Shown: positions 1-64,000 of the stretch, piece after piece
How positions within the stretch are numbered: position 1 is the first letter of the stretch
How the letters are laid out: each line of letters opens with the position of its first letter
Assembly: GCA_002352465.1 (NCBI GenBank)
Contig: DEIN01000003.1
Span: forward strand, 24,933-88,932
Direction of reading: 5' to 3'
Source: Patescibacteria group bacterium UBA2773
Lineage (GTDB): Bacteria > Patescibacteriota > Minisyncoccia > Moranbacterales > DUUL01
Length of the DNA stretch: 64,000 nt
Notes under the pieces: generated by a model
Told to the model about the DNA's origin: nothing
What the model saw: only the letters and a program-made list of their open reading frames with translations
Databases searched by the model: none
Program-made: the position numbers and the translations under genes

Positions 1-908
1 ATTAGATAAAAACCGCCTAGCAATAGAATAAAAACTAAAATTTGCAAAAAGTTAAATTGATTTTTTTCTCGAAAGACTCTCTCTGTTAGCCAAATGAAGG
101 CTACTGAAAGCATTAAATTTATCCAAGTAATTCCCGCCATTAAAAATAAAACTGGGTCGTTGAAAAAGCTTATTGAATGCTCCCAGATGTTGAAATTATC
201 AGAAAATAATAAGCTAGTAGTAAAATATAAACCGCCACTAAATAAAATGAACACTCCGCCCAAAATAGAATAGTTTCTCTTTCTACTAAATTCATAAACA
301 ATCCCATAGATCAAGAAAAAAGAAGCCATTGCAAAACTCAATTTCAAAACATCCAAAGACTCTGCTGCGGTTAAATTAGTGAATAATTTAATTGCAGAAG
401 CTGGGATATATAGACCATAGTGATAAGTGCTATTAAAATTATAATTTTCATTATAGGGATTAATGAAAGGAAATTCCCCGTCATCCACAAATTTTTGAAC
501 CACTGGACGATGAAGCCACTCGTCAAACAAGGCAGTTCTATAAAGCTGGAGAAAAAAAACGCCCAACACAAAAAAAACTGCTAGAAAAACTGGCCAGTTT
601 CTTTTAAAAAAAACCTTTAGTTTTCTCCAAGAAATCGCTTGATAAAAATAGCTTAAGATCAAAAAAGAGATTAAAAAATAGACACCCGAAAATATTTTTA
701 AAACTAATAATTTATTTGGCAGATAGGTCAAAAATGGTATCAATAAAATTATATATAAACAAAGCGACAAGAAAAAGGCCATCGCCGAATATAAGAATGG
801 ATTGTTGGTTTTAAAATTAAAAATGCCCAACAAGACAGACCCAATTCCGGTTATTCCAAGAAAAAAAATTGTTGCAAACAAATTTTGAATAAAAAAATCA
901 ATTAACAT
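1..908 (-). CDS. polytopic membrane protein, 5' partial in window (C-terminus beyond position 1); possibly GT-C-like membrane glycosyltransferase / O-antigen polymerase-like
   Basis: hand translation of the minus strand from ATG at 908-906 gives an uninterrupted frame of more than 300 codons to the window edge (MLIDFFIQNLFATIFFLGITGIG...), with many hydrophobic helices; absent from the ORF track only because it has no stop in the window. Confidence 0.45.
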   Translation of the reverse strand, partial: MLIDFFIQNLFATIFFLGITGIGSVLLGIFNFKTNNPFLYSAMAFFLSLCLYIILLIPFLTYLPNKLLVLKIFSGVYFLISFLILSYFYQAISWRKLKVFFKRNWPVFLAVFFVLGVFFLQLYRTALFDEWLHRPVVQKFVDDGEFPFINPYNENYNFNSTYHYGLYIPASAIKLFTNLTAAESLDVLKLSFAMASFFLIYGIVYEFSRKRNYSILGGVFILFSGGLYFTTSLLFSDNFNIWEHSISFFNDPVLFLMAGITWINLMLSVAFIWLTERVFREKNQFNFLQILVFILLLGGFYL

Positions 909-910
909 TT

Positions 911-1873
911 TTAACTATTTTTAAAATTTATAGTTTTCAAAATCATCCAACCAATCAGGCCGTAAAAAACAGCCGGCAATAAAGACAAAATATGAAAATT
1001 GATAATTGTCGGTAGAACTTCTTGATAATTAAATCCGATTAAAACCAAAAAATAGGTCCAGCCCCCTTCAAAAATTCCAAAATCAGCAAAAGTTTTTATT
1101 GGGAATAATCCGATCAAAAGCAACAGCAAAGAGACAAAAGCTACCAAGAAAAAATCAAGCTCCAATCCCAAAAAGTTCAAAACTAAAAAACCGCTGAAAA
1201 TTCGCAAAAACCAATACAGCAAAGAATAGAAGAATAAAATGGTTATCGCTTTTTTGTCTACCCGAAAAAGCTCTTTTCTAGTTTTTTCAACCAGATTGGC
1301 TAAACTTTGATAATATTTATTTTTAGTAAATAGATTGTTTTTTTTAAGAATAAACACTATAAAAAATATTAATAGACCGACTAAAAGACCGCCAAAAATC
1401 AACAACGAAACGCAACCAACTACATCACCTTTCACAGTAGAACCAATGTAGAAGCTGGAAATGAAAAATAGTAAATAGACAACAATCAAATCAAAAAATC
1501 TCAATAAAACTAATTTCTTTGCAACCAACCAATGAGAAATATTGAAATAGTCTTTAAAAGATTTGACATAAGAAACTTCACCCAAACGAAAAGGCAACAA
1601 AGACAAAAAAGAATTGCAAAAGCTCAAAACCAAAAAAAGCTTTTTCTTCTCTTTAATTTTATATAAACTCGCATAGCGGAAAGTGTTCGAGAGCTTTATT
1701 GCTCCAAACATTATCAAAACAACTGCCACAATCCACCACCTAATTTTCAAAATTTGTTCAATGAAATTGTATTCCTTTAATTTGCTGGCCAAAAAATAGA
1801 TTAAAATCGCCGAAAAAACCAAAGGGTAAATTTTGTTTAATACTTTCAAAGTTTTTTTGATTGATTGGGTCAT
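911..1873 (-). CDS. flippase-like / lysylphosphatidylglycerol-synthase TM-region family (UPF0104) integral membrane protein
   Basis: 320 aa, 8+ TM helices, 4-bp overlap with the downstream GT2 gene; family assignment by composition/architecture only. Confidence 0.5.
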   Translation of the reverse strand: MTQSIKKTLKVLNKIYPLVFSAILIYFLASKLKEYNFIEQILKIRWWIVAVVLIMFGAIKLSNTFRYASLYKIKEKKKLFLVLSFCNSFLSLLPFRLGEVSYVKSFKDYFNISHWLVAKKLVLLRFFDLIVVYLLFFISSFYIGSTVKGDVVGCVSLLIFGGLLVGLLIFFIVFILKKNNLFTKNKYYQSLANLVEKTRKELFRVDKKAITILFFYSLLYWFLRIFSGFLVLNFLGLELDFFLVAFVSLLLLLIGLFPIKTFADFGIFEGGWTYFLVLIGFNYQEVLPTIINFHILSLLPAVFYGLIGWMILKTINFKNS

Positions 1874-2874
1874 TTTGAAAATTTGATAAATAAATCTTTA
1901 TATTCTGCTTTGGTAATTTTTCGATTTTGCTGAATAATCAATCTTTTTCTAAACATTTTAGGAAAATTCCATAAAATACTACCATATATTTTAAAAATAA
2001 TTAAAATCACACCAAAGATTCCAACCGTATTTTTTAAATTTGTCACTGATTTATTTTTTTTGCCAACTTTTAAATAACTAAAATAAGTCTTAAAATCGTT
2101 AATTACATACTTAAAAAAATCTTCCCAAGAATAATTTTTTAATGCTTCAAAAAATCCGTTTCGCTTAACAAAAAAAGCTTTCATAGGCGAACCAGCTCCT
2201 CCACTAGTTTTTGAATGATAATGAATTAATTGACTTTTAGGATTATAAATAGCTTTCCAACCAGCCGATTGAGCCCTAAAACCCAAATCAGAATCTTCTG
2301 AATAAGCAAAAAAATCTCCATCAAACAAACCAATTTCTTCTAACATTTCTCTTTTATACAAAGCCGAACATCCACTAGAAGCAAAAATTTCTTCCTCTTT
2401 GTTGAATTTACTAGGATCTTCATCAAAACCTCTAGAAATTCCTCCCGAAGATTTCAAATCATCAGAAGCAATATACAATCCAACATTTTGAATTTTTCCA
2501 TCTGAAAAAAATGATTTTGACGCCACCATTCCGATTTTTTCTTTTCTATCTGTGATTTTAACTAACTCCTTCAACCAATTTTTATTAACTTTTGTATCAT
2601 TATTTAAGCAAACGATATATCTCACTTCGCTATCCTCAAAAGCTCTTAAAATTCCGACATTATTTCCCATAGCGAAACCAGTATTTTTTTTCAATCGAAT
2701 GATTTTGATTTTAGGAAAATTTTTCTGAACATATTCTACAGAACCATCGACTGAGCCATTATCTACAAAATAAACATCAAAATTTTTATAACCTTGCTCG
2801 AAAACCGAACTCAGACAATTTTTCAAAAGTCTTTTTCCATTCCAATTAACAATAATTATAGCGACCTTTTTCAT
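1870..2874 (-). CDS. glycosyltransferase family 2 (rhamnosyltransferase-like)
   Basis: N-terminal VAIIIVNWNGKRLLKNCLSS...YFVDNGSVDGS motif typical of the GT2 GT-A fold. Confidence 0.8.
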   Translation of the reverse strand: MKKVAIIIVNWNGKRLLKNCLSSVFEQGYKNFDVYFVDNGSVDGSVEYVQKNFPKIKIIRLKKNTGFAMGNNVGILRAFEDSEVRYIVCLNNDTKVNKNWLKELVKITDRKEKIGMVASKSFFSDGKIQNVGLYIASDDLKSSGGISRGFDEDPSKFNKEEEIFASSGCSALYKREMLEEIGLFDGDFFAYSEDSDLGFRAQSAGWKAIYNPKSQLIHYHSKTSGGAGSPMKAFFVKRNGFFEALKNYSWEDFFKYVINDFKTYFSYLKVGKKNKSVTNLKNTVGIFGVILIIFKIYGSILWNFPKMFRKRLIIQQNRKITKAEYKDLFIKFSK

Positions 2875-4035
2875 TTATTTTAATAATTTTAAATATTGCT
2901 CAGCAATTTTTTCTATCTTGAATTTTTCTATATCCTTTTTATTATTAACCGACATTTTTTTCATTATTTCAGAATTTTTCAAAATCTTTTTAATTTTTTC
3001 AACCAGTAATTCTGATTTTTTTGGATTGACCAAAAATCCATTTCGTCCTTCCTTGATAAAATCAACTTGTCCGCCATTGTTAGTCGCCACAATTGGCAAG
3101 CCCACTTGCATCGCCTCTTGTAAAATGATCCCAAAACCCTCGTGCAAAGAGCTCAGAACATATACATCAGAATTATCCAAATATTGGAATTTTTTTTTCT
3201 CAGAAACAAATCCTGGCAAAATCAACCTTTTTTCTACTTTTAACTTTTTAGCCAATTTAACCAAATTTTCTTTTTCCGGTCCTTCTCCCAAAATTATCCC
3301 ACAAATATTTTCCGGCAAACCAGCTAAAGTTTCAACAAAATATTCGAAACCTTTTCTTTTTACCATCCGACCGATTGAAATTAAATAAATTTTATCATTT
3401 TCAAGTCCCAAACTTTCACGAGAGCATTTTTTAAAATTAAATTTTTCATAGGCCAACGGGATCAAATCGACCTCTTTATTGAAGCTATAATATTTTTCTG
3501 CATTTTTTTTCGTGTCGCTAGACTCAGCCACAATCCAGTTCGCTTGACTCAATAGAAAATTATTTATTTTGACCAAAAAAGAATGCCTGTGGGGAGATCT
3601 TTTCAAAGAAGGATCATAAATATCCCCTCCGTGAATTGAAAGAATATTTTTTAATTTAAAAGTCTTACTCAAAATCCAACCCAAAGGTCCAGTCGGCAAA
3701 ACAAAGTGAGTATTAATAAATTGATATTTATTTTGAAAACCCAATTGAACTCCTTTAAAAAATCCGAACAACAAATAAGTTGCCATCGACAAATTGCTGG
3801 CTGTCGCCTTCTCTTTTCTTCCAAAAGTTTGAACTCGATGAACATTTATTCCATCAATTTTTTCAAATCTTTTTTCTCCGTCCATCCAACTAGTTACCAA
3901 ATCGACTTCATAGCCGTTTTTAATAAACCCTTTGGCTAATTGTTTGCTCGCCACGCCACCACCACCGCCAATTGGTGGAAATTCATAATTTAAAATTAAG
4001 ATTTTTTTGATATTTGATTTTTTCATCATATTCAA
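2875..4035 (-). CDS. glycosyltransferase family 4 (GT-B fold)
   Basis: C-terminal EGFGIILQEAMQVGLPIVATNNGG motif (EX7E-type GT4). Confidence 0.8.
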   Translation of the reverse strand: MNMMKKSNIKKILILNYEFPPIGGGGGVASKQLAKGFIKNGYEVDLVTSWMDGEKRFEKIDGINVHRVQTFGRKEKATASNLSMATYLLFGFFKGVQLGFQNKYQFINTHFVLPTGPLGWILSKTFKLKNILSIHGGDIYDPSLKRSPHRHSFLVKINNFLLSQANWIVAESSDTKKNAEKYYSFNKEVDLIPLAYEKFNFKKCSRESLGLENDKIYLISIGRMVKRKGFEYFVETLAGLPENICGIILGEGPEKENLVKLAKKLKVEKRLILPGFVSEKKKFQYLDNSDVYVLSSLHEGFGIILQEAMQVGLPIVATNNGGQVDFIKEGRNGFLVNPKKSELLVEKIKKILKNSEIMKKMSVNNKKDIEKFKIEKIAEQYLKLLK

Positions 4036-4114
4036 AATATTTTACATTGTTCATTCTGCTTATTATAGCAAGAAAAAAATATTAAACAAAATAATCTGGA
4101 ATTTTTAAAACTAA

Positions 4115-4654
4115 TTACATTTTAGAAATTTCGTTTTTTAGAATTTCTTTTATATTTTTACCTAGATTCTTAACAAAATTTCTATCTTTAATAAAATTTT
4201 CCAAATCCAAAATTATACTTCGACTATCAATTTTAGTTATGATTTTCAAAAGCTTTGTTTCCAGTTCTTTTGAACTATCAACCTCTTCAATACAATTCAA
4301 GTTTGGAACAATTCCTTTCTGAAGATACCACATTAAATCAAAATAGTCCCTCCCCTTAACGCTAATTATTGTTTCACCTGATTTGCTATTTTTCTCCCAT
4401 TTTCGATACAAAACCGCTCTAATTTTGGTAGCCATCAAAGTTGATAAATCAAACATCTTTACTAGGACTAACTGATTGTGTCTAAAAGTTGGTTTTATTT
4501 CGGTTTTAAATTTTTTGCAAAAATCAAATTCCTTGAAAATCTCCACTTTCAAATTCAAGTAATTCGATTGACTTGGGTTGGAAAGTCCAAGTTCTTTCAA
4601 AATAGGAAATTTTAAATATATTCTAAATTTTTGAATTTTCTTACTAATAGTCAA
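4115..4654 (-). CDS. AbiEii/AbiGii (DUF1814) nucleotidyltransferase toxin-like protein, C-terminal part only (TTG start)
   Basis: KGRDYFDLMWYL motif and ATKIRAVLYR segment typical of the AbiEii C-terminal region; the N-terminal GGTAL nucleotidyltransferase motif is not seen, so the gene is probably truncated. Confidence 0.4.
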   Translation of the reverse strand: MTISKKIQKFRIYLKFPILKELGLSNPSQSNYLNLKVEIFKEFDFCKKFKTEIKPTFRHNQLVLVKMFDLSTLMATKIRAVLYRKWEKNSKSGETIISVKGRDYFDLMWYLQKGIVPNLNCIEEVDSSKELETKLLKIITKIDSRSIILDLENFIKDRNFVKNLGKNIKEILKNEISKM

Positions 4655-4731
4655 GTTTAATTCTTTCTTAAAATAAATTTCAAGGTCATTCCCTAGTTTT
4701 TCGAGATCAATTTTTTAATTCTAAAATTATT

Positions 4732-5388
4732 TTAGACATATTTCCTAATTATCCAATTAAAAATAATTTTCATTTTTTTGGATTTCTCAATTTTGATATA
4801 TTTTTCTAATTCTTTCCAATCTTTTTTATCTAAAACATCAAGATTCAATCTCAATTCATTAATTTGTTCTTCTAAAAATAGAATATTTTTTCGAAAATAT
4901 AAATAGTCGAAAAGAGCTTTCGTCAAAGAAGCTTCGGCTATAGAAAACTCACTTTTATTAACAATTTCGAAACCGCAAAACAAGCTAGGCTTAATATGAT
5001 GATATTTAAAAACGCCTAAATTATTGAAAAATTTATTAGTTTTTTTTTGAGTAATTAAAACAAAAGAATTAATTCCCTCTGACAAAACGCCATATTTTTC
5101 CAAAACATACTCCGCGCTTAGATAACTTGGTTTGTAAATAATATTCCCCACAAATTCTAGATATTCATTAAAAATATTTCTTTTTTCAACATTTTCTAGA
5201 AATTTTTGACTAACATAAAAACTTCTTTTCAAAGAAATAACTTCATTATTCTTTGACAATCGAGATAATAATGTTTTTGAATAATTTTTGCTTAATCCAG
5301 TCACGCTTAAATCGTCAACACAAAAAAATGGCAGTTCTTCAATGACCTCTCTAATTATTTCAGCTTTACTTTTAATTAATTTACTCAT
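4732..5388 (-). CDS. AbiEi family antitoxin (type IV TA), wHTH N-terminus
   Basis: GLSKNYSKTLLSRLSKNNEVISLKRSFYV wHTH, YKPSYLSAEYVLEKYGVL and SIAEASLTKALFDYLYF segments collinear with AbiEi; lies directly upstream of the AbiEii-like ORF. Confidence 0.55.
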   Translation of the reverse strand: MSKLIKSKAEIIREVIEELPFFCVDDLSVTGLSKNYSKTLLSRLSKNNEVISLKRSFYVSQKFLENVEKRNIFNEYLEFVGNIIYKPSYLSAEYVLEKYGVLSEGINSFVLITQKKTNKFFNNLGVFKYHHIKPSLFCGFEIVNKSEFSIAEASLTKALFDYLYFRKNILFLEEQINELRLNLDVLDKKDWKELEKYIKIEKSKKMKIIFNWIIRKYV

Positions 5389-5590
5389 AAAAAAATTAAT
5401 AAGTTATTTCCAATAGTATACATATATTGTATACTTTCAGAAACAAGTTGTCAATATTTTTTGCAACTTTTCCTTTAAAAACTGTTTAGTATCACAATAA
5501 ATACCAAGCTTTAAAAAAAATATTCTCAAATGAATATATAATCCAATATAAAATTGAAATTTAGCAAATAGTTTCTTGATAAATTTTCTA

Positions 5591-5728
5591 TTAATTCTTC
5601 TCTGCTCGCTTTTTTCTTCCTATTGTCCAAGTTAAAACTAATAAAGTTATTCCAACCAAAACAGCCAGAGCGATTTTTTTTGTTTTGATTATTTTCGACG
5701 CTTTCTCCAGCGACTTTAACTTTTTTGT
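5591..5728 (-). pseudogene. orphan fragment: paralog of the C-terminal TM anchor of the surface protein at 8083..8298
   Basis: hand translation gives ...KKLKSLEKASKIIKTKKIALAVLVGITLLVLTWTIGRKKRAEKN* versus ...TRTIALTVLIGIFLLILTWTVKRKKKKV* at 8083..8298; in-frame stop upstream and no ATG. Confidence 0.3.
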
Positions 5729-5775
5729 TTGTTAATTAAATTACTTTTCTTTATTTTCTGAGTCGTCGCTTGTTC

Positions 5776-6729
5776 TTACTTACTTTGATAATATTTTTTA
5801 TACCAATCTATAAAATTCTCAATGCCCTCTTCAATTTGAGTAGTTGGAACCCATCCTAATTTTCTTAACTTAGAAATATCAGCAACCGTCGAAGGAACAT
5901 CCCCTGGCTGAATAGGCATCAAATTATTTTTTGCTTTTTTCCCGATCTTATCCTCAATAACTTCGATAAATCGCAAAAGAGTTTCTTCTTTGTCTCCCCC
6001 AATATTCATCACCTCACACTTCAGATTCGCATCAAGAACTGTTATCGTACCAGAAACGATATCATCAACATAGGTAAAATTTCGACTCATCTTACCATAA
6101 TTATAAACATCAATCGGCTTATCTTCAATGATATTTTTAGTAAATTTAAATAAAGCCATGTCTGGTCTCCCCCAAGGACCATAGACTGTAAAATATCTCA
6201 AACCAGTGGTATTTAATTTATAGTTATGGCTATAAACATTAGCCATTAATTCAGTTGTTTTTTTAGTAGCAGCGTATGGAGAAATGGGACTATCAACGCT
6301 ATCCATTTCTGAAAAAGGAACCTTTTTATTATTCCCATAAACAGAAGATGATGAGGCATAGACAAAATTTTCAATTTTATTTTTTACGCTCAACTCCATT
6401 AGATTCATAGTCCCCTTGACATTAACTTCTTCATAAAGCAATGCTTCAAGAAGGGAGTTTCTAACTCCCACCATAGCCGCTAGATGGACAACTTTATTAA
6501 ATTTTTCTTTTTTAAAAATTTCCGCAAGTCTGTCATAGTTACGAATATCATCTTCATAAATTTCAAATTTACAGTCTTTTAAAATATTTTTAATTCGATC
6601 TCGCTTAAGCTGTGGGTTATAATAATCATTGAAATTATCTATTATTACCACCTCATCGCCTCTATCGATTAATTTTCTTGCTAAATTTGAACCGATAAAT
6701 CCCGCTCCTCCGGTAACTAGTATTTTCAT
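5776..6729 (-). CDS. NAD-dependent epimerase/dehydratase, UDP-glucuronate 4-epimerase-like
   Basis: MKILVTGGAGFIGSNL Rossmann motif, YxxxK region and YFTVYGPWGRPDMA motif typical of UDP-GlcA 4-epimerases. Confidence 0.8.
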   Translation of the reverse strand: MKILVTGGAGFIGSNLARKLIDRGDEVVIIDNFNDYYNPQLKRDRIKNILKDCKFEIYEDDIRNYDRLAEIFKKEKFNKVVHLAAMVGVRNSLLEALLYEEVNVKGTMNLMELSVKNKIENFVYASSSSVYGNNKKVPFSEMDSVDSPISPYAATKKTTELMANVYSHNYKLNTTGLRYFTVYGPWGRPDMALFKFTKNIIEDKPIDVYNYGKMSRNFTYVDDIVSGTITVLDANLKCEVMNIGGDKEETLLRFIEVIEDKIGKKAKNNLMPIQPGDVPSTVADISKLRKLGWVPTTQIEEGIENFIDWYKKYYQSK

Positions 6730-7904
6730 TTTATTTTTGATTTTAAAAATTCATAATAATCATTGGCATTAGCATTTTTGACCGTATATTTTTCTAAGAT
6801 TTTTTTGTAAGCTTTTTCGCCCATTTCAATTCGTAATTTTTTATCTAAAATTAACTTCTCTAATTTCGCTTTCCATTCTTTTTCATTTTTTGCGATAAAC
6901 CCATCCGAGCCGTCCTCAATCGCTTCACGAAAAGTTTGAGTAGCAGTTGCAACAGTTGGAATTTTTAAAATTCCTGGTTCAAAAAATTTAAGTTCGCTCT
7001 TCCCTTCGCAAAAAGGGTTGCTGATTTCAAGCGGAGCGATATTGATATCAACCGAAGCAACATTCTTGAAATATTCTTTTCTCGGAACATAAGGCTTGTT
7101 AATAATTCTTTTTCCAAATTCCCGAACCAACTCAGCTTCTGGATCAAGTGGACCAGCTAAAAACAGTTTAACCTGTGAATACTTTTTCAAAATCTGCATC
7201 AAAGGCTGAGTGATTGTAGCAAAATCTTTATTGTGACTAATTGTTCCACTAAAATAACCAATTATTATTTCATTTTTATTTTTTTCTTTTTTATTGACTA
7301 GAATCTCTCTTGCCCAAGTAACGTCCTCTTTGGAAAGTTTATTTGAGACAATAAAAACTCTTTTTCCTTTCTCTTTGAATTTTTCGGCTAAAAAAGTGGT
7401 AGTGGTTGAACAAACTTTAACATAATCATCATTCAAAATCTCTCCCCCCAAACCATTTTTATAAAGCTTTTTTTCCAACACATTCATTTTTTTATAACCA
7501 TCCATCAATTTCAAAAATTTTGGATCATAAATTAAATCATCAGCTTCAAAAATTATTTCCTTTTTTTGACTTTTAATTTTTTCCACCATTTCTTTAATCT
7601 TTTTATTTACTACTGTTCGATGAAAAATGAAAACCTTGAACTCATCCACAAATTTCAAAATAGAAGCATTATCTTGAGTTGAGACAGAACATTTAATTTG
7701 ATTTTCATTCAATTCTTCCGCTACGTGACGAGCTCGATAGCGAGCACTATCCCCAGTGCCATTAGTAATAATCAAAACATCCCCTGGTTCAACTTTTTTA
7801 TTAGCGATTTTCAAAGCATTCACAATTCTTTTAATTCCATTCAAAAAACCATCTCTCTTGAGAACGTTAATTACTTTCCCGACTTTAATTAAAAATAAAT
7901 TCAT
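6726..7904 (-). CDS. glycosyltransferase, GT-B fold (GT1/GT4-like)
   Basis: 392 aa; C-terminal domain ...KFFEPGILKIPTVATATQTFREAIEDGSDGFIAKNE resembles GT-B nucleotide-sugar binding; 4-bp overlap with the epimerase gene. Confidence 0.6.
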   Translation of the reverse strand: MNLFLIKVGKVINVLKRDGFLNGIKRIVNALKIANKKVEPGDVLIITNGTGDSARYRARHVAEELNENQIKCSVSTQDNASILKFVDEFKVFIFHRTVVNKKIKEMVEKIKSQKKEIIFEADDLIYDPKFLKLMDGYKKMNVLEKKLYKNGLGGEILNDDYVKVCSTTTTFLAEKFKEKGKRVFIVSNKLSKEDVTWAREILVNKKEKNKNEIIIGYFSGTISHNKDFATITQPLMQILKKYSQVKLFLAGPLDPEAELVREFGKRIINKPYVPRKEYFKNVASVDINIAPLEISNPFCEGKSELKFFEPGILKIPTVATATQTFREAIEDGSDGFIAKNEKEWKAKLEKLILDKKLRIEMGEKAYKKILEKYTVKNANANDYYEFLKSKIK

Positions 7905-8000
7905 TTTATTTTAATAATTCATTTTTAGAATTGATTTTTCTTGACTGATCGAAGACTATTCTACTAACTTATTATAACAATAAATGAGCTGGTTTAAAAG

Positions 8001-8028
8001 GAAAAAAGAAAGACTGATTTAAATCAGT
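8001..8028 (-). terminator. rho-independent terminator-like hairpin downstream of the surface-protein gene
   Basis: perfect palindrome ACTGATTTAAATCAGT (8013-8028) followed on the minus strand by a T-rich run. Confidence 0.4.
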
Positions 8029-8082
8029 ATTTCGTTTATCAACCTCGTTTTAAAATCAAAAATTTTACTAGAAACGATTTTG

Positions 8083-8298
8083 TTAAACTTTTTTCTTCTT
8101 TCTCTTAACTGTCCAAGTCAAAATTAACAAAAATATTCCGATCAAAACAGTCAAGGCAATTGTTCGGGTTTGAATGTTTTTAGTTTGTTCCCCCGCTACT
8201 TTAACTAGCTTGTTTTCGGCCTTTCCATTCTGCGCCTCTTTTTGGGCTATCTTTTTCTCAACAATCGATTCTTTCTTCTCTGCTTGTTTTTGAGTCAA
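8083..8298 (-). CDS. C-terminal segment of the frameshifted surface protein: K-rich linker, TM anchor, basic tail
   Basis: TTG-initiated 71-aa ORF with no internal Met; reachable from the 226-aa ORF by +1 nt in the A8 tract at 8301-8308. Confidence 0.4.
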   Translation of the reverse strand: MTQKQAEKKESIVEKKIAQKEAQNGKAENKLVKVAGEQTKNIQTRTIALTVLIGIFLLILTWTVKRKKKKV

Positions 8299-8975
8299 GG
8301 CTTTTTTTTCTTAATATTTTTAACATATCCCAACGTCTGTTCTTGCTCTTTTTTCTTTTTCTTATCTTTCTTCTTTTCGTCATCATCAGTTTCATCTTCA
8401 ACTTCATCCTCGGTTGCAATAATCACGTCTTCCTCGATTTCATCCTCCTCGTCAGCCACAACAATCTCGACATCTTCTTCTACTTCATCTTCCTCTCTCT
8501 TAATAATATTAATTTCACTATTTTCAAAAACAATATCGTAATTAATTTCCTCCTCGCTAATTATTTCTCCGTTAAACTCTGTAAAAATATTTTCATCTTC
8601 ATCTATTTTGTAAACAGAACCATCATAAACACCTTCTCCATTCCCTGTTATTTTTAAAAAATATTCCCCTTCTGGATTCTGAATTTCAACGATTTTATAT
8701 CCATCATCTTTTCCGTCTGAATAAAAATAAGCACCTTCAATCTGACTTTGATTTTTATTTATAAAATTGCCTTCTGAATTTTCTATTTCAACGTCAATCG
8801 GACAAGCAAACGCAAATATTAATTTATTTTTTGTTGCTAAGGTTAAAACTTCTTCTGGAATATCAATCCCTAAAAACTGATGAGTTTTTTTCAACCGCCT
8901 TAGCTGGTAAATCGATATGACTAACATCATCGATTGTAATAGTATTAAACATCGGCACATCTCCGCTACTTTCAT
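8295..8975 (-). CDS. middle segment of the frameshifted surface protein (D/E-rich acidic linker)
   Basis: the first about 37 codons are out-of-frame overlap with the 570-aa ORF; real continuation starts near THQFLGIDIPEEVL after the A7 tract at 8885-8891. Confidence 0.4.
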   Translation of the reverse strand: MKVAEMCRCLILLQSMMLVISIYQLRRLKKTHQFLGIDIPEEVLTLATKNKLIFAFACPIDVEIENSEGNFINKNQSQIEGAYFYSDGKDDGYKIVEIQNPEGEYFLKITGNGEGVYDGSVYKIDEDENIFTEFNGEIISEEEINYDIVFENSEINIIKREEDEVEEDVEIVVADEEDEIEEDVIIATEDEVEDETDDDEKKKDKKKKKEQEQTLGYVKNIKKKKP

Positions 8976-10575
8976 TCAAAACCGTTCCGTCACCTGAAAA
9001 GACTTCCTTTTCTAGCGGATAAGGATTAGGAAAACCATCCTTCCAAAGCTTGTCTTTATTATCACCTGAATATTTATCTACTTTTATAACTTTAGATGTG
9101 CCATTAGAAGAACCCTGAATCATTAATAAATTTTTCTCAAAATCAAAATTATTTTTATTCATACCTATTCCACCCATTAATCCCATTAGATATTCATTTT
9201 GTTCTTCCATTTCCCAGAAATTAACCATTTTTTCATCGTCATTTTTTTGAATATAATTGTATAAAGGCAATAGTTGCTTGACTGCTGGAACATATTTATG
9301 AACTAAATCATAAAAATCTAAGCCCTCGTTCTCTTCTTTCAAAGATAAAAAAGAAAGATAATAATCCATTATAGACCAATCTTCAGGAATTAATCCTCCT
9401 TCCCAAATTGGATATGCCTTGCTTGCCCCCAACAATGGGCTACCTTGCAAAACCACTTTATCAATATTATTTTCATAAACATCCCCCGTTAAATAATCCA
9501 AAGTCACCAAACCACCCATTGAATGAGCAATAATATCATATTTTTGATCAAAAGAAATTTCTTCGATTTTTTTCAAAACAGGTTTCAAAAATTTTTCTAC
9601 ATTAGCATGGTTATCCTTGCGCCAATCATAATAGACCACGAAATAGTCTCTATTTTTTTGATAACCTTGCTCCTCCAATGAATTAATCCAACTGTCATAA
9701 CCATGGAAAGTAGGTGAAAAATTCCAAGAATCAAAAGCAATTTCATTCTCCATCATAACCTCCCAATTCCAGCTGCCTCCAATTCCAGGAATTAAAACGA
9801 TTGGTTTGAATTCAGAACCACATTGTTGAGGTAAATTAATATCAAAATTACCTTCAATTTTTTCACCTCTACCTTGAGGATTATTTTCATAAGTCGGACC
9901 AGAAGGACGCATCCAACAATTGCTTTTCAAAATTGCTGGATTTTCAACCTCCGAATAAACAGCCAATTCTTTATTGCGATAAAAAGAATTGTTAGTCAAT
10001 AAAGCATTCTGTGCTTGAAGAATATTTATAGCTCGATAATTTTCTTTAAAAATGGTATTATTAATAGCTAATTCTTCAGAAGAAGCTATATTCAAAGCTC
10101 CTTCCGGCTGACAATTATCATTAGCTAAAACTTTTTTTAAAAAACTTTTTTCATAATTGTTGGCATAACAATTAAAAAAACCGCCTTTTGCAAAAACGGC
10201 ATTGTTGATATAGGTTCGAGTGGCGTTATTAACAGAAATTGAAAAATTTCCAGTTTCCATTATCCCTTCAAAAATCACTGGATGCCCCATCTCTCCTAAA
10301 ACCTCAAAATCCCCTTCAATAATTAGTCTAGCATTATTTTTAAACAATATTCTAACTCCTTTTTCGACTTTCAAACCCTGCTTAAAATAATGATCTTGAT
10401 GATCGATTCTGATTGGAGCGTTATTCAAACTCCAAACGACTGGGTCTTCATGCACCACTAAAATTTCAGAATTAGCTGATAATTTATTTAAAAAATAATG
10501 ATTGCAAAAAGGAACTAAAGAAATAAAAAGTAGAATTATTAAAAAATATCTAGTTTTAATTATTTTATTTTTCAT
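8863..10575 (-). CDS. secreted surface protein N-terminal part: signal peptide, parallel beta-helix repeats, alpha/beta-hydrolase (lipase-like) domain
   Basis: N-terminal signal peptide MKNKIIKTRYFLIILLFISLVPF; NN-rich beta-helix-like repeats; GxSxG nucleophile elbow DIIAHSMGGLV and PIVLIPGIGGSWNW. Confidence 0.7.
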   Translation of the reverse strand: MKNKIIKTRYFLIILLFISLVPFCNHYFLNKLSANSEILVVHEDPVVWSLNNAPIRIDHQDHYFKQGLKVEKGVRILFKNNARLIIEGDFEVLGEMGHPVIFEGIMETGNFSISVNNATRTYINNAVFAKGGFFNCYANNYEKSFLKKVLANDNCQPEGALNIASSEELAINNTIFKENYRAINILQAQNALLTNNSFYRNKELAVYSEVENPAILKSNCWMRPSGPTYENNPQGRGEKIEGNFDINLPQQCGSEFKPIVLIPGIGGSWNWEVMMENEIAFDSWNFSPTFHGYDSWINSLEEQGYQKNRDYFVVYYDWRKDNHANVEKFLKPVLKKIEEISFDQKYDIIAHSMGGLVTLDYLTGDVYENNIDKVVLQGSPLLGASKAYPIWEGGLIPEDWSIMDYYLSFLSLKEENEGLDFYDLVHKYVPAVKQLLPLYNYIQKNDDEKMVNFWEMEEQNEYLMGLMGGIGMNKNNFDFEKNLLMIQGSSNGTSKVIKVDKYSGDNKDKLWKDGFPNPYPLEKEVFSGDGTVLNESSGDVPMFNTITIDDVSHIDLPAKAVEKNSSVFRD

Positions 10576-10590
10576 AATTAAAAAAATTAA

Positions 10591-10998
10591 TTAAAAAATT
10601 GGTTTTAAAAAAATACTATGTAAAATTAAGTAAATATACAAATAAAATCCAATTAATCCAATTAAATAAGTTAAAAAAATATTTTTTATTATCCTTTTAT
10701 TTTTTGGGAAAATATTTTTATAAAATAAGGGTAATAAAATTAAAAATAGAAAAGAAAAAAGAATACTAGAAAAAAACATGTTGGAAATAAAAAAATTGGA
10801 TTTAACCATATTTTCTGCATAAAAAATTATACAACCTAACAAGAAAATCTCCAGAACACTCACCCCGATCATCAACCAATAATTTGGTTTATATTTTTTA
10901 ATCAAAAAATAGGTCGGAACTAAGCAAACTAAATAAATTAGTCCAACTACGAACATTGGCAAAACCCAAGTTTCTAAATAGAAGAATAGACTACTCAT
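10591..10998 (-). CDS. hypothetical small integral membrane protein (4 TM)
   Basis: 135 aa, hydrophobic helices. Confidence 0.5.
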   Translation of the reverse strand: MSSLFFYLETWVLPMFVVGLIYLVCLVPTYFLIKKYKPNYWLMIGVSVLEIFLLGCIIFYAENMVKSNFFISNMFFSSILFSFLFLILLPLFYKNIFPKNKRIIKNIFLTYLIGLIGFYLYIYLILHSIFLKPIF

Positions 10999-11220
10999 AT
11001 ATTTTTATATTAATTTTTAACATCGTACCATAATCTATTTAAAACGTCCAAAAATCCATCTTGAAAAATAATAATCTTAAAAATATTTTTTTACTTTTCT
11101 AAATCATAGCAAAAACAACAAAAAATATCCACATCGACTATTGAATAATTTAAACTAAAGGTAATTAAAAGTCTTACTTTTAGTTTAAATTATTCATTCT
11201 TTAAGTTTTTCTTGGAAAAC

Positions 11221-11970
11221 TCACAGATCCACTCGTCGGCCCAAAATATTTCCCAAGGCGACAATAGTCAAACGCCTAATTTCGTTGGCTTGTTGAGAAG
11301 AAATTTTTAGTTTAAAAGCGGTTTTAATGTTTTTTTGATAATAAATTCTCAAAATCTTCAAAACATCCTTACTGGTTCGCTGTTTTTGAGAAACGACTCG
11401 AAGTGTTTTCAAACAATCTTCACAAACAATTCCCGAAGGTAAAATCATTTGATAAAAATCTTGTTCCTTCAATTTTTCTGAACAATTGGCACAGCAAAAA
11501 ATCTGGGGTTGAAACCCCAACCAATAAATTAGTTTCCAAAGAACGGCAAATTTAACCAATTGCAGTTTTAAGTTATCAGAGTCTTTTTGATCAAATAATT
11601 TCAAATAAAAAACTAACCCATCAAAAAATTCTCGCCCTTCTTCTCCTTCTAGCGATTTCTCTCGCAACAACCAATCAATTATTTTGAAAAATTTTCGAAC
11701 TTCTTTAATTTTTTCTAAATCCTTTTTTATTTCAGTAAATTGATCGTGAATAATCACTCCAGTCACTCGGTCATACGCCCTGCCTTCCGCCAAAAAAATC
11801 TCCGAGTAAGTAATTGGCTCCAATCCGCAAGCTAGTTTAGCGGTAATTTTCCGCACCCCTTTAGCAATAATATCTTTTTTCCCATGCTCAGCCGAAAGAA
11901 TTCCATAAAACCGGTCATATTCTTTGACTTCATTAGATGAAATTATGATGGCATGAGTTTTGTAAATCAT
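11221..11970 (-). CDS. recO: DNA repair protein RecO
   Basis: N-terminal OB-fold region plus zinc motif CCANCSEKL...CEDC; length 249 aa. Confidence 0.8.
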   Translation of the reverse strand: MIYKTHAIIISSNEVKEYDRFYGILSAEHGKKDIIAKGVRKITAKLACGLEPITYSEIFLAEGRAYDRVTGVIIHDQFTEIKKDLEKIKEVRKFFKIIDWLLREKSLEGEEGREFFDGLVFYLKLFDQKDSDNLKLQLVKFAVLWKLIYWLGFQPQIFCCANCSEKLKEQDFYQMILPSGIVCEDCLKTLRVVSQKQRTSKDVLKILRIYYQKNIKTAFKLKISSQQANEIRRLTIVALGNILGRRVDL

Positions 11971-12003
11971 AAACTAAGTATATAGTAATTTAAAAGGATA
12001 AAC

Positions 12004-12030
12004 AAAAAAACCGACTTACGTCGGTTTTTG
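12004..12030. terminator. bidirectional intrinsic terminator between tRNA-Glu and recO
   Basis: A-run, CCGAC-TTAC-GTCGG hairpin, T-run. Confidence 0.55.
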
Positions 12031-12037
12031 TGTTTTG

Positions 12038-12109
12038 TGACCCCACGGAGAATCGAACTCCGGTTGCTAGGATGAAAACCTAGTGTCCTAACCACTAGAC
12101 GATGGGGCC
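12038..12109 (-). tRNA. tRNA-Glu (anticodon UUC)
   Basis: reverse complement GGCCCCATCGTCTAGTGGTTAGGACACTAGGTTTTCATCCTAGCAACCGGAGTTCGATTCTCCGTGGGGTCA folds as a cloverleaf: 7-bp acceptor stem with one G-U, anticodon stem CTAGG/CCTAG, loop TTTTCAT giving anticodon TTC, T-arm GGAGTTCGATTCTCC; no encoded CCA. Confidence 0.85.
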
Positions 12110-12333
12110 ATCTATAAAATATTTTCATTGTTTGTAATGCTCAAACAACAATAGCAATCTTACCACAAACACTAAGTTCAATCAAGAGAAAAGCCTGTAA
12201 AAAATAGATATTATAATTTGAATTAAAATAATAACCTGAAATTTACAATTCAACTTACTCTCAAAAAAATTACTACTACTTAAATTCCCCTAATTATTTT
12301 TTTCAAATTGTTCATAACTTCTCTCAAATCTTC

Positions 12334-12361
12334 TTGACATTACCACTCAAAAAGCTAAAAT
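12334..12361 (+). promoter_or_regulatory. sigma70-like promoter TTGACA-N16-TAAAAT driving the plus-strand gene; near-leaderless
   Basis: TTGACA at 12334-12339, TAAAAT at 12356-12361, GTG start at 12370 about 8 nt after the -10. Confidence 0.4.
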
Positions 12362-12369
12362 ATTTATAA

Positions 12370-13554
12370 GTGATTAGAAGAAATATTCTAAAAAATAAAA
12401 ATTCCGTAAAACAAAATATGAAATTAAAAAAGGAGTATTATTGCGTCATTGATGAAAATAATAAACCTGACTATCGACGATTGTTTGAATGCAAAAACGA
12501 TGCTCAAAAATGGATTAGAAAGATAAAAAATTCCACTCAAGGTGAAACGGCTTTATTCGGTAAAAATAAAAAAGATTATTTTGTGGATGGCTTAAAAAAA
12601 GATTTTGTGAATCCTTACAAGAAACTTCACCTCAAAAAAGGTTGTTGGTCAGCCCTGAAGGTCAAAAAATTGGTTATGATGGACAATTTTCAACCCGAAA
12701 AATTCTTTGAAAAAATTGTTCCAGATCGAAATAATAAGTTAATTTTCGATAAACAGGAAGCCTCTGAAATTGAATTTGCCATCAAAAAACCCGAGATAAA
12801 ATCCCCTCAAATTCTTAAAGATTTTCTTAATATTAAAAATTTTGACTGGGAAAGCACCTTTATTAGAAACAAATCTTTTGCCGTAGCAACTTCATTTTTG
12901 TTTTTGTTTACTATGAGTTTTTCATTTTTTATTCAAAAAGATGTTAACGAAAAAATAGTCTATGAATTATCAAAAGCTCAAAATGAAACCATCCAACAAA
13001 CCACTCAGACCCAAACTAAAGTTTTAGGTAAAATCACTGAACACGAATCAGAAGAGTCAGAAGAAGCACTTGATCTTTTTGTGATGGATACTCTGAAACA
13101 ATTCGAAAAAGTTAAACAGGAAGATTTGGAAGTAGAAATCAATAAAATTGTTGAAGGTAGCCCAATGAAGAAAATGACTCCTTTACTTGCTCAATTGGAC
13201 AACCGAGTAGCCGCTTTTATGGTGGCGATTGCCAAGAAAGAAAGTAACCTCGGTCGAAGAGTTCCTGTATTACACGGTGAAGATTGCTTTAACTATTGGG
13301 GCTACCGAGGAATTCGAGAAAAAATGGGAAGCGGTGGACATACTTGTTTCGACAGTCCTAAAGATGCCGTTGAAACGGTTTCCAAACGAATTAGCGAATT
13401 AGTCAAAGCCGATATTGATACTCCCCAAGAAATGGTAATTTGGAAATGTGGTTCTAGTTGCGCTGGACATTCTGACTACAGCGTTGAAAAATGGATTAGT
13501 GACGTTGAAATGTATTACGAAAAATTTGATAATATTGATAATTCCAATGCCTAG
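12370..13554 (+). CDS. membrane-anchored protein with C-terminal GH73-like (N-acetylglucosaminidase/FlgJ-like) peptidoglycan-hydrolase-like domain
   Basis: only plus-strand gene; cytoplasmic K-rich N-domain, one TM (SFAVATSFLFLFTMSFSFFI), then AIAKKESNLG...NYWGYRG...FDSPKDAVETVSKRI resembling GH73 motifs ESGWG / NNLFGIK / F.AY.S; extra Cys pairs. Confidence 0.55.
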   Translation: MIRRNILKNKNSVKQNMKLKKEYYCVIDENNKPDYRRLFECKNDAQKWIRKIKNSTQGETALFGKNKKDYFVDGLKKDFVNPYKKLHLKKGCWSALKVKKLVMMDNFQPEKFFEKIVPDRNNKLIFDKQEASEIEFAIKKPEIKSPQILKDFLNIKNFDWESTFIRNKSFAVATSFLFLFTMSFSFFIQKDVNEKIVYELSKAQNETIQQTTQTQTKVLGKITEHESEESEEALDLFVMDTLKQFEKVKQEDLEVEINKIVEGSPMKKMTPLLAQLDNRVAAFMVAIAKKESNLGRRVPVLHGEDCFNYWGYRGIREKMGSGGHTCFDSPKDAVETVSKRISELVKADIDTPQEMVIWKCGSSCAGHSDYSVEKWISDVEMYYEKFDNIDNSNA

Positions 13555-13588
13555 CACAAATTTGTCATAGAGAGTGTTTTGACTCTCA

Positions 13589-13618
13589 AAAAAAACGGCC
13601 TGCCAGCCGTTTTTTTGT
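13589..13618. terminator. bidirectional intrinsic terminator (convergent genes)
   Basis: AAAAACGGC-CTGCCA-GCCGTTTTTTT, preceded by a second small hairpin GAGAGTGTTTTGACTCTC. Confidence 0.6.
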
Positions 13619-13654
13619 TTATTGTTAAGTAATTAGTTACTTAACAAACATTTT

Positions 13655-14533
13655 TTAAATATAATACAAGGCACAAACACCCAAGACATTCGTTTCTTCT
13701 TTAAGCTCTGAAATTGACCATTCCGGAAAAATTTTTTTATGAAAAATATCTTTCCTAGCAAATTTCATTACTTTTTCTATGTAGTCTCTTTGACTAGAAA
13801 TACCACCCCCAAAAACAATCTTTTCTGGATTGAATATCTCAATCAAACTGATAATTCCCTGCTCTAAATATTCTTGAGATTTAACAATAATTTCAGTAGC
13901 AATTTTATCACCAGTTCGACTCAACTCAAATATTATTTTGGTCTCTTTGATTTTTCCAGTTTTTTCTAAATACATTTTTTCGATGCCTTTTCCAGATGAA
14001 ATTTCACACCATTTCTTCCATTGATTGTCAATAAACATTTTGATATAACTTAACTCAACAGCTGATTCGCTCCTGCCTTCAAAAAGTTGCCCGTTTGAAT
14101 CAATAAAACCGCCTCCAATTCTAGTCCCCAACGTTAAAGTCAACAATCCCTGTTTGGACTCATTATTATTAAAATAATATTCACCCAAAACAAAAGATTT
14201 TCCGTCATTTTTGATTACCACCTGAAAACCAGCTTTTTTTAAAAAAATGAAACTAAATTCTTCAGTTCCATAAGCTTTTTTGGCATTAGAAACTTTCAAA
14301 TTACGACTATCAACTAAACTAGGACAAGACACTGCTATTTTGTTAGTTTTAAATTTTTCTTTATTTTTTTGACAATAATCAATTGTAATTTGTTTAATTT
14401 CCTCAGCGTTAATTGGATTTTTAATTGTTTTTGAATCTAAAAATTCAAATTTCCTACGACCAAAATCAACCTCCACCACACCTTGAAAGATTTTAGTGCC
14501 TCCTATGTCAAAACAAATAAATTTTTCAGTCAT
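13655..14533 (-). CDS. ROK family sugar kinase (glucokinase/NagK-like)
   Basis: N-terminal FDIGGTKI ATPase motif, actin-like fold, C-terminal FGGGIS. Confidence 0.75.
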   Translation of the reverse strand: MTEKFICFDIGGTKIFQGVVEVDFGRRKFEFLDSKTIKNPINAEEIKQITIDYCQKNKEKFKTNKIAVSCPSLVDSRNLKVSNAKKAYGTEEFSFIFLKKAGFQVVIKNDGKSFVLGEYYFNNNESKQGLLTLTLGTRIGGGFIDSNGQLFEGRSESAVELSYIKMFIDNQWKKWCEISSGKGIEKMYLEKTGKIKETKIIFELSRTGDKIATEIIVKSQEYLEQGIISLIEIFNPEKIVFGGGISSQRDYIEKVMKFARKDIFHKKIFPEWSISELKEETNVLGVCALYYI

Positions 14534-14573
14534 TTGTCAATATTAAGTATTAATTATTAAGTATACCTTATAG

Positions 14574-14686
14574 GCTTTATGAACTTTGTAAACTTTCAAC
14601 TTTATTTACCCTGTTAAATAATTTTAGTAAAACTAAAATTAGACCGAATCTATTTAACAAAGTAAACTTTCTGACTAAAATATATT
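14574..14686. repeat. about 110-bp direct repeat, copy 1 (degraded palindrome), 3' of rseP
   Basis: near-identical to 15987..16093; contains AACTTT triplet and CCCTGTTAAATA...TATTTAACAaaG imperfect inverted repeat. Confidence 0.7.
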
Positions 14687-15880
14687 TTTTATTTTATCAA
14701 TTACTTCAAAATTAGTAAAATCTTTAATCGTAACGAACACCATTAATCCAATCAACAAAAAGAAACCGATCGCATTAGCCATTCCTTCAATTTTTTGATT
14801 TAAAGGCGAACCTTTAATTTTTTCAATTAACAAAAAGAAAATTCGCCCACCATCCAAAGCTGGAAATGGCAACAAATTTATCACGCCCAAATTGACTGAA
14901 AGCAAAGCAACAAATTGCAAGACATAAGCCAATCCTAATTGTGTCATTTTCCCAGTCATAATAGCAATTCCCACTGGACCAGCCACCTCCGCTGAAATTT
15001 TTTCAACCGTGAAAATTTTAACAATCATATCAATCAAAAACATTATAATTGTGGTTATCATCGAAAAAGTGGCCTTGACCGCCAACCAAGTTGCTTCAAA
15101 AAATCCGTATTTAACAAAACTAGTTCGAACTAGTTGGACACCCAATAAACCTTGGCCTTCAGGGGCAACTTCCCGAATAGTCGTTTTTAGAGTCGTTATC
15201 TCCCGCTCCTCTAAAGTCGAACCTTTGACCACTCCAATCAAAACTTCTCGTCCTTTGTTTTCTTTAATTACTTCTTGAAAACCAACAATAGTATTAATTC
15301 TAATCGTTTTTTCGGAAGTCATCACTGAAACAATTTCGTCCCCCATTTCCAATCCCATTTCCTGAGCTGGAGTTCCCATCGACACTTGAGCAATTTGAAC
15401 CTTAGTATTCGCCTTTTTATTTTCATCAGAGATTGATTCTGGCAACCCTATTTGGAAAGCCACTGAAAACAAAATAATCGCCAAAATAAAGTTCATAGCT
15501 ACTCCGGCAAAAAGAATCTTAAACCTGACCCAAATAGATTGATTGGCAAAACTTCTTTTATCTTTTTTCCCATTTTCGTCTTCCCCGTCCTCTCCTTTAA
15601 TTTTAACAAAGCCTCCTAATGGAATCAGATTTAAAGAATAAATAGTTTCATCTTGATTTTTTTCAATTTCTTCTATCGATTTGTTGCCGATTATCCATTG
15701 TCTTTTACCTTGTTTATCTTTATACGTTCCAACCAAGCGAGGAGGAAAACCAAACCCAAACTCATCCGACGGTACCCCATTTCGCTTCGCCACTAAAAAA
15801 TGACCCAATTCATGAACTAGTACCAACAAACCAAGAATTAACATAAAAACTATAAAAGTTGTCATAAAAAAAATATTCAA
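14675..15880 (-). CDS. rseP: RIP metalloprotease RseP (site-2 protease, M50 family) with PDZ domain
   Basis: HELGHFLVA zinc motif, PDZ region, PALDGGR motif. Confidence 0.85.
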   Translation of the reverse strand: MNIFFMTTFIVFMLILGLLVLVHELGHFLVAKRNGVPSDEFGFGFPPRLVGTYKDKQGKRQWIIGNKSIEEIEKNQDETIYSLNLIPLGGFVKIKGEDGEDENGKKDKRSFANQSIWVRFKILFAGVAMNFILAIILFSVAFQIGLPESISDENKKANTKVQIAQVSMGTPAQEMGLEMGDEIVSVMTSEKTIRINTIVGFQEVIKENKGREVLIGVVKGSTLEEREITTLKTTIREVAPEGQGLLGVQLVRTSFVKYGFFEATWLAVKATFSMITTIIMFLIDMIVKIFTVEKISAEVAGPVGIAIMTGKMTQLGLAYVLQFVALLSVNLGVINLLPFPALDGGRIFFLLIEKIKGSPLNQKIEGMANAIGFFLLIGLMVFVTIKDFTNFEVIDKIKNIF

Positions 15881-15986
15881 TAATCAATGCCCAACGTTCA
15901 TTCAATAAATCAATATTCTGATATTAAAGTGGATGGATATTGAAAATTAAGTATCAGTTATTTATTAAAAATCTCAATTTTCAAAA

Positions 15987-16093
15987 TTTATAAACTTTAT
16001 AAACTTTCAACTTTATTTACCCTGTTAAATAATTTTAGTAAAACTAAAATTAGACCGAATCTATTTAACAGGGTGAACTTTCTGACTCATTTA
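15987..16093. repeat. about 110-bp direct repeat, copy 2 (perfect 12-bp inverted repeat CCCTGTTAAATA / TATTTAACAGGG 30 nt apart), between frr and rseP
   Basis: see copy 1; ends exactly at the frr stop codon. Confidence 0.7.
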
Positions 16094-16648
16094 TATTTGC
16101 ATCAAATCCTGCTTCTTTTTTGCCTCAATCTCATCAAGTTTTTTATTATATTCATCAACTATTTTTTGCAAATCATCCTTAGCTTTAAATTTTTCATCCT
16201 CAGAAATTTCTCCTTCTCGTTCATTTTTTTGAATTCCGCTCCAAAAATCTTCCCGATGCCTTCTCATTCTAATTTTCATTTCTTCCGTTTTTTTTCCAAG
16301 CTGTTTTACTAAATCCAACCGTCGCTCCTCAGTCATCAGAGGAATAACAATTCGAATTACGTTTCCATCGTCACTAGGATTTAAGCCTAAATCCGACTTA
16401 CTAATCGCTTTTTGAATTTCTTTAATTTGGACCTTATTCCAAGGCGAAATCTCGATAGTTTTGGCATCCAGAACACTAACATTGGCCATATGGACCAAAG
16501 GAGTTCGAGTTCCAAAATATTCAACCTGAATGCCTTCAACCAGCTCAGTACTAGCTCGTCCAGTTTTCATTTTCTTTAAATCATTTTGATATTGCTTAAC
16601 TACTTCTTCAAAATTAAGCTTTAGATTATCAATATTTTCAATATTCAT
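16091..16648 (-). CDS. frr: ribosome recycling factor
   Basis: 185 aa, collinear with RRF (VEYFGTRTPL..., IRIVIPLMTEERR). Confidence 0.9.
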   Translation of the reverse strand: MNIENIDNLKLNFEEVVKQYQNDLKKMKTGRASTELVEGIQVEYFGTRTPLVHMANVSVLDAKTIEISPWNKVQIKEIQKAISKSDLGLNPSDDGNVIRIVIPLMTEERRLDLVKQLGKKTEEMKIRMRRHREDFWSGIQKNEREGEISEDEKFKAKDDLQKIVDEYNKKLDEIEAKKKQDLMQI

Positions 16649-16663
16649 AATTTTCTTTATTAA

Positions 16664-17707
16664 TTAGAATGGTGTTATTTGAAACCCACTATTTCTATTA
16701 TTAGTACCGAGATAAATTAATTGGGTATTGTGAGGATTGATTTTTATTATTTCGATTGAAGCTCCTATTTCGAATTGAACTGGAATCCAAGTTTCACCTT
16801 CGTTATTAGATTTATAAAAAGTCTTTCCTGAAGTATAATAAATTTCTCGAGGATTATTAGGGTTAATGGCTAAGCCACGAGATACGAGCTCTTTTGATTT
16901 GACTAAGGTATTTAAGATCTCCCAATTGGCACCACGATTGTTGCTCCTTTGCAATCCAGCTTTTGAACTAACATAGAGAGACCCTTCTCGACTAGGATGA
17001 ACTGCCACATTATAAATATAGCCTCCTTTAATTATAGCTTCAAATTCGATTCCTTGATTTTGAGACATCAATAAACCATTTTTGGTCGTCGCTAAATAAA
17101 TAAAATTAGGATTAATTTTGTCCAATTCAATACTACGAATCAAACTTTGAGCCCAATATAGAGTCTTCCAAGTTGCACCACCGTCTTCTGACTTAAACAA
17201 ACCACCCTTAGAATTAGCGATATATATTATTTCAGGATTATTATTATGAACAGCAATCGAAGTTAAATAAGAAGTTTCATCTTTTTCAGTATAAATTTCG
17301 TTCCAAGATTCTCCATTGTTGTCTGATTTAAATAATTTTCCTCGTCCATTTTTTTTAGCTGCCATATAAATAGTTTGAGTATCAGAAATAAGTTCAATAT
17401 CGGTAATGTTTTGAAAATTATTGATATCAGACAACCAAGTTGCACCTTCGTCTATCGATTTGAACAAACCTGCTCCTTTAGTTCCCACAAAAATTTCTTT
17501 ATCATTGGAAGGATTAATTTCTAAAGCTAAAATATTTTTTCCATTTAACACTGACCCCTCTTCCTTGTCACTTTGCTTAAAATTCGTTCCTCCATCAATT
17601 GATTTAAAAAAACCTCCATCTTGACTAACTGTCGTACAACCCGAAAAAAAATAAATTACCCCAACCAAACAACCAATTTTAAAAATATTTTTTGTTTTTA
17701 TTCTCAT
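16664..17707 (-). CDS. BNR/Asp-box repeat beta-propeller protein, secreted/lipoprotein-like
   Basis: signal peptide with Cys (FFSGCTT); six S-x-D-x-G-x-T-W/F Asp-box repeats (SIDGGTNF, SIDEGATW, SDNNGESW, SEDGGATW, SNNRGANW, SNNEGETW). Confidence 0.65.
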   Translation of the reverse strand: MRIKTKNIFKIGCLVGVIYFFSGCTTVSQDGGFFKSIDGGTNFKQSDKEEGSVLNGKNILALEINPSNDKEIFVGTKGAGLFKSIDEGATWLSDINNFQNITDIELISDTQTIYMAAKKNGRGKLFKSDNNGESWNEIYTEKDETSYLTSIAVHNNNPEIIYIANSKGGLFKSEDGGATWKTLYWAQSLIRSIELDKINPNFIYLATTKNGLLMSQNQGIEFEAIIKGGYIYNVAVHPSREGSLYVSSKAGLQRSNNRGANWEILNTLVKSKELVSRGLAINPNNPREIYYTSGKTFYKSNNEGETWIPVQFEIGASIEIIKINPHNTQLIYLGTNNRNSGFQITPF

Positions 17708-17713
17708 AATTAT

Positions 17714-19009
17714 TTACTTTAAAATTACTTTTAAATTCATATTTTCATTATTCCGAATTAACCGAACCTCAACTTCATCACCAGTCTGATGTTCGGCAAT
17801 TAATTTTGATAAAGGGTTCTTTAACTCAACTATTTTTCCTCCAACCGCTATAATAATATCTCCGATTTTAATTCCAGCTTCATCAGCAGCTGAATCCTTA
17901 ATAACTGCTAATCCTTGTTGTCCAGAGAATGAATAAACTAAAGCACCTCGATTAACATTTAAATTATTCAATAAAGCAATCTCCTTGTTAATCGAAAGAT
18001 AATAAACTCCAAATGAAGAATTTAAAATTTCCTTTTTTTCTAGAACTTTATTAATCGTCAATTTTAAATCATTGATTGGAATAACAAACCCGACTTTTTC
18101 TCCATCTTTTTCTATCTGATTTACAATCCCAATTATATTTCCATTATAATCTAAAACTGGTCCCCCAACATTTCTATCTTCAATTCTAGCATCTAATAAA
18201 ATAGCGCCTTCCAATTTTTCTGAAGATGACAACTCAGAATTAAGCAAAGTAAAAGTATAATCTATTTCTTTTATTAATCCAGAAGAATAAGAATTTTGAT
18301 ATTCACCGCTAGCATTGCCACAAAGCACCACCTTTTCACCAATTTCAATATTGCTAGAATCGCCCAAACTAGGAACAGGCAAATCATTTTTAGCAACTTT
18401 ATAAAAAACTAAATTACGAAAATTATCGACAGCCAAAATTTCTGCTTCAAATTCATTATTATTTCCAGCCAATATTTTAAATTTCCAGGTACTCTTCTCT
18501 CCGCTTTCCAAGATTTTATCACTTTCAATTATTCCCCTTGTAGTATTGTCTAGAACACTGACAATTAAACCGTCGCTAGTTAAAATAAAACCGGTTTTAA
18601 TATTTTTTTGAATATCTTGACTAGATTTAATTTTATTAATTGATTTCAATTCATCATTATTTGCTTCTTCGAAACTAATAATGCTCACTACTGCTGGAGA
18701 AATTTTTTCTGCAATGTTGGCCACTGAAAAATCTTCCTTCACGATAATTTCTTTAGTTTGATTAACAATAGTCACTTTTTCATTAGCCTTTTGAACTAAA
18801 CGACATTTTTCTAAAGCAGGGATAGTTGAAATCCAAGGAACCACAAAACGTTCTCCGACAACACCAGCAATTCCTCCAATAATAAAAACTAGCAAAATCC
18901 AAATTGTTAACTTAAAGATCTTTTTTAAATTGCTATCAACCATAAACGTATTTAATTGTTTAAAAATGTAAAAAAAATAATTGAAAATAATTCCGTCATA
19001 TCTTAGCAA
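17714..19009 (-). CDS. HtrA/DegP-like trypsin-fold plus PDZ protein with all three catalytic residues substituted (predicted pseudo-protease)
   Basis: N-terminal TM; collinear with HtrA (SPAVVSI, GFILTSDGLIVS, GEKVVLCGN, VGFVIPIN, PDZ GIKIGDIIIAVGG), but the GNSGGP position reads RNVGGP (Ser to Val), the His-box position has no His, and the Asp position is Asn. Confidence 0.65.
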   Translation of the reverse strand: MLRYDGIIFNYFFYIFKQLNTFMVDSNLKKIFKLTIWILLVFIIGGIAGVVGERFVVPWISTIPALEKCRLVQKANEKVTIVNQTKEIIVKEDFSVANIAEKISPAVVSIISFEEANNDELKSINKIKSSQDIQKNIKTGFILTSDGLIVSVLDNTTRGIIESDKILESGEKSTWKFKILAGNNNEFEAEILAVDNFRNLVFYKVAKNDLPVPSLGDSSNIEIGEKVVLCGNASGEYQNSYSSGLIKEIDYTFTLLNSELSSSEKLEGAILLDARIEDRNVGGPVLDYNGNIIGIVNQIEKDGEKVGFVIPINDLKLTINKVLEKKEILNSSFGVYYLSINKEIALLNNLNVNRGALVYSFSGQQGLAVIKDSAADEAGIKIGDIIIAVGGKIVELKNPLSKLIAEHQTGDEVEVRLIRNNENMNLKVILK

Positions 19010-19784
19010 CTAAAGCCCACTGTGCAGTTAATAAAATTCCAAATAATAAAACTGAGCCAATTACCCAATTAACTATTATTTTTTTTCTTGTCAATTCGCC
19101 TCTTAAATAAAGACGAATCACATCCCAGAACTCATAAAAAATTATAAGGGCAGAACCGCCCAATGTCAAATAGCCAAAAGGCAAAAAAATAATTCCCCAA
19201 AAAAATTGAGACATTATTAAGGCTAAAATTAGATCTAAAAAGATAATCCCAACCAACCCAATTGATTCCTTTTTCTCCTTGCTTTTTCTTAAACGATCTT
19301 CTCGATCTTTAGCATTAGTGCAAAAAGAAGGCAAACTAATCAAAAATATCGTTACAACAAAAATCACCATAATCCAATATTTAACTTGAAAATTTAGATA
19401 AAAACCCAACGCTGCCGTAAACCACAAAAAAGCAGTTGATAATGTCGCCAAATTAACCATTCCTAGTGCAGTTTGATCACTGTTATAGAATCGCAATCGA
19501 TAGCCTCCCAATAAAGTTAAATAATAAATTCCAGTCGCTAAAAAAATAAAAACTTGTTTTTCGACCGAATGATCAACCAAAAATAATAATGCCAAAGCCC
19601 CCAGGCTAAGAAAAAATGGCAAAGCGATAAAACGAGGTTTCCTGGTCAAAGGCCAAACAATTATAATTGTTAAAATAATCAATAACCAAGCCACCGTTTT
19701 AACCCAATTTTCTTTCAACGCCACCGCCTCCAAAGACAATAAAAAGAAAATTGAATAAATTAATGGTTGAAGTTTAAAAAACAT
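18996..19784 (-). CDS. hypothetical polytopic membrane protein
   Basis: 262 aa, about 8 TM helices, overlaps the upstream gene by 14 bp. Confidence 0.5.
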   Translation of the reverse strand: MFFKLQPLIYSIFFLLSLEAVALKENWVKTVAWLLIILTIIIVWPLTRKPRFIALPFFLSLGALALLFLVDHSVEKQVFIFLATGIYYLTLLGGYRLRFYNSDQTALGMVNLATLSTAFLWFTAALGFYLNFQVKYWIMVIFVVTIFLISLPSFCTNAKDREDRLRKSKEKKESIGLVGIIFLDLILALIMSQFFWGIIFLPFGYLTLGGSALIIFYEFWDVIRLYLRGELTRKKIIVNWVIGSVLLFGILLTAQWALVAKI

Positions 19785-19847
19785 TTTAAATATTTATTTA
19801 CAGATTTATTTTAACACGAGTTCTGAACTAACACTATGGGTTATATC

Positions 19848-19878
19848 AACCAAACAAAAATAGCTTCCGAAAAGCTAT
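19848..19878 (-). terminator. intrinsic terminator after secY (end of ribosomal operon)
   Basis: ATAGCTT-CCGAA-AAGCTAT hairpin followed on the minus strand by TTTTTGTTTGG. Confidence 0.45.
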
Positions 19879-20034
19879 TGCTAAAAAATAATAATCAAAA
19901 TTTTTAATATAATTCGAATATCAAATGAAATATACCAAACCAAAGTATTAAACAAGTAGTAAAAATAAAAATTGGATTTAAATTAAAGTCTAAAACAAAT
20001 AAAGGTTAAACACTTCATGCCATATTAGAATTAA

Positions 20035-20120
20035 AGAATTTAAGTATGATTTGAGGAAGATTTGAGTATCGAATGAGACGCACTGAAAAGTGCGTTGAAT
20101 GAGAAACGGAAAATCTAACA
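20035..20120 (+). repeat. GC-enriched structured intergenic repeat, copy E (family with 28023..28176, 32986..33095, 43005..43090, 58083..58256, 61070..61251)
   Basis: shares GATTTGAG x2 ... CGAATGAGACGCAC and CGGAAAATCTAACAAAAAAGCA with the other copies; internal hairpin GACGCAC-TGAAAA-GTGCGTT. Confidence 0.5.
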
Positions 20121-20145
20121 AAAAAGCATACTAAATTATTTGATT

Positions 20146-21441
20146 CTAAACATCCAACTTGTCGTAGTCTCTCATTACTAATTGTCCCTCAACCTGCTTC
20201 ATTGTCTCCATTACCACCGAAACCACAATCAAAATTCCTGTCCCACCAACTGTAATAGTTTGAATTCCAGTCAAACCTTGAATAATAAAAGGTAAAACAG
20301 CCACTGCTCCCAAAAACAAAGCTCCCGTTAAAGTAATTCTATTAACAATAAAGTTAAGATATTCCATTGTTGGTCGACCCGGTCTAATCCCAGAAATAAA
20401 TCCCCCTTGTCGCTGAAGATTCTCAGCAACTTTCTCTGGATTAAAGGTGACCGCAGTATAAAAATAAGTAAAAGCCACTACCAGCAAAAAATAAGCACTC
20501 CCATAGAACCATTGATTAGCCATCAAATCAGCCACCACTGAAGCATATTTAGCCACCCAATCGACTGAGCTGGTTGACAAAAAATTAGCAATCACACTTG
20601 GAAAAAGCATAATTGACATCGCAAAAATAATTGGAATAACTCCTGCCATATTAACTCGCAACGGCAAGCTTGAACCGCCACCCATTGATTTACCGTTTCT
20701 AGTTTGTCGAGCAAAAGTAATCGGAATATTTCTTTGTCCCTCAGTAATAAATACAATCGCCCCGATAGTCAAAATTGACAAAACTATTAGCCCCACATAA
20801 GACAAAATTTCAGCTGGATTCCAAGTTAAAATTAAATTATTAATCGCCGTTGGCAAAGCTGAAACAATTCCGGCAAAAATCAAAAGAGATACTCCATTCC
20901 CCAATCCCTTTTCAGTAATAATCTCTCCTAACCACATCAAAAATACTGTCCCAGCCGTAATAGTTGAAATTATTAAAATATATTGCAAAATATTTAAGTC
21001 GGCCATCATTCCTTGACTTCTTAGTAAAGAAATCATACTAAAAGATTGCAAAAGCGCTAAAGGCAAAGTCAACCAACGAGTCCAAAGATTAAATTTTTGT
21101 CGACCAGCTTCTCCTTCTTCTTTATATAACTTCTCCATTTTAGGAAAAATCATCGTCGAAAGTTGCATAATAATCGAAGCAGTAATATAAGGACCAACTC
21201 CAAGCATCACGATTGAAACATTTCGCAAACCTCCTCCAGAAAAAACATCCAACATTCCAAGCAGTTGATTGTTATCAAAAAAACTTTTCAAACGAGCAAT
21301 GTCAACTCCAGGAACTGGAATGTTAGCAGCTAACCGAAACACCACTAAAACGCCCAAAATAAACAATATCTTATTGCGAATTTCCTTGATTTGAAATATT
21401 TGTTTGATTTTGTTTGACATAAAGTAAGAAATGCTCAACAC
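20146..21441 (-). CDS. secY: preprotein translocase subunit SecY
   Basis: 431 aa, 10 TM helices, collinear with SecY; immediately downstream of rplO. Confidence 0.95.
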   Translation of the reverse strand: MLSISYFMSNKIKQIFQIKEIRNKILFILGVLVVFRLAANIPVPGVDIARLKSFFDNNQLLGMLDVFSGGGLRNVSIVMLGVGPYITASIIMQLSTMIFPKMEKLYKEEGEAGRQKFNLWTRWLTLPLALLQSFSMISLLRSQGMMADLNILQYILIISTITAGTVFLMWLGEIITEKGLGNGVSLLIFAGIVSALPTAINNLILTWNPAEILSYVGLIVLSILTIGAIVFITEGQRNIPITFARQTRNGKSMGGGSSLPLRVNMAGVIPIIFAMSIMLFPSVIANFLSTSSVDWVAKYASVVADLMANQWFYGSAYFLLVVAFTYFYTAVTFNPEKVAENLQRQGGFISGIRPGRPTMEYLNFIVNRITLTGALFLGAVAVLPFIIQGLTGIQTITVGGTGILIVVSVVMETMKQVEGQLVMRDYDKLDV

Positions 21442-21581
21442 TCAATATTAAACGTTTTCGCCTCAAATTTCCTCAGCGAAACAGGTATTCAATTCTCAAA
21501 TTTTCAACTAACAACAAGCGTTGAAACATTAAATATTTAAATATTGAATGGCTATTGGGTGTTGGTTATTGAATATTCTTA

Positions 21582-22046
21582 TTATAAACTATTTTTTTCA
21601 GAAAGTTCTTCTTTTTTGATATTTAAAACTTTTCCACCAATTTTTTCTATTTTTTCTTGAGCTTTTTTAGAAACTTCTAAATTTTCAATAGTAATTTTCT
21701 TAGTAAGTTCTCCTTCAGAAAGAATCTTAACTAGTTGGCTTTCTTTTCGAATCAATTTCTTTTCCTTTAAAGTTTGAATGGTTATTTTATCACCAGCCTT
21801 AAAATTTAATTCAAGTTTATTTAAATTGATTACTAATTTTTTCTCATTTCGAGATTTAAAACCCTTGTTCTTTTTAGTCTTTTGAATTAAAGTAGTTTTT
21901 CCACCTTCAAAAGTAGGCGCCTGAGAAGACCCCGATCGAGACTTTTGTCCTTTCATTCCTCGTCCAGAATAGGTGCCTTTTTTACCACCTCGTCCAACTC
22001 TTTTTCGACTAGCTTTTTTAGTAACTTGAAGTTCGTGAATCTGCAT
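21582..22046 (-). CDS. rplO: 50S ribosomal protein L15
   Basis: RKRVGRGGKKGTYSGRGMKGQKSRSG motif. Confidence 0.9.
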   Translation of the reverse strand: MQIHELQVTKKASRKRVGRGGKKGTYSGRGMKGQKSRSGSSQAPTFEGGKTTLIQKTKKNKGFKSRNEKKLVINLNKLELNFKAGDKITIQTLKEKKLIRKESQLVKILSEGELTKKITIENLEVSKKAQEKIEKIGGKVLNIKKEELSEKNSL

Positions 22047-22061
22047 AATAATATCTAATAT

Positions 22062-22676
22062 TTATTTAGTTGCTTCTTTCTTAGCCTTAACTGCTTTTTT
22101 AGAAGTTACTTTCTTAACCGTTTTTTTAACTTTAGGCTTATCGGAAATTTTTGGTTCCACTTTTTTAACAATCGCTTTTTTAAATTTAACGGCTATAGGT
22201 TTATTAACAATTTGCTTGCCTTCTAATTGATCCAAAGCTTTTAAAGTCGCCTTAGCAATATTTATTTTATTAGAAGAACCCAAAGATTTAGCGGTAATAT
22301 TTTTAACTCCAGCCAATTCAAAAATTAATCGCATCGCCCCACCAGCCACAATGCCCTTACCTTCTTTGGCCGGTTTAATCATCACTTGAGCTCCGCAAAA
22401 TCTTTCATCGACTCGATAAGAGATAGTAGAATCCAAACGTTTTACAATAATCATACTTTTTTTGGCGGCTTCCACTGATTTGTTAATCGCTCCAGCTACA
22501 TCAGTACCCTGAGCCACACCCAAACCAACCTTGCCTTTTCGATTTCCAATAATCATTGTCGCTCGAAAAGAAAATCTTCGACCACCTTTAACTACTCGAA
22601 CAACCCTAGCTAAATCCAAAAGTTTTTGATCAAATTCTGGTTTCTTATTCCTGTTGTTAAATCTCTTATTTGCCAT
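22062..22676 (-). CDS. rpsE: 30S ribosomal protein S5 (K-rich C-terminal extension)
   Basis: VVKGGRRFSFRATMIIGNRKGKVGLGVAQG motif; only a 15-bp gap to rplO, so no rpmD (L30). Confidence 0.9.
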   Translation of the reverse strand: MANKRFNNRNKKPEFDQKLLDLARVVRVVKGGRRFSFRATMIIGNRKGKVGLGVAQGTDVAGAINKSVEAAKKSMIIVKRLDSTISYRVDERFCGAQVMIKPAKEGKGIVAGGAMRLIFELAGVKNITAKSLGSSNKINIAKATLKALDQLEGKQIVNKPIAVKFKKAIVKKVEPKISDKPKVKKTVKKVTSKKAVKAKKEATK

Positions 22677-22697
22677 CTATATAATTTAAATCTTAAG

Positions 22698-23042
22698 TTA
22701 GAATTTTAATTTACCTTTTCGGGCTCCATCCGCTAAAGCCTTTGTTTTACCATGATATTTATAACCGCTTCTATCAAAAACAACCTTGTCTATTTTTAAT
22801 TTCAAAGCTTTTCCTGCTAATAATTGACCAGTTTTTCCAGCTGTTTCAACATTAAACTCTTTAGCTTTCAATTCTCGACTGTCAGCAGTAGCCAAAGTTT
22901 TTCCATTTTCATCGTCAATCAATTGAGCATAAATCGCCTTATTACTTCGAAAAATACTAACCCGTGGTCGCGTGGCCACTCCTTGGTTTTTAATAGTTGT
23001 TCGTCTTTTTCGATGTAATCTTTTTTTATTCCTACTTTCCAT
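22698..23042 (-). CDS. rplR: 50S ribosomal protein L18
   Basis: order and similarity to L18. Confidence 0.85.
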   Translation of the reverse strand: MESRNKKRLHRKRRTTIKNQGVATRPRVSIFRSNKAIYAQLIDDENGKTLATADSRELKAKEFNVETAGKTGQLLAGKALKLKIDKVVFDRSGYKYHGKTKALADGARKGKLKF

Positions 23043-23066
23043 AAAATCTTTTTAATAAATATCTTA

Positions 23067-23615
23067 TTATTCAGCGCCGCCAGTAGCTCGCTTTCCTTCT
23101 TTCTTTATAAACTGCTCTCCTTCGTATCGAAATCCTTTACCTTTATACGGTTCAACCTTCTTTAAACCTCGAGTTTCAGCAGCAAATTCACCGACCAATT
23201 GTTTATCAACTCCCTTGATAATCAAAGTGTCTTTTTCGATAGAAACGTCTAATCCTTTGGGAATTGGTTTATTAATTGGATGAGAAAATCCCAAACTTAA
23301 ATTCAATTTATCTCCCTGAACATTCATTTTGTAACCAACTCCATGCAATTCTAATCGTTTCTCAAAACCTTCTGTCACACCAACTACCATATTGTTAATC
23401 ATCGCTCGAGTAGTTCCCCACATTGATCGCGCCTGTTTGGTAGTTTCTTTTTGTTCAACCACGATACCATTTTCAGAATCAATTTTAACTTCAACTTTGT
23501 AGCCAAATTTAAAGCTAAGCTCCCCTTTAGGGCCTTTAACAACAACAATTTTATCTTCTACCTTAACTTCAACCCCTTGAGGTATCGCTATCGGCATTTT
23601 TCCTATTCGTGACAT
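23067..23615 (-). CDS. rplF: 50S ribosomal protein L6
   Basis: MSRIGKMPIAIPQGVEVKV N-terminus. Confidence 0.9.
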   Translation of the reverse strand: MSRIGKMPIAIPQGVEVKVEDKIVVVKGPKGELSFKFGYKVEVKIDSENGIVVEQKETTKQARSMWGTTRAMINNMVVGVTEGFEKRLELHGVGYKMNVQGDKLNLSLGFSHPINKPIPKGLDVSIEKDTLIIKGVDKQLVGEFAAETRGLKKVEPYKGKGFRYEGEQFIKKEGKRATGGAE

Positions 23616-23712
23616 ATCTTATAAATATAACTTAATTAATATATTAGAAATCTTCGAAATTGAATTTGGATATTGTTTTTATTAAATTAAAACAACAACC
23701 TAAATCAGCTCC

Positions 23713-23898
23713 TTACCAACTAGATTTTTTAATTCCTGGAATTTCACCTTTTTGTGCCAATTCTCTAAAACAAATTCGGCAAAGGTCAAAACCTCTCATG
23801 TAACCTCTTTTTCTACCGCATTTCCAACATCTTCGGACTATTCGGGTAGAATATTTAGGTTCCTTTTTAGCTTTTTCAATTAATGCTTTTCGAGCCAT
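23713..23898 (-). CDS. rpsZ: 30S ribosomal protein S14 type Z (zinc-binding)
   Basis: 61 aa, CxxC...CxxC ([20 protein letters not shown]). Confidence 0.9.
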
Positions 23899-23929
23899 AT
23901 TTACTTTATTAATTTAAAAATTTCTATTA

Positions 23930-24337
23930 TTACCAAATTTCACAAACTACTTCTCCTCCGATTCTTTTTTCCCGAGCTTCATCGCCAGTCAAAAGTCCTT
24001 TGGAGGTTGAAACGATCGAAAATCCATATCCATCTTTAACATTTCGAATTTCCTGCTTGCCTTTATAAATCCGACAACCTTGTTTACTAATTCTTTTGAT
24101 TTCTCTAATTACTGGAGTTCCATCTTGATTATATTTCAATTTTAATTTCAAGAAATTCTTGTCTCCATTAGAAAAAATCGAAACTTTACTAATTTTTCCT
24201 TGTTTATATAAAACCTGCGCAATCGCTAATTTAAATTTAGACAAAGGCATAGCCGTGTCTGCATTTCTAGCTAATTGAGCATTTCTTATTCTCGTTAACA
24301 TATCAGCGATTTGATCGAAACTCATAATTATTTTCAA
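23930..24337 (-). CDS. rpsH: 30S ribosomal protein S8
   Basis: IADMLTRIRNAQ motif. Confidence 0.9.
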   Translation of the reverse strand: MKIIMSFDQIADMLTRIRNAQLARNADTAMPLSKFKLAIAQVLYKQGKISKVSIFSNGDKNFLKLKLKYNQDGTPVIREIKRISKQGCRIYKGKQEIRNVKDGYGFSIVSTSKGLLTGDEAREKRIGGEVVCEIW

Positions 24338-24380
24338 AAATTATAATATATTTAAACTTCAGTAGACTATTGAATTATCT

Positions 24381-24923
24381 TTATTTTTTTTGCATTGGAA
24401 ATCCAAGCAATTCAACCATTCTCATTCCCTCATCCTGATTATTCCGACTAGTAGTAATATTAACCTGCAAACTAAAAGTCGATTTAATATTATCATGATA
24501 AATTTCTGGGAAAACTAATTGCTCTTTCACTCCACAACTGAAATTACCGTTCTTATCAACACTCGATCGTTTAATTCCACGAAAATCTCTAGTTCTAGGT
24601 AAGGTTATTCGAACAAATCTTTCAATAAAATCCCACATTTTTTCACCACGCAGAGTCACCATAGCACCTATTTCTTGACCTTCTCGAATTTTAAAACCAG
24701 AAATAGCCTTTCGACTTTTCACCAAAACCGGTGCTTGACCAGTAATCGCCGCCAAATCATTAACGATCTCTTGTTTAAACTCCTTATTGTCTATCGCTCT
24801 AGATAAACCCACGTTCAAAGTGACTTTTGTTGGCTTTGAAACCGCTAAATTATTCTTGTGCTTAAATTCTTTTTTCAAGATTGGAAGCACTTCTTCTAGA
24901 TATTTTTTTCTTAAATTGTTCAT
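24381..24923 (-). CDS. rplE: 50S ribosomal protein L5
   Basis: operon position and length 180 aa. Confidence 0.9.
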   Translation of the reverse strand: MNNLRKKYLEEVLPILKKEFKHKNNLAVSKPTKVTLNVGLSRAIDNKEFKQEIVNDLAAITGQAPVLVKSRKAISGFKIREGQEIGAMVTLRGEKMWDFIERFVRITLPRTRDFRGIKRSSVDKNGNFSCGVKEQLVFPEIYHDNIKSTFSLQVNITTSRNNQDEGMRMVELLGFPMQKK

Positions 24924-24950
24924 AAACTTACCTATTTAGGGACTATTAAA

Positions 24951-25265
24951 TTATTCGAATTTCGCATTACACTTCTTACAGACTCTAAATTTCTTATCAC
25001 CATCCATAACTCGACCGACTCTCGAAGGTTTTCCACATTTGGGACAAATCAATTGAACCTTAGAAATATCAATTGGCATAGACAAAGAAATTAGTTGTCC
25101 TTTTTCTCCGCTTCGTTTGGCTTTCTGATGTTTTTTAGCAACATTAATTCCTTCAATTTTAACTTTCTGCTTGTCAGTTAAAACTATCTCAATAGCACCA
25201 GTTTTACCTCGGTCTTTCCCTGCTAATACTTTGACTTTGTCGCCTTTTTTTATCTTAAACTTCAT
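24951..25265 (-). CDS. rplX: 50S ribosomal protein L24 (KOW domain plus C-terminal CxxC...CxxC zinc-ribbon-like tail)
   Basis: KIKKGDKVKVLAGKDRGKTG KOW motif; CPKCGKPSRVG...CKKCNAKF. Confidence 0.85.
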   Translation of the reverse strand: MKFKIKKGDKVKVLAGKDRGKTGAIEIVLTDKQKVKIEGINVAKKHQKAKRSGEKGQLISLSMPIDISKVQLICPKCGKPSRVGRVMDGDKKFRVCKKCNAKFE

Positions 25266-25289
25266 AACTATTGATTTAATTTATCCAAA

Positions 25290-25655
25290 TTAGTATACCT
25301 CTTTGGCTAATGAAATAATTTTCATAAAACCTCTTTCTCTAATTTCTCTAGCAATTGGACCAAAAACTCGAGTTCCTTTTGGTTCTTGCTTTTCAACAAT
25401 CACTCCGGCATTTTCGTCGAACCTAATGCTAGTTCCGTCTTTTCTGGAATAAGCCTTCTTTTGTCGAACAATCACCACATGAACAATTTCTTTCTTTTTG
25501 ACATTTCCTCGTGGTTCTGCTTCTATTACTGAAGCCAAGGCGACGTCACCCAATCGAGCATATCGTCTTTTACTTCCGCCTAATATCTTAAATACTCGGA
25601 CTCTTTTCGCTCCAGAGTTATCGGCAATTTTCAATTGTGTCTCTACCTGAATCAT
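25290..25655 (-). CDS. rplN: 50S ribosomal protein L14
   Basis: [18 protein letters not shown]-terminus. Confidence 0.9.
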
Positions 25656-25690
25656 AAATTCAATTTAAACTTATTATCTTTAAAAATTTC

Positions 25691-25963
25691 CTATTTCTTT
25701 ACTTCCATAACTCGCCAAGTTTTATCTTTACTGATTGGTCGACATTGAACAATCATCACTCGGTCTCCCACTTTGCATTCATTCTTTTCGTCATGAGCCT
25801 TGTAGCGCTTGGTCTTTCGGTATTTCTTAACATAAATAGGATGAGTTTTAATATCAGTCACTTCAACAATAACTGTTTTATCATTCTTGTCACTAATAAC
25901 CTGACCGGTTTTTTTAACCAAAATGACATCCTTGTCGATTGTTTTTCTCTTAATCTTATCCAT
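25691..25963 (-). CDS. rpsQ: 30S ribosomal protein S17
   Basis: operon position, 90 aa. Confidence 0.85.
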   Translation of the reverse strand: MDKIKRKTIDKDVILVKKTGQVISDKNDKTVIVEVTDIKTHPIYVKKYRKTKRYKAHDEKNECKVGDRVMIVQCRPISKDKTWRVMEVKK

Positions 25964-25977
25964 TATGTATAAATTAA

Positions 25978-26163
25978 TTATTTACCTTCGTTGATTATAG
26001 TCAAAATTCTAGCAATATCTTTCTTTAATTTACCTTCCTGCTGATTGTCCTTAACTTGATTAGATTTAACATCAAATCGAGCTTTACAACATTCGACTCT
26101 TTTTTCTTGTAAAAGTCGTTGTAATTCTTCTGGTTTTTTACTTCGTAATTCCTGTGCTTTCAT
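25978..26163 (-). CDS. rpmC: 50S ribosomal protein L29
   Basis: 61 aa, MKAQELRSKKPEELQRLL. Confidence 0.85.
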   Translation of the reverse strand: MKAQELRSKKPEELQRLLQEKRVECCKARFDVKSNQVKDNQQEGKLKKDIARILTIINEGK

Positions 26164-26164
26164 C

Positions 26165-26575
26165 TTAATTCTTGATTACAAATTTAGTCTTAACGCTCAA
26201 TTTATCAGAAGCTAATCTCATTGCTCTTCGCGCAATTTTCTCTTCAATTCCAGCAATTTCGAATAAAACTCGTCCTGGTTTCACTTTAGCAATATAAAAT
26301 TCAGTAGCTCCCTTACCTTTACCCATTGGCACCTCTGTTCCTTTTCTGGACATCGGATGATCAGGGAAAATTCTAATCCAAATTTTACCACCTCGTTGAA
26401 CATATCTTGTCATGGCTCTTCGAGCGGCTTCTATTTCTCTAGAATTAATCATGCCTACCATCATAGTCTTAAGTCCAAATTCTCCGAAAGAAACAGCAGT
26501 TCCCCGAGAAGCAATCCCTCGGATTTTTCCACCCCGCATCTTCTTCCTATATTTGACTTTTTTAGGCATCAACAT
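26165..26575 (-). CDS. rplP: 50S ribosomal protein L16
   Basis: [17 protein letters not shown]-terminus. Confidence 0.9.
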
Positions 26576-26589
26576 AAAATCTTCCTTAA

Positions 26590-27240
26590 TTAATTATTCT
26601 TTTTATCAGCATTTTCTTTAAACAACCAAACTTTAATTCCAATTATTCCATAAGTAGTGTGAGCTTCCATTTTAGCAAAATCGATATCAGCTCTCAAAGT
26701 GTGTAAAGGCAAATTACCTTTAGTCAACCATTCGGTCCGAGACATTTCAGCTCCACCCAATCGACCTGATAAAGAAATTTTAACTCCTTTAATATTTCGA
26801 TTTTTAAAAGCTTCAGCTAAAGTCCCTTTCATTGCTTTTTTGAAAAATACTCTTTTTTCAATTTGCTCGGCAATACTATCAGCCAATAATTGAGCATTCT
26901 CTTCAACGGCTTTAATTTCTTTCACGTCGATTTGAATATCAACCTTTTCTTTGAAAAAATACTTTTTCGTAATAGCTTTTTTAAGCTTTTCTAGGCCTTC
27001 GCCTCCCCTTCCGATTAAAACTCCTGGTCGCCCAGTATTGATAATAATTCGAACTTTGCCCACACTTCTTTCAATTTCAATAGAGGCCACCGCTGCGCTT
27101 CTAAGCTTGATTCTTAATTCTGCTCGCAACTTAACATCTTGTTGAAGATTCTTTTGATAATTTTTTTCGTCATACCAACGAGATTGCCAAGTTTTATTGA
27201 TTCCCATCCGGAATAATCTTGGATCTATTTTTTGGGCCAT
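26590..27240 (-). CDS. rpsC: 30S ribosomal protein S3
   Basis: KH domain, GIRVQ-type; 216 aa. Confidence 0.9.
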
Positions 27241-27272
27241 CTAACTTATCTTATAAATTATTATAAATAAAA

Positions 27273-27707
27273 CTAATTTTTCTTGTCTTCTTGTTTTAGA
27301 ATCTTTTCGACTTTTTCTGATTTCACAGTCTTCACTTTTTCAATCTTCTTATCAATCACTTTCTCAATTTTCCGCTCTTTTTCGTCCAAAATAATTTCTA
27401 TGTGAGAAGTTCTTTTTAAAATTTGAGCCGCTTTACCATGCGCCCTGGCTCTCCATCGCTTCAAAGTCGCTCCTTCATTAACTTTGATTTCAGAAATATA
27501 TAAATTGTCTTCTTTTAATTTAAAATTATTTTCAGCATTAGCTACAGCGCTTTTCAATAAATTCAAAATATCTGTGCAAGATCCTTTTTCCCAAACCATC
27601 AATTGAGAAACAGCAGTTTCAATATCCATCCCTCGCAAAATATTAGCGACTTCTCGAACTTTTCGCGCTGATCTTCTATAATTTTTTAAACTAGCTTTTA
27701 CCTGCAT
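27273..27707 (-). CDS. rplV: 50S ribosomal protein L22 (K/E-rich C-terminal extension)
   Basis: operon position, similarity to L22. Confidence 0.85.
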   Translation of the reverse strand: MQVKASLKNYRRSARKVREVANILRGMDIETAVSQLMVWEKGSCTDILNLLKSAVANAENNFKLKEDNLYISEIKVNEGATLKRWRARAHGKAAQILKRTSHIEIILDEKERKIEKVIDKKIEKVKTVKSEKVEKILKQEDKKN

Positions 27708-27728
27708 ATCTTTAAATCTGATTTATTA

Positions 27729-28022
27729 TTATTTGGCTTTAGCTGCTGCCTCGGCTTCTTTCTGCTTCTTTCCTCCATGTTTTACAAATTTTCTAGTTGG
27801 AGAAAATTCACCTAATTTATGACCAACCATATCTTCTGCAACGGAAACTTCAACAAAACCTTTGCCGTTATGAACCCCCAAAACAAAACCTACCATTTCT
27901 GGAGAAATTGTAGAAGCTCTTGACCAAGTTTTAATCACAGTTTTATCTCCTGCTTTCAATTTCTTGATTTTTTTCAAAAGTTTTTCATCTATGTATGGTC
28001 CTTTTTTAAGTGATCGTGACAT
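27729..28022 (-). CDS. rpsS: 30S ribosomal protein S19
   Basis: [13 protein letters not shown]-terminus. Confidence 0.9.
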
Positions 28023-28176
28023 GTTATTCTAGAATTCCTCGTTTGGTCCATTTCTTTGTCAAATCCTGCGCTACTATTTGATGTGCAGTTTAGCACATCT
28101 CATACGTTGCTCAGATTTTCCTCGAAATACCCTCAAACGTGAAATCCTTGTTAGTTTTAAATAATTTAATAAAATC
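28023..28176 (-). repeat. GC-enriched structured intergenic repeat, copy A (sense orientation) occupying the 154-bp rplB-rpsS spacer
   Basis: minus strand reads ...TTCGAGGAAAATCTGAGCAACG...GATGTGC-TAAACT-GCACATC...AGGATTTGACAAAGAAATGGACCAAACGAGG then ATG of rpsS; same motifs as copies B-F. Confidence 0.55.
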
Positions 28177-29016
28177 CTATTTTCTTCGCTTCTTTTGTCG
28201 TCTTCGAATAATCATTTTGGTAGAAGCCTGCTTGACTTTTCGAGTTTTCTTTCCTAAAGCTGGTTTTCCCCAAGGAGTTTTCGGATACTTCAAACCAATT
28301 GGTTGTCGTCCTTCTCCTCCTCCATGCGGATGATCAACTGGATTCATAGCTGAGCCTCGAACGTGTGGTCTCTTGCCCATATGTCTTTTTCGTCCAGCAC
28401 TTCCCACTCGGTAAGCACTATGTTCAAAATTACTAGTTTGACCAATAGAAGCATAGCATTCAGCTGGAATCATTCTAATTTCGCTAGAACTCATTTTCAA
28501 ATGAGCCATCCCACCTTCAATCGCCTGAACCGTCACGGAAGCACCAGCACTTCGAGCAATTTGCCCACCTTTTCCAATTTTCATTTCAACATTACTAACT
28601 GCTGTCCCCACTGGAATATTTTTCAATTTTAATCGATTACCATTCTCAATCGGAGCTTTTTCGTCAGTAATAATTTGTTGATCCTTTTTCATCCCTTCAG
28701 TCGCTAGTATATAACGTTTTTCTCCATCTGCATAGCAAACTAGAGCAATTAAAGCACTTCTATTTGGATCTTTTTCGATAGAAATAACCTTAGCTAGAAT
28801 TCCGAATTTATCCATTTTAAAATCAATAAATCGATATTTTCGCTTGTTTCCGCCACCTCGATGTCGCATTGTAATCGTTCCACCAGATCTTCCTTTAGAC
28901 CTTTTAAAAACTTTAGACAAGCTTTTCAAAGGCTTAGCATCAGTTAAATTGTCCGGTTTTACAATCGACATATTTCTTCTGGCTGCGTTGTTTCTTTTAT
29001 AAATCTTTACTGACAT
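28177..29016 (-). CDS. rplB: 50S ribosomal protein L2
   Basis: 279 aa, ...GRNxxG...HPHGGGEGR motif. Confidence 0.95.
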   Translation of the reverse strand: MSVKIYKRNNAARRNMSIVKPDNLTDAKPLKSLSKVFKRSKGRSGGTITMRHRGGGNKRKYRFIDFKMDKFGILAKVISIEKDPNRSALIALVCYADGEKRYILATEGMKKDQQIITDEKAPIENGNRLKLKNIPVGTAVSNVEMKIGKGGQIARSAGASVTVQAIEGGMAHLKMSSSEIRMIPAECYASIGQTSNFEHSAYRVGSAGRKRHMGKRPHVRGSAMNPVDHPHGGGEGRQPIGLKYPKTPWGKPALGKKTRKVKQASTKMIIRRRQKKRRK

Positions 29017-29053
29017 GATATTGATAATTTATTATTGAGGTTAAAAAACGAAT

Positions 29054-29482
29054 CTATTCACTAAATAATTTGATTTCTTGTCCTGATTTAATAGTGACAA
29101 TTGCCTTTTTATAACCACTTTTTTTGCCTTTCGTTAATCGAAATTTATGACTTTTCTGTTTATATTTCATTACATTGACTTTGGTCACGTCCACTCCATA
29201 TAAAACTTCAATCGCTTCTTTTACTTGGTTTTTGTTGGCTCTTTGATTGACTCTAAAAACATATTTACCAACAGTGGTTTTATTCATCGCATCTTCAGAA
29301 ATAATTGGAGCAATGATTACGCTATTCACTAAATCAGCTTTTTTAATTAAATTTTCAGAGACTTTCTTGGTCTTCTTTTTGACAACTTTTTTCACTTTAG
29401 TTTCCGCAACCTTAACATCAGTTTTTTTACCAACTGATTCTTTCTTCTCTTCTTCTTTTTTAGATCCAAACATCGCTGTCAT
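29054..29482 (-). CDS. rplW: 50S ribosomal protein L23 (about 45-aa K-rich N-terminal extension)
   Basis: C-terminal two-thirds collinear with L23. Confidence 0.85.
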   Translation of the reverse strand: MTAMFGSKKEEEKKESVGKKTDVKVAETKVKKVVKKKTKKVSENLIKKADLVNSVIIAPIISEDAMNKTTVGKYVFRVNQRANKNQVKEAIEVLYGVDVTKVNVMKYKQKSHKFRLTKGKKSGYKKAIVTIKSGQEIKLFSE

Positions 29483-29509
29483 AAAATATAATTAATATCG
29501 AGAACGAGA

Positions 29510-30139
29510 TTATTTCCCGTATTTCTCTTCTAAATTCTTTATTCCTTCTTTAGTCACCAATAAATATTTATTGTTCAACATATCATAAACATTGATATTC
29601 TCAACAAATATATTATTAACTTTTTCTAAATTCTGACTGGCTACTTTATTACCAAGTTCATTCTTGTCGAAAGCCCACAAAACACTGCCCTTGATTCCTA
29701 AAGCAATCAAAGTTGCTTGCGCTTGCTTGGTTTTATTTTCGCTAAAATTATTATCAGCCAAAACAATCAATTCGCTATCTTTCAATTTTCCGCTCAAAGC
29801 CATTTTGATTGCAACTTGATTCATTTTCTTATTAATCTTTTTCTTGAAATTTCTTTCATTGGTTGGTCCGAAAACCACTCCTCCTTTTCTCCAAATTGGA
29901 CTACTAGCCGTTCCCGCTCTTGCTCGTCCCGTTCCCTTTTGTTTCCAAGGCTTTTTACCAGAGCATTTTCGTTCTGACCGATTTTTAGTATGAGCTAAAA
30001 CTTGTCTTTTGTTAGAAGCTTGGGCAACATAAATTTGATGAATTAATTCGTCTTTAATTTCCACTCCAAAAACATCCTGATTTAATTCAAGCTCTTCGGC
30101 TTTTTCTCCATTCAATTTTTTCACTTCGACTTTCAACAT
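29510..30139 (-). CDS. rplD: 50S ribosomal protein L4
   Basis: operon position, 209 aa. Confidence 0.9.
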   Translation of the reverse strand: MLKVEVKKLNGEKAEELELNQDVFGVEIKDELIHQIYVAQASNKRQVLAHTKNRSERKCSGKKPWKQKGTGRARAGTASSPIWRKGGVVFGPTNERNFKKKINKKMNQVAIKMALSGKLKDSELIVLADNNFSENKTKQAQATLIALGIKGSVLWAFDKNELGNKVASQNLEKVNNIFVENINVYDMLNNKYLLVTKEGIKNLEEKYGK

Positions 30140-30172
30140 AGAATATAAATAACTATAAAAATTGGTTTCAAA

Positions 30173-30760
30173 TTAAAATTTTTCATCTACCCAAATTCGA
30201 ACAATCGAACCACTATTTCCAGGAATAGGACCTTTTAACCCTAATAAATTCTTCTCGATATCCTTAAAAATAATTTCAACATTTTTGATTGTCTTATTAT
30301 TTCCGCCCATTCTTCCGGACATTTTCTTTCCCTTGAAAACTTTTTGCGGATAAGCACTCCCGATTGATCCTGGAGCTCTTTCATCGTGTCGATGTCCATG
30401 AGAAGCTGGTGAACCAGCAAAACCCCATTTTTTAACTACACCTTGATAACCCTTGCCCTTAGTCGTTCCAGTCAATTTAGCCATATCTCCAATTTCTAAA
30501 CTATCTAATTCAATTTCATCTCCGACTTTAACATCGCTGATTTCAGTTGGCTCAAATCGAAATTCTTGGATTTCATCAAACTTTCTATTTTTACTAGGAC
30601 TTTCTAACCCAACTTGAATTGCAGTATATCCATCCTTGCCTTGAGTTCTAATTTGAGTAACGACATTTTTACCACTTTCCACCAAAGTAATATTCTGAGC
30701 TATTCCATCCTCATTATAAATGGTAGTCATTCCTAATTTTTTCCCGATAATTAATTTCAT
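30173..30760 (-). CDS. rplC: 50S ribosomal protein L3
   Basis: operon position, 195 aa. Confidence 0.9.
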   Translation of the reverse strand: MKLIIGKKLGMTTIYNEDGIAQNITLVESGKNVVTQIRTQGKDGYTAIQVGLESPSKNRKFDEIQEFRFEPTEISDVKVGDEIELDSLEIGDMAKLTGTTKGKGYQGVVKKWGFAGSPASHGHRHDERAPGSIGSAYPQKVFKGKKMSGRMGGNNKTIKNVEIIFKDIEKNLLGLKGPIPGNSGSIVRIWVDEKF

Positions 30761-31108
30761 ATTATTTGAAATCTCTTTAGTTAATTTACAATTTTAAAAC
30801 CGAATATCTTGGTAAGGCTTTCAATCAACTCCGACTGGCCTTATAAAAATATTCGGCATTGGAGGCGCTGTTTTTAAGCACCATTCCTACTGCAATTTCA
30901 CATTATTAATTATATTTTCTTCAAATTTTCTTGAATTAGCCTCAGCTAGTCCTACGAAAATTATTTAAAAAATCTAATTAATAATGTGCAATTTCGTAAA
31001 CGAAATGGTTCTTACAAACAACCCCTGGAGCTAATTTAGTTTCCCACCAGGGACTTAAACTAGTATTTATTCTTAAAATAAAATTTTATTGATTTAAAAT
31101 GGATTGAT

Positions 31109-31169
31109 TTAAAAGTTTTTGTTTTGAGGACAATTCACGAAAGAATTGCACCAAAACAAAAACTTTTAA
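31109..31169 (-). promoter_or_regulatory. long perfect hairpin abutting the rpsJ stop codon (18-bp stem plus inner 6-bp stem and ACGAAAG loop)
   Basis: TTAAAAGTTTTTGTTTTG (31109-31126) pairs with CAAAACAAAAACTTTTAA (31152-31169); loop contains CAATTC-ACGAAAG-GAATTG. Confidence 0.5.
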
Positions 31170-31170
31170 A

Positions 31171-31524
31171 TTACATTTTAATTTCAATTCCCACACCAGC
31201 TGGCAAATCAAGATTAGTTAAATCTTCAATTGTCTTATCAGTTGGTTCTAAGATATCAATTAATCTCTTATGGGTTCTAATCTCAAACTGATCTCGGCTA
31301 TCTTCGTGAACGAAAGTAGATTTGTTGACAGTTATTTTCTTAATCGCAGTTGGCAATGGCACTGGTCCAATGATTTTGACTCCAGTTCTTTGAGCAGTTT
31401 CAACTATTTTTCTAACTGACTGATCAATAACTTTATTGTCATAAGCCTTAACTTTGATCCGAATTCTTGATTGAACTTCTTGATCTTTTTCGTTCTCTGC
31501 TTTAATGTTCTCTGGTTTGGTCAT
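31171..31524 (-). CDS. rpsJ: 30S ribosomal protein S10
   Basis: [10 protein letters not shown]...THKRLIDI core. Confidence 0.9.
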
Positions 31525-31574
31525 CTATATATTTAAATTACAACAAACTTATTATATACATCCTAACTAATATG

Positions 31575-31886
31575 TCAAGCCTTAATACTGACTATCTCAA
31601 CTACAGTCAATCTTTGAGAATGACCTTGTTTTTTGAAATATCGTTTTTTAGGCTTTTGTTTGATGATAATAATTTTAGGCGCTCTTTTTTGCTCTAAAAT
31701 TTTCCCCTCAACCTTAACCCCTTCTAGAAAAGGTTTTCCAATCTGAATTTCTTTTCCATCGTCCAATAACAAAACTTCATCAAAAACAACCTTATCATTG
31801 ACTTGGCTATCCAATTTTTCTATTTCAATTTTATCCCCTTCTCGAACGTCATATTGTTTTCCGCCTGTTTGAACAACTGCTAACAT
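31575..31886 (-). CDS. rplU: 50S ribosomal protein L21
   Basis: MLAVVQTGGKQYDV N-terminus; no rpmA adjacent. Confidence 0.85.
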   Translation of the reverse strand: MLAVVQTGGKQYDVREGDKIEIEKLDSQVNDKVVFDEVLLLDDGKEIQIGKPFLEGVKVEGKILEQKRAPKIIIIKQKPKKRYFKKQGHSQRLTVVEIVSIKA

Positions 31887-32036
31887 CTAATTTAAAATAA
31901 AATAATTAAAACAGTCTCTCATTGAGACTATTACCAAACATCTTTTTATTTCTAAAAGCTTATCTGGAAACAGTCCTTAGTATTACAAAGTATTTAACCT
32001 TTGTCAATAAATAAATCAAACAGATAATTTTAGAAA

Positions 32037-33020
32037 CTATTTATTCTCGATAATTTCTTCAATATTATAATAGCTTTCTTTTCGACCTTGATAAAAAATT
32101 TTTATTAAAATGTCCGCCAATAAACCAAAAACTAGAAATTGAACCCCCATCAAAACCATAAAAATTCCAATTGTAGGCCAAATTCGATTTATGATTGATC
32201 CACTCAAGAGAACTCTTTCAATAAACATCCAAACCAATAAACCCGAACCAACTACAAAAGAAATCATTCCGATAAAACCGAATAAATGCAACGGTCTATT
32301 GGAAAATTTTCGCCAAAACCAAACTCCCACTAAATCCAAAAGACCTTTCACTAATCGAGTATAGTTATATTTCGTCACGCCAGCGGTTCTTGGTCGATGA
32401 TTGACTTTTATTTCTCCGATTTTAAACCCTTTAATTTTCAAAAAAGCTGGAATAAATCGATGCATCTCTCCATACAAATCAACGTTTCTGAAACATCCAG
32501 CTTTATAGGCCTTCAAGGAACAACCACTGTCATTAATTTGATCGTCAATCAAAATTTTTCTTAATTTATCCGCTCCCCAAGAAAGAAAATTTTTCACAAA
32601 AGAATCTTTTCGGTTTTTCCTCCAACCAGAAACGACATCAAAACCTTCGGCTAATTTTCTTAATAAATTAGGAATATCAGCTGGGTCATTTTGCAAATCT
32701 CCATCCATAGTAATTATTACATCTCCGTTAGAAGCCTTAATCCCAGCATCCATCGCTGCAGTTTGTCCAAAATTTTTCCTAAAAGCAATAATTTTAATTG
32801 GTTTTAATTTTTTAAGTTCAGCTAAAGTCCCGTCAGAGCTTCCGTCATCAATAAAAATAAACTCGCCCTTAAGGTGCTCTTTCTTGAAAACAGTTTTCAA
32901 TTCTTGATGAAGATTAGCCACATTTTTTTCTTCATCTTTTAAAGGAATAACGACTGAAATGAACATGATTGTTAAAATTAATTTTAAATTTTGAGCAAAA
33001 TTCGAGGCGAAATCGAGCAT
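32037..33020 (-). CDS. GT2 polyprenol-phosphate glycosyltransferase (DPM1/ArnC/GtrB-like) with C-terminal TM helices; true start probably Met at 32966
   Basis: MFISVVIPLKDEEKN...FIDDGSSDGT GT2 motifs; the first 18 annotated codons overlap repeat D. Confidence 0.75.
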   Translation of the reverse strand: MLDFASNFAQNLKLILTIMFISVVIPLKDEEKNVANLHQELKTVFKKEHLKGEFIFIDDGSSDGTLAELKKLKPIKIIAFRKNFGQTAAMDAGIKASNGDVIITMDGDLQNDPADIPNLLRKLAEGFDVVSGWRKNRKDSFVKNFLSWGADKLRKILIDDQINDSGCSLKAYKAGCFRNVDLYGEMHRFIPAFLKIKGFKIGEIKVNHRPRTAGVTKYNYTRLVKGLLDLVGVWFWRKFSNRPLHLFGFIGMISFVVGSGLLVWMFIERVLLSGSIINRIWPTIGIFMVLMGVQFLVFGLLADILIKIFYQGRKESYYNIEEIIENK

Positions 33021-33095
33021 TTAGTGAAACGTACTGAATAGCACAGTGAACAAGAAGCGGAGATTTCAACAAAGAAGTTTGCCAATTTTTAAAAG
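32986..33095 (+). repeat. GC-enriched structured intergenic repeat, copy D
   Basis: TTTTGAGCAAAATTCGAGGCGAAATCGAGCA...AGCGGAGATTTCAACAAAGAAGTTTGCCAA, same motifs as the family. Confidence 0.5.
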
Positions 33096-33099
33096 TCTT

Positions 33100-34197
33100 T
33101 CAGCCACGACCAATGATGCCGATAAGGAGACCTAAACACGCCATCAACCCATTTATAATCCAAAATCTAACCGTCACCTTAGTTTCCGGCCAACCCTTAG
33201 CTTCAAAATGATGATGAATTGGAGCAGCTAAAAAAACTTTCTTCTTGAAAATCTTTTTAGAGAACAATTGAACAACAACTGATCCAGATTCTAAGAAATA
33301 AATAAAAACCACGAAAGGAAGAACTACTACTGCATTAGTCAACATCGCCACTACGCCCAAAGTCGCCCCCAATGAAACGGCACCAGTATCTCCCATAAAA
33401 AAACGAGCTGGATAAAAATTAAACCACAGGAAAGCTAACAAGGAACCACTAATAACTGCACAAAAAGCCGCAATATCAAAACGACCTTGAATAAAGGCAA
33501 TTAAAGTAAAAATGGAAAAAGCTTGAATTAAAATACCAGCGTTCAAACCATCCAATCCATCTGTTTCATTGGAAGAAACCGCCATAGTAGTGATAATTCC
33601 GATAAAAAGAGGAATATACCAAAAACCGATTTTAAAATCACCTACTGCTGGAATATGAATAAAATTTGACTCTAATTTAACAAAAAACCACCAGGCTCCC
33701 ACAGCAGCAATCAAAATTAACCAACCGAACCGCACTACAAACCTCATTCCGCCTCCTTTATTATCGCCAATACCCTTAATACTCATATAATCATCCGCTA
33801 AACCTAAAACAGCAGTTGCTATCAAAGCAAATAGTAACAACCAGGTTTGATTTCGACTTAAAAAATTCAAACGATTAAACCACTGTTCGCCAGTTAAGTC
33901 GGCCATAAACGGCGCTAAAAAAAACATTCCGACCATTAAAATCAAAACCGTTCCCCAAATAACAATTCCACCCATCGTCGGTGTTCCCTTCTTATGAGCG
34001 TGCAATTTACTAACATAATTTAGTTTATTGCCATCAACCGATTTTTTTTTAATTTTAATTTTAATTCTATTTTTGTATAAAAAATGAGTCAAGATCGGAG
34101 TTATCACCATAGTCAAAACAAAAGCCATCACGCATAAAACAATGATCTTGGCAACAGTCAACACTTCTGGAATAGTTTGAATTTGAGCAATAAACAT
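33100..34197 (-). CDS. mraY: phospho-N-acetylmuramoyl-pentapeptide transferase
   Basis: KKGTPTMGG, DGLDGL and HHHFE motifs. Confidence 0.9.
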   Translation of the reverse strand: MFIAQIQTIPEVLTVAKIIVLCVMAFVLTMVITPILTHFLYKNRIKIKIKKKSVDGNKLNYVSKLHAHKKGTPTMGGIVIWGTVLILMVGMFFLAPFMADLTGEQWFNRLNFLSRNQTWLLLFALIATAVLGLADDYMSIKGIGDNKGGGMRFVVRFGWLILIAAVGAWWFFVKLESNFIHIPAVGDFKIGFWYIPLFIGIITTMAVSSNETDGLDGLNAGILIQAFSIFTLIAFIQGRFDIAAFCAVISGSLLAFLWFNFYPARFFMGDTGAVSLGATLGVVAMLTNAVVVLPFVVFIYFLESGSVVVQLFSKKIFKKKVFLAAPIHHHFEAKGWPETKVTVRFWIINGLMACLGLLIGIIGRG

Positions 34198-34352
34198 ATG
34201 ATAGTTTATGAAATTAACAATTTATAAATCTCCCTCTTTATTGACTTTGGATATCAAAAACTGTCTAAAATATCTCTTTCAATTAGAAAATTCTAAAGTT
34301 AACCTTTCCTTTTAAAAACTTTCAACTTCATAGACTTTAAAAACTTTCAGAC

Positions 34353-35384
34353 TCACTTCCATTGATAAGCCTGAAAAGACCATGCTAGCATACTTTTCAT
34401 ATCCTGCCAACGATAATAGTCATCCAAAATTACTCCAATTACTTTTGCACCATTACCCGAGGGATCAACAGCAGCGCTCATCAAACATTTCCCTGCTTCA
34501 TAAGTAAAACCAGTTTTCCCACCAAAACAATTAGGCATTTGGTCTAAAAGACGATCAGTATTACCAATCTGATGTTTAATCTTACCGTCTATTGAAGAAA
34601 TTTCTGCTGATCTTATTTGCATAGTATTCCAAATTTTATCATATCGCAAAGAATAAGAAGCAATTCGAGCGAAATCATAAGCAGAAGAATAACAACCGCC
34701 TGGATTATTTTCGTCATCTAAACCAGAAGGATTACAAAAATGAGTATCTTCCAATCCTATTTCGCGAGCTTTTTCGTTCATCATTTTAGCAAATTCTTCT
34801 TCAGAACCAGCAATATGTTTAGCCAAAGCCACAGCCGCGTCATTAGTGCTATTCATTATCATCGCCTTAAAAAGATTATCAACCGAGATTTTTTCACCCA
34901 CTTGTAAACGAGTAGAGGGACAAAATCCTCCTCGAGGACAACCAATCTTAGTTCCATCTTCATAAACAGCATCCTCATCAATAATAACGACTTCTTTTTC
35001 AAGATTTTCAATATTTTCCATAACTAAAACTGCAGTCATTATTTTTGTTAGTGAAGCAATAGCTAAACGTTTTTTAGCATTTTGATAATGCAAAATTGTA
35101 TTAGTTTCAGCATCAATCACCACCGCAGCTCGAGCTTGAGCATAAAAATTACCAAAATCTTCTCTTTTGATTGGAGCATCTGGATTTCTCACTATTAACT
35201 CCTCAAAAGTAATATTGTCGTTATAAGCCTGGTCAAAATCAAATTTAGCACCTTTGACATTAACAGTATTCGATTTTTTTCCTTCAAGCACTAAAATTTT
35301 TTCAACCAAAACGTCTCGATTAGAGATACCAATCAAAACCAACACCACCCCGCTTAATAATAAAATCCTCAATCCATTTTTCAT
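34353..35384 (-). CDS. D-alanyl-D-alanine carboxypeptidase (S11, PBP5/6-like)
   Basis: signal/TM, SxxK (ASLTK), SxN (STNDAAVALA), KTG (KTGFT). Confidence 0.75.
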   Translation of the reverse strand: MKNGLRILLLSGVVLVLIGISNRDVLVEKILVLEGKKSNTVNVKGAKFDFDQAYNDNITFEELIVRNPDAPIKREDFGNFYAQARAAVVIDAETNTILHYQNAKKRLAIASLTKIMTAVLVMENIENLEKEVVIIDEDAVYEDGTKIGCPRGGFCPSTRLQVGEKISVDNLFKAMIMNSTNDAAVALAKHIAGSEEEFAKMMNEKAREIGLEDTHFCNPSGLDDENNPGGCYSSAYDFARIASYSLRYDKIWNTMQIRSAEISSIDGKIKHQIGNTDRLLDQMPNCFGGKTGFTYEAGKCLMSAAVDPSGNGAKVIGVILDDYYRWQDMKSMLAWSFQAYQWK

Positions 35385-35415
35385 ATTAAAATTTTATTTT
35401 TATTTTTAATAAAAA

Positions 35416-35955
35416 TTACTCGATTGGCGAAGCACCCCCTAATTTCTTTGTAAGTTTATCATAATTTGGCAAATCTTCCAATCTCAAAATTCCCAATTTT
35501 TTTAGTAACTGCAAACTAGCTTCATACAAAAAAATTCGAGAATTAGCAATTTGCTCTTTTTTTTCTATTAAACCTTTAATTGCTAATTTCCTCAAAATCA
35601 ACCGGCAGTTAACTCCTCTAATATATTCTATTCTCACCCGACTAATTGGTCCCTTATAAGCGACTATCGACAATACCTCCAACATTGCAGATGACAATTG
35701 TACCGGTTTCCCCATTTTAAAATAAGCCTTTAAAAAAGAGGCGCTTTTTGCATCAACTACCAACTGAACTTCATCTTCCTTGAAAACTAAACGCAAAACT
35801 GAATTATTTTTTTTATAATCAACTCCAAGCTTTTTTAATTCCCGCAAACATTCTTCTGGAGTCACCTTTAGATTTTCAGCCAACTTCGAGATAACAATCG
35901 CCTCTACTGTAACAAAAAGAACAGCTTCAATTTTATTTTTTAATGTTATTATCAT
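35416..35955 (-). CDS. scpB: segregation and condensation protein B
   Basis: two wHTH repeats, 179 aa, adjacent to scpA. Confidence 0.8.
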   Translation of the reverse strand: MIITLKNKIEAVLFVTVEAIVISKLAENLKVTPEECLRELKKLGVDYKKNNSVLRLVFKEDEVQLVVDAKSASFLKAYFKMGKPVQLSSAMLEVLSIVAYKGPISRVRIEYIRGVNCRLILRKLAIKGLIEKKEQIANSRIFLYEASLQLLKKLGILRLEDLPNYDKLTKKLGGASPIE

Positions 35956-35975
35956 AAATTTAAAGAATCAAAAGA

Positions 35976-36680
35976 TTAATGTGAAATCTCAATATCTTGA
36001 AAAGAATTTTTTTGTTCAATATTAACTACCCCTTGTTTAACTAACTCCAAAATAGCTAAAAAAGAAACGACTATTTCTAATCGATCAGTTTTATCAAAAA
36101 CAATTTTAGAAAATTTCACTTTCTTGGTGATATCTAAGATATTTTTAATTTGTTTAATTTTTTCCTCGAGCTTAATCATCTCAACCAGTTCTTTTTTTTG
36201 ATACAAAGACTCATTATCAAAATTAAAAGCAGTCACCACTTGATTAAAAATTGTTTCAAGTAGTTGTTGATCAAATTGAATTTCAAAGTCTTCAATAATA
36301 AATTCTTTATTTTTTCTAGTCAATAATTCCTGAGAACCTTCAAAATAAATTTTAATTTTATTGGAAATTTCTTTAAATTTTCGATATTCAATCAATCTGT
36401 TTTTCAGTTCATCTTCATCTTCATCTATCACTACTTCATCAAGCTTAAAAGACGCTAATAAAAGTTTTGATTTTAATAGTGCCAACTTAGATGCCACCCA
36501 AAGAAATTCACTAATATCTTCTAAATTTTCACTTTGACCCTTAAAACTAACTAAATAATCTAAATATTGATCAGCCACCTGAGCCAAAGAAAAATTAGAA
36601 ATTTCTAATTGTTTTTTTTCTAATAAATTCAATAAAATTCCCAGAGGATCAATTTCTTTATTCCCAATTTTTTGAATCAT
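35976..36680 (-). CDS. scpA: segregation and condensation protein A
   Basis: N-terminal LGILLNLLEKKQLEISNFSLAQVADQYLDYL typical of ScpA. Confidence 0.65.
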   Translation of the reverse strand: MIQKIGNKEIDPLGILLNLLEKKQLEISNFSLAQVADQYLDYLVSFKGQSENLEDISEFLWVASKLALLKSKLLLASFKLDEVVIDEDEDELKNRLIEYRKFKEISNKIKIYFEGSQELLTRKNKEFIIEDFEIQFDQQLLETIFNQVVTAFNFDNESLYQKKELVEMIKLEEKIKQIKNILDITKKVKFSKIVFDKTDRLEIVVSFLAILELVKQGVVNIEQKNSFQDIEISH

Positions 36681-36722
36681 TTTTTATCTTTGAAGTTTTA
36701 TTTTTAAAAATAAACCAAAAAA

Positions 36723-37532
36723 TTATTTCAATAACTTTTTTACTCCCGCCAAAAATTGATCTGGTTCTATTTTATTTTTATCTATTATTCCTTGAATTCC
36801 GACTTTCTTTAATTCATCTAAATCTTTTTCTGGAATTATCTCATCTTTTAAAATAACAAATTTAGTTGAAGCTTTCGGAAATTGCATTTTAAAATTCTCA
36901 ATTATTTTTTTCGTTTCTAAATCAAACAAAGCAATGTCAATTACAACTAATCCGAACTTTTCTTGAGTTAACAAATTCATCCCTTCTTTCCCAGTTGAAC
37001 TTCTTCTAACCTCAAAACCAGCCATTTCTATCTTATTTCCAAAAACTTTAGAAAAAATTTCCTCAGCTTCTATAATTAAAACTCTTTTTTGATCTTCTTT
37101 CGAAAATTTATCCGTTTTCATCTCTAATCCATCAGTCTTTTCTTTAACTGTCTCATTTTCACTTTCCTTAAAAATTTTCTCTACTTCATCGATCAATTGT
37201 TGAGGAGTATGTTCTGCTTTAGAAATAAACCCATTAGCCCCTAAATCTTCTAATTTTTTTTGATTATCTTCTTGAGACAAATTGGAAAAAGGAATAATCT
37301 TGATACTATCCAAACTAGGATCCTTGCGAATTGCTTTCAAAACATCAAATCCGTCCATCTCAGGCAAAACTAAATCTAACAACATCAAATCAGGTTTTTC
37401 TTGCTTAGCTTTTTCTTGAGCTTCAGTTCCACTGCTGGCGTGAATTACTTTAAAATTTGGATTTTTTTTAAATTTTTTTTGATAAATTTCGGCCAACATT
37501 GGATCATCTTCTACAATAAGAATTTTTTTCAT
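36723..37532 (-). CDS. response regulator with tandem receiver (REC) domains, no output domain
   Basis: REC1 KKILIVEDDP...LLDLVLP...; REC2 KRVLIIEAEE...VVIDIALFD. Confidence 0.7.
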   Translation of the reverse strand: MKKILIVEDDPMLAEIYQKKFKKNPNFKVIHASSGTEAQEKAKQEKPDLMLLDLVLPEMDGFDVLKAIRKDPSLDSIKIIPFSNLSQEDNQKKLEDLGANGFISKAEHTPQQLIDEVEKIFKESENETVKEKTDGLEMKTDKFSKEDQKRVLIIEAEEIFSKVFGNKIEMAGFEVRRSSTGKEGMNLLTQEKFGLVVIDIALFDLETKKIIENFKMQFPKASTKFVILKDEIIPEKDLDELKKVGIQGIIDKNKIEPDQFLAGVKKLLK

Positions 37533-37699
37533 ATTTAATATTTAATATTTAATATTTAGTTGATTGCCTAATGACATTTTAACAAATAAACATAGTTATA
37601 ACAACAAAATAGAAACTATTCCGCCACAATTAACAATCAACATTCATTCAATAACCAATGCAACAACATTCGTTAATATTGATTATTGAAATATTAAAA

Positions 37700-37735
37700 G
37701 TTGAATAGATACCTGCCTGCCGGTAGGTAGGTAGG
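37700..37735. repeat. GC-rich hairpin ACCTGCCTGCC-GGTAGGTAGGT downstream of dnaJ (terminator-like; motif shared with 5' ends of repeats B and C and with 59750..59776)
   Basis: near-perfect inverted repeat with G-U pairs in an AT-rich spacer. Confidence 0.35.
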
Positions 37736-37826
37736 TTAAATATTGATTATTAAGTTTTTATTCACCTTATATTTATATTTTTTGTCTTCTTTACAATTTT
37801 TTTATTTTTTATTCACTTAAAAAATA

Positions 37827-38894
37827 TTAAATTCCTTCTTCTTTAAGTTTTTGAATCAAACTTTTTTGACTCCAAGAAAGCTTTTTAGGAGTTTTAATTT
37901 TAATTTCCACTAAATGATTCCCTTGTCCAAAACCACCAAATTTTTTAATACCCTTGCCTTTTATTCTCAAAAAATCCCCAGCTTCAATTCCAGCCGGAAT
38001 TTTCAATTTTACAAATCCCTCAACTGTTTCAACTTCCATTTTATCTCCCAAAACAGCTTGGGGGAAAGTTATATATAATTTCGAAACTACATCCGATCCT
38101 TTTCTTTTGAAATCAAGATAAGGTTTAATGTGAATCCTAACATAAAGGTCACCAGCCGAACCGCCCAAAACCGAAGCCTCTCCTCCACCCTGAATTTTTA
38201 GAACCTGTTCTTCATCAATTCCAGCTGGAATATTCACTTCCATTTCCTGATAATCCCTAACTACTCCATCGCCTCCACAATCTCGACATTTTTCCTTAGC
38301 AATTTGACCCTTTCCTAAACATTGGTCACAAACTTCAACTTGAGCAAAAGTTCCCAAAAAAGTCTGTCTAGATTTTTTAATTTTACCCGAACCTCCACAC
38401 TTTGGACATTGTTCGGTTTCCTTATTTTTAGCGCCCGTTCCATCACAACTTTTACAAATAATTTTTTTATAAATTTTAACTTTTTTCATCACGCCTTTCG
38501 CCATTTCTTTAAAATCGATATTAACATCGACTACCACATCTGAACCAGCGGTCTTTTTTTGAGCAGTTTGTCCACCACCAAAAAAATCAGAAAAAACATC
38601 TTCAAAGCCACTGTCTTGAAAATCAAAACCTTGGAACCCTCCAGCTCCTTGACCACCACCGCCAAAACCTTGAGCACCAGGTTGTTCATAGCCAGAACCA
38701 AACTGATCATATTGACCACGCTTTTTATTATCAGATAAAGTTTGATAAGCCTCATTAATTTCTTTAAATTTAGCTTCACTTCCTCCTTTTTTATCAGGAT
38801 GATGTTGATGAGCTAATTTTCGATAAGCTTTTTTAATCTCATTTTGCGACGCTTTTTTATCAACGCCTAAAACATTATAATAGTCTTTACTCAT
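37827..38894 (-). CDS. dnaJ: chaperone DnaJ
   Basis: J domain with HPD, G/F-rich region, four CxxCxGxG zinc repeats. Confidence 0.9.
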
Positions 38895-39101
38895 TTATAT
38901 ATTCTTTAATTTACAGTAAAACAAAGATATTTTACCTTATTTCAATTATTGTTTCAAGAGCATAAAAAGATTTGAGATATAAGATCTATAATTTAAAAAC
39001 GACTTAATTGCGTTGTTACGTAGCATACTACGAAACAAAAAACTTGTAATAGCAAGTCTTTCTGAATCTTAAATCTGCGCAAAAGCTCTAGCTTTAAAAT
39101 G

Positions 39102-39701
39102 CTAGGCTTTCCCCCTTAAAATTTCTCCTTCTTCTCTTTTTTCTTCTAAGATTGCTTTTTTCTGAAGTTGCATAATAATATTACGACTATTAGTTGGACC
39201 TGGAATTTGCTTAAAAACAAATCTTTGTTTATTCCCAGCAGTTTGAATATAAACGTCCCCATAGTTAAATAAAGTTGGAATTATTCCCTGAACTTCAGAT
39301 GTAACATCTTGAATTTTATTATGTTTTAATTCACTAATATGTCGACTAAACAAAGCAATCTGTTCAATATCAACAATTCGAGAATCCGTGACAATCCAAA
39401 CATCTAAATAAAAATTAATCCAAGTAATAAATAAAGCTAACCAAACAAATATGACTAAAAAAGATTCGATTAAATAAAATAAATTTAAATCAAAAGTCAA
39501 ACCAAAAAAATTGAAGATGACAGTTCCGACGGTATGAAATATCGCTAAACCAATAAAAAGCAATAAAAATGGAAGGAAACGAAAAACGAAAACCAACCAA
39601 TGACGCCTCAGAAGCAAAATCACATTTTCATCAGTCCTTTTCCCTTTGAAATCAATATTTTCATAACGATTTTGAAAATTAAATTGTTTTTTAAAACTCA
39701 T
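39102..39701 (-). CDS. bacterial PH domain (bPH_2, YdbS/YdbT-like) membrane protein
   Basis: two N-terminal TM helices then ...RIVDIE...GDVYIQTAGNKQRFVFKQI bPH pattern. Confidence 0.5.
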   Translation of the reverse strand: MSFKKQFNFQNRYENIDFKGKRTDENVILLLRRHWLVFVFRFLPFLLLFIGLAIFHTVGTVIFNFFGLTFDLNLFYLIESFLVIFVWLALFITWINFYLDVWIVTDSRIVDIEQIALFSRHISELKHNKIQDVTSEVQGIIPTLFNYGDVYIQTAGNKQRFVFKQIPGPTNSRNIIMQLQKKAILEEKREEGEILRGKA

Positions 39702-39710
39702 TATAAAAAA

Positions 39711-39929
39711 TTACAAAATTACAAAATTCAAACTATTCCAATCAATTTTTAGAAAAATAATCAAATTAAAAATAAATAATAAACCGCTTACACTTAAAAA
39801 TAAACAGATTGTTAAAATGGCTAAAGTCTTATTCAAATAATAAATCCAAATATGATAAATAATCATTCCAGAAACAACTAGAATCAGGACCGTCAAAATC
39901 CAATAAAGTATTAAAAAAATATTAACCAT
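39711..39929 (-). CDS. small hypothetical membrane protein (2 TM)
   Basis: 72 aa, hydrophobic; 10 bp upstream of the bPH gene. Confidence 0.35.
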   Translation of the reverse strand: MVNIFLILYWILTVLILVVSGMIIYHIWIYYLNKTLAILTICLFLSVSGLLFIFNLIIFLKIDWNSLNFVIL

Positions 39930-40014
39930 TGTTAAGTTTTAATTTATTTTTTGTTTATCCAATCTTTATTTTAATTTTAAACTAATCTTAGACTTAAATC
40001 AAATTTTTAAATTA

Positions 40015-41736
40015 CTATTTCTTTTTTAATTCTTTAGGCGTCACCCAAAAAGAGCCAAAATATTTTCCCAACATTATTCTGGTTTGAGCGTCCACTGCTG
40101 GAGCAGCTCCCAAAATTGGAGCAATAAACGGAGCAATAAACCATTGGAAAAACATCGCTAAATATTTTTTCTTGGAATATCTGGCAGGTTTAGCTGGCAT
40201 AATCAAAAAACTCAAAAACATCGAGGTTATCAAACCGACCAAAGCCAAAGTCATTAAATATCTAGTAATATAAGGCAAATTATGAGCTAAAACCGATTCG
40301 CTGAAAGCGTCTCCTCCAAAAATCAAAGGCAACCAACCTAGAAGAGCCAGAATAAAAGGTGAAGTCGCCCAACTATGATGACCTTCCAACATGGTCCAAA
40401 TATATTTTATTTTTTTAGTAAACGGAATTTTTTTATTATCCTTAAAAGCGCGGGCCAACATTGCTAAGTTTTCGATTCCATAAGCCCATCTTCGTTTTTG
40501 CCGATATTGATTAGCGATAGTTTGAGCATAGCTTTTACTTAAAACAGCATCCAACGAAACTGGTAAATAAATTGGTCGAACCTTATAGTCACCACAAAAA
40601 TAATCATAAGCTTTCCAAAATATCACTGAATCTTCTGAAATCACATTGACGGGCCAATAATCAACATCGACAATCGTTTTGAAAGCCTCACTGTGCGAAG
40701 AAAATGTCACCATATGTTCTGGTCGCATTGATTCCACCATATGCCAAAAAGAAGAACCCGTGACGATAATTCGCACTGGTGCAATCGTATCCCATAAATT
40801 ATTGTGATACATTGGCAGTGGTTGATAAGCTTGCTGAAGTCTATTAGGACTAACAATATATTCGTAGGTCAAAGCCGCTAAATATTGAGGATGAATTTGA
40901 GTATCACAATCAAAATTAGACAACACCACATTTTCCAACGGAATTTTTTTGTCTTCTAAATATTTTTTTAACTTCTTAGCGGCATAAGTAGTATTGGAAG
41001 CCTTACATTTCATCTCGCCCGCTTTAACTTTGTGTACCGTGATGATAAAATCATAAAAGGTTTCGCCAAATTTATCTTTCAAGATTTTAACTTTTTCGTC
41101 CCGAATTGCTTTATCTTCTCTTTCTTCTAAAGCCAATAAAATTATAATTTTATCATTCGGATAACAAGCTTTGTTGACAGCCTCAACCGCCGGCTCAATA
41201 ATTTCCGCTGTCTCTCCAACTGTCGGCAACATTATCACGTGATAAACATCCTTCCAGTTTAAAAATTCTTTTCTATTTTTATAGTCTCCTTTCAAACAAG
41301 CCAAAAACTCTATTCGTTCTTTTAATTTTAACTTAACCTGCTTGGCCTCTTTTCTATTAAAAAAAGTTTTTCCAAGAGTGACTTTAAGCTCTGCTATTTC
41401 TGATTTTAGCTCATTTTTAAGTTTATCTTTTTTATGAACATTTTGAACTCGATAAAGCCAATTGACTTTATTCCATCGTTTCATTTTCCGATAAGCCAAA
41501 ATCGAATAAGTGGCGATATAAACAGTTCGATGCAACCAATAAATATCATACAAAATAATAAACAAAGCAACCCAAATCGGCAGAAAAAAAGAAAAAACAA
41601 ACATTCCGATTAAAGTCGCCCAAGTTAAAAAACCAGGTAATATTTCAAAAAATCTTTGCCACCGTCGCTCTTTTGGATCCTTACTGCGAGGATTAGGATA
41701 AGACCAATTTTTTCTACCACCATTAATATTAACCAT
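40015..41736 (-). CDS. processive family-2 glycosyltransferase (cellulose/chitin/hyaluronan-synthase-like) integral membrane protein
   Basis: DCD (NFDCDTQI), ISEDSV (TED-like) and QKRRWAYG (QxxRW) motifs between N- and C-terminal TM bundles. Confidence 0.7.
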   Translation of the reverse strand: MVNINGGRKNWSYPNPRSKDPKERRWQRFFEILPGFLTWATLIGMFVFSFFLPIWVALFIILYDIYWLHRTVYIATYSILAYRKMKRWNKVNWLYRVQNVHKKDKLKNELKSEIAELKVTLGKTFFNRKEAKQVKLKLKERIEFLACLKGDYKNRKEFLNWKDVYHVIMLPTVGETAEIIEPAVEAVNKACYPNDKIIILLALEEREDKAIRDEKVKILKDKFGETFYDFIITVHKVKAGEMKCKASNTTYAAKKLKKYLEDKKIPLENVVLSNFDCDTQIHPQYLAALTYEYIVSPNRLQQAYQPLPMYHNNLWDTIAPVRIIVTGSSFWHMVESMRPEHMVTFSSHSEAFKTIVDVDYWPVNVISEDSVIFWKAYDYFCGDYKVRPIYLPVSLDAVLSKSYAQTIANQYRQKRRWAYGIENLAMLARAFKDNKKIPFTKKIKYIWTMLEGHHSWATSPFILALLGWLPLIFGGDAFSESVLAHNLPYITRYLMTLALVGLITSMFLSFLIMPAKPARYSKKKYLAMFFQWFIAPFIAPILGAAPAVDAQTRIMLGKYFGSFWVTPKELKKK

Positions 41737-41818
41737 AAAATTATTGAATTTTAAATTTAAACTCTTGATTTTCTCTAAATTTTTTCGATCACCTGCTATA
41801 ATTTAACAGACAATTACT

Positions 41819-42259
41819 CTACCTATTTACGAGAACAATTGCAATAGCATAGACGAATATAACGATTTGTAAAATTAATCCAGTAAAAAAAATAAAATAC
41901 CCACCTAGGATTGAAATATTAATTTTATTTAAATTATTTTTTTCAAAATTATTAATTATTGAATTTTTCTTTCCTGAAAAAATTAAAAATCCTCCCAAAA
42001 TAAAATTGACCAGCATTATTAAAAGTCCACTAACTGGAACAAAAAAAATTTCTAAAAATTTTCTATGTTCAGAATTAACAGCAATTCTATCAATTCCAAA
42101 AAAAGAATTGTAATGCAAAATTAAAGCAGTTTTATCAAAATCGAGCCCTAACCAAAAAATTACCCAAGCCGTTAAATTCGATAATAATCCAATAAAAAAA
42201 ATTGTAATTAAAAGTTTATTTTGGAAAAAAAATTGAAAATGTTTTTTACCTTTTTTCAT
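41819..42259 (-). CDS. hypothetical membrane protein
   Basis: 146 aa, 4 TM. Confidence 0.45.
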   Translation of the reverse strand: MKKGKKHFQFFFQNKLLITIFFIGLLSNLTAWVIFWLGLDFDKTALILHYNSFFGIDRIAVNSEHRKFLEIFFVPVSGLLIMLVNFILGGFLIFSGKKNSIINNFEKNNLNKINISILGGYFIFFTGLILQIVIFVYAIAIVLVNR

Positions 42260-42301
42260 AAAATTTTACAAAATAAAATTGTGATTGAAAACAATCTCTT
42301 A

Positions 42302-42919
42302 TTATCTTCTTCGATTTCTTTTTATTTCTTTTATAATCCCTTCCACTTCATTAACGATAATTTCATGAGGCTGTTCCAAAATTTCCAAAACAAACTTATC
42401 AAACATTTTAATTCGATAACGAAATTCTTCTAAATTCATCAAAGAGTAATTTATTTCTTGACCCATTTCAGCTTCTAGCTCTTCAATTAAATGCTTCAAT
42501 TTTGCCCGGGAAAGACCATCCACCACTAACAATAAATCGGTTTTAGATTTTTTATTATTAATAAATATTCCCGACACTAATCCAAGTTTGACATCGCCCA
42601 AACTTTTAACTCGATTAAGCTGTTCGCATTGCGGATAGATATTTGATTTAACTACTAGCCATTTCAATTCGTCATGAAAAGAATATTTACTATTCACAAA
42701 AAAAGCTTTGTGCTTTTTGATAGTCCTAGAATAAAGAAATTTGGCATTGACTAATTGATCTAAAACCTTCCTAGCTTCATCTTTATTGGTTTTTGTTTCA
42801 AATTTATTTCGTTCTAAAATTTCATTGGTATTCAAAGAAATTTTTTTATTCAACATAAAAAATTTAATCAATCGCCATCTTATTCTAGACCCAAACAAAA
42901 ATTCTAATTCATTTTTCAT
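42302..42919 (-). CDS. hypothetical protein: N-terminal wHTH-like region plus C-terminal minimal nucleotidyltransferase-like fold
   Basis: GDVKLGLVSGIFINNKKSKTDLLLVVDG resembles the GS...D.D MNT motif. Confidence 0.3.
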   Translation of the reverse strand: MKNELEFLFGSRIRWRLIKFFMLNKKISLNTNEILERNKFETKTNKDEARKVLDQLVNAKFLYSRTIKKHKAFFVNSKYSFHDELKWLVVKSNIYPQCEQLNRVKSLGDVKLGLVSGIFINNKKSKTDLLLVVDGLSRAKLKHLIEELEAEMGQEINYSLMNLEEFRYRIKMFDKFVLEILEQPHEIIVNEVEGIIKEIKRNRRR

Positions 42920-43004
42920 ATTTCTAAAGATTTAATACTCTCTTTGATTAGCCAAATTCAATTAAAACTTTTTTTACTAAAAACCTATTTTTAGTATAGT
43001 TCGA

Positions 43005-43090
43005 GACAAATTTTCAATTACGTCTGAAATGTGCTGAAATGGCACATTGAAAAGCAACTGAAAATTTAACGAAAAAATACACAAAAAAAT
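43005..43090 (+). repeat. degenerate copy F of the structured intergenic repeat family
   Basis: GTTCGAGACAAATTT...GAAATGTGC-TGAAATG-GCACATT hairpin...CTGAAAATTTAACGAAAAAATACACAAAAA. Confidence 0.35.
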
Positions 43091-43096
43091 GACTTT

Positions 43097-43468
43097 TTAA
43101 ATGTGTAAATATTTTATATGTCTTATCGAGACCTTCCTGGTTTTCAAATTAAAAATTACTCCAACAAAATCAACTCGCCACTCCGCTGATATTAAGTTTC
43201 TTTCAATTAAAAAATACTGAGATATTTTAAATATTTTTTTCAATTTTGAATGGCTAACACTTTCTTCTGGCACCACCGCTTGACCATAGCTAATTCTAGT
43301 TTTCACTTCCACAAAAACAATGGGACCTCTTGGATCTTCAACAATCAAATCGATTTCGCCCAATCGATAGCCTTTTCGATTATAATAATTTTTTTCAATA
43401 ATCTTATAACCGTTAGCAACTAAATAATTTCCCGCCAAAACTTCTCCTTTAAATCCAAGTTTTTGCAA
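43097..43468 (-). CDS. yraN: YraN family (UPF0102) PD-(D/E)xK-like endonuclease
   Basis: GEIDLIV...VFVEVKTR motif. Confidence 0.7.
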   Translation of the reverse strand: MQKLGFKGEVLAGNYLVANGYKIIEKNYYNRKGYRLGEIDLIVEDPRGPIVFVEVKTRISYGQAVVPEESVSHSKLKKIFKISQYFLIERNLISAEWRVDFVGVIFNLKTRKVSIRHIKYLHI

Positions 43469-43560
43469 ATTAAAATCTTAAAATTAAATTTATGATCGAA
43501 ACAGTTCCCTTTCACTAATCTTACTATATAAACAACTCTCAATCAAGACTAGAAGTTCAA

Positions 43561-44982
43561 TTATTTTGAACTATTTTCAAAAGCCAAAGCCGTATTTAGA
43601 ATTGATTGTTCTTGCCACCAAGGACCGATTAATTGCATTCCAATCGGTAATTTTTTACCATCAATCGAAGCAAAACCCGCACTAATAGAAATTGCTGGTA
43701 ACATTGCCACGTTAACTGGCACAGTAGAAATATCCACCAAATATAGCTCCAATGGATTAGCACATTTTTCCCCGATCTTAAACGCCGGACCCATCATTGT
43801 TGGCGTTAAAATCAAATCTACTTCTTCAAAAACTTTTTTGAAACCACCCTTAATTAAATCTCGAACTTGCTGTGCCTTTTTATAATAAGCATCCTTGTAG
43901 CCAGCAGACAAGGCATAGGTTCCCAAAATAATTCTTCGCTTAACCTCATCCCCTAATCCTTTTTCTCTAGATTTTAAATAAGTATCTAGAATATTATCAG
44001 CTTTAATTTGAACACCATATCTCATTCCATCAAACCGAGCTAAATTTGAACTAATTTCAGAACAAATCATCAAATAATAAACCGCTAAAGAATATTTAAT
44101 TCCTGGAATTTCAACGTCAACGACTTCGGCTCCATTTTTCTTGGCCCACTTAATTTTATTTTCAATAATTCTTTTAACCTCCGGATTAACATCTTCACCT
44201 AAAAATTCTTTTAAGATTCCAATTTTAACGCCTTCTATTTCTGGTTTTAAATTATTCAAAAAATTAATCTCTTTAACTATAGTCGTATTGTCTCGAGAAT
44301 CTTTCCCACAAATTTCATCCAGCACAATCGCCGCATCTTCAACACTTTTAGTAAAAGGACCAATCTGATCATAACTCGAAGCCATCGCAATTATTCCACT
44401 TCTGGAAACTCGACCATAAGTAGGCTTCATCCCAACGGTCCCGCAAAAACTAGCCGGACATCTAATTGAACCACCGGTGTCTGATCCCAATGACCAGACT
44501 GCTTGCTCGTCCGATACAGCCGCCGCTGAACCACCAGACGAACCACCCGCTACTCGTTCCAAATCAATCGGATTTTTAACCACTCCATAGGCTGAATTTT
44601 CAGTTGAAGTTCCCATCGCAAATTCATCCATATTAGTTTTCCCCAATAAAACTGCTCCAGCTTTCTTCAGCTTTCCAATTACAAAATTATCATAAGGCGC
44701 TTTATAATTTTCTAAAATTTTTGAACCAGCCGTCGTTACACCATCAGTCACACAAAAATTATCCTTAACTGCATAAGGTATCCCTTCTAACATTCCAATA
44801 TCCTTACCTTTTGCAATTTTTTGATCAACTTTTCGAGCATTTTCCAAAGCCCCTTTCTCATCCACGCTCAAAAAAGCATTAATTTCTGAATTACGCTCTT
44901 TAATCCGTTTCAAATATTGCTTAGTCAATTCAACTGAGCTAATTTTTTTCTCAACTAATTTTTGATGTAATTCTTTTATCAT
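43561..44982 (-). CDS. gatA: Asp/Glu-tRNA amidotransferase subunit A
   Basis: amidase signature GGSSGGSAAAVS, 473 aa. Confidence 0.9.
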   Translation of the reverse strand: MIKELHQKLVEKKISSVELTKQYLKRIKERNSEINAFLSVDEKGALENARKVDQKIAKGKDIGMLEGIPYAVKDNFCVTDGVTTAGSKILENYKAPYDNFVIGKLKKAGAVLLGKTNMDEFAMGTSTENSAYGVVKNPIDLERVAGGSSGGSAAAVSDEQAVWSLGSDTGGSIRCPASFCGTVGMKPTYGRVSRSGIIAMASSYDQIGPFTKSVEDAAIVLDEICGKDSRDNTTIVKEINFLNNLKPEIEGVKIGILKEFLGEDVNPEVKRIIENKIKWAKKNGAEVVDVEIPGIKYSLAVYYLMICSEISSNLARFDGMRYGVQIKADNILDTYLKSREKGLGDEVKRRIILGTYALSAGYKDAYYKKAQQVRDLIKGGFKKVFEEVDLILTPTMMGPAFKIGEKCANPLELYLVDISTVPVNVAMLPAISISAGFASIDGKKLPIGMQLIGPWWQEQSILNTALAFENSSK

Positions 44983-45098
44983 AAAATTTCTTCCTCTACC
45001 TCCCTCTTTTTTAAAGGGGGATTAAGAGGGTTTTTATTTTTTTAAAACGCAAGATTATATTAAACGAATCTCTATGTTACCGCAATTTCCAAATTTCA

Positions 45099-45410
45099 TT
45101 ACGAGTTAGAATTTTTCAGCACACTCTTAACTTTCAAATAACCATTTTCACTATCAGGAAAATTTTCTTTAATTCCTTCCACTAATCCTTCTTTTTTTTC
45201 TAGAACCTCATCGGTTCTCAATTGATTTCGATTCAATTTATAATGATCAAACTTTTCCACATTTTCAGATTTAGCTTCTTTAATATCCGCAAAAAAATCC
45301 AAAATGTTGTCCAAATCTTTAGTGAATTTTTCTTCTTCTTTTTTGGTTAATTTAATTCGAGCTAAATCAGCTGTTTTTCGAACCTCTTCAACTGTTATTT
45401 TTTTAGACAT
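45099..45410 (-). CDS. gatC: Asp/Glu-tRNA amidotransferase subunit C
   Basis: 103 aa, position upstream of gatA, VRKTADLARIKLTKKEEEKF. Confidence 0.8.
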   Translation of the reverse strand: MSKKITVEEVRKTADLARIKLTKKEEEKFTKDLDNILDFFADIKEAKSENVEKFDHYKLNRNQLRTDEVLEKKEGLVEGIKENFPDSENGYLKVKSVLKNSNS

Positions 45411-45557
45411 GCTTTAGACAAACAACTAACTCTCAATATTCAATATTCAATATTCGATTAGATTTATAGCTATTGAATATTGGACAATCAAATGTTGAAT
45501 GAATGTTGAATATTAATTATTTAATATTTAAAAATAGACTTACTCTCAAGATTATTA

Positions 45558-47696
<2,139 letters not shown>

Positions 47697-47767
47697 TCAT
47701 TATACAAAAATTAACGCTAAAACACCAATATAATGTGAATATTGTTTAAAAATACTCCAAATTCACG

Positions 47768-48388
47768 CTATTTTGTCACTCCTGTGAAGGCAGAAATCCA
47801 GTTTCCTATTATTTCCTCAAGTTTATCAAAACCAACATACAAAAAGCTTTTAATTCCTGAACTTTTTGCTCCATTAATATTTCTTTGATCATCATCAAAA
47901 AACAACACTTCTTCTCCATTAATTTCCAAGCTATCTAAAACTTTTTGAAAAAATTCTTTTTCTGGTTTTTTACATTCCAACTCAGCTGAGGAAAAAACAC
48001 CATCAAAAATATTTTCAAAATCCATTGTTTCTCTCATATATTTAGTTCGATACTTTTCTTGGTTCGTCGCTAAATAACATTTAATTCCCTCGCTTCTTAA
48101 TTGTTTTATTTTCTCAATCAATTCTTAATTAAGACAATGTTCTGCTTTGAACCAAAATTGCAAAAATTCTTCCGCTGTTTTATCCCATTTCCATTCTTTC
48201 AAAAAAGGTTTCACCGCCACCAATAAATCAGTTTTTCCAACTACACAATCTTGAAATGTTCCCTTAAAAAAAGAAAGCATTGCGTCATCAGCCAAACCAA
48301 ACTCTCTTTGATATTTCAAAGAAAATTGTCCCGCCTGAACCACTACTCCATCTACATCAAATAATATCACCTTAATTCTTTTTATCAT
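47768..48388 (-). pseudogene. HAD-superfamily hydrolase interrupted by an in-frame TAA (ORFs 48125..48388 and 47768..48121)
   Basis: N-part FDVDGVV (DxDG), C-part FFDDDQRNI; same frame, separated by TAA plus one codon. Confidence 0.6.
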
Positions 48389-48470
48389 TTTTTATTGCTA
48401 CCATGCACTGTAATATAGTAGTAAATTAATTTTTATCGTTTTTTCTTTAGCGAGTTAAATATATAAAAAT

Positions 48471-48635
48471 TTAACCACGCCAATCACTGATCTCAACCTT
48501 GCCCCTTCCCTTATCAACTATTCTCAATTTCATTTTTTCTCTCCATCCATATTTTTTCATAATCTCCTTAGGAATAACAACATTATAACTCCATTTACTG
48601 GCTTTTCCAATTTTTCTTATATACTTATCTTGCAT
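48471..48635 (-). CDS. small AbrB/MazE/SpoVT-like (swapped-hairpin) DNA-binding protein, 54 aa
   Basis: hand translation MQDKYIRKIGKASKWSYNVVIPKEIMKKYGWREKMKLRIVDKGRGKVEISDWRG; below the ORF-track size cutoff. Confidence 0.35.
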   Translation of the reverse strand: MQDKYIRKIGKASKWSYNVVIPKEIMKKYGWREKMKLRIVDKGRGKVEISDWRG

Positions 48636-48835
48636 CTTATTTTTATTTTAATTTTTACTCATACCTACGTTCGTAGATATGCTCATAGGTACTCTTATTT
48701 AAACATTCTAAAATCAAATTTAAAAAATCTCATTAAATTATCTTAATTCTAACATCACCACTTCAATTTTCAAGCTTATTCTTCTGATTAAAAAGCCAGT
48801 TCACATCATCATTTTCCGATCATCTACTCCTCTAA

Positions 48836-49413
48836 TTATTTAAAACTGTTACTTCGTCGCTTCTTCCGATGGAATTTAAGGGCAAACCAATGAGCCTCAT
48901 TGTTAGATAAAAGAATATCCCTTTCACTTTTTTTGATAGCTTCGGCGTTGCCTAAAAAATCTCGAACTTTATGATGATTATCTTTCACTGCGACCACCGC
49001 CGCAATCACGTCTTTTCTAGTTAATAATGATTGAGTAGCTGCGTGATGCATTCGCTCCACTTCAGCATTAATACTAGCTTCTTTTTCAATATAAGTGTCC
49101 GAGGCCGACACATAAGCCTCCGGCTGATAGTAGTCATAGTAAGAAACAAAATAATGAACAGCATTATTGGGGAAAAATTCCTTATATTCTTGAGCTAATT
49201 GAGCCGCTAAAGTTTTATTATGAGCAACCACTAAAGTTAGTTTGTTAATTTTTTTTATCAAATTAGCAACCGTAAAAGTTTTCCTGAACCCGTCACTCCT
49301 AAAAGCGTTTGTTGCTCAACGCCAACTTGCAAACCGTCTGTCAAAGATTGAATCGCTACTCCTCGATCCCCAGCTGGTTTATATTTTGAAATTAATTTAA
49401 ACTTAGTTTTCAT
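48836..49413 (-). pseudogene. uvrB: uvrB remnant: N-terminal about 115 residues only, frameshifted in an A-run and truncated
   Basis: [16 protein letters not shown]...LLGVTGSGK | [28 protein letters not shown]...[23 protein letters not shown]...[11 protein letters not shown] collinear with the UvrB N-terminus; frame break inside Walker A at GGAAAAC (A4 where A5 is needed); homology stops after DVIAAVVAV. Confidence 0.65.
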
Positions 49414-49680
49414 TTAATGTTTTTATCATCAATTTAATAGTGCGTTAAATGATAACATAAAAAACTAAAAAAACAATTAGCTACATTAGTATTCAAATTT
49501 TAAAATTCCAAAAATATTTTCTTCTATATAACTTTGAATTTAAAATTCCATATCCATTGAATGATTTAATAAAAAATAATCCGATTCTCCCGACTCATAA
49601 ACAAAAAAGGCCTCTGTCAAAAACTAAGACCCTTTTCTTTTTTGCAAATTATTTTTTTGAAACGATAAGAGTCTAAGACT

Positions 49681-52023
49681 TTAAGCTAAAATAGCCTTTA
49701 CTCGTCGAACACCCGCCGAAGAAGATTTTTCTTGAATAATTTTAAATAAACCTTTAATTTCGTTAGTGTTATCAATGTGAGGACCACCACAAATTTCTTT
49801 GGAATAATCACCAATAGTAAACACACTGACTAAATCGCCATATTTATTTTCAAAAGATCCGTGCGCACCAGCTTTTTGAGCTTCTTCTAAACTCATTTCT
49901 TCTTTAACAACAGTAGTTCCACTTTGAATAGCTTCGTTCACAAAATCTTCAACTGATTTTATTTGATCTTCGGTCAATTTATCGGGATGAGAAAAATCGA
50001 ATCGAATTCTTGCACCATTGATATTTGAACCTTTTTGAAAAACGTGATTTCCCAAAACTTTTCTAAGTCCTGCCAAAAGCAGATGAGCCACTGTGTGAAG
50101 TTGCTTAGTTTGCTCTTTAGTATCAGCCAATCCTCCTTTAAACATTCCAGCACTAGCCGTTCGAGAAAGCAATTGATGCCTTTCAAGTTCTTGCTGAAAA
50201 CTTTTTTCATCGACTCTTAATCCTTGCTCATGAGCTAAGTCACAAACCATTTCGATTGGAAATCCATAAGTTTGAAATAGATCAAAAGCTTCTTTTCCTG
50301 TAATCACTAAATCATTACCACTGTCAAAAATTCCTTCTTCTACTTTAATTTTTTGATCAGGTGTTCCTTTAATAAATTTTTCTAGAGCTAAAAAGCGATG
50401 AGAAATTTTGTTTTTCTCCTCTCCTAATTCAGCAAACGTTTTATCATAACCTTTAGGCATAAAAATTGGATCAAATCCAAAATCAGCATTGTTCTGTCCC
50501 TTTCGCTCTTCAGTTATTTGACCTTTCACTGAACCCTCAAAAAAAGAAATTTCTTTTCCATCAAAATAAGCAATCACACATTTAGCCTCAGCATTTCGAT
50601 TTTTATTTTCTGTCAAATCTAAAATCCCTTGAGTTCCTAAATATTTATCCAACCATTTAATTAAAGCTCCTGGAAAACCGTTCCAAGCTTCTAAATGGAG
50701 AGCTGTGTCTTCAACAATAATTGGTCTTTTTATCGATTTATAAGCTTCAATTATTTTATATTGAGCCACTTCTCGAGAATCAATCGCTTGAATTTCAGGT
50801 AAATTTGATTGATAAAAACTAAGACTCATCGAATCCTTAATTAAATCTTTGTATTCTTTGATTTTTTTAGGGTTAGAAGAAACTAAAACCACATCTTGCT
50901 TTTTGGAAATTATTTTTTCAAATTGTTTTAAGCCTTTTTCTAAAGTAGCTTGAAATTTTTGTTCTTCGTCTTTAATCACGTTTAAAATAAGCTTCTCACT
51001 CACTTCGGGGTAAATATCTTTATAAATTTCCTGAACAGCTGTCCCGATTTGCTCAGTAAATAAATAATCAATTCCCATTTTATTTGCTTCTCTAACAGCT
51101 CTTCTGATTAATCGTCTTAAAATATAACCTCGTTCGTTGTTTGAAGGCTTAATTCCATCAGCCACCATAAAAACCGAGGCTTTGATGTGATCAGCGATAA
51201 TTCTAAATGATTTTTTATTATCTTGATATTTTTTGTTTGATAGCTCTTCAATTCTTTTAATAATCGGCTGAAATAATTCTCCTTCATAATCATCTTTTAA
51301 TCCATTTAAAATTGCCACAATTCTTTCTAGCCCCATTCCAGTGTCAACATTTTGTTGAACAAGTTTTTGAAAAGATCCATCCACTGTTTTTTTATATTCC
51401 ATAAAAACATTATTCCAAATCTCAACCCATTTATTATTTTTTGGATCAAATTTTCTAGGAATTTCATTGGTATCACCAGTCCAATAAAAAATTTCGGTAT
51501 CTGGCCCACAAGGTCCAGTTTCGCTAGGAGGTCCCCACCAATTTTCGCTTTTAGGAAGCTTAGCAATTCGATCTTCTGAAAAACCTAGTTCTCTCCATTG
51601 CTCAAAAGACTCTTGATCAAAAGACGCATCATGATCTCCTTCAAAAACTGAAACTGCTAACCGCTCTCGATCCAATCCCAACCATTGAGAAGAAGTTAAA
51701 AATTCGCAACTCCATTGAATGGCTTCTTGCTTAAAATAGTCACCCAAAGACCAATTCCCCAACATTTCAAAAAAAGTATGATGAGTAACATCACCAACTT
51801 CTTCGATATCAATCGTTCGAATACATTTTTGAATATCGACCAATCGAATTCCTTGTGGATGTTTTTCTCCCATCAAATAAGGTACTAAAGGTTGCATCCC
51901 AGAACTTATAAACAAAGAAGTTGGATCATTTTCTGGTACTATCGAAAAAGAAGACAAAGCATTGTGTTTTTTTAATTCAAAAAATTTTATAAATTTTTGT
52001 CTCAATTCCTGAGCTTGAATCAT
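49681..52023 (-). CDS. alaS: alanine--tRNA ligase with inserted Ham1/RdgB (ITPase) domain; lacks C-Ala domain
   Basis: AlaRS catalytic core (HHTFFEMLGNWSLGDYF), editing domain (HTVAHLL..., CGGPH); residues about 376-553 = Ham1 domain (SNPKK, VEDTALHLEAWNGFPGALIKW, FGFDPIFMPKGYDKTFAEL, SHR). Confidence 0.85.
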   Translation of the reverse strand: MIQAQELRQKFIKFFELKKHNALSSFSIVPENDPTSLFISSGMQPLVPYLMGEKHPQGIRLVDIQKCIRTIDIEEVGDVTHHTFFEMLGNWSLGDYFKQEAIQWSCEFLTSSQWLGLDRERLAVSVFEGDHDASFDQESFEQWRELGFSEDRIAKLPKSENWWGPPSETGPCGPDTEIFYWTGDTNEIPRKFDPKNNKWVEIWNNVFMEYKKTVDGSFQKLVQQNVDTGMGLERIVAILNGLKDDYEGELFQPIIKRIEELSNKKYQDNKKSFRIIADHIKASVFMVADGIKPSNNERGYILRRLIRRAVREANKMGIDYLFTEQIGTAVQEIYKDIYPEVSEKLILNVIKDEEQKFQATLEKGLKQFEKIISKKQDVVLVSSNPKKIKEYKDLIKDSMSLSFYQSNLPEIQAIDSREVAQYKIIEAYKSIKRPIIVEDTALHLEAWNGFPGALIKWLDKYLGTQGILDLTENKNRNAEAKCVIAYFDGKEISFFEGSVKGQITEERKGQNNADFGFDPIFMPKGYDKTFAELGEEKNKISHRFLALEKFIKGTPDQKIKVEEGIFDSGNDLVITGKEAFDLFQTYGFPIEMVCDLAHEQGLRVDEKSFQQELERHQLLSRTASAGMFKGGLADTKEQTKQLHTVAHLLLAGLRKVLGNHVFQKGSNINGARIRFDFSHPDKLTEDQIKSVEDFVNEAIQSGTTVVKEEMSLEEAQKAGAHGSFENKYGDLVSVFTIGDYSKEICGGPHIDNTNEIKGLFKIIQEKSSSAGVRRVKAILA

Positions 52024-52192
52024 TTTGTTTTATTATTAATTAATAATTATCTACTATAATAGATAATAGCTTATGCAGAAAAATTGTTCAAGAATAATAA
52101 ACAATTTATTCTTCACAATTAATAATTTGGATTTAAAAAATTTACAAATTGATTTTTTAAAATCACAAACTATTAATTGCTCATTATAAAAT

Positions 52193-53212
52193 CTATTTTG
52201 AAAGAATAGTTTTCTTATATACATCTAGATTATCCAAAGCTATTCCAGCGCCTTTAACTACACACAGCAGAGGATCATCCGCTACGTAACAAGGTACACC
52301 AATAGTTTGGACAATGTATTGATCTAAATTTTTTAGTAAAGCACCGCCGCCAGATAAAACCATTCCCTTATCCATAACATCTGCCGCTAACTCTGGTGGA
52401 GTTTCTTGAAGAACTTTTTTAATCGCCTCGATTATTTCTCTAAGTTCATCTTGAATTGCTTCTGTCACTTCATTAGATGAAATCTTGACAGTCTTTGGCA
52501 AACCACCCATTAAATCTCGCCCTCTAACTTCAGCATATTTTTCATTTATTTGTGGGACAGCTCCTCCTATCATTATTTTTATTTCCTCAGCCGTTCTTTC
52601 GCCAATCGCTAATCCATGTTTTTTCTTAATATAATTAGCAATCGCATTGTCGAATCGATCTCCCCCAACTCGAGCACTATGTGCCGCCACAATTCCCCCT
52701 AAAGAAATTATCGCCACTTCTGAAGTTCCACCACCAATATCAATAATCATATTTCCAGACGGATTATTAATTGGAATCCCTGCTCCAATCGCTGCCAAAA
52801 CTGGTTCCTTAACAATATAAGCATTTTTAGCACCAGCATTGTTAGTTGCTTCTATTACTGCTCGTCTCTCCGTAGATGTCACTCCAGCCGGAATAGAAAC
52901 TAAAATATCAGGACGAATGAATCTAATTTTAGGACTAACCTTATTTACAAAATAACGAATCATCGCTTCTGTCACTTTATAATCAGCGATAGCCCCATTT
53001 TTTAAAGGCCGATGAACTCTAATCATTTCAGGCACTCGTCCAATCATTTCTTTAGCTTCATTACCAACCGCTAAAATTTTATTGTCATTAATATCAATTG
53101 CCACCACCGAGGGTTCATTGACAACAATGCCTTTTTTAGGAATAAAAACCAAAGTGTTAGCCGTTCCTAAATCTATTCCAATTTTATTTAAAAAAAGATT
53201 ATCAAAATTCAA
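52193..53212 (-). CDS. mreB: rod shape-determining protein MreB
   Basis: IGIDLGTANTLV N-terminal actin-fold motif, 339 aa. Confidence 0.9.
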   Translation of the reverse strand: MNFDNLFLNKIGIDLGTANTLVFIPKKGIVVNEPSVVAIDINDNKILAVGNEAKEMIGRVPEMIRVHRPLKNGAIADYKVTEAMIRYFVNKVSPKIRFIRPDILVSIPAGVTSTERRAVIEATNNAGAKNAYIVKEPVLAAIGAGIPINNPSGNMIIDIGGGTSEVAIISLGGIVAAHSARVGGDRFDNAIANYIKKKHGLAIGERTAEEIKIMIGGAVPQINEKYAEVRGRDLMGGLPKTVKISSNEVTEAIQDELREIIEAIKKVLQETPPELAADVMDKGMVLSGGGALLKNLDQYIVQTIGVPCYVADDPLLCVVKGAGIALDNLDVYKKTILSK

Positions 53213-53268
53213 TTTTTTATTTTAGCTATTATAGAACTATTTCTAACCTCATTCTTTGCTACAGTTTT

Positions 53269-53679
53269 CTACTTAAAAAATTTCTTTAAAAACTCCTCTT
53301 GCAATTTAAACATTTCAGCCGAATGCTCCTTTCCAGTTAAATGCAAACAACCATGGACTAAATTTTTGACTAATTCTTTTTCTGCTTCAGTTCCATCTTC
53401 TTGAGCATTTTTTTGGATAATATTCCAACACAAAACTAGATCTCCTTCTATTTTTTTATTATCAAAAACATAGCCGAAAGACAAAATGTCAGTGACTTCA
53501 TTTTTAGTTCGATATTGATTATTCAAATTTTTAATTTCTTTTTCTGAAACATTAGCGATAGAAATCAAAACCTGTTGATTATTAGAAAGAATTTTTTCAG
53601 TTTGCAAAAAAATAATTATTTTTTCTAACCAAATTTGTGCTAATTTTTCTGAAAAAATTTTATTTTTTTTAAAACTCAT
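53269..53679 (-). CDS. ybeY: rRNA maturation endoribonuclease YbeY
   Basis: HGCLHLTGKEH (H..H.....H) metal motif. Confidence 0.8.
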   Translation of the reverse strand: MSFKKNKIFSEKLAQIWLEKIIIFLQTEKILSNNQQVLISIANVSEKEIKNLNNQYRTKNEVTDILSFGYVFDNKKIEGDLVLCWNIIQKNAQEDGTEAEKELVKNLVHGCLHLTGKEHSAEMFKLQEEFLKKFFK

Positions 53680-53802
53680 AAATATTTTTAAATTAACAAA
53701 AGAAATGGCCTCTGATAAAATCTTTAAAAAAATGTATTCAAAAACAGCTCCTCCACACTAGGAATATCTTGTAATAGAACTATTTAAAAAGATTTTACTT
53801 TA

Positions 53803-54258
53803 TTATTTTTGAAGTAATTTGGTAACAATTTCTCGAACCACATTTCCGTCTGCTTGACCTTCAAGTTTTTGCATTGTCTTCCCTATCACCATTCCCAGTT
53901 GTGATATATCTTGCGCTTTTATTTCGGCAATAACACTCTGAACCGCTTCCTCGATTTTATCCAAGCTCAATTCAGCCGGAAGATAAACTTTCAAAATATC
54001 TAATTCTTGTTGCTCTTTCGTTACTAGATCTTCTCTCCCACCTGCTTTATATTTATCAATAGCGTCCTTTCGTTGCTTAACACCTCTCTTAATAGCCTCT
54101 AGAACTTTTTCATCCGATAGACCATCTTCCCTCATTTTAAACTCAATTTCAGCATTTTTAATTTCAGCATTTAGCATCGACAAAACAGACTTTTTCTCAA
54201 CATTTTTTTGACGAAAAGCTTCAATAAAATCTTTTTTGATAATTTCTTTTAAGCTCAT
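53803..54258 (-). CDS. GatB/YqeY domain protein
   Basis: 151 aa, helical, collinear with YqeY. Confidence 0.75.
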   Translation of the reverse strand: MSLKEIIKKDFIEAFRQKNVEKKSVLSMLNAEIKNAEIEFKMREDGLSDEKVLEAIKRGVKQRKDAIDKYKAGGREDLVTKEQQELDILKVYLPAELSLDKIEEAVQSVIAEIKAQDISQLGMVIGKTMQKLEGQADGNVVREIVTKLLQK

Positions 54259-54324
54259 ACTTTTTAGAAAATTATTCTCAAATAATTTTTGAAAAAATTG
54301 AAAATAACTCTTTAAATTAAATAA

Positions 54325-54576
54325 CTACAAAATTCGTTTTTTGACTTCTTTAAATTTTTCATCATCAAAAATACCCATTTTCTTGAGCTTATCAGCTTCT
54401 TTTTTGACTTTCTTTCTATAAAGAGCATCATCTTTCAATTGTTTTTTAGACTTTGGTTTAACGTTAAATTGCGTTTTTCGAGCTTTCATTAGAACCTTGC
54501 TCTCTTGCATTCTACGAGAAAAACGTCTAATCAAACTTTCTGATGTTTCTTTATCTTTTTTTACAACCTCTACCAT
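54325..54576 (-). CDS. rpsU: 30S ribosomal protein S21
   Basis: VKKDKETSESLIRRFSRRM..., basic 83 aa. Confidence 0.8.
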   Translation of the reverse strand: MVEVVKKDKETSESLIRRFSRRMQESKVLMKARKTQFNVKPKSKKQLKDDALYRKKVKKEADKLKKMGIFDDEKFKEVKKRIL

Positions 54577-54788
54577 AAAAATTCCTCCTTTCTCATTTTT
54601 TATTATTAAAATATATTAAATATTCGGTTTATTTTTCCAAACGATCGTTTTTAGGCATAGTTTATAAATGAAAGATTAGAATTTCAAGATAAATTTTTTG
54701 AATAATTTTCGAATGACTAGCAACTGCTAATCAGAGGAAATTTAAGAAAAATTTAACTGAAATTACAATTTTTCAATGCAAATTATGT

Positions 54789-55136
54789 CTAAGAACAATT
54801 GCTGATACCGCCCATTAAATGCAGATGAATATGAGGCACTTCTTGCCCACCTTCTTTTCCAGTTCTAATCAATAGCTTATAGCCTTTTTCAGCAATTCCT
54901 CTATCAGAAGCAATTTGCTTGGCCACCAATATCAACCGGCCCATAAGTCTCTCATTTTTTTGCGTCTTTGTCAAATCGTTGATTGATTCAAAATGCTTCT
55001 TGGGAATTATCAATACGTGAACTGACGCCACCGGATGCACATCATCAAAAGCCAACACCAAATCATCTTCAAAAATAATCTTAGTGAAAATTTCTTTATT
55101 AATGATTTTGCAAAAAATACAATTTTTATTCATCAA
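54789..55136 (-). CDS. HIT family (histidine triad) hydrolase
   Basis: HVLIIPKKH and HIHLHLMGG motifs. Confidence 0.8.
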   Translation of the reverse strand: MMNKNCIFCKIINKEIFTKIIFEDDLVLAFDDVHPVASVHVLIIPKKHFESINDLTKTQKNERLMGRLILVAKQIASDRGIAEKGYKLLIRTGKEGGQEVPHIHLHLMGGISNCS

Positions 55137-55148
55137 TCAATTATTAAA

Positions 55149-56552
55149 TTATTTAATCCGCACTTCTTTTTTGATTTTATCCAATTTTTTCTTAACTTCC
55201 ACTACGACTTTATCTAAGATAACTACCTCTTGATTTCCACCAATCATATCTTTAATTATCACCGTTTCATCCAATGATTCTCTTTGTCCCATAATCAAAA
55301 CTAAATCAACTCCCAACTGATCAGCCTTTTTTAATTGAGCTTTTAAGTTTCCTCGACCAAAACTTTCCGCCACAGTAATTCCGGCCTTTTCCAATCCTTG
55401 AAAAATTGATAAACTTTTCATTTTGGCTAAATCTCCTAATTGAGCTAAAAAAACTTTTGGTTTTGAGATTTTAGTTCCTTTTATTCCCCGATCTTTCATT
55501 ACTTCCACCAAACGATCCATTCCAGCCGCAAAACCAACCGCTGGAGTTTTTCTTCCGCCTAATTTTTCTATCAAATAATCGTAGCGGCCTCCTCCGCCTA
55601 AAGAAGCTCGACCCTCTTTATCATCCTGTGACCATAATTCAAACACCGTTTTAGTATAATAATCCAAACCTCGAACTAAATGTGGATTAATACTATAAAT
55701 AATTTTCAGTTCATCCAGGCATTCTAATAAATAAGTGAAGTGTTTTTTGCAATCAGGACATAAATGATCGACTGATTGAGGAGCCTGTGCTATTACTTGA
55801 GTGCATTTTTCTTCTTTGCAATCTAAAACTCGCAAAGGATTGGTCTTCAGTCGATTTCTACAATTCATACAAAGTGATTGTTTTCGATTTTTCAAATAAC
55901 TGACCAGAAGTTTATTATAATTTGGTCGACATTCATTGCAACCGATACTGTTCACTTGCAAATCAATCTTATTAATTCCAATCGCATTAAAAATTCTTAA
56001 AGCCGTTTGAATTATTTGTGCATCCAAAATTGGATCTTGTTCTCCAATAGCCTCAAACCCAAACTGAAAAAATTGACGATACCGCCCTTTTTGAGGTCGA
56101 TCATATCGAAACATTGGTCCAATATAGAAAAGTTTAACTGGACTGGGTTTAGTTTTCATTCCATGCTCAACGTAAGCTCTAACCACACTTGGTGTACCTT
56201 CCGGACGCAAACTAACCTTCTCTTTTCCCTGCGTTTCAAACTTATACATTTCTTTTTCTACGATATCAGTATCTTTTCCAGTTGTTCTTTCAAAAAGACT
56301 AACTGGCTCCACCATTGGCATATCGATTCGACCATAATTATAATCAAAAGCAATTTTATCAACGGCTTTTCGAATTTTATCCCAATAAGGTTGATCAATC
56401 GGAAGAATATCTCTCATTCCACGAATAGTTTGAAATTTAACTTTTTTCTTGTTAGAGTTTTCAGTCTTGTTTTGTTCTGTTTTCCCCATATCTTTACTTT
56501 GATTAATTATTGAATAACAACGCTTAACTATCTTTATCTTCAAATTTATCAA
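55149..56552 (-). CDS. hisS: histidine--tRNA ligase (Cys-rich insertion domain; start may be the internal Met MGKTEQN)
   Basis: class II motif 2 FRYDRPQKGRYRQFFQFG, HisRS anticodon-binding C-terminus. Confidence 0.9.
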   Translation of the reverse strand: MINLKIKIVKRCYSIINQSKDMGKTEQNKTENSNKKKVKFQTIRGMRDILPIDQPYWDKIRKAVDKIAFDYNYGRIDMPMVEPVSLFERTTGKDTDIVEKEMYKFETQGKEKVSLRPEGTPSVVRAYVEHGMKTKPSPVKLFYIGPMFRYDRPQKGRYRQFFQFGFEAIGEQDPILDAQIIQTALRIFNAIGINKIDLQVNSIGCNECRPNYNKLLVSYLKNRKQSLCMNCRNRLKTNPLRVLDCKEEKCTQVIAQAPQSVDHLCPDCKKHFTYLLECLDELKIIYSINPHLVRGLDYYTKTVFELWSQDDKEGRASLGGGGRYDYLIEKLGGRKTPAVGFAAGMDRLVEVMKDRGIKGTKISKPKVFLAQLGDLAKMKSLSIFQGLEKAGITVAESFGRGNLKAQLKKADQLGVDLVLIMGQRESLDETVIIKDMIGGNQEVVILDKVVVEVKKKLDKIKKEVRIK

Positions 56553-56567
56553 TTTAAAATATTCAAA

Positions 56568-57230
56568 TTAATTAAAAATTTTTATCTCATCAAATGGCCA
56601 AGCTCTAAAAAGAACTTTGCCGACCACAAATTCACTTGGCAAAACACCCCAAGATCTTGAATCACTACTATATTTTCGGTTGTCTCCAAAAACTAAAAAT
56701 TCATCTTGTTTAACTTCGAAGGAACATTGCTCTCGACATTCAGTTTGGTGTAACATTTTAGTCAGATATTCACTTTCATCTAAAATTCCACCCTGAGGAT
56801 TTTCTTCATTATAAAGAATTACTTCGCCATCTTTAATTTCTATTCGATCGCCTGGCAATCCAATCACTCTTTTTATAAAATATTCTTTTGGATTTCGAGG
56901 ATTACGAAAAACAATCACTTCTTTTCGGCTAATTTCTTTAAAATTATCAACAGTAAAAAATTCTTTTTGATTGATTCCAACCACCGTTTTTTTATAGCCA
57001 AATTCATTCACAATCAGATATTCTCCATTATGAAAATTAGGCTCCATTGAAGCTCCCTGAACAAAAAAAGGCTGAAAAACAAAAGTTCTAATTGGAATTA
57101 TTATTATCAAAGAAATAACAATAATTTTAACAAATTCAAAAACATAAACAACTATTGCTTTTAATTTGCTCTCCTTCTTTGGTCCTAAATTTGTTGAATT
57201 TTTTTCTGTTTCCATTATTAAAAAAGACAA
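56568..57230 (-). CDS. lepB: signal peptidase I
   Basis: GASMEPNF catalytic Ser box and GDNRKYSSDSR box. Confidence 0.85.
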   Translation of the reverse strand: MSFLIMETEKNSTNLGPKKESKLKAIVVYVFEFVKIIVISLIIIIPIRTFVFQPFFVQGASMEPNFHNGEYLIVNEFGYKKTVVGINQKEFFTVDNFKEISRKEVIVFRNPRNPKEYFIKRVIGLPGDRIEIKDGEVILYNEENPQGGILDESEYLTKMLHQTECREQCSFEVKQDEFLVFGDNRKYSSDSRSWGVLPSEFVVGKVLFRAWPFDEIKIFN

Positions 57231-57388
57231 TTTAAAAACATTTCTGCCATCAGCAGAAAAACTTAAAAGTTTTGAATAACCCCATCAATACTAACTTTCT
57301 ATAATATTATACAACACATTTACAAAAAAGTCAAAGTAAGTTTTGCCGACTCCAAAAAATCTTTTTGCACTCTAACGCAAAACGTTCC

Positions 57389-57952
57389 TTAAATCAATTT
57401 ATCAAAAAGTTCAATAATTTTTTCTTGAAAATTTTCTTTAGTTGATTCGTTGATAATCATAAAATCAGCCATCGCAATTGGACCTCCTTTTTGAGTACCT
57501 TCAATTTCCGTCCAATCTCGAGTTTTAAATTCTTGCCAATCCGCAATTGGTCGTTCTTTAATTCGCTTTTTTAAACGCTCAAAACGAGTATTTGGCGAAG
57601 CATAAACCGCTATTACAATAAAATTATCACCAAATTCTTTTTTCATAATCTTATACTCATCCCAGCTATAAAGACTTTCTGCCAAAACAACCAAGCTACT
57701 TTCTAGCAATTTTTTAATTTTAGGCACTGAAAATTTAGCATAGACCCCCATTCCATGTTCAGCCCGCAAAGACTCTCTAACTATTCGTTCATTTTCATAA
57801 TTAACTTCAATCTCACGTTTTTTAATTTCATCGAAAGTCACTTCCCCAAAATAAACTTTAGGCACTGAATATTTTTCTTGAATTTTTTTGACTACTTCTG
57901 TTTTCCCAGAACCAGCCATACCAACAATGGCGATGACTTTTTTATCTTTCAT
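57389..57952 (-). CDS. P-loop nucleotide/nucleoside kinase (CoaE/UPF0200-like)
   Basis: Walker A IAIVGMAGSGKT, 187 aa. Confidence 0.4.
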   Translation of the reverse strand: MKDKKVIAIVGMAGSGKTEVVKKIQEKYSVPKVYFGEVTFDEIKKREIEVNYENERIVRESLRAEHGMGVYAKFSVPKIKKLLESSLVVLAESLYSWDEYKIMKKEFGDNFIVIAVYASPNTRFERLKKRIKERPIADWQEFKTRDWTEIEGTQKGGPIAMADFMIINESTKENFQEKIIELFDKLI

Positions 57953-58082
57953 AATAATTATTCTTTTAATTAATTTTCAATAAATTTTATTTTTAAAAAA
58001 TAAGGGTGCAAGATACAAGATACAAACAAATCTCAATATCTAAATTAAAAATATCAAGTTTCAAAAAACCGTAGATTTTTGG

Positions 58083-58256
58083 TTTTTAACCTGCCGGCCG
58101 ATCCACTTCGTCATAGCTTCAGCGAGGCAAATAAGCATAAGACTTTTTTATTTGAGTGCAGTTCGAGGAAAATCTGAGCACCGAGCGAAATGTATTGAAT
58201 GATACGACAAGCGAGTGACAGAAGATTCGACAAAGAAATGTGCCAAACAAAAAAGT
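58083..58256 (+). repeat. GC-enriched structured intergenic repeat, copy B (longest; flanked by AGACTTTTTT / AAAAAAGTCT inverted termini)
   Basis: AACCTGCCGGCCG...TTTGAGTGCAGTTCGAGGAAAATCTGAGCACCGAGCGA...GATTCGACAAAGAAATGTGCCAAAC; ends at the murD stop. Confidence 0.55.
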
Positions 58257-59645
58257 CTACAATTTATTAACTATATTCCTAAATTGTCGTCCTCTATCAA
58301 ACTCATTCTCAAACATCCCAAAACTAGCAAAACCAGGCGACAATAAAACTAATCCACCTTGTTCTGCTTCAATATAAGCCTCTTTAATCGCTTTATCAAA
58401 TTCCGAATAAATTCCATTGATTTTATCTTCACCACCTAACTCAATAATTTGTTTTTCAATTTTTTTAGCAATCTTACTATCCAAAATAAAAATGTTTTTA
58501 ACATATTTAGATTGAGAAATTTTTTTCAAAAAAATAGTTGGGTCCAATTTCTTGCTAGCCCCACCCATAATTAAATTAATCGGTCGCATAAAAGAGTTCA
58601 CCCCAGCAATAGCTGATTCGGGAGTAGTAGCTGTTGTATCATTATAGAAATCAATACTCTTTAAAGTTCGAACCAATTCAAGCCGATGAACAACACCTTT
58701 AAAATTTATCAAAGTTTTTTTTATTTTTTTTAAGTCAATTCCAATAACCGTCGCTAAAGCCACCGTCGCTAAAATATTATCTAAATTATGAGCACCCTTT
58801 AAATTAAAGCTTTTTATATCACAGACTTCCCTTTCGTCTCCTTCAAAACAAACAAAAATTTTTCCACTTCGAACAAAAACCACTCGATCACCTTCGATTT
58901 CTTTATTTGAATAATAAACCACCTGAGCAGAAGCTTCTTCTCCCATTTCTCTAGTAATTTTATTGTCATAATTGAAAATAGCAAAATCCTCCGAAGATTG
59001 ATTAATATAAACCTGTTTTTTATCCTCAATATATTCTTCCATCGAAGCATAATGGTTAAGATGATCCGGGTAAATATTAGTCACTAAAGCGTATTTAGGA
59101 CTTTTTTTATTCTTTTTCAAGCCGGCCAACCGCCAAGAAGACATCTCAAAAACAACAAAAGTACTTGGGGTAATTTTTTTCAATTTATCCATCACCGCTT
59201 CTTGTCCAATTCCAACTTTAGAGATTTTCTTTCCAGCATCAGCTAAGACTTGGGCAATCAAACTAGCAGTAGTGGTTTTACCTTTAGTACCAGTCACTCC
59301 AATTATTTTTGAACTTTCACAATGTTCAAAGAAAAGACTAGAATCCATTTCAATTGGAACTTTATTTTTTAAAGCAATTTGAATATACTTATTACCCCAA
59401 GAAACAGTCGGATTTTTTATCACTAAATCAACTTTCTGAAAATCCTCCGGGCGATGATGACCGGTGACGACAACCAAGTTTTTAAAACTTTTAAGCTCGT
59501 CCAACGTGGTTTTCAACGCTGATTCTTTTTTTATATCGGTAGCGATGACTTTGGCACCTTGCTCCAACAACCATTTGATCATATTTTTTGAACCTCCATG
59601 TAAACCAATCCCCATCACCGTCACTTTCTTGTTTTTTAAATTCAC
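58257..59645 (-). CDS. murD: UDP-N-acetylmuramoylalanine--D-glutamate ligase
   Basis: N-terminal KVTVMGIGLHGGS Rossmann, Mur ligase P-loop GVTGTKGKTTT. Confidence 0.85.
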   Translation of the reverse strand: MNLKNKKVTVMGIGLHGGSKNMIKWLLEQGAKVIATDIKKESALKTTLDELKSFKNLVVVTGHHRPEDFQKVDLVIKNPTVSWGNKYIQIALKNKVPIEMDSSLFFEHCESSKIIGVTGTKGKTTTASLIAQVLADAGKKISKVGIGQEAVMDKLKKITPSTFVVFEMSSWRLAGLKKNKKSPKYALVTNIYPDHLNHYASMEEYIEDKKQVYINQSSEDFAIFNYDNKITREMGEEASAQVVYYSNKEIEGDRVVFVRSGKIFVCFEGDEREVCDIKSFNLKGAHNLDNILATVALATVIGIDLKKIKKTLINFKGVVHRLELVRTLKSIDFYNDTTATTPESAIAGVNSFMRPINLIMGGASKKLDPTIFLKKISQSKYVKNIFILDSKIAKKIEKQIIELGGEDKINGIYSEFDKAIKEAYIEAEQGGLVLLSPGFASFGMFENEFDRGRQFRNIVNKL

Positions 59646-59749
59646 GTTAAAAATTTAAGACTAAAGTTTAAGCACCAAACCCCAAATAATAAATTACAAA
59701 TCACAATTTTCAAAATCCAAAACAAAAATTTTAGTTTTAAATATTAATG

Positions 59750-59776
59750 CTTACCTGCCTGCCAGTAGGCAGATTT
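59750..59776. repeat. GC-rich hairpin ACCTGCCTGCC-AGTA-GGCAG(ATTTGG) downstream of gap
   Basis: same ACCTGCCTGCC motif as 37700..37735 and the 5' ends of repeats B and C. Confidence 0.35.
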
Positions 59777-59827
59777 GGAATTTGTGATTTTATATTCGTA
59801 ATTTAATATAGCTCAACTTGAAATAAT

Positions 59828-60826
59828 TCATTTATTATTCATTTTAAGAGCTAAATCAATCACTCTCTCTGAGTATCCCCATTCATTGTCATACCAACCT
59901 ACCACTTTAACTAAGTTTCCTCCAACCACTTTAATCAAATCAGTTGGAACAATCACTGAATAAGTACTTCTAAGAATATCGCTCGAAACTAAAGGCTCAG
60001 TAGTGGCTTGAAGAATGTTTTTCATTGAACCAGCTTCCGCTTCTTCAAAAGCTTGAGTAATTTCTTCTTTAGTCACGTCTTTTTTTAAAAGCACTACCAC
60101 ATCAGAAATTGATCCAGCTGGAGTCGGCACTCGATAAGCCATCCCATCAAAAACTCCTTTTAATTCAGGCACCACCAAAGTTGCTGCCAAGGCTGCCCCT
60201 GTAGAAGTTGGAACCACATTACAAGCTGCTGCTCTACCTCTTCGCATATCTTTTTTAGATGGTCCATCGACCAAAGATTGAGTAGAAGTATAACTATGAA
60301 TCGTTGACATTAATGATTTTTCTACTCCGAATTTATCTTCTAAAACTTTCATCATCGGAGCAATACAATTAGTAGTGCAAGAGGCATTAGAAATAATATC
60401 ATCAGAAACTTCTAATTTATCATTATTAACTCCGCAAACAATAGTTTTGATTGTTTCATCTTTGGTTGGCGCAGAAATCAAAACTTTTTTTGCTCCCGCT
60501 TTCAAATGACCTTCTGCTCCCGTTCGATCAGTAAAAAAGCCAGTGGCTTCAACCACCAAATCAATTTCCAATTCCGCCCAAGGCAAATCAGCTGGATTTT
60601 TTGCCGAAAAAAACTTAATTTGTTTTCCGGCCACCATCAAATTTCCGTCTTTGACTTCCGCTTTATTTTTATAAATTCGATAAACCGTATCATAATTCAA
60701 AAGATAGGTTAAATTTTCCAATTCCGCCAAATCATTAATTGCCACAATTTCTATTTCTGGATTATCAATTGCTATTTTTAAAACCGCCCTCCCAATCCTC
60801 CCAAACCCATTTATCGCAATTTTCAT
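59828..60826 (-). CDS. gap: type I glyceraldehyde-3-phosphate dehydrogenase
   Basis: NGFGRIGR NAD motif, catalytic SCTTNC. Confidence 0.9.
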   Translation of the reverse strand: MKIAINGFGRIGRAVLKIAIDNPEIEIVAINDLAELENLTYLLNYDTVYRIYKNKAEVKDGNLMVAGKQIKFFSAKNPADLPWAELEIDLVVEATGFFTDRTGAEGHLKAGAKKVLISAPTKDETIKTIVCGVNNDKLEVSDDIISNASCTTNCIAPMMKVLEDKFGVEKSLMSTIHSYTSTQSLVDGPSKKDMRRGRAAACNVVPTSTGAALAATLVVPELKGVFDGMAYRVPTPAGSISDVVVLLKKDVTKEEITQAFEEAEAGSMKNILQATTEPLVSSDILRSTYSVIVPTDLIKVVGGNLVKVVGWYDNEWGYSERVIDLALKMNNK

Positions 60827-61069
60827 ATTTGTTTTGTTATTAATAATAAGTTTATAAAGTTCTTAATGTCGTTCAAGGACTTTTCTTAAACCTGAAAATA
60901 TTTTAAATATTTCAACAAACTCATAATAAAAAATAATTAAATTTTTCCATTTTTTTATAAGTTTACGTAATTAATTACGTAATCATCTATTACTTTTTAA
61001 AACGCCCTCTTAAAATTGTATATTTCCAATTAATTAAAATCATCGGGGTTTAATAATTTGGGTGCAATT

Positions 61070-61251
61070 CAACCTGCCTCCGCTATAATTAAGACAAGGA
61101 GCAATCTAAATATCAGACAAAACACAGAAACTTAAGATTTTGAGTGCAGTTCAAGGCAGATTTGAGCAACGAGCGAGGCACACTAGCTCAGTACGTCGAG
61201 CGAATAGCGGAAAATCCAACGAAGAGATGTGCCAAAATATAAAGTTTCAGT
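61070..61251 (+). repeat. GC-enriched structured intergenic repeat, copy C
   Basis: AACCTGCCTCCGC...TTTGAGTGCAGTTCAAGGCAGATTTGAGCAACGAGCGAGGCACAC...AGCGGAAAATCCAACGAAGAGATGTGCCAAAA; ends at the gyrB stop. Confidence 0.55.
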
Positions 61252-63228
61252 CTAGACGTCGAGGTTTTGGACAGACTTGGCGTGGGCTTGGATGAATTTC
61301 TTCCTCGGTGCCACTTCACTCCCCATCAAAATATCAAATATTTCATCCGCTTTCTCCCCATCTTCAACTGTAATCTGGTTCATCATTCGATTTTCTGGAT
61401 TCATAGTGGTATCCCAAAGTAAACTTGGATTCATTTCTCCTAGACCCTTGTAGCGTTGAAGAGAAATTCCAGTAGATTTTTTAAGATCTAAACCTTCCTC
61501 TTCATTTTCCGAAATTTCAACGTCTTTACCAACTATTTTTTTCAAAATACGATCCTTTTCTTCTTCGTCATAAGCATAATAAACTTGTTTCCCTTTCTTA
61601 ACTGCAAACAAAGGAGGTTGAGCCGCATAAACATATCCAGCTTCAATCAAGCCCTCAAAATGTCGATAAAATAAAGTCAATAATAAAGTTCTGATATGAG
61701 AACCGTCCACGTCAGCATCAGTCATAATTACAATTCTGTGATATCTCAATTTTGCTAAATTCATTTCCGCTCCAATTCCAGCACCCAAAGCAATCACAAT
61801 GTTTTTGATTTCCTGAGAAGTCAACATCCGATCCAATCGAGCTCTTTCCACATTCAAAATTTTTCCTCGTAAGGGCAAAATCGCTTGAAATTGTCGGTCT
61901 CTCCCTTGCTTGGCACTGCCACCAGCAGAATCTCCCTCCACAATGAACAATTCACTTTTACTGGCATCTCGACTAGAACAATCAGCTAATTTTCCAGGTA
62001 AAGTCATTCCTTCCATTGCGCCTTTTCTAACCACCGCCTCTTTAGCGGCTTTGGCGGCTAATCGAGCCTTGGAAGACAAAGCACAACGATTAATAATTGA
62101 CTTAGCTTCTTGCGGATTTTCATCAAAATACTCAATAAAAGCTTCATTCAAAACTGAATTCACAGCCGTCCTGGCTTCAGAGTTCCCCAATTTAGTTTTG
62201 GTTTGACCTTCAAATTGAGGTTCTTCTAATTTAACTGAGACAACTGCTGTTAAACCCTCTTTCACATCATCAGCAGTGAAATTGGGATCTTTTTCTTTCA
62301 GCAAATTATTCTTTTTAGCATAATCATTGATGCTTCTAGTTAAAGCCGTTCTAAAACCAGTTTCATGCATTCCGCCTTCTGTCGTAGGAATATTATTAGC
62401 GAAAGAAATAATTCGGTCTTTCATCGACATACTAAACTGCAAAGAAGCTTCCACTAAAACCCCTTGGACTTGTTTTTCAACATAAAAAATATTCTCATTA
62501 ACAACTTCTTTACCTTTGTTTAGATGTTTAACAAAAGATTTTATTCCACCATCAAAACAAAAACCAACCTTTTTATGAAGGTTTTCTTTTTCATTTCTTT
62601 TGTCTATTATTTTTAAATGAATGCCCTTGGTTAAATAGGCTTGTTCTCGTAAGTAGTTAATAATTTTGCTCCAATTCCATTCAATTTCTGGAAAAATTTC
62701 TGGATCTGGTTCAAAAGTAATAATTGTTCCGTGTTTTTTTGTTTCTCCTATTTTTTTCACTGGAGCTTGAACATCTCCTCGACAATATTCCTGTGCCCAA
62801 ATTTTACCATTTTGATAAACCTCAGCTCGAGTCCAAATACTCAAAGCATTCACCACTGAAACACCTACCCCATGTAAACCACCAGAGACCTTGTATCCAC
62901 CTCCACCGAACTTACCTCCAGCGTGCAAACGCGTCATTACTGTTTCTAAAGTCGAAACTCCAGTTTGCGGATGCTTCTCGACTGGAATTCCTCGTCCTTC
63001 ATCAATCACTCGAATTTGATTGCCCGGCAAAATATGAGTTTCGATATAAGTTCCGTTGCCAGTCATCGCCTCATCAATAGAGTTAGCCACTACTTCCCAA
63101 ACCAAATGATGCAGACCTTCCAATGAAGTTCCTCCTATATACATTCCTGGTCTTTTTCTAACTGGCTCTAATCCCTCTAGTACCTGAATCGATTCAGCCG
63201 TATATTCCTGTGTTTGTTTCTTTCCCAT
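61252..63228 (-). CDS. gyrB: DNA gyrase subunit B
   Basis: GHKL ATPase motifs, Toprim EGDSAGG, 658 aa. Confidence 0.95.
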   Translation of the reverse strand: MGKKQTQEYTAESIQVLEGLEPVRKRPGMYIGGTSLEGLHHLVWEVVANSIDEAMTGNGTYIETHILPGNQIRVIDEGRGIPVEKHPQTGVSTLETVMTRLHAGGKFGGGGYKVSGGLHGVGVSVVNALSIWTRAEVYQNGKIWAQEYCRGDVQAPVKKIGETKKHGTIITFEPDPEIFPEIEWNWSKIINYLREQAYLTKGIHLKIIDKRNEKENLHKKVGFCFDGGIKSFVKHLNKGKEVVNENIFYVEKQVQGVLVEASLQFSMSMKDRIISFANNIPTTEGGMHETGFRTALTRSINDYAKKNNLLKEKDPNFTADDVKEGLTAVVSVKLEEPQFEGQTKTKLGNSEARTAVNSVLNEAFIEYFDENPQEAKSIINRCALSSKARLAAKAAKEAVVRKGAMEGMTLPGKLADCSSRDASKSELFIVEGDSAGGSAKQGRDRQFQAILPLRGKILNVERARLDRMLTSQEIKNIVIALGAGIGAEMNLAKLRYHRIVIMTDADVDGSHIRTLLLTLFYRHFEGLIEAGYVYAAQPPLFAVKKGKQVYYAYDEEEKDRILKKIVGKDVEISENEEEGLDLKKSTGISLQRYKGLGEMNPSLLWDTTMNPENRMMNQITVEDGEKADEIFDILMGSEVAPRKKFIQAHAKSVQNLDV

Positions 63229-63363
63229 AGTCTTTTTGTGTTTATTATTAATTTACTAGTATTGTTTTAATTCTTCAAATATCCTTTCCATAAAATTAAT
63301 TACAAAGGACTATTTTTGAATATTTTCTATTAAATTTTATTTAAAAATAATCCTTCAAAAAAA

Positions 63364-63762
63364 TTACCTGGCTAAAAAATACAACTCTACCATAATTACT
63401 GCTCCAATCGCCAACAGCCCATCCCACCAAATTAAAATTTGAAAACTTTGCATTATTAATAAAATCAACACCGCTAAAGCCAACAAAAATCCTTGACGAA
63501 AAGAAATTCCCGCAAAAACACTCAATTCTTTGCTTCTAAGACTTTTCAATTTTAAAGTTCTTATCCAAAAAAGCAACAAAGAAAAACCAGCCAACAAAGA
63601 AAAAAACAAACTAATTTCAAAAATTAAAATGTTGATTGAGATAGATTGTCGGAAAGAATAAGGATCTGAATAAGGAGAAAGAAAAATCAGCGTAAGCAAC
63701 ATTAAAGAAAATGAAACAACAGCCAAAATTCGCATTCCCCACAAAAAGAAACGATAAGACAT
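63364..63762 (-). CDS. hypothetical membrane protein (4 TM)
   Basis: 132 aa, hydrophobic. Confidence 0.45.
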   Translation of the reverse strand: MSYRFFLWGMRILAVVSFSLMLLTLIFLSPYSDPYSFRQSISINILIFEISLFFSLLAGFSLLLFWIRTLKLKSLRSKELSVFAGISFRQGFLLALAVLILLIMQSFQILIWWDGLLAIGAVIMVELYFLAR

Positions 63763-63857
63763 TTTTTTATTTTAAAACATTCTGAACTGTCTGTTAAAAC
63801 AGTTCTCTTTAATCTTAAACTATTTTACAACCTAAATCAAATCTAAAAAAATTTAAT

Positions 63858-64000
63858 TTATTTGGTGACATCTTTATTAATATAAACCGTTTGAGAAGGA
63901 AAGGCAAATTCAATTTTCCGTTTTTCAAATTCTTCATAAATTCCCAAATTAATTCGTTCTTGAATATCTAAAAATAGACCCAAATCGGAGCTTTCGACAT
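63858..64000 (-). CDS. MscS-family mechanosensitive channel, C-terminal end only (5' part beyond window)
   Basis: hand translation of the minus strand: ...DLGLFLDIQERINLGIYEEFEKRKIEFAFPSQTVYINKDVTK* (IEFAFPSQTVY resembles the MscS C-terminal motif), stop at 63858-63860. Confidence 0.45.
   Translation of the reverse strand, partial: VESSDLGLFLDIQERINLGIYEEFEKRKIEFAFPSQTVYINKDVTK

Follow-up and report, generated by a model that had tools for sequence, protein, structure and literature searches.

Three open reading frames follow one another on the minus strand between positions 8083 and 10575 of the 64-kb window (the whole stretch of DNA analysed here). The question raised by this locus is whether they encode three proteins or one interrupted protein and, in the latter case, whether the interruptions are present in the DNA of the organism and what they mean for the gene. 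The first-pass annotation of the window had read the three frames as a single gene broken within two poly-A tracts, and had offered sequencing error on the one hand and phase variation or slippage on the other as explanations.

One gene in three reading frames

We found that, by sequence comparison, the three ORFs (570, 226 and 71 aa, Table 1) are a single gene of ~830 residues split by two frameshifts, in agreement with the earlier reading. Fourteen uninterrupted homologues (729–898 aa, 36–62% identical) run across both junctions and align gap-free over them once the runs are given lengths of A6 and A9. ORF1 and ORF3 are in the same frame, from which ORF2 is offset by +1. ORF1, which is exactly the protein P0001 on record in NCBI, JGI, ENA and Logan, ends with seven out-of-frame residues (NSSVFRD) followed by TGA. 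The Met start of the 226-aa ORF had been regarded as an out-of-frame overlap, and this is borne out by the alignment: its first 28 residues overlap ORF1 and homology restarts at ...KKTHQFLG. The repaired frames give the junction peptides AVEKTHQFLGIDIPEEVLTLATK and K-ALTQK, and the out-of-frame ends read AVEKNSSVFRD and NIKKKKP.

Both breaks fall within A runs of the coding strand, an A7 and an A8, as had been described. The A7 was found at the position already reported for it; the A8, previously given as 8301–8308, maps one nucleotide further on (Table 1). Break 1 is located at 68% and break 2 at 91% of the coding sequence. The repair proposed for break 1, one A added to GAAAAAAAC, fails, as the stop persists at codon 568. 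The frame is restored either by removal of one A (A6, ...AVEKTHQFLG...) or by addition of two (A9, which yields the earlier reader's peptide ...AVEKKTHQFLG...). With the A6 repair the alignment becomes gapless, with DLP, nine residues and FLG in 15 of 15 sequences, and relatives carry GAA ACA or GAC ACT at this point. We infer from the alignment that the ancestral state at break 1 was A6 (GAA AAA ACT, E-K-T). The run can be read in phase as A_AAA_AAC, yet translation shifted by −1 would end within 5 codons, and +1 is the productive frame. At break 2 the addition of one A does repair the frame, as had been claimed, and A8 to A9 gives ...NIKKKKALTQKQ...; the A9 version aligns gap-free with NQEKKEALTQKQ (P0002) and NYDKKQALN (L003), and the ancestral run would accordingly read AAG AAA AAA AAA GCC. 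The description of the locus as carrying two −1 frameshifts is correct for break 2, and has to be changed to a +1 shift for break 1.

Other readings of the arrangement were considered and rejected. A compensated double frameshift, with ORF1 and ORF3 in the same frame, is ruled out: between the runs, the ORF1 frame contains many stops, and homology to relatives lies in the ORF2 frame. If TGA, which ends both ORF1 and ORF2, were a sense codon in an alternative genetic code, readthrough would lead to TAA or another stop after 12 and 16 non-homologous codons. ORF3 could be taken for an independent small membrane-protein gene, with a TTG start overlapping the TGA of ORF2 as TTGA; this TTG encodes the conserved Leu of A-L-T, and the equivalent tail of L003 lacks a start codon. 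An element inserted between ORF1 and ORF3 was dismissed as well, ORF2 being the conserved beta-sandwich and linker.

The hydrolase gene is preceded by a gene for a small membrane protein (Table 1), for which no Pfam match was obtained; a 136-aa gene is located directly upstream of the hydrolase in the relatives L003, L083, L084 and L085. Terminator prediction found no intrinsic terminator after ORF3. An AT-rich hairpin, ACTGATTTAAATCAGT, with a T-rich tail is visible by eye downstream of ORF3 at ~8002–8028.

Table 1. Features of the split hydrolase locus and its upstream neighbour, in window coordinates
Feature	Position	Strand	Description
Gene for 135-aa multi-pass membrane protein	10591..10998	−	15 nt upstream of the hydrolase gene; conserved pair
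ORF1, 570 aa	8863..10575	−	Signal-peptide-like N-terminus, beta-rich domain and complete alpha/beta-hydrolase catalytic domain
Signal-peptide-like segment, about residues 1–35	10471..10575	−	Basic MKNKIIKTR, hydrophobic YFLIILLFISLVPF, then ...KLSA/NSE; by sequence inspection
Beta-rich N-domain, residues 38–250	9826..10464	−	Short repeated strands in the AF2 model, pLDDT mostly >90
LCAT/PGAP1-type alpha/beta-hydrolase, residues 255–563	8887..9813	−	Pfam LCAT PF02450, Foldseek, invariant residues
Nucleophile elbow AHSMGG, residues 350–355	9511..9528	−	
Ser352	9520..9522	−	Putative catalytic residue
Asp529	8989..8991	−	Putative catalytic residue, in GDGTV
His553	8917..8919	−	Putative catalytic residue
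ORF2, 226 aa	8295..8975	−	
Break 1, A7 run on the coding strand	8885..8891	−	One A in excess of the intact frame
Beta-sandwich domain, fused residues 584–692	8499..8825	−	ORF2 frame; AF2 strands, pLDDT 77–91
Disordered linker	8310..8498	−	ORF2 frame; D/E-rich, then K-rich; AF2 pLDDT <50 for residues 696–770
Break 2, A8 run on the coding strand	8302..8309	−	One A short of the intact frame
C-terminal tail	8083..8301	−	ORF3 frame; K/E-rich helix, [KR]VAGE, TM segment, KRKKKKV, TAA
ORF3, 71 aa	8083..8298	−	
Conserved [KR]VAGE motif	8188..8202	−	
Hydrophobic TM segment	8107..8160	−	IALTVLIGIFLLILTWTV

Domain architecture of the intact product

The intact product is predicted to be a secreted, membrane-anchored LCAT-type lipase/acyltransferase-like protein of ~830 aa. 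The domain order given in the first-pass annotation holds for the signal-peptide-like N-terminus, the beta-rich domain, the hydrolase, the acidic linker and the TM helix with its basic tail; a beta-sandwich between hydrolase and linker had been overlooked. Every homologue has an equivalent N-terminus, and the AF2 model shows a helix at residues 2–20 followed by a low-confidence stretch. On the basis of the model, the beta-rich N-domain is probably a right-handed beta-helix. The match to Pfam Beta_helix (PF13229) stays below threshold (20 bits vs a cutoff of 25.9, E=5.5e-4), 3 of 15 family members match this profile and precomputed PF13229 matches are present on more distant homologues.

The hydrolase domain matches Pfam LCAT (PF02450) over residues 292–394 with 53.6 bits vs a cutoff of 21 (E=2.8e-14), and all 15 family members match this profile. 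Foldseek searches against the PDB yielded the BlEst2 lipase (6wpx, E=1.1e-7) and LCAT (4xx1, 1.6e-5) as well as lipases of Burkholderia and Pseudomonas, and the AF2 pLDDT of the region is 70–88. The nucleophile elbow reads AHSMGG instead of the GHSMGG noted before. Ser352, Asp529 and His553 are invariant in the 15-sequence alignment and, by analogy, are the likely catalytic triad. The protein resembles LCAT/PGAP1-like enzymes and bacterial family-I lipases (PF02450, PF07819; 4xx1, 6wpx, 1ys1) in its core, the A/G-H-S-x-G elbow, the Asp in GDGTV and the His in ...H.DLP; it differs from the solved lipases in its 12–14% identity to them and in an N- and C-terminal domain architecture of its own.

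In the ORF2 frame the beta-sandwich keeps all invariant residues (A590, P592, I605, D620, D624, G625, I628, Y638, G648 and G669), and the linkers of homologues are D/E-rich too, with variable length. The tail aligns with those of P0002, P0004, P0005, P0006 and L003; its earlier description as a TM anchor with a basic end agrees with a hydrophobic helix followed by KRKKKKV and with an AF2 helix at residues 802–826. Sorting-signal and other NCBIfam models gave no match to the protein. As far as seen, the architecture of beta-helix-like domain, hydrolase, beta-sandwich, acidic linker and TM anchor is confined to Patescibacteria relatives.

The two indels in public assemblies and in relatives

The source contig, an ENA MEGAHIT k141 contig (124.8 kb) and a Logan contig agree with 100% identity over 20,575 and 14,618 nt, both runs included, an identity that reflects the consensus of what may be the same or related read sets and leaves minority alleles possible. 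The same Logan contig was obtained from two SRA runs, and it spans both sites unbroken. The pieces of 570, 199 and 71 aa are recorded in NCBI, JGI, ENA, Logan and GEM, and none of the four repaired alleles (830, 759, 831 and 760 aa) was found among 15 billion public proteins. The window contains 139 A/T runs of 7, 36 of 8 and 3 of 9, i.e. about one run of at least 7 per 360 nt in a genome of 31% GC. Four further A7 runs lie within the hydrolase gene itself, for example at 9242–9248 and 9567–9573. We edited each of these 178 runs systematically by ±1. Long open frames were joined at the two break sites only, and the other 176 runs revealed no broken gene; a third join, at 38554, proved to be an out-of-frame artefact within an intact DnaJ gene.

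These data bear directly on the earlier suggestion of a homopolymer sequencing or consensus error, according to which the organism would truly carry A6 and A9 and an intact gene. Such errors classically take the form seen here, single-base length changes in homopolymers, the remainder of the gene appears fully functional and the public contigs may all come from one sample series. However, the identical sequence was produced by three different short-read assemblers (source, MEGAHIT k141 and Logan), Illumina data seldom yield a wrong consensus at an A7 or A8, and the error would have spared every other gene at the 176 further runs. Two errors of opposite sign in one 2.5-kb gene are also improbable: by our own estimate, two breaks would fall into the same gene by chance with P ~(7/178)^2 = 0.0015 if errors were placed at random. 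We therefore consider an error very unlikely. For real mutations, both breaks in one gene would be expected if the first of them had relaxed the selection acting on the 3′ part.

The A runs are absent at both sites in the four nearest relatives (L003, L083, L084 and L085), which in the codon alignment carry A3 at site 1 and A3–A6 at site 2; the tracts are thus lineage-specific mutational substrates and not conserved signals. In L003, the closest relative, the only lesion is an in-frame TAA located three codons past the position of break 2, with the whole anchor preserved behind it and no start codon for independent translation of this region. Compared at the sequence level, the anchor appears to have been cut off independently in L003 and in the window gene, which is a mild curiosity. 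Within the family, variation is greatest at the C-termini, which comprise TM anchors, Ig-like domains and short tails; no hidden anchor was found in the homologue P0007. The family evolves fast (54% identity where the ribosomal protein uL2 shows 91%), and in metagenome contigs only relatives at ≤30% identity were found, none of them closer.

Beyond the two indels, the 800 nt that follow carry no other sign of decay: the ORF2 and ORF3 frames are free of additional stops, and the anchor is whole. In a relative-rate test of the ORF2 segment, window-specific changes numbered 14–16 vs 7–9, a non-significant excess (Fisher p about 0.09–0.12). As there is neither further decay nor a significant excess in rate, either the events happened very recently or some selection still acts on the region.

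Explanations for the split and their meaning

Taken together, we think it probable that this is an ordinary gene, recently truncated or pseudogenised, that carries two real slippage mutations. The ancestral gene, in a Moranbacteria-like Patescibacteria host, would have encoded a cell-surface LCAT-type lipase/acyltransferase of ~830 aa. Single-base slippage in its A tracts would then have converted A6 to A7 at 8885–8891 and A9 to A8 at 8302–8309, one lesion being a tolerated follow-up to the other, in either order. Normal decoding would yield a secreted fragment of 570 aa that retains the whole putative catalytic triad (S352, D529, H553) and may be active, and that lacks half of the final hydrolase helix together with beta-sandwich, linker and anchor. 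Full-length protein would arise only via rare, unprogrammed slippage at both runs on one message. Fixed mutations that give a truncated gene or pseudogene are the simplest reading of the locus, one that was missing from the options of the first-pass annotation.

Indel pseudogenes are known to build up at long A/T runs of AT-rich genomes (PMC5574713), and possible partial rescue by polymerase slippage has been discussed for poly(A/T) pseudogenes of Buchnera and Blochmannia (PMC5574713, PMC5009743, PMC3017870). Here, too, single-base indels in A runs split a conserved gene of a small AT-rich genome. Unlike in these insect endosymbionts, the runs measure 7 and 8 nt, compared with the 9–10 or more usually invoked for rescue, and the organism is a Patescibacteria MAG, free-living or episymbiotic. 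Besides the preserved downstream sequence and the non-significant rate excess, two observations count against plain truncation: the in-frame A_AAA_AAG at break 2, with a stop one codon on, could make this break leaky, and the uncoupling of the anchor at nearly the same codon in L003 hints that loss of the anchor may be selected or regulated instead of being mere decay.

A phase-variable contingency gene would present a similar picture. Slipped-strand mispairing would in this case switch between a free 570-aa form, an unanchored 759-aa form (A6/A8) and an anchored 830-aa form (A6/A9), which would suit the exact placement of both lesions in homopolymers of a protein of the surface or host-interaction type, the perfect preservation of the downstream frames and the restriction of both lesions to one gene while ~65 others are intact. 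However, A7 and A8 are ordinary lengths in this window and shorter than classic contingency tracts, the sites lie far from the 5′ end of the coding sequence, and homologous sites in relatives have no tract. Furthermore, all public assemblies and records show A7/A8, a repaired allele is nowhere on record and a single Logan contig crosses both sites without a break. We regard phase variation as unlikely. For this and for slippage, the other options raised at first pass, no positive evidence was found: the tracts are absent in relatives, stimulatory structure is lacking, the run lengths are ordinary and one allele is on record.

Leaky or ‘compensatory’ recoding, in which slippage of RNA polymerase and/or the ribosome restores some longer product and the frameshifted state is tolerated or maintained with secreted and anchored isoforms, has a precedent. 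In Citrobacter rodentium tssM1 and Yersinia tssM3 a stop follows a poly-A run just before the C-terminal domain, as it does here, and slippage rescues the interrupted genes by yielding short and full-length variants; for the A11 run of tssM1 and the A9 run of tssM3, 15–25% slippage was shown experimentally (PMC4256274). The one-A insertion needed at site 2 is a common transcriptional error in A/T runs (PMC5574713), and the frames downstream are intact. On the ribosomal route, tRNA-Lys could shift by +1 on A_AAA_A at site 1 and by −1 on A_AAA_AAG at site 2. Read in the ORF2 frame, break 2 indeed consists of A_AAA_AAG followed by CCT TGA, a 0-frame stop one codon on, and this heptamer is identical and in the correct phase to that of the −1 frameshift of E. 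coli dnaX (PMC5009743). However, the heptamer does not count as independent evidence because it results automatically when one A is lost from AAG AAA AAA AAA G. In contrast to dnaX it is unconserved in homologues and lacks both stimulators: no SD-like element is visible in the sequence upstream of the runs, and no stimulatory RNA structure was found downstream of them (MFE −10.4 and −16.0 kcal/mol, z = −0.84 and −0.56 vs shuffled controls). Compared with tssM1 and tssM3, the run is an A8, there is an additional upstream A7 break that needs the opposite correction and slippage is hypothetical; runs of 7 and 8 fall below the 9–11 of known slippage genes, a class that includes Thermus dnaX and endosymbiont genes. 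Site 1 would require deletion of one A or a +1/−2 shift, and homopolymer deletions are a rare transcriptional error (PMC5574713). The anchored form would demand both events on a single message, and the tracts are unconserved in relatives. In Buchnera, transcription errors restored no reading frame according to Traverse and Ochman (PMC5574713). Recoding of this kind seems unlikely to us as well, and slightly less probable than phase variation. We give still less credence to a maintained leaky arrangement in which the locus would produce a long unanchored form and a little anchored enzyme next to a released catalytic fragment, with uncoupling of the anchor recurrent and selected, by the frameshift here and by the TAA in L003.

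Least probable, in our view, is adaptive domain shedding, i.e. selection in two lineages in parallel for loss of the anchor, here together with the beta-sandwich, which would turn a cell-bound into a released lipase. The lone TAA of L003 with its preserved anchor and missing start codon, the variable C-termini of the family and the full catalytic triad retained in ORF1 would all agree with this. However, there are two cases only, and recent neutral events would explain the preserved downstream sequence just as well. The last hydrolase helix (AF2 helix 556–568) is cut short by break 1, which may destabilise the enzyme rather than liberate it.

With recent truncation as the preferred explanation, the locus has a practical consequence for annotation: public records list three genes (570, 199 and 71 aa) where a single disrupted gene ought to be annotated, and the split is real and not to be ‘polished’ away. 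If tract length proved heterogeneous in reads or transcripts, the locus would rank among the few documented examples of contingency or slippage control in Patescibacteria, for which the current evidence does not argue. The intact family is plausibly a tool with which an ultrasmall, lipid-auxotrophic bacterium acts on host or environmental lipids. Its truncation in one lineage and the loss of the anchor in the next suggest that the bacteria can do without the anchor or even the whole enzyme, or that the selection on it is changing.

One gene split into three ORFs

ORF1 and ORF3 share a frame, to which ORF2 stands at +1. We altered the A-run lengths at both breaks in silico and retranslated the products. 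At the first run, A7 to A8 left the stop at codon 568 in place, A6 gave ...AKAVEKTHQFLGIDIPEE... and A9 gave ...AVEKKTHQFLG...; at the second, A8 to A9 yielded ...NIKKKKALTQKQAEKKE..., continuing to the TM segment and a TAA (830-aa protein). Break 1, at the A7 run, is therefore a +1 shift and break 2, at the A8 run, a −1 shift. The first-pass annotation had described two −1 frameshifts, each repaired by adding one A, which applies to the second break but not to the first: the repaired peptide it gave there is the A9 product. It had placed the A7 run correctly and the A8 run one position off (8301-8308). The Met start of the 226-aa frame indeed overlaps ORF1 out of frame, as do its first 28 residues.

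That the three ORFs are one gene was also claimed, and homologues bear this out. A search with the repaired protein (the three ORFs fused as A6/A9) returned the exact ORF1 (P0001) and 14 close uninterrupted homologues (729–898 aa, 36–62% identity), and the A6/A9 version fits the 15-sequence alignment gap-free at both junctions. At junction 1, DLP, nine residues and FLG are found in 15/15 sequences; at junction 2, NIKKKKALTQKQ (repaired) aligns to NQEKKEALTQKQ of the homologue P0002. Given this fit, ancestral tracts of A6 and A9, with one base changed in each, would be most parsimonious. The observation is real and the one-gene reading right, though the original description was partly wrong.

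Protein architecture and genomic setting

Pfam matched LCAT (PF02450, 53.6 bits, cutoff 21) and, at threshold, PGAP1; Beta_helix stayed below its cutoff (20 vs 25.9 bits), and an NCBIfam profile search of the protein gave zero matches. Domains were predicted with AlphaFold2 from the 15-sequence alignment (mean pLDDT 71.8), and Foldseek matches in the PDB were lipases and LCAT, among them 6wpx, 4xx1 and 1ys1. S352, D529 (GDGTV) and H553 are invariant in the alignment and all lie within ORF1; the nucleophile elbow, annotated as GHSMGG, reads AHSMGG. Break 1 falls ten residues past His553, within the last helix predicted for the hydrolase domain (AlphaFold2, 556–568). A [KR]VAGE motif ∼10 residues ahead of the C-terminal TM helix is conserved in the window, P0002, P0004, P0005, P0006 and the relative's locus L003; it is a possible signal for sorting or processing and had no match among NCBIfam sorting-signal models.

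Features of the window, the protein and relatives' loci
Feature	Location	Strand or source
ORFs of 570, 226 and 71 aa, consecutive	8083-10575	minus
A7 run	8885-8891	minus (coding)
A8 run	8302-8309	minus (coding)
[KR]VAGE motif	8188-8202	minus
Membrane-protein gene, multi-pass, 135 aa, directly upstream of hydrolase	10591-10998	minus
Same gene in relatives (136 aa)	L003 136-546; L083 2746-3156; L084 3586-3996; L085 2207-2617	
AbiEii-type gene/fragment	4115-4654	minus
AbiEii-type genes/fragments in relatives	L083 2177-2542, 6457-7158; L085 1229-2056	
Plus-strand gene	12370-13554	plus
AT-rich copies	14576-14687; 15987-16098	
M50 peptidase gene	14675-15880	
L15	21582-22046	minus
S5	22062-22676	minus
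L003 C-terminal region (CAZXUS010000038.1), homologous to window 8083-8330	L003 2780-3049	
L003 in-frame TAA	L003 2840-2842	
All-beta repeat domain, confident	residues 38-250	AlphaFold2
Alpha/beta hydrolase	residues 255-575	AlphaFold2
Beta-sandwich	residues 584-692	AlphaFold2
Acidic/basic linker, disordered	residues 696-770	AlphaFold2
Long helix	residues 753-784	AlphaFold2
Terminal helix with IALTVLIGIFLLILTWTV, then KRKKKKV	residues 802-826	AlphaFold2

In every relative examined (n = 4) the membrane-protein gene, which has no Pfam match, precedes the hydrolase gene by 5–40 nt, and the two form a conserved gene pair. Three different genomes have AbiEii-type nucleotidyltransferase toxin genes or fragments a few kb or less from the hydrolase locus; the window copy matches profile positions 117–195 of 238 only. 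The M50 peptidase gene is flanked by two ∼110-nt AT-rich copies (93% identical), each with a long inverted repeat (CTGTTAAATA...TATTTAACAG); they have no match in Rfam.

The uL2 of the window shares 72–77% identity with proteins named Patescibacteria, Moraniibacteriota or Moranbacteria. S5 and L15 adjoin with a 15-nt gap and no L30 gene between them, an adjacency described for the Candidate Phyla Radiation and consistent with such a genome. GC content is ∼31%; all real genes but one lie on the minus strand and every 2-kb bin of window 1-64000 has negative GC skew, a strand bias of unusual uniformity across 64 kb. The four GTDB-representative MAGs with the closest homologues (records L003-L007) are titled 'uncultured Bdellovibrionales bacterium'; these names look mis-assigned, as gene family, synteny and the window uL2 point to Patescibacteria.

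Origin of the breaks

The ENA MEGAHIT contig k141_174329 (124.8 kb) matches the window at 100% identity over 20,575 nt, and the Logan contig SRR5324197_20, identical in two runs, does so over 14,618 nt, both A runs included in each, although the compared assemblies may share read sets. Pieces of 570, 199 and 71 aa are on record in NCBI, JGI, ENA, Logan and GEM, and the repaired products queried (830, 759, 831 and 760 aa) were absent among ∼15 billion proteins. Systematic ±1 editing of the 178 A/T runs of at least 7 in the window identified a gene interrupted at these two only. Seven of the 178 lie within the hydrolase gene, so that two randomly placed errors would both fall there with P ∼0.0015 by our own estimate. 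This excludes assembler artefact and long-read noise. A systematic read error is unlikely, and a minority allele may be present unseen.

A contingency switch, with phase variation at the two A runs, is unlikely: the four nearest relatives carry an A-run at neither site in codon alignments (site 1, GAA ACA or GAC ACT; site 2, GAT AAA AAG CAG, GAG AAG AAA GAA or GAT AAA AAA CAA), A7 and A8 runs are commonplace in this genome, and the breaks lie 68% and 91% of the way along the CDS. Leaky recoding appears less likely still. The same lack of shift-site runs in relatives speaks against it, and RNA folding 3′ of each run was no better than in shuffles (z = −0.84 and −0.56). Site 2 does present the dnaX heptamer in phase (A_AAA_AAG; PMC5009743), with a stop one codon downstream, but this is the mere remainder of a one-A deletion from AAG AAA AAA AAA G. 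Site 1 would need +1/−2 decoding or a one-A deletion in the transcript, whereas insertions overwhelmingly predominate among transcription errors in A/T runs, which rise exponentially with run length (PMC5574713); documented slippage genes have A9–A11 (PMC4256274; PMC5009743), and the anchored full-length product requires both corrections on one message. None of these observations supports a switch or programmed recoding, though it is plausible that site 2 is leaky at a low level.

Recent lesions and uncoupling of the anchor

Besides the two indels we found no damage: there are zero extra stops, and all beta-sandwich invariant residues and the whole anchor are kept. In a relative-rate test of the Tajima type against P0003, for which four of five outgroups were valid (P0007 was not a proper one), window-specific changes numbered 14–16 vs 7–9 in the ORF2 segment and 40–44 vs 47–61 in ORF1, a non-significant ORF2 excess (Fisher p ∼0.09–0.12). 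Relative to these divergences, then, the lesions are recent.

The copy in L003, the nearest relative (58% identical, syntenic), has 751 aa and ends ...KKQALN at an in-frame TAA (CAA in the window) three codons past break 2. Its tail behind the TAA is intact in the same frame (KQENKREE...KIKVAGESIENIQARAIIIAILIGAFLLVLTWTTRRKKTV*), with [KR]VAGE motif, TM helix and basic tail, and holds no available start codon. This arrangement indicates that the membrane anchor has been separated from the enzyme body on two independent occasions, by different mutations at nearly the same place. C-termini vary widely across the family. The double uncoupling is the only hint of selected de-anchoring; with two cases it may reflect chance, or a dispensable module whose loss is tolerated, and adaptive domain shedding is the least likely explanation.

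We consider it probable that two genuine slippage mutations, which would have changed A6 to A7 at site 1 and A9 to A8 at site 2, recently truncated or pseudogenised the gene for a surface lipase of LCAT type in Patescibacteria, and that a predicted 570-aa secreted catalytic fragment remains. Apart from a modest twist, the feature is of an ordinary kind.

Follow-up and report, generated by a model that had tools for sequence, protein, structure and literature searches.

The gene considered here lies on the minus strand of a 64-kb stretch of DNA from Patescibacteria group bacterium UBA2773 (64,000 nucleotides, which we refer to as the window). The window is AT-rich, with a GC content of ~31%, and nearly all of its genes are on the minus strand; a ribosomal-protein/secY operon is present in it. 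The gene encodes a homolog of the HtrA proteases that is missing the catalytic triad, and we refer to it as the triad-less HtrA; a gene for a polytopic membrane protein lies directly upstream, and genes for a putative lipoprotein and, further away, an RseP-type site-2 protease lie downstream (Table 1). A scan of positions 14400-20300 for promoters and terminators gave signals no better than chance level, and the operon is therefore undefined by that scan.

The original prediction assigned the gene to positions 17714-19009, and an open reading frame on the minus strand does span exactly these coordinates, corresponding to a 431-residue reading with a TTG start at 19009. The position of the start has not stood up as well as the frame: the TTG overlaps the 3′ end of the upstream gene, and the first 22 residues of the 431-residue reading have no counterpart in any homolog. 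An identical database protein, P0001 (409 aa), begins at the ATG at 18943 (MVDSNLKK...), as does every homolog, and for this reason we prefer the shorter gene model, in which ATG 18943 rather than TTG 19009 is probably the true start. Residues are numbered throughout according to the 409-aa reading.

Table 1. Coordinates of the triad-less HtrA gene, its domains and motifs, and neighbouring genes in the window.
Feature	Position	Strand	Remarks
Triad-less HtrA paralog, coding sequence	17714..18943	-	409 aa plus stop codon (preferred model); maximal ORF extends to TTG 19009
N-terminal hydrophobic membrane anchor	18836..18931	-	~aa 5-36; hydropathy and AF2 helix
Juxtamembrane motif KVTIVNQTKEIIVKE	18734..18778	-	aa 56-70; family consensus VTVINKTEQI
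Chymotrypsin-fold (Trypsin_2) HtrA-type domain without catalytic triad	18044..18724	-	Pfam, profile alignment, AF2, Foldseek
His-box equivalent, SVLDNT vs TNNHVV	18542..18559	-	aa 129-134; no His; alignments
Asn177 codon at catalytic Asp position	18413..18415	-	FRNLVFYK vs SDVAVLKI; alignments
Near-invariant family-specific loop LLNSELSSSEKLEG	18206..18247	-	aa 233-246; at the putative position of HtrA sensor loop L3
Val259 codon at catalytic Ser position	18167..18169	-	RNVGGP vs GNSGGP; alignments
C-terminal PDZ domain	17717..18031	-	aa ~305-409; Pfam and alignments
DUF5656-family polytopic membrane protein	18996..19784	-	262 aa, ~9 helices; directly upstream of the triad-less HtrA gene
BNR/Sortilin-type beta-propeller putative lipoprotein	16664..17707	-	begins 6 nt past the 3′ end of the triad-less HtrA gene
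RseP (M50) site-2 protease	14675-15880		three genes downstream of the triad-less HtrA gene

An N-terminal transmembrane segment, a trypsin-fold domain and a C-terminal PDZ domain had been predicted, with a block-by-block resemblance to HtrA, and hydropathy, Pfam, structural modelling and structural comparison agree on this architecture. Every sequence block quoted in support of the resemblance is found in the protein, and the HMM comparison that had been proposed as a check matches both domains above cut-off: Trypsin_2 with E=1.6e-14 (55.3 bits, cut-off 27.6), PDZ_2 with E=2.9e-11 (43.9 bits) and PDZ_6 with 30.9 bits (cut-off 27 for each). Structure prediction had also been proposed, and the resulting AF2 model, built from 51 family sequences, has a pLDDT of 86.3 and a pTM of 0.75; when it is compared with the PDB using Foldseek the top matches are DegP, DegQ, MucD, M. 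tuberculosis HtrA, Deg8 and DegS (E~4e-26), with a TM score that reaches 0.83 on target. The protein therefore has the S1C chymotrypsin-fold domain (by Trypsin_2 and Foldseek) and at least one C-terminal PDZ domain (by PDZ_2 and PDZ_6), the latter keeping the LG(V)YY carboxylate-loop region. There is a single strongly hydrophobic N-terminal segment, extending over residues 5-36 by hydropathy and modelled by AF2 as a helix from residue 2 to 38, and the presence of Lys7, Lys8 and Lys11 at its N-terminal edge suggests, by the positive-inside rule, that the topology is N-in/C-out. The NCBIfam models for HtrA/Do proteins align with the triad-less HtrA from end to end, yet the scores fall short of the family thresholds (135.1 bits vs a cut-off of 470 for SerProtHtrA, and 125.3 bits vs 416 for degP_htrA_DO), identifying it as a clear homolog and not as a canonical member.

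To locate the catalytic positions, the triad columns were set in three independent ways, using phmmer alignments to solved HtrAs, alignment of the family profile to solved HtrAs, and a MAFFT alignment with the intact paralogs described below. All three place Val259 at the position of the catalytic Ser (RNVGGP, compared with GNSGGP) and Asn177 at that of the catalytic Asp (FRNLVFYK, compared with SDVAVLKI), both of which had been predicted, and the Gly-Gly-Pro backbone of loop L1 is kept beside Val259. The TNNHV box aligns to S129-V130-L131-D132, with the His column corresponding to D132 in the HMM alignment and to V130 or a gap in the MAFFT alignment. The assertion that there is no His anywhere in the protease domain also holds, since the sole His of the protein is H385, inside the PDZ domain. 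Profile alignment was named beforehand as the test that could overturn the prediction, and the profile alignments place no His, Asp or Ser at the canonical positions. The protein thus lacks the canonical His-Asp-Ser triad of the S1C endopeptidases, and the alignments confirm it as an HtrA homolog without any of the three catalytic residues, a predicted pseudoprotease.

The same losses are found throughout a family of relatives. A search of 5.8 billion proteins with the triad-less HtrA returned 229 matches, and in all of the best 120 of these, which extend down to 34% identity, the Ser is absent from the GNSGGP-equivalent motif. When GTDB was scanned with a single genome for each species, relatives were identified in 186 species genomes, 80 of which were taken together with their flanking DNA. 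The closest database and genome matches bear the names Candidatus Moranbacteria, Moraniibacteriota, Parcubacteria or Patescibacteria, which places the window in a CPR bacterium of the Moranbacteria group. In the joint MAFFT alignment none of 202 family members has His in the His column, which is variable or gapped, and none has Ser in the Ser column, which is mostly Ile, Val or Leu; Asp is kept in the Asp column by 13 of the 202, the residue there being mostly Asn. All three of H, D and S are present in each of the 60 second HtrA genes taken from the same loci. The most divergent members, found later, are also triad-less (FIGAPA, FIGGAT), and many orthologs carry no His at all. The family HMM splits the two groups cleanly: leaving aside ORFs truncated at the end of a contig, triad-less members score at least 308 bits and the active paralogs at most 257 bits. 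Conservation in orthologs was a further check suggested at the outset, and Ser and His are missing in 202 of 202; because identical losses recur in all of these orthologs, the loss of the triad is far beyond chance.

The triad-less HtrA genes are under strong purifying selection. Nei-Gojobori dN/dS has a median of 0.105 among 41 ortholog pairs (range 0.046-0.154), and in the 20 genome pairs that allow both paralogs to be compared it is 0.101 for the triad-less HtrA, against 0.104 for the active one. Mean pairwise identity among 60 genomes is 0.46 for the triad-less HtrA, 0.56 for the active HtrA and 0.47 for the DUF5656 protein encoded upstream. The triad-less paralog has diverged somewhat further than the active HtrA, and to much the same degree as its DUF5656 neighbour.

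The assignment of the upstream gene to DUF5656 (PF18900) is by homology to members that pass the family threshold, a Pfam scan of the 262-aa polytopic membrane protein of the window itself having given no match. It is 56% identical (E=3e-103) to the product of the upstream gene at L001, the locus of a relative, and 29% identical (E=2e-33) to that at a second such locus, L003; both of these upstream genes match DUF5656/PF18900, the L003 protein with a score of 29.1 vs a cut-off of 23.3. A DUF5656 homolog is found directly upstream and on the same strand in 81 of 82 non-redundant loci, with the DUF5656 gene at position -1 in 78 loci, and the lone locus without it has just 60 nt of upstream sequence. 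In the reverse test, 25 metagenome loci were taken with DUF5656 as bait, 21 of which have at least 300 nt downstream, and in 21 of these 21 the triad-less HtrA follows directly after DUF5656. DUF5656 is an obligate genetic partner of the triad-less HtrA.

The DUF5656 family is small and lineage-restricted, with 257 matches at E<=1e-3 among 1.84 billion representatives, and our literature search on DUF5656 found no paper. An AF2 model of the protein (pLDDT 87.5, pTM 0.85) has about nine helices and gives no significant match to the PDB with Foldseek (best E=1.4, TM <=0.33); its strongly conserved polar motifs are GGYRLRFYxxDQTAQGMVNLAT, WPFGYLTLG and FWDxIR. We also calculated correlations of pairwise identities, which are 0.80 for the triad-less HtrA with DUF5656, 0.76 for the triad-less with the active HtrA, and 0.69 for the active HtrA with DUF5656, but these mirror-tree values are too confounded by phylogeny to serve as evidence of co-evolution and we have set them aside.

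The original prediction placed the gene in an envelope cluster together with the polytopic membrane protein and the BNR lipoprotein. The first of these associations is universal, as described above, but the second is seen only in the window's clade. Genes for BNR, frr, RseP and ROK lie downstream in about 8-10 loci, all of them in this clade (for BNR, frr and RseP, about 10 of 82), and because of this limited linkage BNR, frr and RseP are rejected as functional partners at the level of the family.

Upstream of the pair there is commonly an active protease. An intact HtrA is present upstream on the same strand in 60 of the 82 loci, adjoining the DUF5656 gene in 19 and lying 3.2-4.9 kb upstream in 41, mostly with one intervening ClpB gene, and a PrsA/SurA-like rotamase precedes the intact HtrA in 57 loci. 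The ancestral order of the locus is PrsA-like rotamase, active HtrA, (ClpB), DUF5656 and triad-less HtrA, constituting a proteostasis cluster. In the window's clade the DUF5656/triad-less HtrA pair has moved, and is found after secY in the window and after mreB in L001. The intact HtrA of L001, P0169, has the motifs TNRHVV, LDMAFLKV and GNSGGP and belongs to a rotamase-Fer4 (ferredoxin)-HtrA-ClpB cluster that is ~800 kb from the pair on the same 1.3-Mb contig; the active HtrAs located in relatives are P0169, P0155 and P0154. The family HMM found no second HtrA within the 64-kb window, and no active HtrA of the window's own genome is among the best 120 homologs of an active paralog; coexistence with an intact paralog is thus seen in relatives (60 of 82 loci, and P0169). 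The triad-less HtrA arose beside an intact HtrA and coexists with it in the proteostasis gene set.

Comparison of the two paralogs distinguishes what the triad-less family has kept from what it has acquired. Common to both are the Gly-Gly-Pro of L1, the DG of the His-box strand, the first Asp of D..DLA, the carboxylate-loop Gly and core of the PDZ domain, and core structural residues. Positions that are conserved to at least 90% solely in the triad-less family fall in the juxtamembrane motif, the L3-type loop and the PDZ domain. The family-specific residues of the juxtamembrane motif are T58, I60 and T63, and the motif coincides with the sole stretch of the AF2 model with a pLDDT below 50 (residues 56-71). 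Its high conservation combined with low AF2 confidence makes this a candidate partner-binding segment, and in a model such a segment would be typical of one that folds only on its partner. The loop at residues 233-246 has the consensus LLNSELSSSEKxEG, with S241, E245 and G246 being family-specific, and appears from the alignments to be positionally equivalent to the sensor loop L3 of HtrA. Within the PDZ domain Y314 and S338 are family-specific, these positions being Arg in 97% and 95% of the active paralogs, respectively, and the replacement of Arg by Tyr and Ser suggests that the domain may recognize other ligands than in the active paralogs, or may even be altered in its capacity for peptide binding, a point against the client binding proposed below.

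Among characterized systems the MamO-type pseudoproteases provide the closest precedent, and by analogy the triad-less HtrA may work most like them without being a member of the group. In MamO a degenerate HtrA domain is joined to a polytopic TauE-like domain; the protein activates its catalytic paralog MamE by a non-catalytic route, and the authors of that study argue that catalysis could be lost from one copy owing to the duplication (PMC4794232). As in MamO and LimO of the magnetotactic bacteria, the triad-less HtrA contains an HtrA-derived domain with a degenerate triad that has been repurposed (PMC4794232), and the MamO-type combination of a degenerate triad with an intact HtrA fold retained under selection is present. 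Both proteins arose by duplication beside a catalytically competent paralog, which is MamE for MamO and the upstream HtrA for the triad-less HtrA. Both are also associated with a polytopic membrane module, TauE-like in the one and DUF5656 in the other, with non-catalytic retention in each case. The two differ in that only the Ser is replaced in MamO, by Thr, with the His and Asp kept, whereas the triad-less HtrA has lost all three. In addition, the surface di-His motif by which MamO binds metal is missing from the triad-less HtrA, whose single His, H385, is in the PDZ domain, for which reason MamO-style metal binding is rejected. Furthermore, MamO is without a PDZ domain and is fused to TauE, whereas the triad-less HtrA has a PDZ domain and its membrane partner is encoded by a separate gene; a Pfam scan finds no TauE domain in either the triad-less HtrA or its DUF5656 partner, and the fold of DUF5656 is unlike TauE and without a PDB match. 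The lineage, here CPR Moranbacteria, and the biology also differ, and the NCBIfam MamO model gives the triad-less HtrA 23.6 bits vs a cut-off of 800, well outside MamO membership.

The monoderm HtrAs with a single PDZ domain (HtrA and HtrB of B. subtilis, and HtrA of M. tuberculosis) have the same fold and the same arrangement of a TM anchor, an S1C domain and one PDZ domain. These are natural, active H/D/S proteases, whereas the triad-less paralog is a natural and lineage-wide form without the triad, and it further differs from canonical HtrA in its own signature motifs, its obligate DUF5656 partner, and its score of 135 bits vs the equivalog cut-off of 470. A functional parallel may be the engineered inactive HtrA of B. 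subtilis, in which the scaffold can act without proteolysis: with the proteolytically inactive S260A variant secretion stress is lower and enzyme yield higher, an effect that is consistent with a chaperone-like role (PMC10715036).

From these observations we propose, with moderate confidence, that the triad-less HtrA is a non-catalytic holdase/sensor subunit of a DUF5656 complex acting in extracytoplasmic protein quality control. A canonical membrane-anchored HtrA would have been duplicated in an ancestor of the Moranbacteria, and one of the copies then repurposed. The single N-terminal helix would anchor the protein in the cytoplasmic membrane with the dead protease domain and the PDZ domain facing outward, and together with the polytopic DUF5656 protein it would make up a two-gene module in which it is the extracytoplasmic subunit. 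Unfolded or newly secreted polypeptides would be bound, without cleavage, via the PDZ domain, the remodelled cleft and the L3-type loop, and the binding event would be relayed to DUF5656, to the active HtrA paralog, or to both; the module would belong to an extracytoplasmic quality-control set with the PrsA-like foldase, HtrA and ClpB. We infer that the triad-less HtrA binds clients and forms a physical complex with DUF5656, and a link to protein quality control is likewise suggested, with the specific role plausibly being that of a chaperone, a scaffold or a regulator. A more elaborate version, which we offer as speculation, is that the pair constitutes a Moranbacteria-specific two-component envelope device, in which the pseudoprotease would sense exported or misfolded protein termini outside the cell and gate or regulate DUF5656, a membrane protein of novel fold that would act as a channel, transporter or signal transducer and control the adjacent HtrA/ClpB/PrsA set. 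If true, this would represent a new kind of envelope-stress pathway in the ultra-small, reduced-genome CPR bacteria.

Loss of a catalytic triad after duplication could alternatively reflect a functionless pseudogene in progress, and the somewhat faster evolution of the triad-less paralog relative to the active one (mean pairwise identities of 0.46 vs 0.56) is in keeping with this. We attach almost no credence to such decay: over 200 sequences and 186 species genomes carry an unbroken frame, the dN/dS of ~0.1 is the same as that of the active paralog, new invariant motifs have been gained, and synteny is strict. The selection data, the phylogenetic breadth and the gained motifs refute decay. 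The family-wide conservation, the strong selection and the DUF5656 pairing argue instead that the protein has been repurposed, and it is very probably a functional pseudoprotease, in agreement with the original suggestion that the fold was retained to serve a role other than catalysis; loss of the triad extends through the whole family, and purifying selection equals that on the active paralog. A different possibility, which is tenable though doubtful, is that its role is to regulate the active HtrA, either in mixed trimers or oligomers or by indirect activation in the style of MamO, with DUF5656 as an anchor or cofactor. The origin by duplication, the ancestral position next to an intact HtrA that is seen in 60/82 loci, the occurrence of both paralogs on one contig even where they are unlinked, the N-terminal core residues of the protease domain that are common to both, and the MamO/MamE precedent (PMC4794232) are all consistent with this. 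However, linkage to the active HtrA extends to 73% of loci and has been lost in the window's clade, compared with ~100% for DUF5656, and the study of MamO saw no physical MamE-MamO interaction (PMC4794232).

Retention of enzymatic activity is much harder to accommodate. A non-canonical hydrolase could be envisaged in which, for example, Ser241 and Lys204 act as a Ser-Lys dyad, and S241 and K204 are indeed invariant and family-specific, with E242 and E245 nearly invariant; but the nucleophile position is I, V or L in nearly all members, the His position is variable or gapped, and S241 falls by alignment in the peripheral L3-type loop, away from the oxyanion hole, which makes a hydrolase most improbable. 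We know of no precedent for a Ser-Lys dyad of this kind in the S1C family. Also very unlikely is a DegS-like function in which the protein, as a stress sensor or adaptor, would serve the nearby RseP in regulated intramembrane proteolysis. Like DegS, the triad-less HtrA is a membrane-anchored HtrA scaffold that carries a single PDZ domain, and DegS models match it at 45-59 bits. The window also encodes an M50 site-2 protease close by, RseP, which is three genes downstream in an order that is the same in L001. The linkage to RseP is nonetheless found in about 9/85 loci, all of the window's clade, and no anti-sigma factor was identified, so that both the conserved RseP/anti-sigma linkage and the catalytic competence of a DegS site-1 protease are lacking; site-1 cleavage is impossible without a triad, and the score against the DegS equivalog model is 58.6 vs a cut-off of 423. 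We therefore return to the non-catalytic holdase/sensor subunit as the preferred reading.

To our knowledge, HtrA-derived pseudoenzymes are known from essentially one studied system, MamO, and the triad-less HtrA constitutes a second and independent case, spread across a whole lineage. A search of the literature on HtrA in Patescibacteria and on inactive HtrA homologs found no description of the triad-less family, which appears to be undescribed so far. The CPR genomes are ~1 Mb in size with most redundancy stripped away, and that selection acts in them as strongly on a non-catalytic paralog as on the active enzyme argues for an important role. The gene is well supported as one that encodes a pseudoenzyme; pseudoenzymes themselves are a known phenomenon, and what is new here is the lineage-wide conservation, the pairing with DUF5656 and the embedding in a PrsA-HtrA-ClpB cluster, which together make the function of DUF5656 approachable by experiment. 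The strict tie of DUF5656 to an HtrA-derived domain, and its looser tie to the PrsA-HtrA-ClpB cluster, provide the first functional handle on this family.

We note finally that, in their source records, many proteins of the triad-less family are called 'serine protease Do', 'S1C family serine protease' or the like. As descriptions of an enzyme these labels are probably wrong; lacking the triad and scoring below the curated family cut-offs, the triad-less HtrA should be filed as a non-peptidase homolog in preference to 'serine protease Do'.

In the window (19785-21441, minus strand), secY is followed by a gap of 361 nt and then directly by the pair formed by the gene for the polytopic DUF5656 membrane protein and that for the HtrA-fold protein that has lost its catalytic triad. 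The usual genes at the position after secY in bacteria generally are adk, map and infA, and it is their place that the pair occupies here; in the relatives the same two genes sit 3′ of either HtrA-ClpB or mreB. From these different settings it follows that the pair has been transposed as one unit. The linkage of a BNR gene to the pair is confined to the window's clade. The BNR product is a beta-propeller protein of the Sortilin/Vps10 type and probably carries a lipobox (FFSGC). It matches the NCBIfam model 'F510_1955 family glycosylhydrolase' at 4e-33 and 114.7 bits, which is below the cut-off of 175, and is also matched by Ycf48-like models.

Features in the window and in two relatives' loci (L003 and L087)
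Feature	Location	Strand	Basis or remark
394-aa ORF	12370-13554	+	no meaningful Pfam match
BNR/Sortilin-Vps10-type beta-propeller protein	16664-17707	-	NCBIfam matches
Family-specific motif VTVINKTEQI (residues 56-70 of the 409-aa triad-less HtrA)	18734-18778	-	conservation
Sigma-70 consensus site	19141-19169	-	12/12 match
Rotamase-ferredoxin-HtrA-ClpB cluster	L003 1529-7080	
Rotamase-ferredoxin-HtrA-ClpB cluster	L087 3679-9632	

The juxtamembrane motif VTVINKTEQI is among the three most conserved family-specific motifs of the triad-less HtrA, and it coincides with the only segment of the protein with an AF2 pLDDT below 50. The motif may be a stretch that takes on order only in complex with a partner, for example DUF5656. 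A perfect sigma-70 consensus (TTGACA, 17 nt, TATAAT), a possible internal promoter, falls within the DUF5656 ORF, towards its 3′ end and some 200 nt before the start of the gene for the triad-less HtrA. Taken together, sites resembling promoters are at chance level across the region (27 found versus 24.7 expected).

A recurrent cluster in Moranbacteria comprises a PrsA/SurA-like rotamase, a small 4Fe-4S ferredoxin (52-65 aa), an HtrA with an intact triad, and ClpB. It is unexpected to find a small ferredoxin gene wedged between those for an extracytoplasmic foldase and a protease.

Many loci, including L005, L006, L008 and L010, come from GTDB/ENA MAG records titled 'uncultured Bdellovibrionales bacterium' despite a Moranbacteria-type locus. 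Both gene content and closest relatives place these records in the Patescibacteria, and the titles are therefore probably mislabelled.

The 394-aa ORF is the sole long plus-strand gene of its region. At the equivalent relative position, two of the relatives' loci (L001 and L085) carry a 378-aa gene, likewise without a Pfam match and on the strand opposite to its neighbours, and the ORF seems to encode an uncharacterised conserved protein.

Follow-up and report, generated by a model that had tools for sequence, protein, structure and literature searches.

A ~123-bp non-autonomous DNA transposon with a covarying, strand-asymmetric hairpin is widespread in Patescibacteria

Classical bacterial MITEs are intergenic, are often co-transcribed with their neighbors and have orientation-dependent effects (PMC3184786). 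Among them, the ERIC/IRU, Correia (NEMIS/CREE) and RUP elements are, like the family described here, imperfect palindromes of 100-160 bp with terminal inverted repeats and target duplications (PMC3184786). The closest described analogue is bcr1, a group A interspersed repeat of the Bacillus cereus group. It has 5-bp direct repeats at its ends, transcripts of it are known, and compensatory changes keep its RNA fold (PMC3184786). Both bcr1 and the present family are non-coding, about 120-155 bp long, associated with 5-bp direct repeats and patchily distributed among relatives; in both, compensatory changes maintain the fold and some copies lose stability (PMC3184786). However, bcr1 belongs to another host phylum, its sequence is presumably unrelated, and it forms a cruciform-like pair of stem-loops, whereas the present element folds into one rod in which purine loops recur periodically.

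ERIC/IRU, Correia and RUP elements duplicate the dinucleotide TA, whereas 5 bp are duplicated here, and each is confined to one genus or family, whereas the present family spans several candidate phyla; to our knowledge, neither a strand-asymmetric fold with tandem G.A mismatches nor a siting at stop codons with a bias of about 10:1 has been reported for any of them. REP/BIME sequences are likewise palindromes that occur in large numbers in the intergenic DNA 3' of genes and have been proposed to function as hairpins of single strands and to protect mRNA 3' ends, but REPs are 20-40 nt long, lack target duplications and are RAYT-linked, in contrast to the 123 bp and 5-bp duplications found here. 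Integron attC sites are also reminiscent of the present element: they are imperfect hairpins directly after stop codons, their structure is recognized on one strand, and they have conserved extrahelical bases and a replication-related orientation bias. The element described here differs in having no core sites, housekeeping genes as neighbors, and target duplications, so that the resemblance may serve as an analogy only, for a strand-specific DNA hairpin that imposes an orientation. The genomes of CPR/Patescibacteria are regarded as highly streamlined, and we know of almost nothing on their non-coding DNA, mobile elements and RNA biology, nor of any regulatory RNA characterized in them. A literature search returned no description of MITEs, structured repeats or this motif in Patescibacteria; as far as could be found, the family is apparently new, its kind (MITE) being already known.

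The window analyzed here is one whole stretch of 64,000 nucleotides (64 kb), to whose numbering all positions refer unless a relative is named. A repeat search of the window returned four direct copies (20039, 32990, 58151 and 61139) and an inverted copy at 28026-28137. A covariance model (CM) built from six window copies, which have a mean identity of 65% across about 130 alignment columns, was scanned over the entire window without filters and scored six full copies of the family at 85-127 bits (E <= 3e-19; Table 1). Outside the copies the scores stay below 19 bits, with the sole exception of 31104-31170 (23.1 bits), a reverse-strand echo of the short copy G. In total, the window holds six full copies, each 122-124 nt long, together with a short derivative and no fewer than one remnant, a density of 7-8 copies per 64 kb or about one per 8 kb. 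The short derivative, copy G, consists of the outer stem and TTTTGAG...CCAAAA flanking a replaced short hairpin; the stretch labeled H is probably a decayed remnant of the family, an assignment made with low confidence. No ORF of at least 60 aa lies inside any window copy.

Table 1. Copies of the repeat family in the 64-kb window, and one neighboring stretch that lies outside the family
Feature	Position	Strand	Length (nt)	CM score (bits)	Fold	Location and remarks
Copy A	20026-20148	+	123	126.7	-28.2 kcal/mol (forward), z -7.05	directly after secY (Pfam)
Copy B	28029-28150	-	122	120.5	-34.3 kcal/mol, z -6.4	rplB-rpsS spacer
Copy C	32977-33099	+	123	121.2	z -0.95	directly after the stop of an mraY-like GT4 gene (33100-33102)
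Copy D	42977-43099	+	123	85.1	z -3.15	degenerate
Copy E	58138-58259	+	122	123.2	z -1.4	the copy of the finding in the preliminary description
Copy F	61126-61249	+	124	116.4	z about -1	2 nt short of the gyrB stop (61252-61254)
Copy G	31108-31170	+		41.8 (match 31108-31174, E 5.7e-8)		short derivative
Remnant H (probable)	54668-54780	+		22.7 (E 0.005)		between a HIT-domain gene and an rpsU-like gene
5' stretch outside the family	58083-58137	+				shares just AACCTGCC with 61071-61078

The six full copies, the short copy and the probable remnant bear out the preliminary description of this DNA, which had proposed a family of at least seven GC-enriched, structured intergenic repeats. The enrichment in GC is modest, with 0.28-0.43 in the six full copies and 0.25 in the short copy G versus about 0.30 for the genome. 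Copies E and F had been drawn at 58083-58256 and 61070-61251, spans that take in 55-56 nt on the 5' side which do not belong to the family. These two added stretches have just the 8-mer AACCTGCC in common, and nothing corresponding to them exists in the remaining copies or in about 130 relatives. Neither the AACCTGCC block that had been taken as the 5' part nor the stand-alone GC hairpins that had been connected with the family belong to the element. The termini AGACTTTTTT...AAAAAAGTCT, described as bracketing copy B, correspond to the outer stem, which covaries and is present in all copies.

The proximity to stop codons, already noticed for each copy, is now defined more sharply. The genes next to the copies are secY, rplB/rpsS, rpsJ, the mraY-like GT4 gene, a UPF0102 gene, a murD-like ligase gene and gyrB (identified with Pfam, rpsJ via the relative L106), and all protein-coding ORFs flanking the copies lie on the minus strand. 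Copies A, D and E overlap the complement of a stop codon: copy A, whose forward strand is antisense to secY, ends in a CTA (20146-20148) complementary to the secY stop TAG, the terminal TTA of D (43097-43099) is the complement of the UPF0102 stop codon, and the terminal CTA of E (58257-58259) that of the murD-like ligase stop TAG. Copies C and G abut a stop codon, in the case of G that of rpsJ (S10; 31171-31173), and F ends 2 nt away from one. Copy B, the sole sense-oriented copy in the window, comes 26 nt after the stop of rplB; its end is 6 nt short of the rpsS ATG, and a GAGGA lies within its 3' outer stem.

The family has the following architecture: TAGGAC(C/T)T, 5 variable nucleotides, a 97-nt core that runs from TTTGAG to CCAAA, 5 complementary nucleotides and A(A/G)GT(C/T)CTA. 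The terminal inverted repeats TAGGAC(C/T)T...A(A/G)GT(C/T)CTA are present, together with a covarying extension of 5 bp, and helix 1 is 91% paired. The feet of the hairpin read TAGGACTT/AAGTCCTA. The window copies retain recognizable versions of these ends, for example TAAGACTT...AAGTCTA; in copy E the outer stem is made up of TAAGACTTTTTTA and CAAAAAAGTCTA.

The entire element is a single long imperfect hairpin. RNAalifold predicts 40 pairs from the six window copies, and compensatory changes occur in 24 of these. In an alignment of 113 distinct copies, which was fitted by the model but in which the near-invariant length of the 97-nt core limits alignment artefacts, standard pairs occupy 93.5% of the cells versus 73.6% when partners are shuffled and 32-40% when they are slid, and double-sided changes occur in 39 of the 40 pairs. 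The most conserved positions are the unpaired ones (TTTGAG, TTCGAGG, GAGCA, CGAGCGAG in both arms, GCGGAG, ACAAAGAA and CCAAA): across candidate phyla, the conservation of the loop nucleotides exceeds 90%, and the stems covary. The internal loops are purine-rich and conserved, with GAG units about every 11 nt in the 5' arm, and the two CGAGCGAG octamers face each other across the arms, giving two tandem G.A mismatches.

The two strands are not equivalent. On the TTTGAG...CCAAA strand, here called forward, G.U pairs outnumber A.C combinations by 238 to 61, and by 166 to 40 within the lineage of the window, which comprises the window and four related assemblies. In this lineage, the mean fold is -41.1 kcal/mol for the forward strand versus -30.7 for the reverse strand, the forward strand folding better in 55 of 57 copies. 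Because the purine loops and the tandem G.A mismatches are conserved, a near-continuous rod forms on the forward strand only, which is also where wobble is tolerated. The structure matches no family of Rfam 15; the single gathering-level match in the window is a tRNA, and a permissive Rfam scan of 57950-61300 returned nothing overlapping copies E or F.

Relatives were searched for in a collection of species-representative genomes, using as a key a degenerate 30-nt pattern of the 5' arm, which favors well-conserved copies. This pattern matches at least 105 stretches, in which the model confirms at least 128 copies (123 + 5). Among the matches listed, the family occurs in at least about 25 Patescibacteria assemblies; the confirmed hosts are MAGs labeled as Patescibacteria or as one of its candidate phyla (Magasanik-, Moran-, Kerfeld-, Azam-, Yanofsky-, Doudna- and Saccharibacteria), unlabeled bins and four 'Bdellovibrionales' bins, and no confirmed copy lies in a non-CPR or viral contig. 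Pattern matches in Legionella, Schlesneria, Ruminococcus, Actinomyces, Bacteroidota and others have no model match and are due to chance; a single match in a viral contig was not confirmed by the model either.

These relatives disclose what kind of element the repeats are. JBAZQK01 and JACRFU01 contain near-identical copies with sharp ends. Such young copies are 123 or 166 bp long; in the longer variant, the core and the 3' outer stem are separated by an inserted GC-rich hairpin. Target-site duplications, proposed as a check in the preliminary description, are clear: perfect 5-bp duplications flank 28 of 36 canonical copies from JBAZQK01, JACRFU01 and a few other assemblies, 4 of 5 positions match in two more, and the next 5 nt outward, taken as a control, match in none of the 36. 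The duplicated 5-mers are AT-rich and follow no strict consensus. Furthermore, other small palindromic elements are nested within copies: L046 has one in the apical loop, L032 and paralogues have one in the 3' arm, and in the relative L016 a nested element interrupts the copy at the same secY site as copy A. Another small element, at L003:5709, has a different interior between the same ends, and a solo end is found at L026:5319. Presence and absence alternate at individual sites: an element directly follows gyrB in L074/L108, L109, L110/L111 and L114 and is absent in L112/L113, and full copies of L012 stand opposite mere decayed remnants at the same sites in the window. The repeats are therefore old copies of a ~123-bp non-autonomous DNA transposon (MITE) that is widespread in Patescibacteria. 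For the six window copies themselves, own duplications are not detectable (0-4 of 5 matches), and their transposon origin is supported by the architecture that they share with the young copies.

The 5-bp duplications imply insertion by a transposase that makes a 5-nt staggered cut in the target. An autonomous partner did not turn up in about 0.75 Mb, made up of 8-kb loci around the pattern matches, where no end pair lies 0.7-3 kb apart and no solo end lies beside a large ORF; this is a weak negative, and the 5-bp stagger is the sole clue to the transposase family. Many accepted MITE families are likewise without a known autonomous partner.

In the lineage of the window, the copies lie between the stop of a gene and the upstream region of the next gene, and their orientation is strongly biased. 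With simple ORF calls of at least 80 aa, the stop of a convergent gene is found 2-22 nt from the CCAAA end in 32 of 57 elements, inside or just beyond the 13-nt 3' outer stem in all 32; only 3 of 57 have a stop 50 nt or less from the 5' end. The stop is on the CCAAA side in 6 of the 7 window copies. In this lineage the forward strand runs antisense to the gene upstream, which often uses the element's terminal TAG as its stop codon. In the minority orientation, exemplified by copy B and its ortholog in L075, the elements lie within operons and their 3' end is a few nucleotides before the next ATG. Genomes with young copies differ in this respect: in JBAZQK01 the bias exists, the convergent stop being on the 3' side in 14 of 21 copies and near the 5' end in 4, and JACRFU01 has no orientation bias. 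The orientation also follows the local GC skew: in 51 of 63 copies the forward strand lies on the strand richer in C. Skew is, however, confounded with gene direction; the two disagree in only eight cases, of which six go with the GC skew and two with gene direction.

Resident copies show signs of both constraint and decay. Copies C and E are partly decayed and D is intermediate; three of the six full copies fold no better than shuffled sequences, and the z values of about -1 for C, E and F indicate that part of the window set is decaying. The copies in the lineage of the window are old: their duplications are no longer visible, and some have decayed or been deleted. They are also dispensable, as none follows gyrB in L112/L113 and decayed stretches in the window correspond to full copies in L012. 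Elements at the same site in at least two relatives are 62-82% identical, versus 52-55% (the level of shuffled sequences) for the adjoining non-coding flank and 67-89% for the adjoining coding DNA. However, six of nine same-site pairs are no more alike than random family members (mean identity 0.61), and at the gyrB site the elements are 60% identical between the window and a genome whose GyrB is 94% identical. This low likeness may be due to saturation under constraint, to gene conversion or to insertion more than once. Further same-site counterparts are a degenerate copy at L012:2327-2465, at the site of copy D, and the ortholog of copy B in L075, which is 81% identical, a reciprocal best match, and accompanied by a second, truncated copy in tandem.

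Changes within pairs were counted in seven contrasts, in five of which a reciprocal best match or a coherent series makes the orthology clear. In these five (74-83% identity), 28 of 33 changed pairs are still paired, versus about 33% in a neutral simulation; in all seven contrasts, 59 of 67 changed pairs are kept, a value that none of 2000 simulations reached. Changes between Watson-Crick and G.U pairs number 18 versus 6 between Watson-Crick and A.C, and this holds for antisense-oriented copies too. Pairing is therefore preserved in vertically inherited copies.

The preliminary description had left the choice between MITE- or REP-like mobile repeats, small structured RNAs and 3'-UTR stability or termination elements. 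Terminal inverted repeats, 5-bp duplications, nesting and the presence or absence at given sites support a MITE and not REP; the strong covariation and strand preference uphold a structured nucleic acid, as a fold; and a simple 3'-UTR terminator or stabilizer does not fit, as there is no T-run and, in most copies, the strand that folds better runs antisense to the gene upstream. We consider it highly probable that these observations are explained, as a whole, by a MITE that forms a covarying rod and whose antisense orientation is kept by the loss of harmful insertions. The element would be inserted by a transposase supplied in trans that cuts with a 5-nt stagger, and its propagation or persistence would require the hairpin as a single strand, whether of DNA or of RNA. 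Purifying selection, gene conversion among copies, or both may keep the resident copies structured. Insertions that place the stable forward rod and its GAGG motifs in the mRNA and in the lagging-strand template would be more harmful or less stable and would be lost, leaving the orientation bias. In the orientation that is retained, the mRNA would bear the weaker complementary hairpin, starting at the stop codon.

Two aspects fit less easily with a purely selfish element. Standard DDE cut-and-paste transposition needs no strand-specific hairpin, so that the asymmetry is not explained by the chemistry that the duplication implies. Furthermore, conservation of pairing in situ is what a host function would predict, and the selfish reading may therefore be incomplete. 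It could be imagined, as a possible though distinctly less probable reading of the sequences, that the transposon has spread the rod and that resident copies have been domesticated, serving the host through their forward strand. As an RNA module, the rod would form the first part of divergent or antisense transcripts from the AT-rich promoter region of the next gene; it would expose them to a double-strand-specific RNase or stall them and so protect the upstream gene at its 3' end, while the mRNA would carry only the weaker hairpin. As DNA, it would be a hairpin of one strand with a part in replication or recombination. The 28 of 33 changed pairs kept in vertically inherited copies against a neutral third, wobble changes that favor the forward strand even in antisense-oriented copies, conservation of the elements where the adjoining non-coding DNA is saturated, the orientation of 32 to 3 with its fixed position at stop codons, and loops that are more than 90% conserved across candidate phyla between covarying stems all speak for domestication. 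Of the stand-alone GC hairpins, the one at 37711-37737 likewise has its better fold on this (+) strand, unlike the one at 59753-59776. On the other hand, the 5' flanks contain no conserved promoter or -10/-35 at a fixed distance, as would be expected of a separate small RNA with a promoter of its own, and promoter-like sites are not enriched at the elements. A T-run is absent after the hairpin, the copies are dispensable and three of the six full ones in the window are poorly folded. Moreover, with about 100 copies per genome, gene conversion among them could give the appearance of purifying selection. The more specific claim, that the 97-nt rod is a strand-specific functional structure at the 3' ends of CPR core genes, spread by a transposon, often supplying the stop codon and acting either against antisense transcription or as a DNA hairpin on a replication strand, appears somewhat more doubtful still.

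In contrast to these forward-strand readings, the feature under selection could be the hairpin in the upstream transcript, which would terminate it or stop 3'-to-5' exonucleases, a role proposed for REP, ERIC and comparable repeats. The position immediately 3' of stop codons (32 of the 57 lineage copies, 6 of 7 in the window) is what such an mRNA 3'-end element would show; the reverse strand does fold, at a mean of -30.7 kcal/mol, and the element fills nearly all the space from the stop codon to the next promoter region. The wobble, however, points to the other strand, as forward G.U, which corresponds to C.A in the mRNA, exceeds A.C by 4 to 1, and by 18 to 6 in orthologs. Moreover, neither strand has a T-run past the hairpin, although the genome does possess a canonical terminator with a GC stem and a T-run, at 13599-13625, and one copy is situated within the S10 operon, where termination would be harmful. 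A terminator scan of 42.5-62 kb returned no intrinsic terminator at D, H, E or F, with no T-run past either foot. Altogether, an mRNA 3'-end function seems improbable. Still far less credible is a mobile element of single-stranded DNA (REP/RAYT or IS200/IS605) or an attC-like site, in which the hairpin would be the substrate of a tyrosine or HUH enzyme. A strand-specific hairpin with conserved unpaired bases, an orientation that tracks GC skew (forward C-rich in 51 of 63) and a position just past stop codons are reminiscent of such elements, but perfect 5-bp duplications are not produced by these mechanisms and largely refute the idea. The duplications rule out an IS200/IS605-type element; a REP/RAYT palindrome is excluded by them together with the size of 123 bp instead of 20-40 bp and the absent GTAG/CTAC head. 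For attC, the sequences read contain no R''/R' core sites (RYYYAAC ... GTTRRRY) at the feet, and the neighbors (secY, rplB/rpsS, rpsJ, mraY-like, murD-like, gyrB) are core housekeeping genes, not cassettes. Template and variable repeats of a DGR were rejected as well, the differences between copies not being A-specific.

The combination of a strand-asymmetric, covarying rod with signs of constraint in situ provides a concrete case in which a MITE may have been domesticated. At a more practical level, the repeats are a likely cause of assembly and binning errors, and since the element can supply the stop codon, the ends of genes shift. Identical copies occur in bins of different candidate phyla from the same groundwater project, which reflects either recent transfer or mis-binning. 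The sharing of the family across candidate-phylum bins, partly as identical copies, suggests its use as a marker of horizontal exchange among episymbionts.

Three of the four 'Bdellovibrionales' bins are syntenic with the window, at 75-93% nucleotide identity. In the window, L15 directly follows S5 and L30 is lacking, which is a CPR trait, and the closest named proteins to its GyrB are those of Moranbacteria (77%). The S5-L15 arrangement without L30 and the nearest GyrB make the 'Bdellovibrionales' label doubtful; the lineage of the window is a relative of Moranbacteria.

The main element, a ~123-bp MITE, carries other small elements at loci fetched from other genome assemblies (L numbers; position after the colon). 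A second MITE-like element of ~165 nt (L032:4466-4630), whose ends TAGGGAC...GTCCCA resemble those of the main element, is nested in the 3' arm of several main-element copies, each time at the identical position. Paralogues occur in L016, L019, L066 and at L056:3352, with 75-95% identity across loci. Furthermore, small palindromic elements are inserted in the apical loop at L046 and L027, and this loop therefore tolerates cargo.

The short hairpins, rich in GC and based on ACCTGCC(T/G)(G/C)C, probably constitute a second, smaller family, mobile or REP-like in nature. Owing to G.T wobbles, the hairpin at 37711 is predicted to fold better antisense to the genes, with -21.5 kcal/mol for the + strand and -10.2 for the - strand. 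GC hairpins of a similar type (CCTGCCCGCC...GGCGGG) are found inside main-element copies of relatives: at L038:4006, in L096 and in a 166-bp variant from the assembly JBAZQK01.

Coordinates of the smaller elements and repeats
Feature	Position	Strand	Location
GC-rich short hairpin on ACCTGCC(T/G)(G/C)C	window 37711-37737	+	intergenic
GC-rich short hairpin on ACCTGCC(T/G)(G/C)C	window 59753-59776	+	intergenic
ACCTGCC(T/G)(G/C)C sites	window 58088-58097 and 61071-61080	+	intergenic
Small palindromic elements, ends CCCCGTTAC.../...GTAACGGGG	L046:6960-7110 and L027:2326-2542		main-element apical loop, JBAZQK01
112-nt direct repeat	window 14576-14687 and 15987-16098		both sides of ORF 14675-15880
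~40-nt motif	window 15864-15917, 21532-21585 (reverse), 37640-37700		intergenic

Copies of the main element link bins of different candidate phyla: L092 (JACRFM01, 'Kerfeldbacteria') has copies identical to those of JBAZQK01, and L098 (JACRAK01, 'Azambacteria') has copies of the same type as JACRFU01 ('Magasanikbacteria'). Either recent horizontal transfer or mis-binning of contigs caused by the repeats would account for this distribution; one of the two bin pairs comes from the same groundwater co-assembly. With regard to taxonomy, the genome collection gives the closest relatives of the window the label 'uncultured Bdellovibrionales', apparently a taxonomic error. Among named GyrB proteins the nearest homologs are those of Moranbacteria (77%), and in the window rplO (L15) lies 15 nt downstream of rpsE (S5) without an intervening rpmD (L30) (21582-22676), an adjacency typical of CPR genomes.

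Two intergenic regions of the window, the rpsJ-rplC spacer (30761-31170) and the region downstream of alaS (49262-49680), are unusually long for so compact a genome (~410-420 nt), and they may hold decayed main elements. In the relative L077 a full main element lies directly 3' of alaS, whereas no recognisable main-element copy is present in the corresponding region of the window. An unusual fusion or insertion is seen in the alanyl-tRNA synthetase gene itself (49681-52023, - strand): after the catalytic core and before the SAD domain at the C terminus, it encodes an entire Ham1/ITPase-like domain (residues 378-552; Pfam PF01725, E 3e-43).

Finally, the window harbours two further repeats. The two units of the 112-nt direct repeat are 93% identical. 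The ~40-nt motif, ATTCAATAA(C/T)CAA..C.CAA....C...ATT.A.TA....AATATT, is present in three intergenic regions, among them the rplO-secY spacer, and it could have a regulatory or promoter-associated role.
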